Program-made: the position numbers and the translations under genes | DNA from: Eledone cirrhosa | Lineage: Eukaryota | NCBI GenBank assembly: GCA_964016885.1 | Contig: OZ024764.1 | Span: 8,246,001 to 8,310,000, forward strand | Direction: 5' to 3' | DNA: 64,000 nucleotides | Shown: in pieces, positions 1 through 64,000 of the stretch | Position numbering within the stretch: position 1 is the first letter of the stretch | Layout: every line of letters begins with the position of its first letter | Notes under the pieces: generated by a model | The model's input: the letters and a program-made list of their open reading frames with translations, nothing else | Databases searched by the model: none | What the model was told of the DNA's origin: nothing

Positions 1-69
1 ATCATTCGCAATGATTTACCTAGTTTCCCCTATTATAAGACAGGGTTAAAAAAAAATTGAAATTTTAAA

Positions 70-750
70 TGTGGGCAATAGTATTTGTCCCCTATCATTT
101 AAGATACACGAGTATTTGTCCCCTATCACTTAAGATACAATCTCATTAGCTAAAATTACATATATGTGGGCTGTACACCAGGGGCTTCTGTCATTAAAAT
201 AGAACCTTGTTAGGGTTCAGCTAAACTTATATAGGTGTGGGCTGTAGTATAAGGTCCCTATCATTAAAACACTTGATACAGTCTCATTAGGGGTCCAGCT
301 AAACTTAGAGAGGTGGGGTTAGTGGTATTTGGCCCCTATCATTAACCCTTTAGTGTTCAAACCGGCCGTAACTGGCCAGAATTCTCACGCCTCTTTCTGT
401 GCAAACCAGCTGCAACCAGTCATTCATACTGTTGTTAAGTATTGTTCTCAAAATAAATAATACCAAAATCTCATAGATTCGATATTATGTGAGGTAAAGC
501 CTTTACCATGAAAATACAATAGTATATATAGAGTAATGTAAATACTAAGGAGTTAAAACACTTGATACAATTTCGTTAGGGGGCCAGCTAAAATTAGATA
601 GGTGAGGGCAGTGGTATTTGGCTGCTGTCATTAAAATACTTTGATACAATCTTGTTACGGGTCCAACTAAAATTAGATATGTGTTGGATGTACAAGCTAA
701 GGCTTTTATTAAAACCCACAAGGTAGAACATTGGAGGTCAGCTAAACTTG
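70..750. repeat. Degenerate tandem repeat, unit ~75-80 bp
   Basis: Recurring 'tgtgggc..tagtatttg.cccctatcattaaaacacttgatacaatctcattagggg.ccagctaaa.ttagat' units, interrupted by a MITE at 346-552. Confidence 0.75.
346..552 (+). mobile_element. piggyBac-type MITE with TTAA target duplication
   Basis: TTAA at 342-345 and 553-556; ends CCCTTTAG...CTAAGGAG (CTAAAGGG in other copies). The neighbouring repeat unit at ~255-280 shows the empty site ccctatcaTTAAaacacttgatac. Confidence 0.85.
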
Positions 751-1409
751 GGTAATAAAAGTGTATTATTATTATTATTATTTTTTTGTCAACAGTGTTT
801 CTAACGGGGTATTAAAACCAGTCGCTAGATCCTTGTAAATCTCCCTTGTATTAAATAACATATTAATGTGAGTTGTAAAATGTCATTTTTTCATTCATAA
901 TTATTTGCCAATGTTATAGTTGGCTTATAAATGAAGTCTTGTAATAAAAATAAATTTTATACAGTGTTGAATTGTTTCTATATAAAATGGGTGTGTATGT
1001 ATATATCCGCGAAGGGTGGAGGAACTCAGCAGAGTCAACGACCATCCAAATAGTACTTTTTTATTTTTTTTCACCCGGGAGTGAAAGGCCCCTCAGTTGT
1101 TGTCACAACACCTTTCTAGGAGAGGAAAACTCTGAACAAAAAACCTGCGGCTTCGTAAACATCCGATGATGTTGACCAGTTCTCCTTTTCAGGTAGTGTT
1201 TTCAATGCTCAGAGAGTGGGATTGGTCGAGTTCAAGGCCTTTCCCCCACTTAAAAAAACATTCGAAACACAAACTTGCTTGTTCAGGATATGTTACAGGT
1301 TTGTGTGGCTGGTCGTAGCCTAAAAGTGCACCAAATTCTATAATCTGACAAACGATTGCAATACTCTTAGAGTTTGCAGCCATCAAATATAATATATATA
1401 TATATAATA

Positions 1410-1752
1410 TCATCATCATCATCATTTTTACGTCCCTTTTTTCCCTGCTTGCAAGGGTGGGACGGGAACTGATTCTGGCTTGATTTCTACAGCTGGATGC
1501 CCTTCCTAACACCAACCTCATTTACAGTGAGTGCTGGGTGCTTTTTTGCTGTGGCACCTCCACGACCACTTTGCAGTGGAATGATAGGGACCCCAGTCCC
1601 TATCATCTCATTTCTACAGCTGAGTAAACTGGAGCAATGTGAAATAATGCGTCTTGCTCAAGGAAACAACACATCACCCGGTCTGAGAATTGAACTCACA
1701 ACCTTTCGATTGCAAGGCCAATGTTCTAACCACTAAGCCATGTGCCTCCATA
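1410..1752 (-). mobile_element. tRNA-derived SINE (family A) with RTE-like 3' tail
   Basis: Minus strand begins GGAGGCACATGGCTTAGTGGTTAGA (A box) ... GAGTTCAATTC (B box), has a central CTTGAGCAAG..TTATTTCACATTGCTCCAG block and ends in (GAT)n. Near-identical copies at 33042-33380 and 56093-56470. Confidence 0.85.
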
Positions 1753-1864
1753 TAATATCATCATCATCATCATCATCATTTTACGTCCGCTTTTCTCTGC
1801 TTGCAAGGGTGGGACGTGTATATATATTATATATCATTATATAAAATATATTTTTGGTGGCTCT

Positions 1865-2725
1865 CTCAGACCTGCCCTCTGTAGTACATACAACATTCCT
1901 CACTAGCTTTGCTGATGACAAAGGTAGCACAAACAATCAAAAACCTGACTGATGCTGCCCTTTCGCAACAAGATCTGGATGCCATATACAAATGGGCTGA
2001 GGACAAGAACATACAGTTTAATGCTGGAAAATGTCAAGCCCTATAATACCAACCTGCACACACAGCTACACCGGACCAGGAGGGATCAAAATCTATACGA
2101 GCCCTGGGAATAGACATGAGCAACAATGCATCTTTTTCTTCACACATCTTGAGGGTGGAGACAACTCGCTGGCTTGATGTTGAGGACTTTACAGACAAGT
2201 GACCTATGGAGGACATTTGTCCTTAGCTGCCTGGACTATTGCTTCCAGCTGTGGTCACCCCATAGTATCAAACTAACCACAGAGCTTGAGGCAATCCAAC
2301 GAAGCTACACCAAGAGGATTGCGATGGTAGGCTAAAAGAACTGAATCTCTACTCCTTGAAATGAAGACGAGAGATACACTGATATACATGTGGAAAATCC
2401 TGAAGGGACTAGCACCAACCCCCGGACAGGACGTCACTGAGTGGTGCCAAAGGTCCCGTCTTCCACATCTAGAATAAGGAGCAGATATTGCAATAGCCTG
2501 GGTTTCAAAGGCCCTCAAATCTTCAATAAGCTGCCAAGGAATTTGAGAGATCTGCATGATGTGGATGTTTTCAAGAAACGTCTTGAGCCCACAGCACGAA
2601 ACGAAGGTGACCTAAGGGCAGTAGCAACGAACTCCCTCTTTCACCAACGGCCAGCCAACACAGGCTGGAGATAGAATGTGTAGCAACAAGGGTGGTGCGC
2701 CAACCAAATGGCTGGAACAGATAAA
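1865..2725 (+). mobile_element. Decayed CR1/L2/Jockey-group LINE 3' fragment (RT C-terminus)
   Basis: FADD motif (tttgctgatgac ~1908), then QQDLDAIYKWAEDKNIQFNAGKC, CLDYCFQLWSP and NSLGFKGPQIFNKLPRNLR; many frameshifts. Confidence 0.8.
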
Positions 2726-3039
2726 ACAATATATATATATATATATACACATAAAATTCTTATGACCAAAGTGGATAGTTAGTGATTGATACTAATTACT
2801 AAAATCGAAGGTTTGCATTTTATTTCTTTATTTCCAGAAACAGATCAGCCTGTAACATATATGCTACCATCATGAAATAAGTATATATAATTGTTCTGTA
2901 CATATGTACAAAATACTAGTGGTATTTAAATTAATTTATATATAGAAACGGAATGAGAGCGAGGTAACACCTTATCTAGCTTCTTTATATTTCTATATTA
3001 AACATTTTTTAACCTCTAAATATGACTAATTTACTTGAC

Positions 3040-3185
3040 AGAATTGCGGCGGTGCACGTAGTTGTTCGGACTTCGTCGCCTACCTAGGTATGGCGAGACT
3101 ATTCTAAGTGTCTGAAGATCGGCTGCGGCAGCTGGGACTATTTGCAGGCCGGCCCGAGTCCTGAACCACGCGAACAATCGTTTTT
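3040..3185 (+). ncRNA. Candidate structured RNA/DNA module, copy 1 (function unknown)
   Basis: GC island with by-eye stems gttgttcg/cgaacaat, ggactt/gagtcc, tcgcc-tacc/ggta-tggcga; T5 at 3181-3185; three motifs shared with 17820-17982(-). Confidence 0.3.
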
Positions 3186-4518
3186 GCCGTAAATTTGATG
3201 AGAGTTATCTCCTTCTATATTGAGTTACTTCCCCCTGTATGAAACTCTTTTTTTATTTTGATTGACTTCTGGTTCTTTGAAAGAAAATAATTTTGGATAT
3301 TATAATAATGAAATTATTGTGTACAATTCCCAGCTGCACTACAACAAAAAATGGAATGTTTCAGGATAGGATTGAACCTCAGACCATGTTCACCACCGTC
3401 TATAATACCTACCACAGGGCCACGTCTTCATTTCATAGAAAGAGGTATGTACTGTTTTCTTTGCTCTATACGAGGGGTTCCCAAAGTGGGTTCCCGTGAA
3501 GCAAGGCCAGGGGTTTCCGTAAGGCGCAAGTTGAAGTTTAATATAAAAATAAAGACCAAGTTGTAACGTGTATGATCGGTATATAGTCGCCATATAAACA
3601 TGCAAAGAGTGTTACACTGCGGAGCTCTCAGCCAAATCGTTCAGTTGGGTTGTAGTATTCCATTATTAAGGGTGTACTGTGAGCACGTGTAATACTCAGA
3701 ATTATAACTTTTTACAATAAACTTGGGTATTTGAATCTCATTTGAATATTTAAGTTCTCTCCTAAAGGTAACATAGGTACCAAGTCTCACACGGTGAACA
3801 CTTGTATCCTGTATCAATAAACGTTTGCTCCTTGTCAACGAGTTTATTTTTGAGTTTTATTAAAATCATAAATGGCTGTGTAAACCCTTAAACTTTAAAA
3901 CAAAATTACAAACCAATTATGTGGTCTTTGAAGTTGCTAGAAATAGCAGGCATATCTTATACCCCCTACCACATTAAAAAATAGAAAGAACGAAAACGGG
4001 AGTAACTGGTTAATATTTATTGAAATATTCGAAGAGTTACTGCTTCGGACGTGATAAAAAGGAAATTATAGAGAATTTTAAATATTTCGAAAGCACAAGC
4101 AATCGTCAAGGACCTTTCCTTTCTTCCTGTGTTCGTGGCAGCTGAGTATCAACCATCCATAAATAATTTTTACCCGTTAAGAATCTCAATGGGGAAAATT
4201 TTCTTCAATTTCTGCCAGTATTACAAAACAAGGTTATCTTGTAGTTACCCGCGTTAAATTGTTTTTTTTTTTTTAAAGAAAGTCGGTAGTGTCGGCCCCC
4301 TGAACTTCATTTGTTTTCTAATTTGATAACTATGACTATGCATCAACGTGGTGATTTCAAAGTTTATTTATTTACACATGGTGTAGTGCCTTTATTGAAA
4401 TATTCGAAGAGTTACTGCTTCGGACGTGATAAAAAGGAAATTATATAAAGAATTTTAAATATTTCGAAAGCACAAGCAATCGTCAAGGACTTTATATACG
4501 AATTCCTTTCTTTCTGCA

Positions 4519-5463
4519 GTGGAAGGACAGCCACGAATCAAGTCAGCAGATGTTCTTGGAAGGGTCTACAGCGTCCATCCCACTCAGTTTGAGTGTTTCT
4601 GCCTAAGAATGCTCCTGTTTGAGGTTAGAGGACCACGGTCTTTCCAAGACCTGAGAACCATCAATGGCCATCAATGTTCCACCTACCGTTTGGCTTGCCA
4701 GCTGCGTGGTATGTTACACGATGACAGCCATTGGCACCTCACCCTGCAGGAAGCAGCAATTGCTAAAGTCCCTTCTCAGATACGCAAGCTTTTTGCTATT
4801 ATGCTGCACAACTGCGATCTCGCCGACCCTCTCGCAATGTGTAACAACCACCGCGAAGGTCTGGCTGAGGACATGCTCCACCGCACAAGCAGACACAATC
4901 CGAACATAACATACAATGTCGTTTTCAATGAGGCACTCATTGGCCTTGAAAACAGTGTCCTGGAGATTGGTGGTAGGCCTCTAAATCACTACAGCTTACC
5001 TGCTCCTGACAGAAGTGTCCAGAGGTCAACGTCTACAGAGCTTCTCCGCGAGACGAGCTACGAGATCAGTGCTCTTCGGGACTTCATTACTACCAACGAA
5101 CCTAAATTGGTCCATGACCAGCAACTGGCTTACAACACCATTGTTGATGATGTGACAAACAACAACGCTGGCCTCTTCTTCGTTGATGATCCAGGAGGCA
5201 CGGGAAAGACATTCGTCATCAACCTCTTACTTGCAACGGTCAGAAAGAACAGATGGATTGCACTGGCCATTGCTTCCTCTGGAATTACAGCGACCCTTCT
5301 CTCCGGAGGCCGTACCACCCATTCAGGTTTCAAAATCCCGCTGAACATTGTGAATATTGATACTGCAACTTGCAACATTCCACGAGGAAGTGGCCTGGGC
5401 GATCTCATCAAGCAGTGTCGCCTCATTGTCTGGGATGAATGCACTATGGCTCACAAAGCCTTT
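4519..5463 (+). mobile_element. Helitron Rep-helicase fragment (PIF1-family helicase, N-terminal half)
   Basis: GRVYSVHP..ECFCLRMLL..VRGPRSFQDLRT; Walker A PGGTGKT; ASSGITATLLSGGRTTHS; Walker B LIVWDEC. Preceded by pyrimidine tract + CAG (4505-4519). Truncated by an RTE. Confidence 0.92.
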
Positions 5464-6825
5464 GACAGAGTCCCCCCGTTCCATTATCTGGTGGGCTCTT
5501 AGAAAACTAGGTGTTGATGACTGGCTTGTGAGAGCTATACAAGCCATGTATAAAGAAACAGTCAGCAAGGTTAGAATTAACAGCGAATATAGTGAAGAGT
5601 TTATTGTAAAAGTTGGTGTTCATCAGGGCTCCGTTCTTAGCCCCCTACTATTTATTATTGCCCTTCAGGCTATAACAGTGGAGTTCAAGACCGGCTGCCC
5701 ATGGGAACTACTATACGCAGATGATCTAACGCTCATAGCTGAATCAATGGCTGAACTAGAGAAGAAATTCCAAACATGGAAGCATGGCCTAGAATCAAAA
5801 GGCCTTAAAATTAACCTGGCTAAGACTAAAGTTCTAGTTTGTAGAAAGGAAAATAGGGCACCGGTCCCATCCGGGAAATGGCTCTGCTTAGTGTGTAGGA
5901 AAGGAATAGACAGAAACTCCATTTTATGTCCCAAATGCAAAGTATGGGTGCATAAAAGATGTAGTGGGATCACAGGTAAGCTAACTAAGAATATAGATTT
6001 TATATGTGGCTGGTGCGCTGGTATAATAAGTAGCAGCAAATGCCCACAGAATACTAGCTCAATCCATTGCACAGATGGTTCTATAGAAATAGTGGACACC
6101 TTCCGTTACTTGGGTGACAAAATCAGCAGTGGGGGAGGGTGTTCTGAAAGTACAGTAGCTAGAGTCAGAACTGGATGGGAAAAGTTCAGAGAGCTTATAC
6201 CACTATTAGCCGCTAAAGGGTTCTCTCTAAAAATGAAAGGCAGGCTGTATGATGCCTGCATACGAACATCAATGTTACATGGCAGTGAGACCTGGGCATT
6301 GTGTGCAGAGGATATACGCAGACTGGAGAGAAACGAAGCTTGCACGCTCCGCTGGATGTGTAATAGTAATATACGTGAACGGCAAAGCATAAACGAACTA
6401 AGTGAGAAATTAGGAATAAGAGGGATCAGATGTTGTTTGACGACAGCTGTATAAAAAAGTGCAGGGCAATAAAAATAGACGGTAGCCACGGAGTAGGCAG
6501 ACCCAGAAAAACCTGGGACGACTTGATAAATTCTACCTCACACACTTACACCTCTCCAAGACAATGTCACTGGACCGAGATCTTTGGCGCTACACAGTAA
6601 TACAGAAGACCCGCCTTGCCTAAGTACAGAGTGAAACCTACTACAGTCAGTAGGCACCTCTAACAAAAATACACCACCACCCTATCCACACCACCACTTT
6701 TGATTTAAAGTTATGTTGGTACCACAACATCCAGTCCGAAACAAATGAGGTCGTGTAGGTGTCACGACAAAAAAACACAGTCCACGCTGTAATGTGGTCG
6801 TGTAGGTAACACGGTAAAATACATA
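5455..6825 (+). mobile_element. 5'-truncated RTE-clade LINE (RT C-half with PHD-like insert, 3' UTR)
   Basis: KAFDRVP, GVHQGSVLSPLLF, LYADD, FRYLG, LHGSETW, GRPRKTW. 3' UTR matches the copy at 45183-45600(-). Confidence 0.92.
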
Positions 6826-6834
6826 CTACATATA

Positions 6835-7140
6835 TATTATAAAATAACAGGAGGCTGGACTGGTGTAATTCTTTAAAAGGATCATTTCAGTGACCTTGTT
6901 CAGTATGAATTCGGTGACATCATCGGATATTCGAATATAATAAAGGAATATAATAGACAAGATCCATGGGGCTGAAAGCAGAGACACCAGTCCAGCCTCC
7001 TGTTACTTTATAATAATTAACTCCGTACTCGCACCACCAACAACACATACGAAGAGGTGAGTTGCATTACGTTGAGTGCTCTCCCTAATATCAAGGTTAA
7101 CCATACGGAATGACAAGTTCTATCCAGTGGTGAACCAACA
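6835..7140. mobile_element. Probable Penelope-like pseudo-LTR remnant with inverted repeat and degenerate hammerhead
   Basis: 32-bp inverted repeat 6835-6866 / ~6984-7014. Minus strand CCGATGA-TGTCACC...GGTCAC-TGAAA resembles a decayed hammerhead core. Confidence 0.45.
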
Positions 7141-7146
7141 AACCTA

Positions 7147-7680
7147 AATATATATATATATATTTAAAATATACTATATATATATATAATATACTATATA
7201 TATATATAATATACTATATATATATATAATATACTATATATATATATAATATACTATATATATATATAATATACTATATATATATATAATATACTATATA
7301 TATATATAATATACTATATATATATATAATATACTATATATATATATAATATACTATATATATATATAATATACTATATATATATATAATATACTATATA
7401 TATATATAATATACTATATATATATATAATATACTATATATATATATAATATACTATATATATATATAATATACTATATATATATATAATATACTATATA
7501 TATATAATATATATATAATATACTATATATATATAATATATATATAATATACTATATATATATAATATATATATAATATACTATATATATATAATATATA
7601 TATAATATATATATATATAATATACTATATATATGTATATATATATATATATATAGTATATATATATATATATATATTAT
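7147..7680. repeat. AT-rich micro/minisatellite, (ATACTATATATATATATAAT)n grading into (TA)n
   Basis: Perfect 20-bp period visible 7170-7500. Confidence 0.95.
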
Positions 7681-8187
7681 ATTTTAAATTTCATACACTT
7701 ATCATGTATGCGCAACCTTTGGTTTCGGGGTCCAGTTATGGCCACCACTATCTAGGATTGGCTGCTTCCTCAATTTCGTTACTTAATTTTATTAAGTAAT
7801 TAAATTATATAATTAAATAGAAATTTGCTTAATAAACTTTATTCCACATTAAAGAAAATAATTAAAAATTTTCACTGCAAAAATACGAAAACTTGACTGA
7901 GAATGTGTGGCTAACTTTGCAAGGTAACACGCACGTGTTGTAACGATGACCGGGAAATTTGAGTTTGACGGAACATAAAACCTTATTTTTTATATTAACA
8001 ATGTCTAAATATTTTTAATGGCAAGCCAAAAGATTGACGACTTTGCTGCAGGTAACAGTGAAACTAAGGTAGTGTAATATGTTCATTTATTAGTATTGTG
8101 TAATATTAAAATGTTATTCCCAGCTTTGTAGCTTTTGAGACTTTTGGTGGAGTCGGGTCGCTGACTGCGAGTTTCCTCTGCACTGGC

Positions 8188-8345
8188 GGCTCCCCTAATA
8201 GATGTAACTGGTGAGGGGCTTGGTTGTTCCAGCACCTCAGCCTCGCCTAATAGAGGTAACTGGTGAGGTGCTTGCTTGTTCCAGCACCTCAGCCTCCCCT
8301 ATTAGAGGTAACTGGTGAGGTGCGTGGTTGTTTCAGCAACTCAGT
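8188..8345. repeat. 52-bp tandem repeat, ~3 copies
   Basis: cctaatagaggtaactggtgaggtgcttggttgttccagcacctcagcctc; stops in all frames tested. Confidence 0.8.
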
Positions 8346-9124
8346 CTTCTGTCTCCTCAAACACATCTTCCAGCGGGTCCAAGAGTTGTTTTATGGATAT
8401 CTATATATACATATAGATGTATATGTATATATATAGATGTGTGCGTGTGTATATGTATATATATAAATTTGTGTTAGATAATTGTTGCTAAATATTACTT
8501 AAAAGCGTTGTAAATTAATTTCAGTTTTCAAAGCACTTTAACCCTCGGTATGTTCGTTCTACGAGGGTGCGTTACATATGAGGTTTGTCAGGTGTTTTAA
8601 CAGAAGGGTCTGCAGTCTGGTTGGTTGTTCAACAACACTACCCCTCCACATACAATAACATCTCTCTCTCTTTATATATATATAAACTAGTCTTAAATAA
8701 CCAGGTGGGTCAGGCCATTATAACGTGGAATCTTAGTTTATGTTGATGTATTCTGGGTAAACAGTTTGTTTTTAGTTCCCTTCATAATATCGTCATTAGA
8801 GGTAGGTGGGTTCAATTCCTGGACTGGGTTGTGTGTTGTGTTCTTGAGAAAACATTTTATTTCACGATGCTCCAGTATACTCAACTGTAGCGATGGACTA
8901 GCGCCCTGTCCAGGGTGTAGTCGTATATTCTTAGATGTTTCATGCCGGGGTAAGGACCGGCGTGATGAGTCCCCGAGCTTGGGACAGACTTTAGATATCA
9001 TCAACCATTTGAAAAGCCTTTTTTTTCTCAGACACCACCCCCGGGGTACCGTATTTCTAATGGAATACACAACCCATGTGCCTCAATATTGGAAAATAAT
9101 GGAAATATTAAATAATTTAATGAT

Positions 9125-9690
9125 TTCTACTTTAGGCACAAGGCTAATAATTTGGGGTGTGGGGGACGTTGATTAAATCAACATCAGTACATTACTGGTA
9201 CTTTATTTATCGACTCCAGTACACTACTGGTACTTTATTTATCAACCCAGTACACTACTGATACTTTATTTATCGATCCCGGTACATTACTGGTACTTTA
9301 TTTATCGACTGCAGTACATTACTGGTACTTTATTTATCGACTGCAGTACATTACTGGTACTTTATTTATCGACTGCAGTACATTACTGGTACTTTATTTA
9401 TCGACTGCAGTACATTACTGGTACTTTATTTATCGACTGCAGTACATTACTGGTACTTTATTTATCAACTCCAGTACATTACTGGTACTTTACTTATCGA
9501 TCTCAGTACATTACTGGTACTTTATTTATCGACCCCAGTACATTACTGGTACTTTATTTATCGACTACATAAGGATGAAAGGCAAAGCTAACCTCGGCGA
9601 GATTTGAATTCAGACTGTACAGGGCCGTAACTCTGCCGTAAAGCATATTGACCGACGCTCTACCGATACTGCCAATACACAGCCATGACT
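9125..9690 (-). mobile_element. tRNA-derived SINE (family B, Nin/Deu-like core) with internal 32-bp array
   Basis: Minus strand TGGCAGTATCGGTAGAGCG head and GCCTTTCATCCTT...GTCGATAAATAAAGTACCAG core; unit cagtacattactggtactttatttatcgactg x~12 at 9185-9567. Confidence 0.8.
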
Positions 9691-10482
9691 GAATTTAATA
9701 ATAAAACCACCTGACTATCGTTAACCTGTTGTGTGTAGGTCACTTAATCTGGGTGGAGATCACCTTTGTTGTTCTTCCTCTACCAGATCCAGCTGGAACT
9801 CCTCTCCACCTCCTCTGCTATAGTCTTTAGTACTTTGGTCTGTTCCACCCAGTTACTCAGAGATATTTCATGAGATTGTAGGCAGATATTTCTACCAACC
9901 CTCTCCCTCCAGCCTGTGGGGTGAGGACTGTGACAGGGAAACCTACTTTTTAAAGAACTTTCTCTCTCCTGTATGCCTGTCATTCTCGTAATCATAGCTG
10001 TTAACATATCGATTAACGGCACGACAACCTTCCCGCTCCGTAAGGGTAGGCCCTTCGTTTAGGAAGGATGTCATACGTTGTGACATTTTCTCAAGTGACA
10101 ACATTGTGTGCTCAGTGACCAGCCCAGGCTTTGCTGCTCGTCATGTCAAAGTATTGGCCACTCGTTGATATGTTTGTTATTGAGATTTTGGCAGTGGAGA
10201 CTTCCAGTGTTCTTGTCCCCACCACTTGACCAAATCCCCCTTTGCAAGACTATTGGAGTGGAGTTAGCTACCCACAAGTGTGAGCCCCGTGAGGTGCAGT
10301 GGCTGTTTCAGTATGTCTCCCTTGCCATCCTCCCTAGCTCCAGAACCACAAGACAGACTGACCCCCAAGTTTCATCTATGGTGCGGGCATGTAGAATATA
10401 TTTATTTAAGCACTATTGTTATTTTAATAAAAAATGAAAAACCTATGTGTTTGTTTTTTATTCACTAAATTAATGTTGAAAA

Positions 10483-11620
10483 TCTATATATATAAAACTG
10501 AGGATGTCTCTGTGTGTGTGAGTTTGAATCTCTAAAACTCGAGAAGCACCCAACCAACTGTTTTCAAACTTTATACATGTAATACTTACGTTTCAGGGAG
10601 TGTTCTGAGCAAAAGAATTTTCAAATTTTCAATGCCCTAGGGACCGCATTAGGCGATTTAGCGATCTCTCTCTATAATTTTTAGTCTTTCTCTTTTTAGA
10701 TAGATACATACATATAACGTCGTGCCCTTATAATATCTGGCTGTCTGCATTACGTCACTTCCCACAATTCCGTCTGCGTCCAGAACGCGCCCTTATAATA
10801 TCTGACTGTATGTCTGCTGCCTCCGGTTATTCAGCCACCCTTACTCAAGACAAATCTTACACTCAATTCCCCAAACAGTTCGTAAGTGCACACAACTTCT
10901 TACTCACGTTTGAAGCAACAGTGTTGATTACTTACGTACCACCAGACCCTTACTTCTTTGCCAGCCGTGGTTGTGGCAATACTAAGCTTAGCTAAGGCGG
11001 TTATATATTTCTCACAACACTAAAAATGAAAGCCGGTAACTATGTATCAGTTAGTCTCTTCTTCATACCGTGAGCAAAGAAAATACAACTTCTAGTGGAG
11101 TGAGTGAAATAAAGTCGATCCTGCTGCGATTCAAAAATCAGGTTTGCAGGTTATATATTTCACACAACACTAAAAATTAAAGCCGGTAAAGAAAAACATC
11201 GCTATAATAGCTTCAGTTTGCACAGTGTTGCTTACTTACGTGCCTTTACGAGAACAAATGTTACTCAGGGAGCACATAACAAAATTCAACTTTTTTATCC
11301 TCTAGGGCCCGCATTTGGTGAAAAACTTCATTTTTTCAGCTTTTTAGAGACGTTACGTCTAGCCGATTGTCCTGAAATTTCAAGGCATATTATGCACATA
11401 AAAAAAAATTCATTTTCTTGATCCCCTAGGGCCCACATTAGGTGAAAACTTGCATTTTTCCTGCTTCATCGAGAAAATCTTAAAGATTATCCAGCCATCA
11501 GAGTATTCGGTTTATTTTCTTTACATATTGTCCAGGCATGCAGTTTTCCCCCAATTAGGTCTGTCGGCGACCCGCATTCCATAATACCTTATCCCGTGCA
11601 ACGCCGGGTACCACTGCTAG
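10483..11620 (+). mobile_element. Non-autonomous Helitron
   Basis: 5' TC, 3' CTAG, subterminal hairpin cccgtgcaacgccggg, inserted between A and T without TSD. Empty site gttgaaaa|taaacaat present in paralogous units at ~12561 and ~14780. Confidence 0.92.
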
Positions 11621-13789
11621 TAAACAATAAAATGCAGGGATTTAATAATAAAATTCAACATGTTTCTTTTTTATTCAGATGAAATATATTTAGTGTATTT
11701 TGTTTTAAAACTCTTCCTAGTTTTCCCTGTAGCAGCTCTGTTGTCTTTAGCAAATATTTCGGTGGATTTAAATGTTTCTTTCAAGATTGAGATCAAAGAC
11801 CGTAAATTGTTGATTCAATTCTTCAGCAGTGCTAAATATTTTCTGAAACTGTAATCACCATTTAATATTGTTAATTAGTCGTTGATTGTCTTGTTGCCTT
11901 AAATCCCCAAAGTATGTGGACGTTCTCTGGTCTGTCGTTTATCCCGTAAAGCGAATGAGAGTACAAGACTCCCTCCTGGACAGGCCACCAGTCCATCACA
12001 GGGTTAACCCCTCCCCCACATATTACTGGTACTCATGTTCAGCTGAATTATACTGGTCTGTATGTCTCATTCTCGTAATCATAGCTGTTAACAGATCGAT
12101 TAATGGCATGACAACCTTCCCGCTCCGTAAGGGTAGGCCCCTTCGGTTAGGAAGGATGACATACGTTGTGACATTTTTTCAAGTGACAACATTGTGTGCT
12201 CAGTGACCAACCCAGGCTTTGCTGCTCGTCATGTCAAAGTATTGGCCACTCTTTGATATGTTTGTGATTGAGATTTTGGCAATGGAGACTTCCAGTGTTC
12301 TTGGCCCCCGCCTGACCAAATTCCCCTTTGCAAGGCTATCGGAGCAGAGTTAGCTACCCACAAGTGTGAGTGCCGTGAGGTGCAGTGGCTGTTTCCGCAT
12401 GTCGCCCTTGCCATCCTCCCTAGCTCCAGAACCACAAGACAGACTGACCCTTAAGTTTCATCTATGGTGCGGGCATGTAGAATATATTTATTTAAGCACT
12501 ATTGTTATTTTAATAAAAAATGAAAAACCTATGTGTTTGTTTTTTATTCACAAAATTAATGTTGAAAATAAACAATAAAATGCAGGGATTTAATAATAAA
12601 ATTCAACATGTTTCTTTTTTATTCACAGGAAATATATTTAATGTATTTTGTTTTAAAACTCTTCCTAGTTTTCCCTGTAGCAGCTCTGTTGTCTTTAGCA
12701 AATATTTCGGTGGATTTAAATGTTTCTTTCAAGATTGAGATCAAAGACCGTAAATTGTTGATTCAATTCTTCAGCAGTGCTAAATATTTTCTGAAACTGT
12801 AATCACCATTTAATATTGTTAATTAGTCGTTGATTGTCTTGTTGCCTTAAATCCCCAAAGTATGTGGAAGTTCTCTCCCGTAAAGCGAATGACAGTACAA
12901 GGCTCCCTCCTGGACAGACCACCAGTCTGTCACAGGGTTAACCCCCCCCACATATTACTGGTACTCATGTTCAGCTGAATTATACTGGTCGTAAAAACTA
13001 AAACAGTTGTAAATTCATTTCAGTTTTCCGATCACTTTCTTCCTCTGTATGTCCATCATTGGTTAACTGTCGATCATTGTTTGTAAAGATCGATATCGAC
13101 TAACTTGTGAGTTTATTTCACCATCATTAAGTCCCAGGTACGATCACACCCCATGAACTGTATAGAGGTCTGTCAGCTGTAATTCAAATGGCCAGTCTTA
13201 TAACACTGAATTACGCATGTGTTCATAATTAACTGCTAGTGCTGTAACATGGCCTGGTTCTTTAGAGGGTACTGTAGCTTGGCCAGTCTTATAACACCAA
13301 GATACTTGGAACATGCGCACTGGGATTGTGAATCTTGCGCTTGCACATTCAACTCCATCCAAAACAAGAAAAAAAGAATGGCCGTCAGTTTGTAGAATGT
13401 TACAAGCTTTACAGAAACTCTTGCTAAATGGTTTAGTTCCCTTCATAATATCGTCATTAGAGGTAGGTGGGATCCATTCCTGGACTGCGTGGTCTTCTTG
13501 AGAAAACATTTTATTTCACGTTGCTCCAGTTTACTCAGCTGTAGCTGGGGGAGTTAACCTTGCGATGGACTGGCGCCCTGTCCAGGGGGTGGTCTTATAT
13601 TCTTAGATGTTTCATGCCATGGGTAAGGACCGGCGTGATGAGCCTCCGAGCTGGGGACAGACTTTAGATATCAACCATTTGAACAGCCTTTTTTTTTTCT
13701 TAGACGTCACCCCTCGGGGTACCGTATGTCTAGTGGAATACACAGCCCATGGGTCTAAATATTGGAAAATTTTGAAGGAATTTAATAAT

Positions 13790-14020
13790 TATTTCTACTT
13801 TAGACACAAGGCTAATAAATTGGGGTGTGGAGGAAGTCGATTAAATAAACCTCCAGTACATTACTGGTACATTATTTATCAACCCCAATGCATTACTGGT
13901 ACTTTATTTATCAACCGTGTAAGGGTGAAAGGCAAAGCTAACCTCGACGAGATTTGAACTCAGACCGTAACTCTGTCCCGTGAAACATGTCCGACGCTCT
14001 ACCGATACTGCCAATCCACC
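13790..14020 (-). mobile_element. SINE family B copy (paralogue of 9125-9690, ~2 units of the 32-bp repeat)
   Basis: Same head and core as 9125-9690. Confidence 0.75.
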
Positions 14021-16680
14021 TCCGTGAAGGAATTTAATAATAAAACCACCTGGCTCGTTAACCTGTTGTGTGTGTGTGGGTCACTTAATCTGGATGGAGA
14101 TCACCTTTGTTGTTCTTCCTCTACCAGATCCAGCTGGAACTCCTCTCCACCTCCTCTGCTATTGTCTTTAGTACTTTGGTCCTGTTCCACCCAGTTACTC
14201 AGAGATATTTCATGAGATTGTAGGCCGATATTTCTACCAACCCTCTCCCTTAATTACAGGTACAGTCATACACTGTTGTGTACAGAATTAAATGTATGAC
14301 AGGGAAACCTACTTTTTAAAGAACTTTCTCCTGTATGTCTGACATTCTCGTAATCATAGCTGAAGTATTTGATCAGTGTTAACAGATCGATATCGATTAA
14401 CGGCATGACAGCCTTCCCACTCTGTAAGGTTACGATGTCATAAATTATGACATTTTCTCAAGAGGCCAAGCTGTCCAAGTATCGACCACTTTTGATATGT
14501 TTGTGATTGGGAGTGGAGACATCCAGTGTTCTTGCTCCCCTCCCGACTATACCCCCACACACGGTTAACGGAGGGGAGTTAGCTACCCACAAGTGAGGTG
14601 CAGTGGCTGTTTCAGTATGTCTCCCTTGCCATCCTCCCTAGCTCCAGAACCACAAGACAGACTGACCCTTAAGTTTCATCTATGGTGGTGACATGTAGAA
14701 TATATTTATTTAAGCACTATTGTTATTTTAATAAAAAATGAAAAACCTATGTGTTTGTTTTTTTATTCACAAAATTAATGTTGAAAATAAACAATAAAAT
14801 GTTTCTTTCAAGGTTTAGATCAAAGACCGTAAATTGTTGATTCAATTCTTCAGCACTGCTAAATATTTTCGTAAAATACTATCCCGTAAAGCGAATGGCC
14901 GTACAACACTGGGTTATTACTGTTACTCATGTTCAGCTGAATTATACTGGTCGTAAAAACTAAAACAGTTGTAAATTAATTTCAGTTTCTCGCTCACTCT
15001 TTTCCTCTGTATGTCCATCATTGGTTAACTGTCGATCAGTGTTTGTAAAGATCGATATCGACTAACTTGTGAGTTTATTTCGCCATCATTAAGTCTCAAG
15101 TTCGATCACACCCCATGTGAAACTGGGTAGACAGAAACTGTATAGAAGAAGTCTGTCAGCTGTAATTCAAATGGCCAGTCTTATATCGCTGAATCTCCCT
15201 GAGAATTACGTTTGTTCATAATTATAGATTAACTTCTAGTGCTGTAGCATGGCCAGGTTGTTTAGAAGGTACTGTAGCATGGCCAATATACTTGGAACAT
15301 GCTAATCTCGCGCTTGCGCATTCAACTTCTAAACAAGAAAAAAACAAATGGCCGTCAGTTTGTAGAATGTTACAAGCTTTACAGAAACTCTCGCTAAATG
15401 GTTTAGCAATGGACAATAGCAGCTTTCTGAAAGGTAACGTAGATTTTTATATTTTGTTGAGATATTTTTGTAAATCTTTCCCTCTTAGTCTCCTTCGTAT
15501 CATCTACTATTTACACCTGCCTAGTTCTTCTCTTGTTAACGTAATCTTAATGAGATACACACTCACCTGTTTCAATACATTGTGAATAGAAAAAAATTTA
15601 AATTCATATTTTTTATTAATAAGTAGTGTAGTTTAAAAATTGTTCCTACTTCTTCCTGGGGGTAGTTCCTTTGTCTTTATCAAATCCTTCTGTCGACTCT
15701 TTCATGGTAGTTTCGACTGTTGATTTGGGGGACTTTCCAAACGCTACCACCTCTTGCAATCTCTCCGAGGTACACACAATAAGTCCAGCTGTTCACCATC
15801 TCTCTTTCTCCCATTTGACTTTGTCGATGGTGGAAATCTTATATTCCGTCTTGTAATGTCGTACATTTAATTCTATACACAACAGTGTATGATGTGAAAC
15901 TTCCTTATTTCTTCCCATAGTGGTGACTGTTGGACTTACGATCATAATGTGATGGTTCCATTCCTGGATCGTGTTATGTTCTTGAGAAAAACACTTCATT
16001 ATACTTAGCTGAGTCTGAGTACCAGCAGTATCTTGGGGTTTATCCCTGCCATAGACTGGCGTCCTAACCAATTTTCCCTTCGTAAGCAATCATTTTAAAG
16101 TTTTGTTTTAGTCTTAATAGTCCAAGAACAGTGTTGATTATTTTGTCAGACACTGGACCATCTGTACTTGTTGGTAATACCTCCAGTGCGTTGGTGTCCA
16201 CTCTAATAGTTTACCTATTGTCTCTGAGGAGACGAGGCCAGCCCATCTATAAGTTCATTGCTGTTGAATCCAGGTTTGTTGCTCTTCATTGTACGATTTG
16301 CTCCACTGTCGTCTGGGCCGGCCCCGAATAGTCCTTGTCTTGATCCTCGTTAGACATAAACGATATCCCGTTAAAACAATGATATGTGTACGTTACACAT
16401 ACATATAAATAGCTTTTATTTCAATTAATTATGAACATCAATAATAAATAACAACTTCGTAAAATAGAATTCAATGTGTTTTTATTGACAAAAACGTATT
16501 TAAATACACGAGAAATATTGTTTATTTCTTCTCTTGTGTTCCTTCTTTACAGATGTCCAGCCAACAAGTGTTCTGTAGAATGAAATAAATTTGTAATAAA
16601 ACAATTGTATCATATACTTTATTGTGTTGTTTATTTATTCCTGGTATGAAGGTAAAATATATTTTAAACAGCCTCATCAA

Positions 16681-17590
16681 GGTTTCGAATCCAGCAGTCG
16701 CTCCAAAAATGGTTGTCCAATAAACAATGTAGACGGTGTCTTCAATGGTTCGAATCTAAGGAAAGAAAAGTAAGTACCAAGGGAATGAAGAGTAAGTATC
16801 AATAAAGAATGTAGAAAGTATCATTGAGGGTTCGAATCCAACAGCCGTCTAAGAACGTATTTACAATCAAGGGTGATAAGTATCAAAAATGTAATAAGAA
16901 CCTTCAAGTATGTAAAGAAAGTATCTCAGGTTCGAATCCAACAGTCGTCTAAGAATGTAGTAACCACCAAGGGTTCTAAGTATCAAGAATGTAAATAAAA
17001 TATCTCGGGTTCGAATCCAACTGTCTTCCAAGAATCTAATTAACCATCAAGGGTTCTAAGTATCAAAAATGTAATAAGAACCTTAAAGTATGTAAAGAGA
17101 GTATCTCAGGTTCGAATCCAACTGTCTTCCAAGAATGTAAAGAAAGTATCAAAGGTTCGAATCTAAGTAAGACAAGAATGTAGTAAGAAGCATCAAGGGT
17201 TAGAATCTAAGTCAAGAATGTAGTAAGAAGATTCTAAGGTTCGAATCCAACTGTCTTCCAAGAATGTAAGTGAAATTGTGGGTTCTAAAAATCTAAACAG
17301 TCTCTTTATATAGAAACTAAGTTGAAGGTTCGAATCCAACTGTCTTGTGAGATTGTGGGTTCTAAGAATCTAAGTCACTCTATATAGAAACTAAGTTGAA
17401 GGTTCGAATCCAACTGTCTTCCAAGAATGTAAGTGAAATTGTGGGTTTTAAGAATCTAAGTTAAGAAGGTTCGAATCCAACTGTCTTCCAAGAATGTAAG
17501 TGAGATTGTGGGTTCTAAGAATCTAAGTCTCTCTATATAGAAACTAAGTTAAGAAAGTTCAAATCCAACTGTCTTCCAAGAATGTAATTA
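16681..17590 (+). repeat. Irregular array built around GGTTCGAATCC (tRNA B-box-like)
   Basis: ~13 motif occurrences (about 16681, 16747, 16829, 16929, 17008, 17109, 17154, 17198, 17238, 17327, 17401, 17468, 17557); a piece recurs at 21843-22008. Confidence 0.8.
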
Positions 17591-17819
17591 ACCTCCAAGG
17601 TTCTTCTAATATGTAAATGAAACTTCAAAAGTGTAATTAAGATTCTCTATTATATTTTCTAAAAAAAAATTTCTTCTAATATGCAAATGAGCTTCTAATA
17701 TGTAAATGAAGCTTTAAGAGTAATTAAGATTCTTTCTATATATAATAAGATTCTTTCTAATACAATTCTTCTAATATGTAAATGAACTTCAAGCTCATTT
17801 GCATATTAGATGAAATTTG

Positions 17820-17982
17820 AAAAAGAATTCTTCACGGTGGTCAGGGACGGGCCTTGCATCTATGTGCCGGCCCCGAATAGTCCCAGGCCGATGCAGTCGT
17901 ACGCCACTACGAATCGAACGCCAGCCAGGGGGACTGGTAGTCTGAGACGCAGATCGCACGCCACCGCGAAGGCCGCAATTCT
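17820..17982 (-). ncRNA. Candidate structured RNA/DNA module, copy 2 (function unknown)
   Basis: Minus strand AGAATTgcggcCTTCGCGGTGG...CCACCGTGAAG-AATTCT-TTTT terminal stem; inner stems tgcatc/gatgca and tcgta/tacga; motifs shared with 3040-3185. Confidence 0.3.
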
Positions 17983-18829
17983 ACTGAGTTAAATAGTGGT
18001 ACTTATGGCTACTTTGGAAACATTTTGATCAAAAAAAAATTAATATATGCAAACGGAACAAAGGGAAGTAATTCTGGATTCAAATATTTTTTTCATAAGA
18101 CAATTATTAATGCATTGGTGGTGCTACGAAGACGGGGTTTTCGATGTCTGCCAACGGATTGTTTAGGGAGTTTAATTATGGGGTTTTATCGAAGTTTGAT
18201 AGTGACCCTTTCTACAATTCAGGACCCTTTAATGTCTACAAGATATTGCGATAGAGACGCAAGTTAGACGTGAGAGGGTAGCCAGCTTTGTTTACATTCG
18301 AGCGATAGCCATAGAAGATTATACAGGTTAGACATGTCTTTTAACCGCTTTTTTGGCGACCTTATGTACATACACTACATGCCTTTGGCCCCCTAAGCGA
18401 GCGTTAGCCACAGAGGACATTGAGCCTTAAAGAGGGGAGGGCATTTAACTTGGGTGTTCTCAGTCCTGGAAGGAGACTGAAGTGTGATACGCACAACACT
18501 GTACAGTCACCAAAGGAGGCAGGAACTGACATATGTACAGTCACCCAACGATCCATAAGACAATAAACATCAGTTTTCGATTGACAACCATAACTACACC
18601 CCGTAACAACACATATAGCACCAGCAACGTATTAATAATTTTCTAATGAAAAATATATTCACACCTGAATTACTTCCATTTATTCCGTTTACATATATTT
18701 TAACAACGAATAATTAAAAATATAGATACAAATGTGACTTAATACGTACCTTGATGGACTCCGGGTTTATGGGTGTTGCCACAGGGGAGGGGTAAAGTGT
18801 ACCATTGACAGATGACCCCAGTTCTTGGG

Positions 18830-21800
18830 ATGTTAAGAGATAGGCCTAACCTTTTATAAGCCGCCGTATGGAGGGACAGCTACCACAATATACTGTATAT
18901 CAGGGGCATTAAAATACAGACCCATTGTTATATTACATGTAACTGTGGGCCATGTGGGGCAACAGCTAACACTATAACAGGGACATTAAAAGAGAGACCC
19001 ACCCATAGATGTAACTGTGGGATGTAGAGAGGAGCCAGCTACCACAATATACTGTATATGAAGGACATTAAAAGACAGAGACAAACAGACCTTATATTAG
19101 ATGTAACGGCTGATGTATGGAGGGACAGCTACCGCAATATACTCTATATGTGGGACGTTAAAAGACAAACACGCCCTTATATTAGAAGGGACAGCTACCA
19201 CAATACACTGTATATCAGGTGTTAAAAGACAGACCCATCTAAAGTTATAACTATAGACCGTATGATCGACAGGGAAGTCAGCAACAGACTGGCAAAGGTG
19301 AGCAGTGCATTTGGTAGACTTTACTAACGATGGAAGATTAAACACGAAGCTTAACTCCTAAATACGCTGGGCAGGGCACGTCGCTAGGATGAAGGACCAT
19401 CGCCTGCCCAGGATCAATCTCAACTCTCTATAGCCGTTCGTGACAGGAGGACCAAATATCAAGAACCTGTGCTGGAGTGTAACGAGAAAGGTTCGCAGGT
19501 ATGGCTATTTCCAGTCGAGGTGGGCTGCAGGAGATTCTTGGCTCAGTGGAATGACAGGGCGAGAGAAGAAGGCTGTAGTTCGCAGGATGAAGGTGTTAGC
19601 AGAAAAGACCTTCTGTTGGCTTTGGAGCAGGAGAGGGGGGATAAGCTGCAAGCTTGGCGATAATAGGTAGTAATTTGGCCACTGCTGACCCACCAGCGTC
19701 CCAATGAACGTAGGACACGGCTGGGCGACATCAGCACCTGAAGGGGAATGAATGTGAGGCATCTTCTTGAAGACGTAATTATGCCTATATATATCATCGT
19801 TTGTCTCATTTAGAGGCAAGTTGGGCCGAGTGACCCTGTCTCAGACCCAACATTATATTAGATGTAACTTGTTGGCTGCAGGGACGTTATAAGACAGACA
19901 CATCCTTATATTAGATGTAATTGTGGGATGTACGGAGGGGTTGCTTCTACTGTATATCAGGGACGTTAAAAGACAGGTTCACCGTTTTATAAGCTACAAC
20001 TGTGGGCCGTCTAGAGGGACAGCTACCACAATATACTGGATATAAGGGGCGTTAAAAGACAAACACACCCTTAGAAGTAATAGATGCACAGTTATCACAA
20101 TATGTGACCAATACATACCTCGATGGATTCCAGATTTAAGGGTGTGGTCAAAGTGGAGGGGACGGTAATGTGTGCCATTGACACATGAACCCAGTTCTTG
20201 GGATGTTAAGAGACAGGCCTAACCTTTTATAAGCTGCAACTGTGGGCCAAACGGAGCGAGAGACAGACCCAAACTTAGATGTAACAGCTGCCGTGTAGAG
20301 GGACGTCTACCACAATACACTGTATATGAGGGGGTGTTAAAAGACAGACCATCTTTAGATATAACTATAGACCGTATGGAGGGACAGCTACCACAATACT
20401 CTGTGTATAAGGGACGTTAACAGACAGACCCATCTTTAGATATAACTATAGCCCGTATAGAGGGGTAGTTATTACAACATACTGTATATAAGGGACATTA
20501 AAAGACAGATCCATAGATGTAATTGTGGGATGTACAGAGGGGCTGCTACATAACTATAGCCCGTATGGGGGGTAGTTATTACAACATACTGTATATAAGG
20601 GACGTTAAAAGACAGATCCATAGATGTAATTGTGGGATGTACAGAGGGGCTGCTACCACTGTATATCAGGGACGTTATAAGACAGGTCCACCTTTTTATA
20701 AGCTGCAGCTGTGGGCCGTATGGAGTTAGAGACAGACCCAACATTATATCAGATGTAATTAGGGGCCGTATGGAGGGACAGCTACACACAACACTTCCAC
20801 TGAAATATGTACTGGCTGTACAGTCATAAAGGAGGCAAGAACTGACGTCTGTACAGTCACCCAACGATCCACAAGACAGTCACCATCGGTTTTCGATTGA
20901 CAACCATAACTACACCCCGTAACAACACATATAGCACCAGCAACGTATTAACAATTTTCTAATGAAAAATATATTCACACCTGAATTACTTCCATTTATT
21001 CCGTTTACATATATTATTTCATCAACGAATAATTACAAATGTGACTATACGTACCTTGATGGACTCCGGGTTTATGGGTGTTGCCACAGGGGAGGGGTAA
21101 AGTGTACCATTGACAGATGACCCCAGTTCTTGGGATGTTAAGATACAGGCCTAACCTTTTATAAGCCGCCGTATGGAGGGACAGCTACCACAATATACTG
21201 TATATCAGGGGCATGAAAATAGACCCATTGTTATATTACATGTAACTGTGGGCCGTGTGGGGGAACAGCTAACACAATATACTGTATATAAGGGACATTA
21301 AAAGACAGAGACAAACAGACCTTATATTAGATGTAACGGCTGATGTATGGAGGGACAGCTACCGCAATATACTCTATATGTGGGGCGTTAAAAGACAAAC
21401 ACACCCTTACACTAGAAGGGACAGCTACCACAATATACTGTATATCAGGTGTTAAAAGACAGACCCATCTCAAGTTATAACTATAGACCGTATGGAGGGG
21501 TAGCTATTACAATATACTGTATATAAGAGACGTTAAAAGACAGACACATCCTTACATTAGATGTAATTGTGGGTTGTAACTATAGACAGACAGACCCAAC
21601 ATTATATTAGATGTAACAGTGGGCCGTATGGAGGGACAGCTACCACAATATACTGTATAGTAGGGACGTTAAAAGACAGCCCTATCTTTAGATATAACTA
21701 TATACTGTATGGAGAGGTAGCTATTACAATCTACTGTTTATCAGGGACAGACACATTATATTAGATGTAATTACCACAATCTACTGTATATTTGGGACGT

Positions 21801-22550
21801 TAAAAGACAGACACATCCTTATATTAGATGTAATTGGGGGTTGTCTAAGAATGTAGTAACCATCAAGGGTCCTAAGTATCAAGAATGTAAAGGAAGTATC
21901 TAAGGTTCGAATCCAACTGTCTTCCAAGAATCTTATTAACCATCAAGGGTTCTAAGTATCAAAAATGTAGTAAGAACGTTCAAGTATATAAAGAAAGTAT
22001 CTCAGGTTGTATGGACAGACAGACCTAACATTATATTAGATGTAACTGTGGGCCGTTATATATACCTCAATATCTCATCAGATATGTGCAAAAACGCAGC
22101 ATGTAACTTTAATTACACACTGACCTAACATATGTAGGGGGCAGCGATCGAGTAATCGCACTGTAGACCCTATCGGTAAAACACCGAGATGGGGACATAC
22201 CCTAGATGCAGGGTACAATCATAATGACAGGGGCCCGGCTCTGCCTCGATATTTCATCAGATATGCAAGTTTATATGTGCATAAAGACAGACCCATTGTT
22301 ATATTACATGTAATTGTGGGCCGTGTGGGGGAACAGCTAACACTGTATAACAGGGACGTTAAAAGAGAGGCCCACCCATAGATGTAACTGTGGGATGTAG
22401 AGAGGAGCAGCTAACACAATATACTGTATATGAGGGACATTAAAATTAGACCAATCCTTACATGAAACAGCTGCCGTATAGAGCGACAGCTATCATAATA
22501 TACTGTAAATGAGGGGCGTTAAAAGACAGGCCCACTCTTTTACCACAGAG
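18830..22550. repeat. Degenerate ~70-75 bp tandem repeat field with block duplications
   Basis: Unit gccgtatggagggacagctaccacaatatactgtatatcagggacgttaaaagacagacccatc.ttagatgtaactgtgg; 18500-19260 ~ 20815-21495. Confidence 0.8.
19285..19780 (+). mobile_element. RTE (BovB-like) 3' fragment
   Basis: CGCTGGGCAGGGCACGTCGCTAGGATG = RWAGHVARMKDHRLPRI; heavily deleted. Confidence 0.55.
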
Positions 22551-22884
22551 AAAGAGTCTTGCTGCTCTCTGGACTGTAAGCTTCAAGGAGATGGAAGTAT
22601 TCCACCAGCCTGCACTTCAGGAAGAGTACCACCCTCCCTATATCAACATTTACCCCCCAGCGAGAGGGTTTAAATATCTTTGTTTACAGTCGAGCGATAG
22701 CCATAGAAGGTTATACAGGTGAGACGTCTTTTTAACCGCTTTTTTTTTTTTTTTTTGCGACCTTATGTAAATAAACTCCATGTCTTTGGCCCTCTGGCCA
22801 CAGAGAAGATCTTACAAGCCAGACAGAGCAGTGAACCTTCGAGAAGGAGACTGAGGTGTGACACACAATACTTCCACTGAAATA

Positions 22885-25860
22885 TGTACAGTCACCAAAG
22901 GAGGTATAGACAGACATGTGTACTGCCTGTACAGTCACCAAAGGAGGTGTAGACAGACATGTGTACTGCCTGTACAGTCACCAAAGGAGAGATAGACAGA
23001 CATGTGTACTGCCTGTACAGTCACCAAAGGAGAGATAGACAGACATGTGTACTGCCTGTACAGTCACCAAAGGAGAGATAGACAGACATGTGTACTGCCT
23101 GTACAGTCACCAAAGGAGAGATAGACAGGCATGTGTACTGCCTGTACAGTCACCAAAGGAGGTATAGACAGACATGTGTACTGCCTGTACAGTCACCAAA
23201 GGAGGTGTAGACAGACATGTGTACTGCCTGTACAGTCACCAAAGGAGAGATAGACAGACATGTGTACTGCCTGTACAGTCACCAAAGGAGAGATAGACAG
23301 ACATGTGTACTGCCTGTACAGTCACCAAAGGAGGTGTAGACAGACATGTGTACTGCCTGTACAGTCACCAAAGGAGGTGTAGACAGACATGTGTACTGCC
23401 TGTACAGTCACCAAAGGAGGTGTAGACAGACATGTGTACTGCCTGTACAGTCACCAAAGGAGAGATAGACAGACATGTGTACTGCCTGTACAGTCACCAA
23501 AGGAGGTATAGACAGACATGTGTACTGCCTGTACAGTCACCAAAGGAGGTGTAGACAGACATGTGTACTGCCTGTACAGTCACCAAAGGAGAGATAGACA
23601 GACAGACATGTGTACTGCCTGTACAGTCACCAAAGGAGAGAGACAGACAGACATATGTACTGCCTGTACAGTCACCAAAGGAGGTATAGACAGACATGTG
23701 TACTGCCTGTACAGTGACCAAACGAGGTGTAGACAGACATATGTACTGCCTGTACAGTCACCAAAGGAGGTATAGACAGGCATGTGTACTGCCTGTACAG
23801 TCACCAAAGGAGGTATAGACAGACATGTGTACTGCCTGTACAGTCACCAAAGGAGGTATAGACAGGCATGTGTACTGCCTGTACAGTCACCAAAGGAGGT
23901 ATAGACAGACAGACATGTGTACTGCCTGTACAGTCATCAAAGGTGAGATGGACAGACATGTGTACTGCCTGTACAGTCATCAAAGGTGAGATGGACAGAC
24001 ATGTGTACTGCCTGTACAGTCACCAAAGGAGGTGTAGACAGACATGTGTACTGCCTGTACAGTCACCAAAGGAGGTGTAGACAGACATGTGTACTGCCTG
24101 TACAGTCACCAAAGGAGAGATAGACAGACATGAGTACTGCCTGTACAGTCACTAAAGGAGGTGTAGACAGACATATGTACTGCCTGTACAGTCACCAAAG
24201 GAGAGATAGACAGACATGTGTACTGCCTGTACAGTCACCAAAGGAGAGATAGACAGACATGTGTACTGCCTGTACAGTCACCAAATGAGGTATAGACAGA
24301 CATGTGTACTGCCTGTACAGTCACCAAAGGAGAGATAGACAGACATGTGTACTGCCTGTACAGTCACCAAAGGAGGTGTAGACAGACATGTGTACTGCCT
24401 GTACAGTCACCAAAGGAGGTGTAGACAGACATGTGTACTGCCTGTACAGTCACCAAAGGAGAGATGGACAGACATGTGTACTGCCTGTACAGTCACCAAA
24501 GGAGAGATAGACAGACATGTGTACTGCCTGTACAGTCACCAAAGGAGAGATAGACAGACATGTGTACTGCCTGTACAGTCACCAAATGAGGTATAGACAG
24601 ACATGTGTACTGCCTGTACAGTCACCAAAGGAGAGATAGACAGACATGTGTACTGCCTGTACAGTCACCAAAGGAGGTGTAGACAGACATGTGTACTGCC
24701 TGTACAGTCACCAAAGGAGGTGTAGACAGACATGTGTACTGCCTGTACAGTCACCAAAGGAGCTATAGACAGACATGTGTACTGCCTGTACAGTCACCAA
24801 AGGAGGTATAGACAGACAGACATGTGTACTGCCTGTACAGTCACCAAAGGAGGTGTAGACAGACATATGTACTGCGTGTACAGTCACCAAAGGAGAGATA
24901 GACATGTGTACTGCCTGTACAGTCACCAAAGGAGGTGTAGACAGACATGTGTACTGCCTGTACAGTCACCAAAGGAGGTGTAGACAGACATGTGTACTGC
25001 CTGTACAGTCACCAAAGGTGGTATAGACAGACATGTGTACTGCCTGTACAGTCACCAAAGGAGAGATAGACAGACGCCTGTACAGTGACCAAACGAGGTG
25101 TAGACAGACATATGTACTGCCTGTACAGTCACCAAATGAGGTATAGACAGACATGTGTACTGCCTGTACAGTCACCAAAGGAGGTATAGACAGACATGTG
25201 TACTGCCTGTACAGTCACCAAAGGAGGTGTAGACAAACATGTGTACTGCCTGTACAGTCACCAAAGGAGGTGTAGACAGACATGTGTACTGCCTGTACAG
25301 TCACCAAAGGAGAGATAGACAGACATGTGTACTGCCTGTACAGTCACCAAAGGAGGTGTAGACAGACATGTGTACTGCCTGTACAGTCACCAAAGGAGAG
25401 ATAGACAGACGCCTGTACAGTGACCAAACGAGGTGTAGACAGACATATGTACTGCCTGTACAGTCACCAAATGAGGTATAGACAGACATGTGTACTGCCT
25501 GTACAGTCACCAAAGGAGGTGTAGACAGACATATGTACTGCCTCTACAGTCACCAAAGGAGAGATAGAGAGACATGTGTACTGCCTGTACAGTCACCAAA
25601 GGAGGTATAGACAGACATGTGTACTGCCTGTACAGTCACCAAAGGAGGTGTAGACAGACATGTGTACTGCCTGTACAGTCACCAAAGGAGGTATAGACAG
25701 ACATATGTACTGCCTGTACAGTCACCAAATGAGGTGTAGACAGACATGTGTACTGCCTGTACAGTCACCAAAGGAGGTGTAGACAGACATGTGTACTGCC
25801 TGTACAGTCACCAAATGAGATAGGGTTGACATATGTACTGCCTGTACAGTCACCAAATGA
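22885..25860. repeat. 43-bp minisatellite, ~69 copies
   Basis: tgtacagtcaccaaaggaggtgtagacagacatgtgtactgcc; variation concentrated in the gtgt/gtat/agat triplet region. Confidence 0.97.
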
Positions 25861-26839
25861 ACCACAATTGAAGAACAAGACAGTCACCATCAGTTTTCGA
25901 TTGACAACCATAACCACACCCCGTAACAATACATATATATCACCACATGACCAGCAATGTATTAACAATTTTCAAATGAAAAATATATTCACACCTGAAT
26001 TACTTCCATTTATGCCGTTTACATATATTATTTTGTCAACAAATAATTAAAAATACTAGCACAAGACCCACCCTATGGGTGGTTTTCTGCTAGCCTGTGT
26101 AGTGTGTATATTGATATTATACACAAGTATATATACATGTAAATATGATACATCAAACAGTAATTGACAATATACACAGAAATTGAACCAAACCTGTTAC
26201 ACTGTCTTCTGTAATCCAGGATATATTTAAAAAAAGACGACATTATATATAAACTGCAGGAGAAAATTAGCGACTGAAATATATGTGATTATAAGTGTTA
26301 TAATATAACTGTTTCTATTTTTGGCACAAGGTCAGCAATTACCCAGTACATTACTGGTACTTTATTTTATTGACCTCGTAAGGATGAAAGGCAAAGTTCA
26401 CCTTGGCCGCTAACAGGAAGTGTTGACATTTGATAATTTTAAAGAAGTGAATGTTTAAATAAGCTATAAAATATATTTAATCAACAGCCACGAAATTTAG
26501 TACATCAATTATGTAATATTCATTCATTATTTATTCAAAGTAATCCAACTTCTTTTACAAACGGGGTAAAAAAATATATTCTGGGCGCAATCCCGCAGAC
26601 CTTCCTTTATTATAGTTAAGATAACTACTAGTATTTTGTACATATATACAGAACAATTAATATATACTTATTTCATGATGGTAACATATGTTACAGGCTG
26701 ATCTGTTTCTGGAAATCAGATGCAAACCTTCGATTTTAGCCCATAACAGGTTTAAGATCCCATTAAGGGTGAAAGCAGCGATTCTTTAATCTGTTATTTT
26801 AATAAATATATATAAAATTGTATATGCACATATATATAA

Positions 26840-27622
26840 TTGTTTTATCTGGTTGGGGCACCACGCTTGTTGCTACACATTCTATCTCCAGCCTGTGTTG
26901 GCTGGCTCTTGGTGCAAGAGGGAGTTCGTTGCTACTGCCCTTAGGTTACCATCGTACCGTGCTGTGGGCTCATCCGGGATTCTGGATAGCAGGGGGTCAA
27001 CATGTTTCTTGAAAACATCCACATGCAGATCTCTCAAATTTCTTGGCAGCTTATTGAAGAGTTGAGGGCTTTTGAAACCCAGGCTATTGCAATATCTGCT
27101 CCTTATTTTAGATGTGAAAGACGGGACCTTTGGCACCACTCAGTGACGTCCTGTCCGGGGGTTGGTCCAGCTCTCAATGTCAAAGTTTGGTGTTAGTCCT
27201 CCACGATTTTCCACATGTATATCACTGCATATCTCTCCTGTCTTCATTTCAAGGAGTAGAGATTCAGTTCTTTTAGTCTACCATTGCAATCCTTTTGGTG
27301 TAGCTACGTTGGATTGCCTCAAGCTCTGTGGTTAGTTTGATACTATGGGGTGACCACAGCTGGGAGCAATAGTCCAGGCAGCTAAGGACAAATGTCCTCC
27401 ATAGGTCTCTTGTCTGGAAAGTCCTCAACATCGAGCCAGCGAGTTGTCTCCACCCTCAAGATGTGTGAAGAAAAAGATGCATTGTCGCTCATGTCTATTC
27501 CCAGGGCTCATATAGATTTTGATCCCTCCTGGTCCGGTGTAGCTGTGTTTGCAGGTTGTTATTGTAGGGCTTGAAATTTTCCAGCATTAAACTGTATATT
27601 TTTGTCCTCAGCCCATTTGTAT
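26840..27622 (-). mobile_element. CR1-type LINE fragment, inverted paralogue of ~1990-2725
   Basis: Matching ORF-track peptides (MVPKVPS..RSRYCNSLGFK; MSSIG.LS.KSSTSSQRVV). Confidence 0.85.
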
Positions 27623-29000
27623 TTCAGTACACTGGGTAGTGACCACCAGCTTGTTATAAGTGAGGTCCGGGTGAGCTTAAGAAAGAGCAAAGTTCAGCCC
27701 CAGAGATGACTGGGGAGCTTTCAAGGAAGATAAGCTACAGGAGAGGTTCATAGTAGAAATGAGGAACAGGTTCAGTGCTCTGTGTGGAAAGTGTGACGAG
27801 GACTTACAGGTATTTCACCAATGCAGTGGCAGAAGCAAGTGAAACCTTGGTGCCGAGGAGAGAGAAGAGGAAGCACGTCAGCTCTGCAAACCCAAAAGTG
27901 TGTGCAGCCAGAGAACACCTGAAAGCTGCCAAGGACCAATTCTATGCTGATCCTACGGAGGAGAGGAAAGAACTCTGTACCAGGGAAGCGCTGATGGAGA
28001 AGATCAGAAGTATGGAGAGAGCAGTTGACAGGTCTGGGTGTAAGGAGAGCTGGATGATCATCAACGAGATCACAGGGAGGAAGAGAAGGTGTTCGAGTCA
28101 GATCCAGGGAACAGGGCCTGAGGATAGGAAGAGGAAATGGCTAGACCATTTTAGGACCCTACTAGGAGAACCGCCCAGAACACTGGGGAGATCAGGCGTC
28201 TGTTTGAGGAACTGGATATTGAGACAGGACCCTTCACCAGAGAGGAGCTTCAGAGAGCTAAGAAAAAGATCAAGGAGGGCAAGGCTCATGGAGAAGATGG
28301 AGTGGCATCAGAGGTGATGAAGAGGTGTGATTTTGATGATTTCATCCTGGAGTTCTGTAACCAGGCGCTGGAGAAAGGAGTTGCCCCGAATCAGTAACAT
28401 CGTCCCAGTGTCAAAGAAGGGAGATCTCTCTAACACCAACAACTACAGGGGGATCTCACTGACATCATTTGTGGCAAAGACCCACAACAGGATGATTCTT
28501 AACAGGATCCAGCCCGAGATGGTGAAGCTCAGGGACAACCAGAACGGCTTCAGAGAGGGTAGATCAACCACCAGTCACATCCTAGTGCTGAGGAGGATAT
28601 CAGAGGGAGCTAGAGCAAAGAGCCTTCCTGCAGTCATGGTTTTCATTGACTTTAGAAAAGCCTTTGATTCTGTGGACCGTCACTGCCTGATGAAGATCTT
28701 ACAGGCTTATGGAATCCCCAAGAAGATAGTGGACCTGATATCACTGCTCTACACCAACACCAAAGCCCAAGTCATTACACCTGATGGGATGACGGAGTTC
28801 TTTGAGATACTGGCTGGAGTGCTCCAGGGAGGTACATTGGCTCCCTACCTTTTTATCATCGTAGTGGACTATTTTATGTGGACTCTGGCTTTACTGTAGC
28901 ACCGGCTCAGAGCAGGAGAGTTAAGGCGAAAAAGATATCAGATGCTGAATTTGCCGACGACATAGTTTTGGTGACAAATACAGTGAAGGAGGCTGGGGAT
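27622..29000 (+). mobile_element. Decayed RTE-group LINE (end of APE endonuclease to RT)
   Basis: GSDHQLV; KKGDLSNTNNYRGISL; NQNGFREGRST; FIDFRKAFDSV; GVLQGGTLAPYLF; EFADD. Confidence 0.9.
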
Positions 29001-29199
29001 GTGTCGATGAGTAGTCGCCAGTCTGGGTGACCGCCTTTAAGTTATCCAGACTGACAACTGGCTCTGGCTCCCTTCAGGTCTTAAACACTTCAGTCCCTTG
29101 GATTGTGTTTACCATTATTATATTTCTTTAGAAGATAAATTTCGTAACACCTGATGATGTATATATATAATATATATATATAATATGTATATATATATA

Positions 29200-30081
29200 C
29201 AGTGTGCAGATGATATCTGTTTGCAAGTTTACTGTCTAGGAAAAATAACACTGTAGTTTTATTTTTTAAGGTATATTTATCAAACTTGGGTCAGTTTGTC
29301 TTCATGGCTTGTTCTTTCGATCTCACTCGATAAACCCGCCATTGGCTTTGAAGACGGCCTCGGAACCGGCTACAGGCCTTTGTCACTGTCCCCCGACTTA
29401 GGCCCCTAAAGGCACTTGTGATCCTGGCCTTCAGATCGTCTTTCGTATTGCAGCTAGATCTGTTGGTGTCTCGTTCCACTGCGCCCCACACAAAGAAGTC
29501 GAGGGGGTTGCAGTCAGGTGAGCTGGGAGGCCAGATGTCGGGTGAAGTGTGGTCGACGAAGTTCTCTGTCAGCCAGGCTTGAGTCTTTCGGCTGGTATGG
29601 CAGGGCGCTCTGAGTCTTGCTGCCACACGTACGGCCTACCTGCAGCTACCTGGTCGATCCAGGGCTTTACTACCTCGCTCAGAACGCGGATGTAGCCATC
29701 AGTGTTCAGCTTGAGGCCCTCAGGGAAGAAGTGAGGTGGCATGACGTCACCTTGACTGCTGACGACACCTAAGACCAATGTTGTCGCTGGAAACTTTGTC
29801 TGCATGACTCTGGGCACGTCTTTGGATGAGACAGCGAACCATCTGTTGTTCTGAGAGTTGATCTTCTGGTCTTATTTGTCCTCCCAGCGCGGATTCCAAG
29901 AAGAACTCTGTGTCTCTTCCACAAATTTGGAGGTTCAAAATTATTCATAATCAATTATTCTGAAAATAAATAATGGAAATATAGTCACTGTTTTCACGAC
30001 ACAAGAGTGACAACGGAAGTAAAAAAAATTTTGCATAAAATTAGCAGTTGAAAATTGCAAACAAATATCGTCCACACCCTG
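29200..30081 (-). mobile_element. Internally deleted Tc1/mariner element (DD37D maT-like)
   Basis: TIRs CAG(G)GTGTGGACGATATTTGTTTGCAA at both ends in TA context; YVWQQDS, WPPSSPDCNPLDFFVWG. Confidence 0.9.
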
Positions 30082-30172
30082 TATATGTGTATATATATAT
30101 ATATACATATAATATATATATACATATAATATATATATATATATATACATATAATATATATATACATATAAT

Positions 30173-30174
<2 letters not shown>

Positions 30175-30204
<30 letters not shown>

Positions 30205-31530
30205 TTTACGTCCGCTTTTCCCTGCTTGCAAGGGTGGGACGGGTCTTATTCAGCACAGCATCTCTCCACTCGTCACAGTCCTTCGTCATCTCCACCGTGA
30301 GCTTCAGCGATCTGAGGTCTGTTCTCACCACCTCTGCCCATGTTTTTTCGTGGTCTACCTCTACCACGTCTTCCTTCAACTGGCATTTCCTGGCACTTCT
30401 TCACCCATCAGTCATCCTCCATGCACATCACATGTCCATACCACCTCAGTCTCCTCTCTCGCACACTACATTCTATCCCTCTCAGACACAGTTTCTCTCT
30501 CAATACATCACATGTCCATACCACCTCAGTCTCCTCTCCCGTACACTACATTCTATCCCTCTCAGACACAGTTTCTCTCTCTCAACACATCACATGTCCA
30601 TACCACCTTAGTCTCCTCTCCCGTACACTACATTCTATCCCTCTCAGACACAGTTTCTCTCTCAACACATCACATGTCCATACCACCTCAGTCTCCTCTC
30701 CCGCACACTACATTCTATCCCTCTCAGACACAGTTTCTCTCTCTCAACACATCACATGTCCATACCACCTCAGTCTCCTGTCCCGTACACTACATTCTAT
30801 CACTCTCAGACACAGTTTCTCTCTCTCAACACATCACATGTCCATACCACCTTAGTCTCCTCTCCCGCACACTACATTCTATCCCTCTCAGACACAGTTT
30901 CTCTCTCTCAACACATCACATGTCCATACCACCTTAGTCTCCTCTCCCGTACACTACATTCTATCCCTCTCAGACACAGTTTCTCTCTCAACACATCACA
31001 TGTCCATACCACCTCAGTCTCCTGTCTCACACGCTACATTCTATCCCTCTCAGACACAGTTTCTCTCTCTCAACACATCACATGTCCATACCACCTCAGT
31101 CTCCTCTCCCGTACACTACATTCTATCCCTCTCAGACACAGTTTCTCTCTCTCAACACATCACATGTCCATACCACCTCAGTCTCCTCTCCCGTACACTA
31201 CATTCTATCCCTCTCAGACACAGTTTCTCTCTCTCAACACATCACATGTCCATACCACCTCAGTCTCCTGTCCCGTACACTACATTCTATCCCTCTCAGA
31301 CACAGTTTCTCTCTCTCAACACATCACATATCCATACCACCTTAGTCTCCTCTCCCGTACACTACATTCTATGCCTCTCAGACACAGTTTCTCTCTCAAC
31401 ACATTTATGCTGGGTCGTTCACGCACATTTACACTGCACATCCAACGGAGCATGCTTGCCTCATTTCTCTCCAGCCGTCGCATATCCTCTGTAGTTGCTG
31501 CCTATGTCTCACTACCATGCAGCAGTGAGA
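30175..31530 (-). mobile_element. 5'-truncated RTE with internal 80/82-bp tandem array (30425-31400, ~12 copies)
   Basis: LHGSET..MRRLERNEASMLRWMC, array of REKLCLRG..ERRLRWYGHVMC-coding units, then MEDD.WVKKCQEMPVEG..RGRPRKTW and 3' tail with (GAT)n. Confidence 0.92.
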
Positions 31531-31689
31531 CATATATACATATAATATATATACATATACATATAATCGTTTCTACTTTTGGCACAAGGCCAATATATAT
31601 ATATATAATACATATATACATATAATATATATATACTTATATATATATTACATATTATATATACATATAATACATATATATATTATATA

Positions 31690-32720
31690 TTTTGAGTATA
31701 TGTTGGTTGTTTACCAACACCTCAGTATGCAGATTGGAGCACTCGACGATGTACGCAGGTTGGTTTGTTTACTCCGGAGTAATGTAAAATAATTAAGTCA
31801 AATAGGTAAAATTTGGCTTCGTTTATTATAAATTCTAGATGTACTGCTATATATATTTCGGTGACAGCCATCATTGGCTGTGACCTCTTCAGGCAGTCCG
31901 AATTGGTGTGGTAAAGACAGGTACACATGTTGTTTAAGTGTGTTTCACTCCATCAATACTCCGATATGTCCAGCTCCTGGCTGTGTTGTTATTCTCCCGA
32001 GGAACTGGAATCATATGATTCCAGTTCCTCAGTTTCCTGATAAAGTGTCTGTTAATATGAAAATGTTTACATGTTATATACAAATTGTGTTCAGTTATCT
32101 CCAAGATGCTCTGAGGAGAGGTGATATTCAAAACACTGGACAACAAAAAAAGAATTTGTCTGGTGCCTGGAATATTTCAACAAATTCTTAAGTGATTTTG
32201 CCTGCTAAATTCAAAAATAACTTCAGTTTTTCTCTATCAGTTCTAGTTTTCTGAGAAAAAAAAAAATTAGAATTAGAATGAGGTAATGAACACTGTGACG
32301 TACTCACATACATAGTGACTATAGAGATGTCCAATAAGTTAAAAACTAGATCTGATAGGTCAAAAAGAATGTTATATTTGGAATCAGGAGACGGATTTTA
32401 TATAGGAATGATGTTTATTTCCTAAACACCAAAAACCTTGTAGACCAGTGTAATCCTTCCATCATTCCATCGGAGAGGTCCTCGATACATGCACAAACAA
32501 ACACGAGGCTAATAAAAACTAACCTTCTTCCAGGTCAAGAACCCCATCATCAATATGATGAGTATTTCGTCAAAAAATTTTGAAATTCTGAAAATGGTTT
32601 ATCTGATCACCAACACAAACATTGCCATTTTAGGACCAACTATTTGTAGGGTAGAACCAATTTGAAGTTTCTTGTCCGACTAGGGAAAACTCTGTGGAGT
32701 TATCATCGTCATTAGAAGAG
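31690..32720 (-). mobile_element. Probable Penelope-like element remnant
   Basis: Minimal hammerhead at its 3' side; minus-strand CKHFHINRH...RE resembles a decayed GIY-YIG C-terminus. Boundaries uncertain. Confidence 0.45.
31843..31897 (-). ncRNA. Minimal type I hammerhead ribozyme
   Basis: ACTGC-CTGAAGA-GGTCACAGCCA-atga-TGGCTGTCACC-GAAA-T-ATAT-A-TA-GCAGT: stem I 5 bp, intact CUGAnGA/GAAA core, stem II 10/11 bp, short palindromic stem III, AUA cleavage triplet. Confidence 0.8.
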
Positions 32721-32809
32721 TGGGCTGGCTTAAGACCCACCCCAGCTCATCTAGGACAGCCCCTGTCTGACTTGTCACAACTGACTTGTCTCAACGGACT
32801 TATATTTAA

Positions 32810-33553
32810 CCCTTTAGCATTTAAACTGGCCAGAACTCTCTCACCTCTTTCTGTTCAAACTGGCTGTAACCGGCCACTGATACCTACATTCAGGTATTGT
32901 TCTCAAAATATATAACATCAAAATCTCGTAGATTCGATATTATGTGAGGTAAAGCCTTTACTGTGAAAATACAATAGTATATGTAGAGTAATGTAAATGT
33001 TATGTGAGATATTATGTGAGGTAAAGCCTTTACTGTGAAAATCATCATCATCATTTCATTTTACGTCCACTTTTCCCTGCTTGCAAGGGTGGGACGGGAA
33101 CTGATTCTGGTTTGATTTCTACAGCTGGATGCCCTTCCTAACACCAACCTCATTTACAGTGTGGGCCGGGTGCTTTTTTGCCGTGGCACCTCCACGTCCA
33201 CTTTGCAGTGGAAGGATAGGGACCCCAGTCCCTATCATCTCATTTCTACAGCTGAGTAAACTGGAGCAATGTGAAATAAAGTGTCTTGCTCAAGGAAACA
33301 ACACATCACCCGGTCTGAGAATTGAACTCACAACCTTTCGATTGCAAGGCCAATGCTCTAACCACTAAGCCATGTGCCTCGTATGCTAATACATTACCGT
33401 CCAGAGTAAACACAACAGTTAAAAAGTGTGACACCAAGAAAAACGACTGAAGGCAGTGGCCATACATATACCACAACAACGATAAATACAGAATGTGTGT
33501 CTATAAATATTTAAATACAGTAGTATATATAGAGTAATGTAAATGCTAAAGGG
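32810..33553 (+). mobile_element. piggyBac-type MITE interrupted by SINE A and extra sequence (33042-33512)
   Basis: TTAA-CCCTTTAGCATTTA ... TAAATGCTAAAGGG-TTAA perfect 14-bp TIRs. Confidence 0.85.
33042..33380 (-). mobile_element. SINE family A
   Basis: Near identical to 1410-1752. Confidence 0.85.
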
Positions 33554-34464
33554 TTAAAAGTTGTTTTGGCCGCGATCAACAAAGTAGTTGGAAGGGTTAT
33601 CAGGATTTGAGGGAGAATTTCTAGCAGACTGAATGACAAACCATACAATGATATACATGATATATATATACACAAAAATATACAAAGATATACATATATA
33701 TATGTCATATGTGTATTTGGTAGGTCTGGAGGAAGGGGCAGTGCCTATGGCCGTTAGAGACCCCCCTTTTTAAGGGGGGGGGGGGGGGGGGTAACATGAT
33801 TTGAGGGAGAATTTCGGTCTTATTTCTAGCAGACTGAATGATAGACCACATACATATACTTAAATACATGTGTGTATAATTGGTAGGTGTGGGTCAAAGA
33901 GAAGGGAACATGACCTTCTCAAACAAGGCTGGAGAGATCGATGGTTTACTTAAACTGTTGGAAGCCTACATTTTATTGAAAGACAACAGAGTTCTATGGA
34001 GCTGACATTCTTGGCAAGAAGGACTGGGTGTAGTAATTAGTATGGGGCCTCAGATGTTGAACATTGCTGGGTGGTGAGAGAAGGGACGAGTGTGTCTTAA
34101 TGGAGGTGACATGAGACAAGCAGTCCTAGAAGTAGAGACCAGTAAATGAGATACGGTCCTAGCTATGTTAAGAATATATATAACAAACATGTTCTATACA
34201 TTTAACAAAACAAGACAAATCTAACTTTACCTCTTTCATGTACATAATATACTGGCGTTAAAACTAATTATGCGACCGGTGTAACAATTTCCTGTTTTAT
34301 AAGCATGGTTTCTGATGCTCTACCAACTCTGCCAATTTACTGTCTTTTTGATTTCGTAATTTGAAATGAGGGTTATGTGATCCACTATTATTATGGTCAT
34401 TTGCATATGGAGGTACACATTTAAAACTACAAATACTTCTTAAATTAACTATTTTGTTTAATAA

Positions 34465-37400
34465 TAATATAGAGGTGGTTGATAGCTTCCGGTACCTAGG
34501 TGATCAGATTAGCAAGGGAGGAGGGTGCTCCGGGACCATAGTATCTAGAATAAGGACAGGGTGGAAGATAAAGGAGCTGCTTCCTCTGTTGACAAAGAAG
34601 GGCATATCCCTGTGTATGAAAGGCTGGTTATATGATGCCTGTGTGAGATGCGCGATGCTGCATGGTAGTGTGACATGGGCAGCAACTGCGGAGGATATGT
34701 GACGGCTGGAGAGAAATGAAGCCTAGCATGCTCCGTTGGATGTGCAATGTCAATGTGCGTGAACAACCAAGCATGGACGAATTGAGAGAGAAACTGTGTT
34801 TAAGAGGGATAAGTTGTGGTGTGTGGGAGAGGAGACTGAGATGGTATGGACATGTGATGTGTTGAGAGAGAAACTGTGTATAAGAGGGATAAGTTGTGGT
34901 GTGTGGGAGAGAAGACTGAGATGGTATGGACATGTGATGTGTTGAGAGAGAAACTGTGTATAAGAGGGATAGGTTGTAGTGTGTGGGAGATAAGACTGAG
35001 ATGGTATGGACATGTGGTGTGTTGAGAGAGAAACTGGGTATAAGAGGGATAAGTTGTGGTGTGTGGGAGAGAAGACTGAGATGGTATGGACATGTGGTGT
35101 GTTGAGAGAGAAACTGTGTATAAGAGGGATAAGTTGTGGTGTGTGGGAGAGAAGACTGAGATGGTATGGACATGTGATGTGTTGAGAGAGAAACTGTGTA
35201 TAAGAGGGATAAGTTGTGGTGTGTGGGAGAGAAGACTGAGATGGTATGGACATGTGATGTGTTGAGAGAGAAACTGTGTATAAGAGGGATAAGTTGTGAT
35301 GTGTGGGAGAGTAAACTGAGATGGTATGGACATGTGATGTGTTGAGAGAGAAACTGGGTATAAGAGGGATAGGTTGCGGTGTGTGGGAGAGAAGGCTGAG
35401 ATGGTATGGACATATGATGTGTTGAGAGAGAAACTGGGTATAAGAGGGATAAGTTGTAGTGTGTGGGAGAGAAGACTGAGATGGTATGGACATGTGATGT
35501 GTTGAGAGAGAAACTGTGTATAAGAGGGATAAGTTGTGGTGTGTGGGAGAGAAGACTGAGATGGTATGGACATGTGATGTGTTGAGAGAGAAACTGTCTA
35601 TAAGAGGGATAAGTTGTAGTGTGTGGGAGAGAAGACTGAGATGGTATGGACATGTGATGTGTTGAGAGAGAAACTGTCTATAAGAGGGATAAGTTGTGGT
35701 GTGTGGGAGAGAAGACTGAGATGGTATGGACATGTGATGTGTTGAGAGAGAAACTGTGTATAAGAGGGATAAGTTGTAGTGTGTGGGAGAGAAGACTGAG
35801 ATGGTATGGACATGTGATGTGTTGAGAGAGAAACTGTCTATAAGAGGGATAAGTTGTGGTGTGTGGGAGAGAAGACTGAGATGGTATGGACATGTGATGT
35901 GTTGAGAGAGAAACTGTGTATAAGAGGAATAAGTTGTGGTGTGTGAGAGAGGAGACTGAGATGGTATGGACATGTGATGTGTTGAGAGAGAAACTGTCTA
36001 TAAGAGGGATAAGTTGTGGTGTGTGGGAGAGAAGACTGAGATGGTATGGACATGTGATGTGTTGAGAGAGAAACTGTCTATAAGAGGGATAAGTTGTAGT
36101 GTGTGGGAGAGAAGACTGAGATGGTATGGACATGTGATGTGTTGAGAGAGAAACTGTCTATAAGAGGGATAAGTTGTGGTGTGTGGGAGAGAAGACTGAG
36201 ATGGTATGGACATGTGATGTGTTGAGAGAGAAACTGTGTATAAGAGGGATAAGTTGTAGTGTGTGGGAGAGAAGACTGAGATGGTATGGACATGTGATGT
36301 GTTGAGAGAGAAACTGTCTATAAGAGGGATAAGTTGTGGTGTGTGGGAGAGAAGACTGAGATGGTATGGACATGTGATGTGTTGAGAGAGAAACTGTGTA
36401 TAAGAGGAATAAGTTGTGGTGTGTGAGAGAGGAGACTGAGATGGTATGGACATGTGATGTGTTGAGAGAGAAACTGTCTATAAGAGGGATAAGTTGTGGT
36501 GTGTGGGAGAGAAGACTGAGATGGTATGGACATGTGATGTGTTGAGAGAGAAACTGTGTATAAGAGGAATAAGTTGTGGTGTGTGAGAGAGGAGACTGAG
36601 ATGGTATGGACATGTGATGTGTTGAGAAAGAAACTGTGTATAAGAGGGATAAGTTGTGGTGTGTGAGAGAGGAGACTGCGTTGGTATGGACATGTGATGT
36701 GTTGAGAGAGAAACTGTGTATAAGAGGGATAAGTTGTAGTGTGTGGGAGAGAAGACTGCGATGGTATGGACATGTGATGTGTTGAGAGAGAAACTGTGTA
36801 TAAGAGAGATAGGTTGTGGTGTGTGGGAGAGAAGACTGCGATGGTATGGACATGTGATGTGTTGAGAGAGAAACTGTGTATAAGAGGGATAAGTTGTAGT
36901 GTGTGGGAGAGAAGACTGAGATGGTATGGACATGTGATGTGTTGAGAGAGAAACTGTGTATAAGAGGGATAAGTTGTAGTGTGTGGGAGAGAAGACTGAG
37001 ATGGTATGGACATATGATGTGTTGAGAGAGAAACTGTCTATAAGAGGGATAAGTTGTGGTGTGTGGGAGAGAAGACTGAGATGGTATGGACATATGATGT
37101 GTTGAGAGAGAAACTGGGTATAAGAGGGATAAGTTGTAGTGTGTGGGAGAGAAGACTGAGATGGTATGGACATATGATGTGTTGAGAGAGAAACTGTGTA
37201 TAAGAGGGATAAGTTGTTGTGTGTGGGAGATAAGACTGAGATGGTATGGACATGTGATGTGTTGAGAAAGAAACTGTGTATAAGAGGGATAAGTTGTGGT
37301 GTGTGAGAGAGGAGACTGCGTTGGTATGGACATGTGATGTGTTGAGAGAGAAACTGTGTATAAGAGGGATAAGTTGTAGTGTGCGGGAGAGAAGACTGCG

Positions 37401-40400
37401 TTGGTATGGACATGTGATGTGTTGAGAGAGAAACTGTGTATAAGAGGGATAAGTTGTAGTGTGTGGGAGAGAAGACTGAGATGGTATGGACATGTGATGT
37501 GTTGAGAGAGAAACTGTGTATAAGAGGGATAAGTTGTTGTGTGTGGGAGATAAGACTGAGATGGTATGGACATGTGATGTGTTGAGAAAGAAACTGTGTA
37601 TAAGAGGGATAAGTTGTGGTGTGTGAGAGAGGAGACTGCGTTGGTATGGACATGTGATGTGTTGAGAGAGAAACTGTGTATAAGAGGGATAAGTTGTAGT
37701 GTGCGGGAGAGAAGACTGCGTTGGTATGGACATGTGATGTGTTGAGAGAGAAACTGTGTATAAGAGGGATAAGTTGTAGTGTGTGGGAGAGAAGACTGAG
37801 ATGGTATGGACATGTGATGTGTTGAGAGAGAAACTGTGTATAAGAGGGATAAGTTGTGGTGTGTGGGAGAGAAGACTGAGATGGTATGGACATATGATGT
37901 GTTGAGAGAGAAACTGGGTATAAGAGGGATAAGTTGTAGTGTGTGGGAGAGAAGGCTGAGATGGTATGGACATGTGGTGTGTTGAGAGAGAAACTGGGTA
38001 TAAGAGCGATAAGTTGTGGTGTGTGGGAGAGAAGACTGAGATGGTATGGACATGTGATGTGTTGAGAGAGAAACTGTGTATAAGAGGGATAAGTTGTGGT
38101 GTGTGGGAGAGAAGACTGAGATGGTATGGACATGTGGTGTGTTGAGAGAGAAACTGTGTATAAGAGGGATAAGTTGTAGTGTGCGGGAGAGAAGACTGAG
38201 ATGGTATGGACATGTGATGTGTTGAGAGAGAAACTGTGTATAAGAGGGATAAGTTGTGGTGTGTGGGAGAGAAGACTGAGATGGTATGGACATGTGATGT
38301 GTTGAGAGAGAAACTGTGTATAAGAGGGATAAGTTGTAGTGTGCGGGAGAGAAGACTGAGATGGTATGGACATGTGATGTGTTGAGAGAGAAACTGTCTA
38401 TAAGAGGGATAAGTTGTAGTGTGTGGGAGAGAAGACTGAGATGGTATGGACATGTGATGTGTTGGGAGAGAAACTGTGTATAAGAGGGATAAGTTGTTGT
38501 GTGTGGGAGAGAAGACTGCGTTGGTATGGACATGTGATGTGTTGAGAGAGAAACTGTGTATAAGAGGGATAAGTTGTAGTGTGCGGGAGAGAAGACTGCG
38601 TTGGTATGGACATGTGATGTGTTGAGAGAGAAACTGTGTATAAGAGGGATAAGTTGTAGTGTGTGGGAGAGAAGACTGAGATGGTATGGACATGTGATGT
38701 GTTGAGAGAGAAACTGTGTATAAGAGGGATAAGTTGTTGTGTGTGGGAGATAAGACTGAGATGGTATGGACATGTGATGTGTTGAGAAAGAAACTGTGTA
38801 TAAGAGGGATAAGTTGTGGTGTGTGAGAGAGGAGACTGCGTTGGTATGGACATGTGATGTGTTGAGAGAGAAACTGTGTATAAGAGGGATAAGTTGTAGT
38901 GTGCGGGAGAGAAGACTGCGTTGGTATGGACATGTGATGTGTTGAGAGAGAAACTGTGTATAAGAGGGATAAGTTGTAGTGTGTGGGAGAGAAGACTGAG
39001 ATGGTATGGACATGTGATGTGTTGAGAGAGAAACTGTGTATAAGAGGGATAAGTTGTGGTGTGTGGGAGAGAAGACTGAGATGGTATGGACATATGATGT
39101 GTTGAGAGAGAAACTGGGTATAAGAGGGATAAGTTGTAGTGTGTGGGAGAGAAGGCTGAGATGGTATGGACATGTGGTGTGTTGAGAGAGAAACTGGGTA
39201 TAAGAGCGATAAGTTGTGGTGTGTGGGAGAGAAGACTGAGATGGTATGGACATGTGATGTGTTGAGAGAGAAACTGTGTATAAGAGGGATAAGTTGTGGT
39301 GTGTGGGAGAGAAGACTGAGATGGTATGGACATGTGGTGTGTTGAGAGAGAAACTGTGTATAAGAGGGATAAGTTGTAGTGTGCGGGAGAGAAGACTGAG
39401 ATGGTATGGACATGTGATGTGTTGAGAGAGAAACTGTGTATAAGAGGGATAAGTTGTGGTGTGTGGGAGAGAAGACTGAGATGGTATGGACATGTGATGT
39501 GTTGAGAGAGAAACTGTGTATAAGAGGGATAAGTTGTAGTGTGCGGGAGAGAAGACTGAGATGGTATGGACATGTGATGTGTTGAGAGAGAAACTGTCTA
39601 TAAGAGGGATAAGTTGTAGTGTGTGGGAGAGAAGACTGAGATGGTATGGACATGTGATGTGTTGGGAGAGAAACTGTGTATAAGAGGGATAAGTTGTTGT
39701 GTGTGGGAGATAAGACTGAGATGGTATGGACATGTGATGTGTTGAGAAAGAAACTGTGTATAAGAGGGATAACTTGTGGTGTGTGAGAGAGGAGACTGCG
39801 TTGGTATGGACATGTGATGTGTTGAGAGAGAAACTGTGTATAAGAGGGATAAGTTGTAGTGTGTGGGAGAGAAGACTGAGATGGTATGGACATGTGATGT
39901 GTTGAGAGAGAAACTGGGTATAAGAGGGATAAGTTGTAGTGTGTGGGAGAGAAGGCTGAGATGGTATGGACATGTGGTGTGTTGAGAGAGAAACTGGGTA
40001 TAAGAGCGATAAGTTGTGGTGTGTGGGAGAGAAGACCGAGATGGTATGGACATGTGGTGTGTTGAGAGAGAAACTGGGTATAAGAGCGATAAGTTGTGGT
40101 GTGTGGGAGAGAAGACCGAGATGGTATGGACATGTGATGTGTTGAGAGAGAAACTGTGTATAAGAGGGATAAGTTGTGGTGTGTGGGAGAGAAGACTGAG
40201 ATGGTATGGACATGTGGTGTGTTGAGAGAGAAACTGTATAAGAGGGATAAGTTGTAGTGTGCGGGAGAGAAGACTGAGATGGTATGGACATGTGATGTGT
40301 TGAGAGAGAAACTGTGTATAAGAGGGATAAGTTGTAGTGTGCGGGAGAGAAGACTGAGATGGTATGGACATGTGATGTGTTGAGAGAGAAACTGTGTATA

Positions 40401-43400
40401 AGGGGGATAAGTTGTGGTGTGTGGGAGAGAAGGCTGAGATGGTATGGACATGTGATGTGTTGAGAGAGAAACTGTGTATAAGAGGGATAAGTTGTGGTGT
40501 GTGGGAGAGAAGACTGAGATGGTATGGACATGTGGTGTGTTTAGAGAGAAACTGTGTATAAGAGGGATAAGTTGTGGTGTGTGGGAGAGAAGACTGAGAT
40601 GGTATGGACATGTGATGAATTGAGAGAAAAACTGTGTATAAGAGGGATAAGTTGTAGTGTTTTGGAGAGAAAACTGAGATGGTATGGACATGTGATGTGT
40701 TGAGAGAGAAACTGTGTATAAGAGGGATAGGTTGTGGTGTGTGGGAGAGAAGACTGAGATGGTATGGACATGTGATGTGTTGAGAGAGAAACTGGGTATA
40801 AGAGGGATAAGTTGTGGTGTGTGAGAGAGGAGACTGCGTTGGTATGGACATGTGATGCGTTGAGAGAGAAACTGTGTATAAGAGGGATAAGTTGTTGTGT
40901 GTGGGAGATAAGACTGAGATGGTATGGACATGTGATGTGTTGAGAAAGAAACTGTGTATAAGAGGGCTAACTTGTGGTGTGTGAGAGAGGAGACTGCGTT
41001 GGTATGGACATGTGGTGTGTTGAGAGAGAAACTGTGTATAAGAGGGATAAGTTGTAGTGTGCGGGAGAGAAGACTGAGATGGTATGGACATGTGATGTGT
41101 TGAGAGAGAAACTGTGTATAAGAGGGATAAGTTGTGGTGTGTGGGAGAGAAGACTGAGATGGTATGGACATGTGATGTGTTGAGAGAGAAACTGTGTATA
41201 AGAGGGATAAGTTGTAGTGTGCGGGAGAGAAGACTGAGATGGTATGGACATGTGATGTGTTGAGAGAGAAACTGTCTATAAGAGGGATAAGTTGTAGTGT
41301 GTGGGAGAGAAGACTGAGATGGTATGGACATGTGATGTGTTGAGAGAGAAACTGTGTATAAGAGGGATAAGTTGTTGTGTGTGGGAGATAAGACTGAGAT
41401 GGTATGGACATGTGATGTGTTGAGAAAGAAACTGTGTATAAGAGGGATAACTTGTGGTGTGTGAGAGAGGAGACTGCGTTGGTATGGACATGTGATGTGT
41501 TGAGAGAGAAACTGTGTATAAGAGGGATAAGTTGTAGTGTGTGGGAGAGAAGACTGAGATGGTATGGACATGTGATGTGTTGAGAGAGAAACTGGGTATA
41601 AGAGGGATAAGTTGTAGTGTGTGGGAGAGAAGGCTGAGATGGTATGGACATGTGGTGTGTTGAGAGAGAAACTGGGTATAAGAGCGATAAGTTGTGGTGT
41701 GTGGGAGAGAAGACCGAGATGGTATGGACATGTGGTGTGTTGAGAGAGAAACTGGGTATAAGAGCGATAAGTTGTGGTGTGTGGGAGAGAAGACCGAGAT
41801 GGTATGGACATGTGATGTGTTGAGAGAGAAACTGTGTATAAGAGGGATAAGTTGTGGTGTGTGGGAGAGAAGACTGAGATGGTATGGACATGTGGTGTGT
41901 TGAGAGAGAAACTGTATAAGAGGGATAAGTTGTAGTGTGCGGGAGAGAAGACTGAGATGGTATGGACATGTGATGTGTTGAGAGAGAAACTGTGTATAAG
42001 AGGGATAAGTTGTAGTGTGCGGGAGAGAAGACTGAGATGGTATGGACATGTGATGTGTTGAGAGAGAAACTGTGTATAAGGGGGATAAGTTGTGGTGTGT
42101 GGGAGAGAAGGCTGAGATGGTATGGACATGTGATGTGTTGAGAGAGAAACTGTGTATAAGAGGGATAAGTTGTGGTGTGTGGGAGAGAAGACTGAGATGG
42201 TATGGACATGTGGTGTGTTTAGAGAGAAACTGTGTATAAGAGGGATAAGTTGTGGTGTGTGGGAGAGAAGACTGAGATGGTATGGACATGTGATGAATTG
42301 AGAGAAAAACTGTGTATAAGAGGGATAAGTTGTAGTGTTTTGGAGAGAAAACTGAGATGGTATGGACATGTGATGTGTTGAGAGAGAAACTGTGTATAAG
42401 AGGGATAGGTTGTGGTGTGTGGGAGAGAAGACTGAGATGGTATGGACATGTGATGTGTTGAGAGAGAAACTGGGTATAAGAGGGATAAGTTGTGGTGTGT
42501 GAGAGAGGAGACTGCGTTGGTATGGACATGTGATGCGTTGAGAGAGAAACTGTGTATAAGAGGGATAAGTTGTAGTGTGTGGGAGAGAAGATTGAGATGG
42601 TATGGACATGTGATGTGTTGAGAGAGAAACTGGGTATAAGAGGGATAAGTTGTAGTGTGTGGGAGAGAAGACTGAGATGGTATGGACATGTGATGTGTTG
42701 AGAGAGAAACTGTGTATAAGAGGGATAAGTTGTAGTGTGCGGGAGAGAAGACTGAGATGGTATGGACATGTGATGTGTTGAGAGAGAAACTGTGTATAAG
42801 AGGGATAAGTTGTGGTGTGTGGGAGAGAAGACTGAGATGGTATGGACATGTGATGTGTTGAGAGAGAAACTGTGTATAAGAGGGATAAGTTGTAGTGTGC
42901 GGGAGAGAAGACTGAGATGGTATGGACATGTGATGTGTTAAGAGAGAAACTGTGTATAAGGGGGATAAGTTGTGGTGTGTGGGAGAGAAGGCTGAGATGG
43001 TATGGACATGTGATGTGTTGAGAGAGAAACTGTGTATAAGAGGGATAAGTTGTGGTGTGTGGGAGAGAAGACTGAGATGGTATGGACATGTGGTGTGTTT
43101 AGTGAGAAACTGTGTATAAGAGGGATAAGTTGTGGTGTGTGGGAGAGAAGACTGAGATGGTATGGACATGTGATGAATTGAGAGAAAAACTGTGTATAAG
43201 AGGGATATTTTGTGGTGTGTGGGAGACAAGACTGAGATGGTATGGACATGTGATGTGTTGAGAGAGAAACTGTGTATAAGAGGGATAAGTTGTGGTGTGT
43301 GGGAGAGAAGACTGAGATGGTATGGACATGTGATGAGTTGAGAGAGAAACTGTGTATAAGAGGGATAAGTTGTAGTGTTTTGGAGAGAAAACTGAGATGG

Positions 43401-44290
43401 TATGGACATGTGATGTGTTGAGAGAGAAACTGTGTATAAGAGGGATAAGTTGTGGTGTGTGGGAGAGAAGACTGAGATGGTATGGACATGTGATGAGTTG
43501 AGAGAGAAACTGTGTATAAGAGGGATAAGTTGTAGTGTTTTGGAGAGAAAACTGAGATGGTATGGACATGTGATGTGTTGAGAGAGAAACTGTGTATAAG
43601 AGGAATAAGTTGTGGTGTGTGGGAGAGAAGACTGAGATGGTATGGACATGTGATGTGTTGAGAGAGAAACTGTGTATAAGAGGGATAAGTTGTAGTGTGT
43701 GGGAGAGAAGACTGAGATGGTATGGACATGTGATGTGTTGAGAGAGAAACTGTGTATAAGAGGGATAGGTTGTGGTGTGTGGGAGAGAAGACTGAGATGG
43801 TATGGACATGTGATGTGTTGAGAGAGAAACTGTGTATAAGAGGAATAAGTTGTGGTGGGTGGGAGAGAAGACTGAGATGGTATGGACATGTGATGTGTTG
43901 AGAGAGAAACTGTGTATAAGAGGGATAAGTTGTAGTGTGTGGGAGAGAAGACTGAGATGGTATGGACATGTGATGTGTTGAGAGAGAAACTGTGTATAAG
44001 AGGGATAAGTTGTTGTGTGTGGGAGAGAAGACTGAGATGGTATGGACATGTGATGTGCATGGAGGATGACGCTGGGTAAAGAAGTGCCAAGAGATCCCAG
44101 TAGAAGGAAGACTCAGTAGAGGAAGACCACGAAAAACATGGGCGGAGGAGGTGAGAGCTGACCTCAGATTGCTGAAGCTCACAGAGGAGATGACAAAGGA
44201 CGGTGACAAGTGGAGAGATGCTGTGCTGAATAGGACTCGTCCCACCCTTGCAAGCAGGGAAAAAGCAGACGTATGATGATGATGATGATG
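34465..44290 (+). mobile_element. 5'-truncated RTE split by a 9.3-kb internal satellite
   Basis: IEVVDSFRYLGDQISKGGGC..LHGSVTW..MLRWMC before the array; after it MEDD..KKCQEIPVEGRLSRGRPRKTW..RTRPTLASREKADV* and (GAT)n tail. Confidence 0.93.
34780..44056. repeat. 80-bp satellite, ~116 copies, with higher-order structure
   Basis: ttgagagagaaactgtgtataagagggataagttgtggtgtgtgggagagaagactgagatggtatggacatgtgatgtg; block repeats at 480, 1200 and 1678 bp spacing. Confidence 0.98.
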
Positions 44291-44304
44291 ATAAATAATT
44301 ATGG

Positions 44305-44497
44305 TTTCTGATTTAGGCACAAGAACAACGTTTAGATGGGAAAAGAGAAAGTTGATTAAATCCACCCCAGTGTGTCACTGGTACTTTAATATACCGACCC
44401 CAGAAGGATGAAAGGCAAAGCTCACCTCAGCAGGATTTGAACACAGATCATAACTCTATGCCACAAACCATGTTGTCTGACACTCTACCGATTCTGG
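44305..44497 (-). mobile_element. SINE family B, just downstream of the TMEM199 stop codon
   Basis: ggtactttaatataccgacccc.gaaggatgaaaggcaaag core on plus strand, as in 9125-9690. Confidence 0.75.
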
Positions 44498-44546
44498 TCG
44501 TAGTAGTAATAATAATAATGATGATGATGCTGATGCTGCTGAGTCA

Positions 44547-44624
44547 TCACATGGTCCGCTTTACCAGGAAATAAAGGTCTGCAAAAAACACCACAGTGCC
44601 CAGAACGAATCCTACAAGCATTTG
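44547..44624 (-). CDS. TMEM199: TMEM199/Vma12 last coding exon: QMLVGFVLGTVVFFADLYFLVKRTM*
   Basis: Acceptor tttcag, phase 0; second TM helix with A(D/E)LYF motif of Vma12/TMEM199; TGA at 44549-44547. Confidence 0.88.
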   Translation of the reverse strand, partial: QMLVGFVLGTVVFFADLYFLVKRTM

Positions 44625-44770
44625 CTGAAATATACAGAAAATATAGAAAACATATTAATATCATATATCATCATCATCATCATCAATGTTTAACGTCCAT
44701 GTTTCACGCTTGCATGGGTTTGGACGGGGGTTTTCCCACTTGAGGCAAGAGTGGTTGTCTTGCTCGCATA

Positions 44771-45230
44771 GGACTGTCTGGCGGGTTTTCTACAGCTGGA
44801 TGCCCTTCCTAACACCAACCACATTTACAGTGTGGGGTTGGGAGGTTTTTACCGTGTTGCCTACACGGCCACATTACAGCGTGGACTGTCTGGCGGGTTT
44901 TCTACAGCTGGATGCCCTTCCTAACACCAACCACGTTTACAGTGTGGGGCTGGGAGGTTTTTACCGTGTTACCTACACGGCCACATTACAGCGTGGACTG
45001 TCTGGCGGGTTTTCTACAGCTGGATGCCCTTCCTAACACCAACCACATTTACAGTGTGGGTCTGGGAGGTTTTTACCGTGTTACCTACACGGCCACATTA
45101 CAGCGTGGACTGTCTGGCGGGTTTTCTACGGCTGGATGCCCTTCCTAACACCAACCACATTTACAGTGTGGGGCTGGGAGGTTTTTACCGTGTTGCCTAC
45201 ACGGTCACATTACACCGTGGACTGTGTGTT
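44771..45230. repeat. 112-bp tandem repeat x4 from a retroelement 3' tail
   Basis: Units start 44771, 44883, 44995, 45107; each holds tttctacagctggatgcccttcctaacaccaacc (SINE A tail) joined to the RTE 3' UTR end. Confidence 0.9.
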
Positions 45231-45600
45231 TTTTGTCATGACACCTACACGATCTCATTTGTTTCGGCCTGAATGTTGTGGTACCAACATAACTTTACAT
45301 TGAAAGGGGCGGTGTGGATGGGGTGGGGGCGGTGGGACGGGGGTGTATTTTGTTAGAGATGCCTACTGACTGTAGTAGGTTTTACTTTGTATTTAGGTAA
45401 GGCGGGTCTTCTCTATTACTGAGTACAGCCAAAGGTCTCGGTCCAGTGACATTGTCTTGGAGAGGTGTAAGTGTGTGAGGTCAGAATTTATCATGTCGTC
45501 CCAGGTTTTCCTGGGTCTGCCTACTCCGTAGCTACCGTCTATCTTTATTGCCCTGCACTTTGTTATACAGCTGTCGTCTTTCATGCGCATCACGTGACAT
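45183..45600 (-). mobile_element. RTE 3' end (same family as 5455-6825)
   Basis: HVMRMKDDSCITKCRAIKIDG..GRPRKTWDD..EKTRLT*; 3' UTR homologous to 6625-6820. Confidence 0.88.
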
Positions 45601-45648
45601 ATATATATATTGTTATACTTGGGGAGGGTCATATTGTTATAATCTATA

Positions 45649-46440
45649 CCAGCAGTGGTACCCGACGTTGTACGGGACAGGGTATTTTGGAACGCGGGCC
45701 GCCAATAGACCTAAAAACTGCATGCCTGGACAATATGTAAAGAAAATAAACTGAATACTCTGATGGTTGGATAATCTTTAACATTTCTCTCGATGAAGCA
45801 GGAAAAATGCAGGTTTTCACCTAATGCGGGCCCTATGGGATCATGAAAATGAATTTTTTTTTATGTGCATAATATGCCTTTAAATTTCGGGAAAATCGGC
45901 TAGTCGTAACACCTCAAAAACCCCTAAAAAGCTGAAAAAATGAAGTTTTTCCCCTAATGCGGCCCCTAGGCCATAAGAAAGTTGGATTTTCTTTGCTCAT
46001 GGTATGAAGAAGAGACTGACTAATACATAGTTACAATTTCAAGGCAATCGGTCTGACATAACCCCTCAAAACCCCCTAAAAATCTTTAACAAAACAGTTT
46101 TTCACCTAATGCGGACCCTAGGAGATACAAAAAGAAAATTTTTTATGTGCATAACACTCCCTGAAACATAAGTAATACACATGTAAAGTTTGAAAAAAAA
46201 TCGGTTGGGTACTTCTCAAGTTTTAGGGATTCAAACTCACAGACACACACAGGCAGACATCCTCAGTTTTATATATTTTAAAACTCTGCGTTTTTTCAGC
46301 TTTTGGGGGTTTTTTTGAGGGGTTACGTTAGACCGATTTCTTTGAAATTGTAACTATGTATTAGTCAGTCTCTTCTTCATACCGTGAGCAAAGAAAATCC
46401 AACTTTTTTATGGCCCAAGGCCTGCATTAGGTGAAAAACA
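45649..46440 (-). mobile_element. Non-autonomous Helitron, same family as 10483-11620
   Basis: Reverse complement of 3' end (cccgtacaacgtcgggtaccactgctgg) at 45649-45680 and of 5' end (tataaaactgaggatgtct) at ~46255-46278; extra inverted internal fragment 46290-46440. Confidence 0.85.
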
Positions 46441-47285
46441 AGCTCCACTCTAACGAGCTCTCCCATCCCAACAATCTCCACCACTCTAACGAGCTTTCCC
46501 ATCCCAACGATCTCCACCACCCTAACGAGCTCTCCCATCTCCACCACCCTAATAAGCTCCACTCTAACGAGCTCTCCCATCCCAACGATCTCCTCCACTC
46601 TAACGAGCTCTCCCATCCCAACGATCTCCACTCTAATGAGCTCTCCCATCCCAATGATCTCCACCACCCTAACAAGCTCCACTCTAATGAGCTCTCCCAT
46701 CCCAACGAGCTCCACCACCCTAACAAACTCCACTCTAACGAGCTCTCCCATCCCAACGAGCTCCACCACCCTAACAAACTCCACTCTAACGAGCTCTCCC
46801 ATCCCAACGAGCTCCACCACCCTAACAAACTCCACTCTAACGAGCTCTCCCATCCCAATGATCTCCACTCTAACGAGCTCTCCCATCCCAACGATCTCCA
46901 CTCTAACGAGCTCTCCCATCCCAACGATCTCCTCCACTCTAACGAGCTCTCCCATCCCAACCATCTCCTCCACTCTAACGAGCTCTCCCATCCCAACCAT
47001 CTCCACCACCCTAACGAGCTCTCCCATCGCAACCATCTCCACCACCCTAACAAGCTCCACTCTAACGAGCTCTCCCATCCCAACCATCTCCACCACCCTA
47101 ACAAGCTCTCCCATCCCAACCATCTCCACTCTAATGGGCTCTCCCATACCAACGATCCCCACCACCCTAACAAGCTCCACTCTAACGAGCTCTCCCATCC
47201 CAACCATCTCCACCACCCTAACAAGCTCCACTCTAACAAGCTCTCCCATCTCCACCACTCTAACGAGCTCTCCCATCACCCCAAC
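46440..47285. repeat. C-rich modular minisatellite with telomere-like CCCTAA/CTCTAA words
   Basis: Shuffled modules ctccactctaac / gagctctcccatcccaac / ctccaccaccctaac. Confidence 0.92.
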
Positions 47286-47421
47286 TCAGTAAACAAACGA
47301 GGTCAGGGATGTTATTCACTGATCCATTCATCTATCAACCCTTATTATAGTCCCCTACATTAGGACACACACATTTCTGACTAGAAATATAAGGGAAGCT
47401 AACAAGAACACTGTAACTTAC

Positions 47422-47540
47422 AATGGCCATATCGGGGACCTCCATAGAAGCTTCCGTAGCTTTGTATCCGAAGGCAAATGCCCCTCCGACTGTCAGGACA
47501 AAATTCACCACAGCTATTATCTGTAAATTCATGGCTTTTA
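47422..47540 (-). CDS. TMEM199: TMEM199 exon: (L)KAMNLQIIAVVNFVLTVGGAFAFGYKATEASMEVPDMAI
   Basis: tttcag|TA ... ATT|gtaagt; 119 nt, phase 1 to 0; NFxxTVxxAF first TM helix typical of TMEM199. Confidence 0.93.
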
Positions 47541-47616
47541 CTGAAATATGAAGACAAGAGAGGATATATAGGTTGCGTGGAAGGACAGTCCTCATTTAGA
47601 ATTGGTAATAACTTTA

Positions 47617-48732
47617 TTAACCTGTTAGCATTCAAACCGGTTGTATCTGGCCTGAGAATTCTGGCCAGATACAGCCGGTTTGAATGCTAAAGGGTTAAAT
47701 ATAAATATGAGTGGCCAGCTACAGCCAGTTTGAACAGACAGAGGTGAGAGAATTCTGGTCAGATACAACCGGTTTGAATGCTAAAGGGTTAAATATAAAT
47801 ATGAGTGACCAGTTACAGCCAGTTTGAACAGACAGAGGTGAGAGAATTCTGGTCAGATACAACCGGTTTGAATGCTAAAGGGTTAAATATAAATATGAGT
47901 GACCAGTTACAGCCAGTTTGAACAGACAGAGGTGAGAGAATTCTGGTCAGATACAACCGGTTTGAATGCTAAAGGGTTAAATATAAATATGAGTGACCAG
48001 TTACAGCCAGTTTGAACAGACAGAGGTGAGAGAATTCTGGTCAGATACAACCGGTTTGAATGCTAAAGGGTTAAATATAAATATGAGTGACCAGTTACAG
48101 CCAGTTTGAACAGACAGAGGTGAGAGAATTCTGGTCAGATACAACCGGTTTGAATGCTAAAGGGTTAAATATAAATATGAGTGACCAGTTACAGCCAGTT
48201 TGAACAGACAGAGGTGAGAGAATTCTGGTCAGATACAACCGGTTTGAATGCTAAAGGGTTAAATATAAATATGAGTGGCCAGCTACAGCCAGTTTGAACA
48301 GACAGAGGTGAGAGAATTCTGGTCAGATACAACCGGTTTGAATGTTAAAGGGTTAAATATAAATATGAGTGACCAGTTACAGCCAGTTTGAACAGACAGA
48401 GGTGAGAGAATTCTGGTCAGATACAACCGGTTTGAATGCTAAAGGGTTAAATATAAATATGAGTGACCAGTTACAGCCAGTTTGAACAGACAGAGGTGAG
48501 AGAATTCTAGTCAGATACAACCGGTTTGAATGCTAAAGGGTTAAATATAAATATGAGTGACCAGTTACAGCCAGTTTGAACAGACAGAGGTGAGAGAATT
48601 CTGGTCAGATACAACCGGTTTGAATGCTAAAGGGTTAAATATAAATATGAGTGACCAGCTACAGCCAGTTTGAACAGAACGAGGTGAGAGAATTCTGGCC
48701 AGACACAGCCAGTTTGAATGCTAAAGGGTTAA
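47617..48732 (-). repeat. 94-bp array (~11 copies) of the piggyBac-MITE left end, capped by a fold-back
   Basis: Each unit holds aatgctaaagggTTAA; 47617-47698 is an inverted pair of left ends. Confidence 0.93.
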
Positions 48733-49720
48733 TGTGATGTAGTGTTGTTCTGTACTAAATGTTTATAGTATCTGTCCACCAGGAAAGATTGTTAGTATCT
48801 TGTTAGTATCTTTCCTGGTGGACAGATTGTTCTGAAAATTTACAGTATTACAGTAAAGACTTTAAATATTTAATGTGATGTAGTCAGAGTGTTGTTTTGT
48901 ACTAAATGTTTATAGTATCTTTACTGGTGGACAGATTGTTGTGAACATTTACAGTATTACAGTAAAGACTTTAATATTTAATGTGATGTAGTCATAGTGT
49001 TGTTTTGTACTAAATGTTTATAGTATCTTTCCTGGTGGACAGATTGTTCTGAAAATTTACAGTATTACAGTAAAGACTTTAAATATTTAATGTGATGTAG
49101 TCAGAGTGTTGTTTTGTACTAAATGTTTATAGTATCTTTACTGGTGGACAGATTGTTGTGAACATTTACAGTATTACAGTAAAGACTTTAATATTTAATG
49201 TGATGTAGTCATAGTGTTGTTTTGTACTAAATGTTTATAGTATCTTTACTGGTGGACAGATTGTTGTGAACATTTACAGTATTACAGTAAAGACTTTAAT
49301 ATTTAATGTGATGTAGTCATAGTGTTGTTCTGTACTAAATGTTTATAGTATCTTTACTGGTGGACAGATTGTTGTGAAAATTTACAGTATTACAGTAAAG
49401 ACTTTAATATTTAATGTGATGTAGTCAGTGTTGTTTTGTACTAAATGTTTATAGTATCTTTCCTGGTGGACAGATTGTTATGAACATTTACAGTATTACA
49501 GTAAAGACTTTAATATTTAATGTGTTGTAGTCATAGTGTTGTTTTGTACTAAATGTTTATAGTATCTTTCCTGGTGGACAGATTGTTGTGAAAATTTACA
49601 GTATTACAGTAAAGACTTTAATATTTAATATGATGTAGTCATAGTGTTGTTTCGTACTTTAGAATGTTCCACTAATGTGGTTTCATATCTTTGTTAATTC
49701 AAATGTTTATAGTATCTTCA
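48732..49720. repeat. ~108-bp tandem repeat, ~8 copies
   Basis: taatgtgatgtagtcatagtgttgttttgtactaaatgtttatagtatcttt.ctggtggacagattg... at 48871, 48979, 49088. Confidence 0.93.
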
Positions 49721-49751
49721 CACAAAACTATAATCAGATTAAAATACTTAC

Positions 49752-49785
49752 ATTCCTTGCCAATATTCCCGTCCACGATCTTTTT
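49752..49785 (-). CDS. TMEM199: TMEM199 34-nt exon: KKIVDGNIGKE+
   Basis: cctttcag|AAA ... T|gtaagt; phase 0 to 1, exactly bridging the flanking exons. Confidence 0.85.
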
Positions 49786-50004
49786 CTGAAAGGAAACAAA
49801 TACAGAGACAGTTAGAAATAACCATTTAATGTCCATTTTACATTAGCATGGGTCAGACGAGATGTCCCATTGTGAAGCAAGGCAGGTCAGGTGACCGTAT
49901 CTTGCTCATACATATCTCTTTCTGATTTGGTTTCTACAGCTGGATGCCCTGCCTAAAACTGACCACATTACAGAGTGGACTGAGCACTTTTGCCATGACA
50001 CCAG

Positions 50005-50515
50005 CACTACCACTTTACAGAGTGTACTTGGTGTATTTTATCATGACACCAACACTACCACTTTACAGAGTGTACTGAGTGTATTTTACCATAACACCAA
50101 CACTACCACTTTACAGAGTGTACTGGGTGTATTTTACCATAACACCAACTCTACCACTTTACAGAGTGTACTGGGTGTATTTTACCATAACACCAACACT
50201 ACCACTTTACAGAGTGTACTGGGTGTATTTTACCATAACACCAACACTACCACTTTACAGAGTGTACTGGGTGTATCTTACCATAACACCAACACTACCA
50301 CTTTACAGAGTGTACTGGGTGTATTTTACCATAACACCAGCACTACCTCTTTACAGAGAGTACTGGGTGTATTTTACCATAACACCAACACTACCACTTT
50401 ACAGTGTACTGGGTGTATTTTACCATAACACCAACACTACCACTTTACAGAGTGTACTGGGTGTATTTTACCATAACACCAACACTACCACTTTACAGAG
50501 TGTACTGGGTGTATG
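50005..50515. repeat. 48-bp tandem repeat, ~11 copies, continuing from a SINE/RTE tail fragment (49815-50005)
   Basis: agagtgtactgggtgtattttaccataacaccaacactaccactttac. Confidence 0.93.
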
Positions 50516-50555
50516 CTATTGAGACACCAAGGGACTGGAAGTGTGAGCTACTTAC

Positions 50556-50645
50556 AGTTCTGTGGACATTCCGTGTCATCTGCCTATACTCTCTGTCATC
50601 AGCTTCTTTCTTTAGTCTTTGGATTCTGGTCTCCAGTTCTACACT
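50556..50645 (-). CDS. TMEM199: TMEM199 exon: SVELETRIQRLKKEADDREYRQMTRNVHRT
   Basis: tctag|AGT ... ACT|gtaagt; 90 nt, phase 0 to 0; matches the Vma12 ELxxRLxxL....EYxxMTRNV motif. Confidence 0.93.
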
Positions 50646-50689
50646 CTAGATAGACAGATAGATATATAGACATATAGATAGATAGATAA

Positions 50690-51245
50690 ATTTCTTTATT
50701 AGCCACAAGGGCACAAAAGAAGGGGACAAATACAAATGGGGAGTTTACATACAGGTATATGAAAATAAAACTATTAATACAATAACAAATAACAATTGAA
50801 ATCCCCAATAGGGGGGAGGCGTTACACAGGGGTTGTACACACCCCGAAAAAATGTACAAACCTCAACTCCAGGAGTACGAAGAGTTTGTACCCCTTTCCT
50901 CTCTTCCTCTTTTTCCTCAACCTACAGGCTGATATAGAGAGAAGGCCCATTCACTCGGGCCATTCTCGCCACTTTCACCCACCTTTCATAAAACTTGCTG
51001 GGGTACAGCACCTCTCCCTCCATCCTGACTCTTCTTCCAAAGTGGTATTTGAAAAACAGAATCAGTTGTTGGCCGAAGAGAAAGGTGTCTGACCTCAGCC
51101 CTTTTAACCTTGTCCACCATACAACCTCTTTCGCCATAGCTATCACACAGAGGAAAACTGCCTCTCCTTTGTTTTTGAAGGAGGGTGGCGGTTTGATCAT
51201 GACAATGGAATCGGTGGTCAACTGGATTGGTCCCACCCGCGACTA
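50690..51245 (-). mobile_element. Tx1/L1-like LINE 3' end inside a (GATA/GACA)n tract
   Basis: VFLCVIAMAKEVVWWTRLKG..FFKYH..FYERWVKVARM resembles the Tx1 ORF2 C-terminus; AATAAA near its 3' end; microsatellite on both flanks. Confidence 0.65.
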
Positions 51246-51294
51246 TAGATAGGTAGATAGATAGATAGACAGACAGAAAGATAGACAGATAGAC

Positions 51295-52440
51295 AGTTGC
51301 TTGCTGTAAGTTGTCACACAAGTACTTCCAGTTATCCTCTATATCATACAATTCTAATTCGTTGTCTTTCTCATCATACACATCTTGAAGGGCTTTCATA
51401 AATTTATATTTAAGTGAAAGGTCTTTTAGCTTCCAGACCTTCCTTTACGATACATTCCTGTGGTTCTCATTCTTCATATTGAGATGTCACTAACGACTAA
51501 CCAGTGTTGGGGGAGTACATTCTTCCCCAGGGTATACCTTAGTATTCAAAACCATCTATCTGTCTTGTTGCCTTACTAGCAACAAGTCAATCTGGCTTAT
51601 GGTCTCACCTGGTTGGTAGCTTATTAGGTGATTGGCAGGTTTCCTGAAGTTAGTGTTGCAAATGGTTAGATCACTTGCATCGCCAACATTCAAGAAGCCT
51701 CACTCCGTTTCTTGAGCCATAACCATGACCACCATGTACCCCAGTGTATCCATCCTGGAGCTGTCCAACGTGACCATTAAAGTCCCCTGCTAGTATGACT
51801 AGGTCTCTGTCCTCTGTCATTATGGTTGTCTCTAGAAGTTGCTCGTTAAAGCGTTCCTTCTCTTCTTTACCTAGGCTCACCTGGGGAGCATAGGTAGAGA
51901 TAATTGTCAGCAGTCTCTTGCCTGCAACTAATCTAATCTTAATTATTCTATTACTGACTCTAACTACCTCTACTGTCTTGTCACTCCACTTCTTGGCCAG
52001 TAAAATGCCTACCCTACCTAACACATCATCATTTCCTGCCCAGAGAAGATTATAGCTAAGATGTTTGCCTGCAATTATCCTTGTTGGGGCACTTCTCCAT
52101 CTCACCTCTTGTATGCAGCACACATCCACATATCTTTTCTCTAGAATTTGCTCGTTAAAGAGTCCTTCTCTTCTTTACCTAGGCCTGCTTGGGGAGCATA
52201 GGTAGAGATGATTGTCACCAGTCTCTTGCCTACAACTAATCTAATCTTAATGATTCTACTACTGACTCTAACTACCTCTATTGTCTTGTCAGTCCACTTC
52301 TCGGGCATTAAAATACCTACCCCACCTAACCCACCATCATTTACTACCCAGAGAAGCTTATAGCTAAGATGTTTGCCTGCTATCTCACCTTTTGCACGCA
52401 TCCACGTCTTCTCCCTAGGATCTCCACATCTCACCAGATC
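51295..52440 (-). mobile_element. RTE APE-endonuclease fragments, partly duplicated
   Basis: DVCCIQEVRW, IISTYAPQ, LAGDFNGHVG, GVHGGHGYG, LTICNTNF, SQIDLL; 51835-52072 duplicated at 52147-52381. Confidence 0.9.
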
Positions 52441-52631
52441 TATCTATATATATATATCAGATGTTAGCTGTCAGGACACTGCATCCTTCAAAACTTCCAT
52501 GCTTCCCTAAATTCACCAACACTACACCTGATATTCTCCCTCCATACACATGCACACATGTATCTGTGTGTATAACATGACTGTTGCATACACTGTTCAC
52601 TTTCCTGATATTTCTACATTATTCTATGTAA

Positions 52632-52815
52632 GGGTGGTGGATTGGCAGTATCGGTAAAGGGTCGGACGCCATGCTTTCTAGCATAGTTACGTCCCTTTAC
52701 AGGCTGAGTTCAAATCCCACCGAGGTTAACTTTGCCTTTCATCCTTACGGCGTTGATAAAATAAAGTACCAGTAATGTACTGGGTAATTGCTGGCCTTGT
52801 GCCAAATGTAGAAAC
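52632..52815 (+). mobile_element. SINE family B
   Basis: ggattggcagtatcggtaaag..gagttcaaatccc..tttgcctttcatccttacggcgttgataaaataaagtaccag. Confidence 0.8.
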
Positions 52816-53029
52816 AATTATTCTATGTACTATACATGCACCTTTGATGAGTTGTAGTGCACCCGAGCACTCTACATAATTTTGCTTATTATTATTTTAT
52901 TATTATACATACACATATACATTTACATATTATATATAATAAAACAAGGACGAATGGCTACTCCTTCATTACGTTTAGTAGTGTGTGTAGTGTGTATATT
53001 GATATTATACGCAAGTATATATAATAATA

Positions 53030-53750
53030 ATAATAATAATGAAATTATTGTGTACAGTGCTCAGGTGCACTACAACTCATCAAAGGTGCATGTATAGTAC
53101 ATAGAATAATGTACAAATGTCAGGAAAATAAACAGTGTATGAGTCATGATATAATAACAATAACGAAATATTGTGCACAGTGCCCAGGTGCACCACAACT
53201 CATCAAAAAAGTGCATGTACAGTACATAGGGCAATGCACAAACATCAGTAAAATGAACAGTGCACGAGTCATGATACACGCGTGTGCATGTGTATGGAAG
53301 GGGTACATCAGGTGTAGTTTTGGCGTATTTTGGGAAGCATGAGTGTCTTAAAGGATGCAGTGTCTCGGCAGCTAACAATTGACGCAGGCAGTTTGTTCCA
53401 TGCTTCAGCAACTCTGAGCGTGAAAAAATGTGTGCGAAAGTCATGGGAGCTGTGCTGTTTTCTTATCTTGTAGGCATGTCCACGTGTGTTAGACACATGG
53501 AGATCAAAGAGGCGCTCAGGGTTGCAGTTGGCGAGATGGTTAAAAACTTTGTGGGTATTCACCAAGTCCATTGCCAGACGTCGGAGCTTCAATGAATCCA
53601 TGCCCAGGGAAGCAAGGCGTTCAGAGTAAGGTAGGTGTCTGATGGAGGGTATGCGCTTGGTTGCACGTCTCTGAACAGTTTCCAGGAGGTCAATGTTCCG
53701 AGCAAGATAGGGGTTCCAGACTGATGATGCGAATTCCAAGTGTAGATACA
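53030..53750 (-). mobile_element. CR1/L2-type LINE 3' end
   Basis: HLEFASSVWNPY..LLETVQRRATK..YSERL..TRGH..FFTLRVAEAWNKLP; (TTA)n tail; inverted 3' UTR pieces at 52480-52890. Confidence 0.9.
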
Positions 53751-53789
53751 TCAAATAAAATCAAATACATCAAATAATTGACAATAAAC

Positions 53790-54920
53790 ACAAAAATTGA
53801 ACGAAGACTGTGTTACACTCTCTTATGTAATCAATAATCCGCCATTGGCTTTGATGACGGTCTCGGAACGGGCTACAGGCCTTTGTCACTGTCCACCCCG
53901 ACTTAGCTTTCAGATCGTCTTTCGTATTGCAGCTAGATCTGTTGGTGCCTCGTTCCACTGCGCCCCACACAAAGAAGTTGAGGGGTCAGGTGAGCTGGAA
54001 GGCCAGACGTCAGGTGAGGTCTTTCGGCTGGTATGGCAGGAGGCTGAGTCTTGCTGCCACACGTACGAGCTACCTGGTCAATTCAGGGCTTTACTACCTC
54101 ACTCAGAACGCGGATGTAGCCATCGGTGTTCAGCTTCAGGCCCTCTGAGAAGAAGTGAGGTGGCATGACATCACCTTGACTGCTGACGACACCTAACACC
54201 AATGTTGTCGCTGGAAACTTTGTCTGCATTACTCTGGGCACGTCTTTGGATGAGACAGTGAGCCACCTGTTGTTCTGGGAGTTGATCTTCTAGTCTTGGC
54301 AGAAGTTTTTCTCGTCGGAGAAAAACCACAGCATGTCTGGCTCCAGTGGGTGTTTCAACTTGTTGACGAGCTTTTTTGCGTGCTTCAGTCACTTTTCTTG
54401 CATTGCCTTTGACAGAAATTGTCCTTTCCTTGTCTTGTATGAATCGTAGCAAATGTCTTCATGTACCACCAACCTAATGAGCTTTTAACCCACGCCTTTC
54501 TCCCTTGAAATGGCACGCATAGACTTGCTAGGTTCATTGTTGATGATATCCTGAACTTCAGCGACAAACTCGGGCGTTCTAAAGGCGTCAGATCGTTGAT
54601 CATGTGTTTTCCTCTCTGATGTTGCTTCGTAGTCGAATCCTGAATCTTCCAATTCCTTTCTGACCTTTTCCACCATTCTCCTTCTGACGCTGATAAAGTC
54701 TGAAATTTCCTTATTTGTCCTCCCGGCGCGGATTCTAAGAAGAACTCCGTGTCTCTTCCACAAATTTGGAGGTTCAAAATTATTCATAATCAATTATTCT
54801 GAAGATAAATAATGGAAATATAGTCACTGTTTTTATGAAGACAAGAGTGACAACGGAAGTAAAAAAATTTTGCATAAAATTAGCAGTTGAAAATTGCAAA
54901 CAAATATCGTCCACACCTTG
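53790..54920 (-). mobile_element. Tc1/mariner (DD37D maT-like) decayed copy
   Basis: Same 5' TIR and leader as 29200-30081; retains N-terminal HTH region and FFSDEKTS (54295-54710) missing from the other copy. Confidence 0.88.
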
Positions 54921-54990
<70 letters not shown>

Positions 54991-55025
54991 AGAGGGGGGG
55001 GGGGTAAACAATAACATGAACTCAC

Positions 55026-55105
55026 CCTTTGTGGAGGTTTATATTCCTGGAGGTACAACTCAGAATCTTTCATGACTTCATGGATGTAAATAGGTACTGC
55101 CCTAG
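55026..55105 (-). CDS. TMEM199: TMEM199 exon: (A)RAVPIYIHEVMKDSELYLQEYKPPQR
   Basis: Donor AGG|gtgagt, phase 0 into SVELETR; matches YLHELLxGSEIYLP..PPR. Acceptor ambiguous (55105, 55101 or 55096) after a (TTTC)n tract. Confidence 0.88.
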
Positions 55106-55199
55106 CTGGAGCAGTCATATAAGAAAGAAAGAAAGAAAGAACAAGCATGAAATCAATGTCGGCAAGGTCAGTGTTTAGTAGCTTCCTTTCATCATATGT

Positions 55200-55690
55200 G
55201 GAGGTTCAGTCTTTTGAAATCAGCTCCCATCATTTCTACGATGGTCTTCCTCTACAGCAGCTTCCTTCCACTGGGATTTCTTGACACTTTTCCACCTACC
55301 AATCACCATCCTTACACATCACATGTCTATACCAGTGCAGTCTTCTCTCCTGCACACTACATCTGATTCCTCTTATACCTAATTTTTCTCTCTGCCCTAG
55401 TCTTCCTTCCACTGGGAACTCCTGGCAATTCTTCACCTACTAATGATCAGCCATACACATCACATGTCTATACCAGTGCAGTCTTCTCTCCTGCACGCTA
55501 CATCTGATTCCTCTTATATCCAGTTTTCTCTGCCCAGGTCTTCCTCTACAGCAGCTTCCTTCCACTGGGAACTCCTGGCAATTCTTCACCTACTAATGAT
55601 CTGCCATACACATCACATGTCTATACCAGTGCAGTCTTCTCTCCTGCACACAGATTTCTCTTATACCCAGTTTTTCATTTTATCATTCCA
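55200..55690 (-). mobile_element. RTE fragment with ~140-150 bp segment triplicated
   Basis: KLGIRGIRCSVQERRLHWYRHVMC..PVEG units; cttccttccactggga at 55261, 55403, 55556. Confidence 0.8.
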
Positions 55691-56092
55691 TGAAAGTATC
55701 CTAGTCAGTCTATGACCTTTTCAGCTGACCCCCGTACTCTCATGTCTGGCATAATCATCCCCCCCTCCTCCCAATTAATGTTTCACTGCGATACTGGTCC
55801 CCAGCCAAGTGTTGGAAACTATATATTTACTACACTGTTAAGTCTTGATGTAGACATTATCATCACCATTTAGGGTCCATTGCATGGGTTAGACAGGTCA
55901 TCCATGTTGGGAGACAAGTCAGGCCAGAGTTGGCCACACCGTACCTCGCTCTAATGAGGGCAGTAAATTTGGCCGGGTATTTTACAGCTGGATGCCCTTC
56001 CTAGCACCAACCACATTTACAGTGTGGAACTATTTATGAAGATATATGATCTCACGCGCCCGACATTTGATCTTTTTATTAGTATATACAAT

Positions 56093-56470
56093 GGAGGCAC
56101 ATGGCTTAGTGGTTAGAGCATTGGCCTTGCAATCGAAAGGTTGTGAATTCAATTCTCAGACCGGGTGATGTGTTGTTTCCTTGAGCAAGGCACTTTATTT
56201 CACATTGCTACAGTTTACTCAGCTGTAGAAACGAGATGATAGGGCTGGGTTCCCTATCGTTCCACTACAAAGTGGTCGTGGAGGTGCCACGGCAAAAAAG
56301 CACCCAGCCCACACTGTAAAGTGGACGTGTAGGCGCCACGGAAAAAAAGCACCCAGCACTCACTGTAAATGAGGTTGGTGTTAGGAAGGGCATCCAGCTG
56401 TAGAAATCAAGCCAGAATCAGTTCCCATCCCACCCTTGCAAGCAGGGAAAAGCGGACGTAAAATGAAATG
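56093..56470 (+). mobile_element. SINE family A, full length
   Basis: tRNA-like head, core, and tail cccacccttgcaagcagggaaaagcggacgtaaaatga shared with RTE 3' ends. Confidence 0.88.
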
Positions 56471-56886
56471 ATAATGAAATGATGATACAAATTATAGAAT
56501 AATTTACTTCAAGCAAAACATTAACCCTTTAGCATTTAAACCGGCCATATCTGGCTAGAATTCTCTCACCTCTTTCTGTTCAAACCAGCCGCTTATACTG
56601 ATGTTAACCCTTTAGTATTTAAACCGGCCAGAATTCTCTCACCTCTTTCTGTTCAAACCAGCCATAACTGGCCGCTCATACTGATGTTAACCCTTTAGCA
56701 TTTAAACCAGCCATATCTGGCTAGAATTCTCTCACCTCTTTCTGTTCAAACCAGCCATAACTGGCCGCTCATACTGATGTTAACCCTTTAGCATTTAAAC
56801 CGACCATATCTAGCTAGAATTCTCTCACCTCTTTCTGTTCAAACCAGCCATAACTGGCCGCTCATACTGATGTTAACACTTTAGAC

Positions 56887-57174
56887 CGGGCATGGGCAAC
56901 CTTTTTTGAGAAGTGAGCCGCATGAGATATGGTTCATCATCAGGTGGGCCACAAAAGCTAATTTTCATTTGTGCCCACATTAAAAAAAGGGCAGGTAACT
57001 CAGGTTGTTTTGATTTGTTTCTTCAGAATTCCTATATGTTTTCCTCGATCGTAAAAATGACAGAAAGATAAATTACGACTGAAAAGTTGGGATAAAAATA
57101 TCAGAAAGATTTTACTTAGGTGACTTAGGGGAGCCATTCAGAAATATCCACGGGTCGCAGGTTGCCCACAACTG
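56887..57174. mobile_element. hAT-like MITE
   Basis: Imperfect TIRs cgggcatgggcaacc / ggttgcccacaactg; flanks ctttagac and ctttagca (8-bp TSD, 6/8). Confidence 0.65.
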
Positions 57175-57305
57175 CTTTAGCATTTAGACCGGCTGTATCT
57201 GGCCAGAATACTCACTTCTATCTGTTCAAACCAGCTTAACTAGCTGTACATACTGATGTTATGGTATTGTTCTCAAAATAATAGCATCAAAATCTTGTAG
57301 ATTCA

Positions 57306-60300
57306 ATATTATGTGAGGTAAAGCTTTTACAGTGAAAATAAAATAGTATATATAGAATAATGTAAATGTTATGTGAGATATTATGTGAGGTAAAGCCTCT
57401 ACTGTGAAAATACAATAGCATATATAGAGTAATGTAAATGTTATGTGAGATATTATGTGAGGTAAAGACTTTACTGTGAAAATACAATAGTATATATAGA
57501 ATAATGTAAATGTTATGTGAGATATTATGTGAGGTAAAGCCTTTACTGTGACAATACAATAGTATATATAGAGTAATGTAAATGTTATGTGAAGTAAAGC
57601 CTTTACTGTGAAAATACAATAGTATATATAGAATAATGTAAATGTTATGTGAGATATTATGTGAGGTAAAGCTTTTACTGTGAAAATACAATAGTATATA
57701 TAGAGTAATGTAAATGTTATGTGAGATATTATGTGAGGTAAAGCCTTTAATGTGACAATACAATAGTATATATAGAGTAATGTAAATGTTATGTGAGGTA
57801 AAGCCTTTACTGTGACAATACAATAGTATATATAGAGTAATGTAAATGTTATGTGAGATATTATGTGAGGTAAAGCCTTTAATGTGACAATACAATAGTA
57901 TATATATATAGAGTAATGTAAATGTTATGTGAGATATTATGTGAGGTAAAGCCTTTAATGTGACAATACAATAGTATATATAGAGTAATGTAAATGTTAT
58001 GTGAGATATTATGTGAGGTAAAGCCTTTACTGTGAAAATACAATAGTATATATAGAGTAATGTAAATGTTATGTGAGATATTATGTGAGGTAAAGCCTTT
58101 AATGTGACAATACAATAGTAAATATAGAGTAATGTAAATGTTATGTGAGATATTATGTGAGGTAAAGCCTTTACTGTGACAATACAATACTATATATAGA
58201 GTAATGTAAATATTATGTGAGGTATTATGTGAGGTAAAGCCTTTACTGTGACAATACAATAGTATATATAGAGTAATGTAAATGTTATGTGAGATATTAT
58301 GTGAGGTAAAGCCTTTACTGTGACAATACAATAGTATATATAGAGTAATGTAAATGTTATGTGAGGTATTATGTGAGGTAAAGCCTTTACTGTGACAATA
58401 CAATAGTATATATAGAGTAATGTAAATGTTATGTGAGGTATTATGTGAGGTAAAGCCTTTACTGTGACAATACAATAGTATATATAGAGTAATGTAAATG
58501 TTATGTGAGATATTATGTGAGGTAAAGCCCTTACTGTGACAATACAATAGTATATATAGAGTAATGTGAATGTTATGTGAGATATTATGTGAGGTAAAGC
58601 CTTTACTGTGAAAATACAATAGTATATATAGAGTAATGTAAATGTTATGTGAGGTATTATGTGAGGTAAAGACTTTACTGTGACAATACAATAGTATATA
58701 TAGAGTAATGTAAATGTTATGTGAGGTATTATGAGAGGTAAAGCCTTTACTGTGACAATACAATAGTATATATAGAGTAATGTAAATGTTATGTGAGGTA
58801 TTATGTGAGGTAAAGCCTTTACTGTGACAATACACTAGTATATATAGAGTAATGTAAATGTTATGTGAGATATTATGTGCGGTAAAGCCTTTACTGTGAA
58901 AATACAATAGTATATATAGAGTAATGTAAATGTTATGTGAGATATTATGTGAGGTAAAGTCTTTACTATGGAAATACAATAGTATATATAGAGTAATGTA
59001 AATGTTATGTGAGATATTATGGGAGGTAAAGCCTTTACTGTGAAAATACAATAGTATATATAGAGTAATGTAAATGTTATGTGAGATATTATGTGAGATA
59101 AAGCCTTTACTGTGAAAATACATATATATAGAGTAATGTAAATGTTATGTGAGGTATTATGTGAGGTAAAGCCGTTACTGTGAAAATACAATAGTATATA
59201 TAGAGTAATGTAAATGTTATGTGAGATATTATGTGAGGTAAAGCCTTTACTGTGAAAATACAATAGTATATATAGAGTAGTGTAAATGTTATGTGAGGTA
59301 AAGCCTTTACTGTGAAAATACAATAGTATATATAGAGTAATGTAAATGTTATGTGAGATATTATGTGAGATAAAGCCTTTACTGTGAAAATACAATAGTA
59401 TATATAGAGTAGTGTAAATGTTATCTGAGGTAAAGCCTTTACTGTGAAAATACAATAGTATATATAGAATAATGTAAATGTTATGTGAGATATTATGTGA
59501 GGTAAAGCTTTTACTGTGAAAATACAATAGTATATATAGAGTAATGTAAATGTTATGTGAGATATTATGTGAGGTAAAGCCTTTAATGTGACAATACAAT
59601 AGTATATATAGAGTAATGTAAATGTTATGTGAGGTAAAGCCTTTACTGTGACAATACAATAGTATATATAGAGTAATGTAAATGTTATGTGAGATATTAT
59701 GTGAGGTAAAGCCTTTAATGTGACAATACAATAGTATATATATATAGAGTAATGTAAATGTTATGTGAGATATTATGTGAGGTAAAGCCTTTAATGTGAC
59801 AATACAATAGTATATATAGAGTAATGTAAATGTTATGTGAGATATTATGTGAGGTAAAGCCTTTACTGTGAAAATACAATAGTATATATAGAGTAATGTA
59901 AATGTTATGTGAGATATTATGTGAGGTAAAGCCTTTAATGTGACAATACAATAGTAAATATAGAGTAATGTAAATGTTATGTGAGGTATTATGTGAGGTA
60001 AAGCCTTTACTGTGACAATACAATACTATATATAGAGTAATGTAAATATTATGTGAGGTATTATGTGAGGTAAAGCCTTTACTGTGACAATACAATAGTA
60101 TATATAGAGTAATGTAAATGTTATGTGAGATATTATGTGAGGTAAAGCCTTTACTGTGACAATACAATAGTATATATAGAGTAATGTAAATGTTATGTGA
60201 GGTATTATGTGAGGTAAAGCCTTTACTGTGACAATACAATAGTATATATAGAGTAATGTAAATGTTATGTGAGATATTATGTGAGGTAAAGCCCTTACTG

Positions 60301-61457
60301 TGACAATACAATAGTATATATAGAGTAATGTGAATGTTATGTGAGATATTATGTGAGGTAAAGCCTTTACTGTGAAAATACAATAGTATATATAGAGTAA
60401 TGTAAATGTTATGTGAGGTATTATGTGAGGTAAAGACTTTACTGTGACAATACAATAGTATATATAGAGTAATGTAAATGTTATGTGAGGTATTATGTGA
60501 GGTAAAGCCTTTACTGTGACAATACAATAGTATATATAGAGTAATGTAAATGTTATGTGAGGTATTATGTGAGGTAAAGCCTTTACTGTGACAATACACT
60601 AGTATATATAGAGTAATGTAAATGTTATGTGAGATATTATGTGAGGTAAAGTCTTTACTATGGAAATACAATAGTATATATAGAGTAATGTAAATGTTAT
60701 GTGAGATATTATGGGAGGTAAAGCCTTTACTGTGAAAATACAATAGTATATATAGAGTAATGTAAATGTTATGTGAGATATTATGTGAGATAAAGCCTTT
60801 ACTGTGAAAATACATATATATAGAGTAATGTAAATGTTATGTGAGGTATTATGTGAGGTAAAGCCGTTACTGTGAAAATACAATAGTATATATAGAGTAA
60901 TGTAAATGTTATGTGAGATATTATGTGAGGTAAAGCCTTTACTGTGAAAATACAATAGTATATATAGAGTAGTGTAAATGTTATGTGAGGTAAAGCCTTT
61001 ACTGTGAAAATACAATAGTATATATAGAGTAATGTAAATGTTATGTGAGATATTATGTGAGATAAAGCCTTTACTGTGAAAATACAATAGTATATATAGA
61101 GTAGTGTAAATGTTATGTGAGGTAAAGCCTTTACTGTGAAAATACAATAGTATATATAGAGTAATGTAAATGTTATGTGAGATATTATGTGAGATAAAGC
61201 CTTTACTGTGAAAATACAATAGTATATATAGAGTAATGTAAATGTTATGTGAGGTATTGTGAGGTAAAGCCTTTACTGTGAAAATACAATAGTATATATA
61301 GAGTAATGTAAATGTTATGTGAGATATTATGTGAGATAAAGCCTTTACTGTGAAAATACAATAGTATATATAGAGTAATGTAAATGTTATGTGAGATATT
61401 ATGTGAGATAAAGCCTTTACTGTGAAAATACAATAGTATATATAGAGTAATGTAAAT
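57306..61457. repeat. 72-bp (60-bp variant) minisatellite, ~58 copies
   Basis: tattatgtgaggtaaagcctttactgtgaaaatacaatagtatatatagagtaatgtaaatgttatgtgaga; block repeats ~1.7-1.8 kb apart. Confidence 0.97.
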
Positions 61458-61554
61458 GGTAAAAGATTAAGCAACAACAACAACAAAATTCTAATTCAAA
61501 AAGTTTCAATCTTTTCATTTTATATATACAATTGTGAGTGGGTGTGTATGTATG

Positions 61555-61598
<44 letters not shown>

Positions 61599-61644
61599 TA
61601 TGTGCATACATATATATGTGCAAATATATATGTATATGTGTGTG

Positions 61645-61675
<31 letters not shown>

Positions 61676-61682
61676 CTATATA

Positions 61683-61879
61683 TATGAAAAATTCAGGACC
61701 CCAACAACTGAGCTCCTGCCGTATCAACAGCTAGATCTAAACTCGCTGTTGTAACAGCAGGAGCTCAGCCGTCAGGGCTCCCAATTTTTCATATTACCCA
61801 CTCAACTACCCCAAATATCGAGTACTCTGGTGAGTAATGGTCTAACTGGTTTTTACTGCATACATTCTGATTTATATAT

Positions 61880-61910
<31 letters not shown>

Positions 61911-62291
61911 ATATATATAAATTAAAATAGAGAAATTAATGTGAGCAAGAAGCCAACAGTATTTCATAATATATAAGTGACTATAGCGTCAAAATGGAAA
62001 ATATTTAACGTAAGATATGGGAAAATAATTTTTAAAAAATCAAGACATAGATTTTATCCACAGATTTTGTGAATATATATATAATATATATATATATATT
62101 TCGGAAAAAATGAAACGGAATTTCATTTCCCATACTTATATATATATTTCTATATATATAAACGGAAAAAATGAAATGAAATTTCATTTCCCACTCTTAG
62201 TACGGCTGTTACTTAAATATAAGTATGTATACGTACATACATATATGTATACAGACGTACAGTAGTATGTATATATATATATGTGTGCATG

Positions 62292-62357
<66 letters not shown>

Positions 62358-62922
62358 CTACTGTACGTCTGTATACATATATGTATGTACGTATACATAC
62401 TTATATCTATATATTTATATATATATATATAAAGGTTTACATATACATAAAGTTATAGATATATATGCTGCAACTGGTCACTTTTTGGCTCTATGAAGAA
62501 TTAACAAATTAAATAATCAGAGCAATATATCATAAATCATGTCCTTAGAATTATTAGATAGAATATATACTAATTGGAAGAGGAAATGGTATATATTCTA
62601 TCTAATAATTCTAAGGACATGATTTATGATTTATATATATATATATATACAAGTGGAAGCTTAGTAAAATCCAAGCTTTGGCTGCGGGCAAGCAAAGTCG
62701 ACCTACAATATATATATAACGAAGGAGGTGTGGTAAGGAACCAGATGGACCATAACGCACCAGAGTACTCAATACTTAGGGTAGTAGAGTGGGTAATAGG
62801 AAAATGTTTGACCCCGATGGCAGAGCTCAAGCCGTTTCAACGGCTATTTCTAGACTAAATTCAGTTCAGAAATAGCCTTCGAAACGGCTTGAGCTCTGCC
62901 GTCGGGATCACATATTTTCATA
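61683..62922. repeat. Cluster of long inverted repeats among (TA)n tracts
   Basis: Hairpins at ~61683-61793, 62218-62405, 62528-62630 and 62800-62920. Confidence 0.85.
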
Positions 62923-63082
62923 CATATATATATATATCATCATACATACATAGATATATATAAATATATCAAAAACACAGTCTTAGTTATGAAATGATAT
63001 AAATAATGTTTAGTTTTTCATGTTTCAATATATTACAGTACCCAAAGCCTTAGGGGTGAGGTTGGTAGCAACAACAGGGATA

Positions 63083-63478
63083 TGGTTGTGTGGTTAAAGT
63101 CTTTGCCTCATAACCACAAGGTTCAGGGCTCAAACCCCCTCCCTGTACATGTTGGCTGTGTGGTTAAAGTGTTTGCTTCATAACCACAAGGCTCAGGGCT
63201 CAAGCCCCCTGTACATGTTGGTTGGTTAGTGGTGGCTGTGTGGTTAAAGTTTTTGCCTCATAACCACAAGGTTCAGGGCTCAAGCCCCCTGTACATGTTG
63301 GTTGGTTAGTGGTGGCTGTGTGGTTAAAGTTTTTGCCTCATAACCACAAGGTTCAGGGCTCAAGCCCCCTGTACATGTTGGTTGGTTGGTTAGTGGTGGC
63401 TGTGTGGTTAAAGTTTTTGCCTCATAACCACAAGGTTCAGGGCTCAAGCCCCCTGTACATGTTGGTTGGTTAGTGGCA
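63083..63478 (+). repeat. ~80-bp tandem repeat x5 of a tRNA-like SINE head
   Basis: tggctgtgtggttaaag (A-box-like) ... ggttcagggctcaagccc (B-box-like); SINE-like body follows to ~63545. Confidence 0.75.
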
Positions 63479-63690
63479 AGATGTCTTCTATTATAGTCTC
63501 AAGTGAGAGGAATGTTGAAACAGAGACCCAGAAGAAGCCTGTCATATGATATTTTATACACCCAATTGATTCAGGAAGATGTTAGAAGGAATTACTACTA
63601 AAATTATTAATTATTTCATTACTAAGATACTAAGATAGTAACTTAACAGGTGGTTCTTATATAAAATTATGTTGGAAGATTTTAATTTTA

Positions 63691-63890
63691 CCCTTTAGCA
63701 TTATCCGGCCAGAATTCTCTCATCTCTTTCTGTTCAAACTGGTTGTAACCAGCTGCTCATACTGATGTTAAGGTATTGTTCTCAAAATAAATAATATAAA
63801 AATCTCTTAGATTTGATATTATGTGAGATATAAAGTCATTACAATGAAAATATAAAAGTAAATATAGAGTAATGTAAATGCTAAATGTTT
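63691..63890 (+). mobile_element. Decayed piggyBac-type MITE copy
   Basis: ccctttagcatt...gtaaatgctaaa with the same internal sequence as 346-552. Confidence 0.8.
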
Positions 63891-64000
63891 CAATTAAAAT
63901 GAAGAATTTTGAGAGATTTACTAAAATTGTTTATTATTTCATTATTAAGATAGTAACTTAACATGTGGTTCTTATATAAAATTATGTTGGAAGATTTTAA

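Follow-up and report, generated by a model that had tools for sequence, protein, structure and literature searches.

A multicopy family of folded modules in an octopod genome: candidate Pol III small RNA genes in foldback-like units

To our knowledge, few structured Pol III RNA families are described beyond the standard housekeeping set. The lineage-specific examples (snaR, BC200 and the viral VA, EBER and BocaSR RNAs) belong to primates and their viruses. Foldback-type DNA transposons such as FB, Galileo and Tetris have long inverted arms, tandem subrepeats and a variable non-coding interior, and we are aware of no case in which they carry genes for structured Pol III RNAs. The snaR (small NF90-associated) RNAs are about 117 nt long and Alu-derived; in the part of the snaR report cited here, they are lineage-restricted, multicopy structured Pol III RNAs of great apes with several subtypes, and duplication of DNA has carried their genes, flanks included, into mosaic units (PMC3045588). 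The corresponding part of the BocaSR report describes a 140-nt Pol III RNA with a VA-like fold that is needed for viral DNA replication, and VA, EBER and BocaSR share the arrangement of an RNA gene carried by a DNA replicon (PMC8242256).

We analysed a window of 64,000 nucleotides from the octopod Eledone cirrhosa (contig OZ024764.1, positions 8,246,001 to 8,310,000), in which two GC-rich modules had been proposed to encode a structured RNA. Compared with the cited parts of the snaR report, the family to which these modules belong is likewise multicopy, has several subtypes and has spread by DNA duplication with its flanks. Unlike the Alu-derived, ~117-nt snaR RNAs, its members are predicted to be 150-195 nt long, have no SRP RNA likeness, carry an upstream motif shared with U6 genes and form convergent pairs in units with inverted arms. 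As far as the cited part of the BocaSR report goes, the family resembles VA RNA, the EBERs and BocaSR in size, in its internal A- and B-box-like motifs and, in topology only, in combining a terminal stem, an apical stem, a central domain and a U-run. It differs from them in that no viral protein was found in the octopod units, and neither an Rfam match nor a relative on viral contigs was found for the modules. The units share long inverted arms, tandem subrepeats and a variable non-coding interior with foldback transposons; no fixed terminus, target duplication or transposase was found in them. The family has the upstream motif and TATA layout of U6, and its predicted Pol III class is that of vault RNA, 7SK, SRP RNA and U6. 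By sequence, most copies have promoter-like elements of a Pol III small RNA gene and a T-run at the 3' end with none inside. It is best read as a family that would work like the snaR- and VA-type Pol III RNAs, by analogy, yet is a member of neither group.

The modules and their immediate surroundings in the window are listed below.

3040 to 3185, plus strand: damaged module of subtype A1 with three internal deletions, from its fold z-score, alignment to an intact copy and a match to a B-type covariance model (E=4e-5)
17820 to 17982, minus strand: intact module of subtype B1 with a predicted Pol III RNA of about 155-163 nt, from its fold (z=-2.18) and identical loci elsewhere
16317 to 16334, minus strand: relic of a further module copy, an 18-nt exact match to hairpin P4
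2735 to 3039, plus strand: upstream block common to A-type copies, with a TATA-like site, by block comparison
3186 to 3310, plus strand: downstream block common to A-type copies, by block comparison

The upstream block at 2735 to 3039 contains an inverted pair of promoter-like motifs that is partly deleted in the window. Sister units hold longer module relics at the place corresponding to 16317 to 16334.

Seven motifs had been claimed for both modules, and a position check found all of them, in the same order.

AGAATTGCGGC: 3040 (plus) and 17982 (minus)
CTGGGACTATT: 3132 (plus) and 17886 (minus)
GGCCGGC: 3147 (plus) and 17872 (minus)
CCTGA(A)CCAC: 3160 (plus) and 17845 (minus)
GAA.AAT: 3172 (plus) and 17833 (minus)
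T5: 3181 (plus) and 17824 (minus)
AAATTT.AT: 3191 (plus) and 17818 (minus)

Motif sharing between the two copies is far above chance. The last motif, AAATTT.AT, is present at both copies but is not conserved across the family. The modules had also been described as not simply alignable, which is wrong: their local alignment scores 142, whereas 1000 shuffled versions averaged 68.8 and never exceeded 101.5. Homology can be followed from about 50 nt upstream of the start first given for the modules.

The two copies differ in integrity. Comparison of their folds with shuffled sequences, a check put forward with the original prediction, favours only one of them. The copy at 17982 folds with z=-2.18 (6 of 200 shuffles are equally stable), and the terminal stem proposed for it appears in the predicted fold with pair probabilities of 0.99-1.0. 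The copy at 3040 is no better than its shuffles (z=+0.29; 108/200), and the gttgttcg/cgaacaat end pairing attributed to it is not part of the predicted fold. Alignment to an intact relative shows that this copy is missing blocks of 10, 21 and 11 nt, the first of which held the 5' strand of the true terminal stem; the pairing proposed for 3040 is therefore not that of the family, and the argument that the two copies have different stems leans on a damaged copy. A covariance model built only from B copies detects the 3040 copy at E=4e-5, these E-values being rough. The same model scores the window's B1 copy at 190 bits, by construction, and five further B1 loci on C25 are identical to this copy over 201 bp.

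The two window modules are copies of one structured family. Searching the 3.0-Gb genome with each module returned 40 scored matches per module, and 99 places match an 18-nt pattern around the leader exactly, while its reversed control matches nowhere. Merging the module and leader-pattern matches gives at least 143 distinct loci, a lower bound that rests on these matches. The loci sit on C6-C27 and on three small contigs; judged from match coordinates, none of the 143 lies on C1-C5 or C28, which together comprise at least 1.26 Gb. Five subtypes (B1, B2, A1, A2 and A3) are each largely limited to particular chromosomes, and many copies among the 57 listed are damaged. The B-only covariance model recovered 5/5 of the A-type copies given to it (E 1.5e-9 to 4e-5) and nothing in U6, SRP or nine viral or metagenome loci. 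Upstream flanks of 100-450 nt accompany nearly every copy, which implies that copies move as DNA.

Intact copies begin with an invariant leader. Next come the terminal stem (P1), which differs in sequence between subtypes, and a long hairpin (P2) that stacks on it; a very small P3, a hairpin with a bulge (P4) and the T-run complete the module. The main elements in the window's B1 copy are as follows.

17961 to 17971, minus strand: terminal stem P1, 5' strand, with pair probabilities of 0.99-1.0
17830 to 17840, minus strand: terminal stem P1, 3' strand, from fold prediction and pairing counts
17898 to 17960, minus strand: long irregular hairpin P2, stacked on P1, its outer 12 pairs being paired in 99.5% of cells
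17844 to 17884, minus strand: bulged hairpin P4 (GGGAC/GTCCC, TATTC bulge, GGGCC/GGCCC), 100% of cells paired

Of 33 copies that were picked by eye as mostly intact among the 57 listed, 28 fold with z<=-2 (range -0.85 to -5.51). Across 17 B copies, 98.8% of 663 cells pair, compared with 36-44% when the partners are slid as a control. Three pairs are changed on both sides, each possibly through a single event, a count matched in 20/500 shuffles. P1 is paired in 98.4% of cells and has one two-sided change; P4 has one change from G-C to A-U. The original prediction placed TGGGACTATT in a loop, whereas GGGAC is one strand of a stem that shows a single two-sided change, and the bulge consists of TATT(C) alone. 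Parsimony on the tree gives 22 changes in 78 paired columns and 58 in 72 unpaired columns, so that paired columns change about threefold less than unpaired ones. The non-Watson-Crick pairs comprise 10 G-U, 0 A-C and 4 of other types; since the same strand was used to predict the structure, the G-U count is to some extent circular. A terminal stem between the 5' and 3' ends is predicted in 10/10 representatives of the five subtypes, from differing sequences and only partially in one of them, and the sense strand has the better RNA z-score than the antisense strand in 9/9 comparisons, sometimes narrowly. RNAalifold did not recover the fold from a joint alignment of A and B copies, in which the stems are out of register, and with 10 A copies it missed the terminal stem and returned a covariation term of only -0.03. 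At the level of the family, the proposal of a structured RNA under selection on its fold, ending in a Pol III-type T-run, is supported.

Promoter-like elements were compared with the U6 genes of the same genome, which have a TATA element at about -30 and an octamer at -76 to -78, a position where a PSE would usually be expected. A motif, TTAYYTCCCTT, lies at -265 to -288 upstream of all three distinct U6 loci (L163, L164 and L165) and does not occur in 59.3 kb of window background. In slightly relaxed form (TTAYYTCVCYT) it precedes 60 of the 79 distinct module copies (mean in shuffles 0.23), and in 53 of those 60 it sits at -79 to -91. It also lies downstream of 39/79 copies and is absent upstream of the 7SK locus, of one of two SRP loci and of both vault loci. 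We regard it as a candidate Pol III upstream element for octopods. The corresponding elements of the window's B1 copy are listed here; the labels A box, B box and octamer follow what we take to be the consensus sequences.

18061 to 18071, minus strand: U6-shared motif TTAYYTCVCYT, by motif scan
18047 to 18054, minus strand: octamer variant, by motif scan
18002 to 18007, minus strand: TATA-like box CATAAG (TATAAG in other subtypes), 25 nt before the leader
17911 to 17919, minus strand: B-box-like GTTCGATTC on the 3' side of P2, by motif scan
17820 to 17824, minus strand: T5 run, predicted Pol III terminator, by T-run scan
16747 to 17804, no strand assigned: AT-rich block of tandem repeats on the downstream side of B1; it holds 10 B-box-like GGTTCGAATC sites and six octamer-like ones

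At -25 from the leader, 34/79 copies have TATAA and 35/79 have CATAA (69/79 combined). A B-box-like core occurs in 64/79 copies, 41/79 having the strict form GTTCRANNC, and internal A-box-like motifs are also present. The first TTTT falls 145-196 nt from the leader in 65/79 copies. At -76, B1 has the U6-type octamer in reversed and imperfect form, and the other subtypes tested lack it at that position. The repeat block downstream of B1 contains 10 of the window's 11 GGTTCGAATC-type sites.

A conserved fold and a motif shared with U6 suggest Pol III small RNA genes, and a Pol III RNA gene is the simplest account of the fold, upstream motif, TATA-like site, B-box-like core and T-run together. 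From these sequence features, the modules are probably genes read by Pol III into an RNA of 150-195 nt. A hybrid promoter would recruit Pol III through the U6-shared motif at about -80 to -90, the TATA-like box at -25 and the internal A- and B-box-like motifs. Transcription would begin in the AGAATTGCGG leader, where we infer from U6-like spacing a start near the G of GCGG, and would end at the T-run. In the folded RNA, the terminal stem would stack on the long irregular hairpin, and a bulged hairpin would project to the side.

Neighbouring copies no more than 20 kb apart form 17 convergent pairs, 12 tandem pairs and 1 divergent pair (convergent versus divergent, p=1.4e-4), and the window's pair at 3040 and 17982 is one of the 17. 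Mixed cassettes of A and B modules have 1.4-4 kb of interior in common with one another. Palindromes of 15-18 kb and ~90-95% identity, centred between two facing modules, were observed at C12:47.079-47.094 Mb and C22:9.030-9.048 Mb. The larger features of the window are these.

7660 to 26055, no strand assigned: non-coding mosaic unit round B1, common to sister loci in shuffled blocks, by block comparison
1986 to 2923, plus strand: left arm of a long inverted repeat, a decayed piece that we take to be LINE-like from its translation and a motif, with the A-type upstream block; 83% identical to 26624-27622
26624 to 27622, minus strand: right arm of the same inverted repeat, its module missing; 83% identical to 1986-2923

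Parts of this inverted repeat reach 95-97% identity. Sister units have inverted arms of ~0.85-1.1 kb that end in 15/30-bp tandem repeats and lie 12-27 kb apart; the arms are 92% identical in two sister units. Paired arms at 8 of the 10 places examined enclose a module and at 2 hold none. The window's own unit has only interior pieces of this arm type. The inverted arms make the unit foldback-like, an unusual setting. Within the unit interiors, no codon-position bias was seen in 29 and 42 aligned pieces, and the units contain no Pfam family and no Atlas match; in a search for viral families, they gave only one weak 12-residue match.

An inner part of the inverted arm (L072:7600-7720, minus strand) has GCGCATGCGC and AAAATGGC motifs, which we take to be NRF1- and YY1-like, followed by opposed tracts resembling poly(A) signals. 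This part looks like a Pol II promoter without a gene, and a partial copy of it lies at 15239-15595 in the window.

The original prediction offered an element-encoded non-coding RNA as one possibility, and it is the best reading of the family: the fold, the motifs and the T-run speak for it, while the lack of fixed termini in the pairs and at the arm ends inspected speaks against it. The recurrence of the arms, the facing pairs and the coexistence of scattered young copies with many dead ones suggest selection of the fold through the spread of the unit itself. If the modules are Pol III RNA genes, we lean towards an RNA that serves its element. The joint proposal, in which non-coding foldback-like units carry the genes with them as they spread and would in turn be served by the genes, is put forward tentatively and at somewhat less than an even chance. 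Its most speculative step is that the RNA may bind double-stranded-RNA proteins, by analogy with VA, EBER, BocaSR and snaR RNAs; such binding would help the unit to escape silencing or to be copied. In its fullest form, which we consider doubtful and which again argues from analogy, the unit would be a new kind of selfish, protein-free DNA element, in which VA-like Pol III RNA genes face each other in pairs and which also contains arrays of sites for Pol III factors. The RNA would be needed for copying or would act as a decoy of host double-stranded-RNA proteins such as ADAR or Dicer.

The main rival, on balance unlikely, is a host multigene family of Pol III RNAs that undergoes birth and death as snaR does, serves the animal and has been moved by passive duplication, so that arms and pairs are mere products of segmental or inverted duplication. 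The boundaries fit this account, since the outer ones are variable and no fixed terminus or target duplication was seen in six pairs or at the inspected arm ends, which may be eroded. Several convergent pairs are plain palindromic duplications that take in unrelated LINE and satellite flanks, and the subtypes are largely chromosome-specific. The module with its upstream 100-200 nt is also the least diverse part of the copies (pi of 0.003-0.048 in B1, against 0.10-0.32 downstream), a comparison in which the apparent conservation of the module is inflated because copies were selected by module likeness. In the cited part of the snaR report, snaR genes spread in a similar way (PMC3045588). Three observations tell against a host family: many copies are damaged; the arm type with terminal 15/30-bp repeats recurs round modules on five chromosomes; and copies are scattered megabases apart, unlike the tandem U6, SRP and vault arrays of the same genome.

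We think it improbable that the fold acts as single-stranded DNA, as an untranscribed origin or recombination signal of a non-autonomous DNA element. In its favour, DNA parameters also make sense copies more stable than their shuffles (z -0.66 to -3.99). Invariance of the unpaired AGTAGAATTGCGGC leader points the same way, though that motif served to pick the copies, and convergent placement in inverted arms would suit element ends. The modules, however, are set back from the ends of the shared blocks by hundreds of bases to kilobases, and a DNA signal leaves unexplained the U6-shared motif at its fixed distance, the TATA-like site, the B-box-like core and the T-run after the stem.

Very improbable is descent from an old SINE-like retroposon head whose copies later multiplied by DNA duplication. 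It would account for the internal A- and B-box-like motifs and the high copy number, but retroposition of a Pol III transcript would not copy the shared upstream flanks of 100-450 nt; moreover, no LINE-like tail follows the module, and the head is not derived from tRNA, to which the modules have no likeness, or from 7SL, seven representatives scoring at shuffle level against this genome's SRP RNA (p 0.30-0.89). A self-cleaving ribozyme of an undescribed class, another early suggestion, can draw on the multibranch fold and the invariant single-stranded stretches and is hardly credible given that there is no Rfam match, no hammerhead core on either strand of 79 copies and no conserved pseudoknot evident on non-systematic inspection of the fold.

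Known relatives of the modules were sought. Rfam gave 0 matches at gathering score in the 64-kb window and none on the modules of 10 loci at E<=10; the original prediction had not recognised the family either. Descent from SRP RNA was rejected on the shuffle comparison above. Identity with 7SK, vault, SRP or U6 RNA was rejected too, because none matches the modules and each has genes of its own elsewhere. Patterns run against viral and metagenome sequences gave 0, 1 and 8 exact matches, none of the nine scoring with the covariance model. No description of the family appeared in the literature covered (titles and abstract openings, with subscription journals outside the scope). The family is apparently uncatalogued; Dfam, Repbase and other cephalopod genomes were outside the comparison, and it may therefore already be annotated as an unknown repeat.

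Two possible partners of the units, and a link to clusters of C2H2 zinc fingers, were rejected. The sole match in the genome to protein-primed DNA polymerase B (PF03175; C2:326476114-326476635, L214) lies on C2, which has none of the 143 modules, and this removes a Polinton/Maverick partner. A Helitron partner fails because helicase pieces occur at only 3 places in the 1.41 Mb of loci examined, and the one in the window has no DNA in common with other loci. The zinc-finger link fails because, among the linker matches listed (the first 100 of 171, for one exact linker variant only), none is on C13, C15 or C20-C24, although 80 of the 143 modules are found there.

With more than 140 copies in five subtypes, the family would add a cephalopod example of a structured Pol III RNA family, cephalopods being known for extensive RNA editing, and it offers a ready set for covariation analysis. 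Should the RNA indeed serve the DNA unit that carries it, the unit would be an unusual mobile element.

Other loci seen in the course of this work include 11 Rfam vault-RNA matches above cut-off, in a tandem cluster at C3:221183987-221251257 (L235-L240). They are of two kinds, 87 and 93 nt long, each followed by a T-run, and are candidate octopod vault RNA genes. A single 7SK match of 45 bits with a U6-like TATA lies at C2:194684573-194684851 (L193). U6 genes form a tandem array with ~1.8-kb spacing at C19:31.78-31.84 Mb, and SRP RNA genes form one with ~1.4-kb spacing at C12:42.10-42.13 Mb. Features that would fit an octopod genome are extensive arrays of C2H2 zinc fingers, pieces of RTE-like LINEs and satellites of 70-90 bp. 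In the window, a Helitron PIF1 helicase fragment at 4459-6819 is interrupted by part of an RTE-like LINE that has RT and PHD domains, and satellites of 80-82 bp occupy 34782-44057 (116 copies) and 30424-31404 (12 copies). The satellite unit also occurs within nearby LINE-like sequence, from which it may derive.

Follow-up and report, generated by a model that had tools for sequence, protein, structure and literature searches.

An 80-bp coding segment of an RTE-like LINE amplified in place in Eledone cirrhosa, with one junction in two subfamilies

The window analysed here is a stretch of 64,000 nucleotides from Eledone cirrhosa (contig OZ024764.1, positions 8,246,001 to 8,310,000). It contains five copies of an RTE-like LINE family, termed A to E, and in A and B the same coding segment forms a tandem array. 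The features of these copies are:

34465..34781, plus strand, 317 bp: 5' flank of copy A, 5'-truncated coding sequence for the C-terminal part of the reverse transcriptase (RT), ending ...QPSMDE
34782..44057, plus strand: array A, 116 units of 80 bp coding for LREKL..RRLRWYGHVMC, 45 of them distinct, with blocks of 15 and 21 units
44058..44292, plus strand, 235 bp: 3' flank of copy A up to the stop codon, with a (TGA)n tail (44273-44292)
30173..30423, minus strand: 3' flank of copy B with a (TGA)n tail
30424 to about 31404, minus strand: array B, 12 units with the junction of array A
about 31400..31534, minus strand: 5' flank of copy B, ending ...RPSINV
5450..6660, plus strand: copy C, an RT and PHD open reading frame of 326 aa, matching copy A at 61-69%, with a 46-nt deletion after 6438
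55184..55683, minus strand: copy D, matching copy A at 72-79%, 5'-truncated in LREK
45300..45601, minus strand: copy E, matching copy C at 93%, 5'-truncated at GHV and joined to a (TA)n target

All five copies are 5'-truncated, with ends at about -935, -317, -128, +7 and +68 (unit start = 1), and no further 3' ends of the family were found in the window by blastn and tblastn. The 326-aa frame of copy C matches Pfam RVT_1 (E = 4.7e-15, 56.3 bits, cut-off 29.6), and its PHD match sits at the Pfam cut-off. Of 4,742 candidates, 3,017 are homologous to this frame. Named homologues within the best 120 include Hydractinia and Branchiostoma proteins, and no clade names occur among those 120. Copies A, B, D and E all align to one RT protein, P0001. 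The frame of copy A terminates in REKADV* and runs straight into the (TGA)n tail, as does that of copy B, which leaves a very short 3' UTR; the 3' region is longer in copies C and E. A SINE family (1409-1745, 33041-33385, 56095-56477 and 1763-1819) shares its last ~60 nt and its tail with copies A and B, which is the usual LINE-SINE partnership. We take the look of these SINEs to be octopus-like. The short 3' UTR, the trinucleotide tail and the SINE sharing it would fit an element of the RTE clade. The label presumably applies, resting on one motif that we take to be RTE, on the tail and on the SINE partner. When four public sequencing runs were aligned on 43945-44240 at 80% identity, 13,981 contigs were obtained in run X1 and 111,702 reads in run X9; the family has thousands of copies.

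For RTE elements a target-site duplication would begin with T about 10 nt behind a run of T; calling of such duplications is clouded by low complexity in both array-bearing copies. Copy B is flanked on both sides by a TA-rich repeat of ~17 nt, and a degenerate AT-rich repeat adjoins TTTTGTTT at copy A. At the 5' joint of copy B (31503-31534) an 11-bp inverted repeat with a 10-nt loop is found, as if the cDNA end had folded back at insertion. A coding-like stretch with a PGGTGKTF motif (4550-5460), presumably a Helitron/PIF1-type helicase, directly abuts copy C on its 5' side. The regions 27620-29000 and 51250-52440 contain another RT fragment, which is more distant (37.6% to P0001), and, on the minus strand, apparent duplicated LINE endonuclease-region fragments noticed by eye.

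Array A spans 9,276 bp with a period of 80 and 95% matches, 114 of its units having 80 bp and two 78 bp. On translation both flanks give sequence of the RT C-terminus in colinear order, and their matches to a single RT protein follow that order. This bears out the original prediction on two points, namely that a segment of the element was amplified in place with colinear sequence on both sides, and that LINE coding DNA was thereby turned into a satellite. Among the 45 distinct units, runs of 14 identical units recur at lags of 15 and 21. Such nested blocks require repeated duplication at the DNA level over time and cannot arise in one round of reverse transcription; the proposed amplification during reverse transcription is thus contradicted for array A. 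No TTAGGG dimers occur within the window.

The minority junctions reported earlier, GATGAATTGAG, are present at the three named sites (about 40614, 42292 and 43172), that is, at 3 of 115 array A junctions. Two of the three GATGAATTG (AATT) junctions lie 1678 bp apart within a 21-unit higher-order duplication, and all three carry the same derived base at unit position 9; hence, they represent one event. Five array A junctions read GATGAA or GATGAG. Two of these are the intermediate GATGAG, and the paths TG to AG to AA and AA to AG to TG need equal numbers of steps. The GATG microhomology suggested for the origin of the array did not survive inspection as an exact one. No exact repeat exists, since the 5' flank of array A reads GACGAA and GACG likewise occurs in the loose ends of the family, so that the AA variant offers only GACG against GATG. 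The majority junction has 0 bp of microhomology with its own flank. An imperfect GA[C/T]G junction may have been the original one, later overwritten, with the five GATGAA/GATGAG junctions as its trace.

As had also been claimed, a second copy is amplified at the same segment. Array B, on the minus strand, consists of 12 units of 80 or 82 bp and has a junction identical to that of array A, GATGTG followed by TTGAG. Units of A and B are 14.0% apart, with fixed differences at positions 19, 21, 31-33 and 60, against 5.0% within A and 3.0% within B. Homogenisation is thus found within the arrays and not between them. The flanks of the two copies differ at 17/126 and 26/218 columns, and their homology ends at the element boundaries, beyond which the insertion sites differ. 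Judged from these alignments, A and B are separate insertions from different subfamilies.

In copy B the junction shows 5 bp of microhomology, ATGTG, between the 5' flank and the unit end. Alternative junctions with at least 5 bp of microhomology number 99 and 128 in the two elements. With 0 bp in A, 5 bp in B and about 100 alternatives in each, independent use of one junction is unlikely. A single dimer ancestor does not fit either, because two subfamilies are involved and both consist mostly of single-unit copies. Across the junction, the majority units of the two arrays agree in 38 consecutive bp; the longest identical run in the flanks is 24 bp. For 10 randomly placed differences such a run has P = 0.009, or 0.03-0.06 if clustered differences are merged. 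The run covers positions at which the family shows few listed variants and may reflect plain conservation. Nevertheless, A likely received its junction from B-type sequence through a brief template switch or a conversion event, a step that the conserved sequence would allow.

Both 5' flank types exist as ordinary copies, as X9 contains 5,496 reads of the A-type flank and 11,367 of the B-type flank. The X9 reads begin at a GCATGC site that A and B both have, 55 nt ahead of the unit, and therefore span the unit end; they were presumably made by an enzyme cutting GCATGC. Across the unit end the depth changes from 84,645 to 84,362, a net fall of 283. This small drop indicates that short duplications at the 80-bp register are rare, about 1% or less of ~31,000 A/B-like reads, a count that covers short-fragment junctions only, since size selection in X9 would hide long arrays. 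Two contigs of X1 whose unit variants do not occur in the window (depths 342.6 and 49.2; single loci about 6-20) appear to cross the A/B junction. The same unit occurs at two loci in the window, and these contigs suggest further arrays elsewhere, although they may be allelic forms of A or B. Use of the 80-bp register outside the window is probable on this basis.

The junction was also encountered in data from other studies. In X6, from an unrelated study, records 17 and 20 are near-identical junction-spanning contigs with one other letter each, and X5 contains a loose end at the A/B junction. We did not accept X6 as a second species, as 13 of its 23.6 million records align and these may be trace DNA. 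A copy number from summed contig depth was likewise discarded, since depth is inflated where short contigs overlap and 819 of the X1 contigs have two possible positions. In X5, depth reaches 13,000-30,000 over the motif (43945-43974 and 44025-44054) against less than 1,700 over most other positions, with C at 44035 and 44037. Most simply, this peak is a very large divergent subfamily; it may also be a tandem motif array in organism B.

According to the original prediction, the motif RRLRWYGHV is a recurrent site of amplification and breakage. The individual events behind this claim are real. Copy D is triplicated at 55244-55651 (period 141, 2.8 copies, from LREK to WAE), and its motif reads RRLHWYRHV. 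The start of its unit coincides with its 5' truncation, as a jump during reverse transcription would produce, and its units are unequally related (16/132, 22/146 and 28/139 differences). Copy C lacks 46 nt after 6438, by codon count against A and E, and with them the motif, and copy E begins at HVMRM near 45600. Each of the five copies with a 3' end in the window shows some event at or within the unit, a point against the reading that we favour below. The breaks, numbered from the unit start, fall at 1/80 in A and B, about 4/167 in D, 42/87 in C and about 68 in E, and are thus spread over about 175 nt. Only left ends recur, near 1-7; they lie in LREK, within its GAGAG run, some 45 nt ahead of the motif. 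What stands of the hotspot is the double use of one register within the window; the scatter does not agree with a single site at RRLRWYGHV. We infer that copy C carries an unrelated deletion and that copy E is an ordinary 5' truncation. Among homologous proteins, 0 of 121 have two motif copies and one has a gap of at least 4 residues near the motif, counts that are uninformative for duplications or gaps because the 121 were open frames picked by a query ending at the motif.

Three junction classes, namely A/B, D and, in X1, a duplication of ~172 bp, fall inside the GAGAG run no more than about 7 nt apart. The X1 joint leads from 44121 through 29 letters to 43979 (depth 39) with TGAGAG microhomology, and the junction of D has AGAG. 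Six distinct go-back joints are among those listed, the same alignment having 47 more joints and 11 insert rows. Three of the six, the ~172-bp duplication and the two X1 contigs at the 80-bp register, go back to the GAGAG run or span it, and three lack the motif. Motif-free duplications in the family lead from 44110 to 44077, from 44229 to 44145 and from 44007 to 43976. Downstream of the motif, X1 contains tandem duplications of about 40 bp (44077-44110, depth 125) and 90 bp (44145-44229, depth 31), which are other nascent arrays in the family. The LREK run has 11-12 microhomology partners against a mean of 4.8-5.9, an excess of roughly 2-fold that lies in the top 5-10% of windows and explains part of the recurrence there, not all. 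Against our reading, too, 8 of the 14 skip joints listed begin at 44049-44069, a count confounded by a private 1-bp deletion of copy A at 44069 and by cross-subfamily drops of identity there. Taken together, the purine run in LREK would be a modestly favoured landing site for duplications.

A stronger version of this idea is that the 80-bp register, or the GAGAG run, is an intrinsic hotspot of replication slippage at which A, B, D and others duplicated independently. One junction in two subfamilies, the return of D and of the ~172-bp duplication to the same run, and the two X1 contigs apparently crossing that junction all speak for it. So does the composition of the unit, which among the 80-mers of copy A is the poorest in C (3 C) and has almost no structure (-0.8 kcal/mol, the median being -6.2). 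However, the majority junction of A lacks microhomology while nearby registers of 90 bp and 117 bp offer 7 bp and 8 bp, the fall of X9 depth across the unit end is small, and the G4Hunter maxima in the unit (0.96 and 0.80) are not the highest of the element. We therefore consider such a hotspot improbable. A G-quadruplex or a hairpin as trigger was rejected, as neither G4Hunter nor folding scores lend it support.

Somewhat less probable still is a first duplication by a template jump of the reverse transcriptase near LREK, or retrotransposition in trans of a dimer-bearing copy, followed by expansion at the DNA level. The units of D begin at its truncation point, and slippage of the RTE reverse transcriptase has been proposed for 3' microsatellites (PMC2887409, available text). 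Yet the unequal relationship of the D units implies successive events, and the five 5' ends are scattered. A mobile dimer lineage would explain one junction at several loci, but A and B each match a different single-unit subfamily, so that one dimer ancestor cannot cover both. The inverted arrangement of A and B, 3.4 kb apart, and an array length known as assembled might recall one local segmental duplication or an assembly artefact, both of which we dismiss as very improbable given 14% divergence with fixed differences, different insertion sites, structured unit variation, and the junction in X6 contigs and at the X5 loose end.

The surroundings of the two copies are rich in other arrays. From 83 tandem-repeat rows, 23 arrays with a period of at least 31 were taken, summing to about 38% of the window, small overlaps included. 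A match elsewhere spanning flank and unit was found for 18 of the 23 arrays and for 15 of the 20 non-RTE arrays, some of these matches going to neighbouring degenerate arrays and not to interspersed copies. Further arrays are:

57306-61458: 72-bp array with a colinear match elsewhere in the window
22885-25857: 43-bp array with a colinear match elsewhere in the window
9185-9566: 32-bp array with a colinear match elsewhere in the window
48804-49658: 108-bp array
63153-63476: 80-bp array

One SINE segment is amplified twice in one register, with 48 bp at 49962-50514 and 49 bp at 56269-56369. A TIR-like segment is also amplified twice, with 94 bp at 47654-48732 and 93 bp at 56626-56884; both arrays stem from one and the same end of a repeat family (ending TAAAGGGTTAA), their junctions differ slightly, and single copies of this family lie at about 340-500 and 32780-32910. 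Consequently, repeated amplification of a segment is a regional trait and not one of the RTE motif alone. The SINE segment is bounded by an imperfect internal direct repeat, and an overlapping 112-bp unit forms a third array (44771-45225).

We favour, with a probability of roughly 0.6, a short-homology duplication followed by post-insertion unequal exchange in this array-rich region, with the junction captured from a B-type template. An 80-bp coding segment of the dead RTE-like copy A is amplified 116-fold between its own flanks, and this likely started with a DNA-level duplication through short homology. The junction would first have formed on B-type sequence through ATGTG. Copy A would then have gained it from a B-type donor, either B or another locus, through template switching or gene conversion, a transfer helped by the 38 bp of identity across the junction. 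Growth of the array was likely due to unequal exchange after insertion, in a place where many repeats form arrays. More tentatively, the junction may be contagious, in that after one copy has duplicated the segment, others, even of other subfamilies, acquire the junction by short template switches and then build up arrays from their own sequence. If true, one 80-bp register could be seeded at many loci and in related species without homogenisation of the units.

Array A documents cleanly how a satellite is born from LINE coding DNA, as both parental flanks are kept and thousands of single-unit relatives represent the ancestral state. If the junction did move between subfamilies, this would explain why the same transposon segment recurs as a satellite unit at separate loci, a recurrence that has been reported for SINE-derived satellites without a mechanistic explanation.

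Satellites from LINE coding DNA and arrays from SINE interiors are kinds already published. A search of titles and abstracts, largely outside subscription journals, found no satellite from RTE coding sequence, and the available text of the review PMC9659126 and of PMC6947457 contains the term 'RTE' 0 times. We also compared the accessible parts of PMC11481361, PMC9115989 and PMC12988792. According to the available text of PMC2887409, LINEs of the RTE clade have a very short 3' UTR ending in simple repeats. Our copies resemble them in being 5'-truncated RT C-terminal pieces with a short 3' UTR, a trinucleotide tail and a SINE with the same tail, but the repeats described there are 3' microsatellites, whereas our 80-bp unit is internal and lies about 215 nt before the tail (PMC2887409, PMC6007223; available text).

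In the model of microhomology-mediated tandem duplication, as described in the accessible part of bioRxiv 10.64898/2026.02.28.708716, a segment between short direct repeats duplicates and then expands. Copy B (ATGTG), copy D (AGAG) and the ~172-bp joint (TGAGAG) agree with this model, but the majority junction of A, with 0 bp of microhomology to its flank, does not. Among LINE-derived satellites, the available text of PMC9659126 describes chicken HinfI (CR1 ORF2), Phodopus PROsat and seal Pvc 20 (both L1 ORF2) and the cetacean common satellite, which derives from the L1 3' end; none of those described there comes from an RTE element. Like these, our arrays are tandem repeats of LINE sequence, which in the known cases includes ORF2. 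In the CR1 and L1 satellites the similarity often concerns part of the monomer, whereas here the whole monomer is a coding segment that still lies in its element.

The squamate SINE-derived satellites (sSat) are amplified from an internal segment of 70-290 nt in a few to hundreds of units. The same segment is found at many loci, mostly subtelomeric, with alternating sub-variants and rare loci that have both termini (PMC10702118, available text). As in sSat, an internal part of a high-copy non-LTR element stands in tandem, and the ends of arrays A and B continue into the element. Unlike in sSat, the arrays derive from LINE coding sequence, each of the two loci retains both flanks, and A and B share one junction across two subfamilies whose units are not homogenised. 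This cross-subfamily junction is the part worth following.
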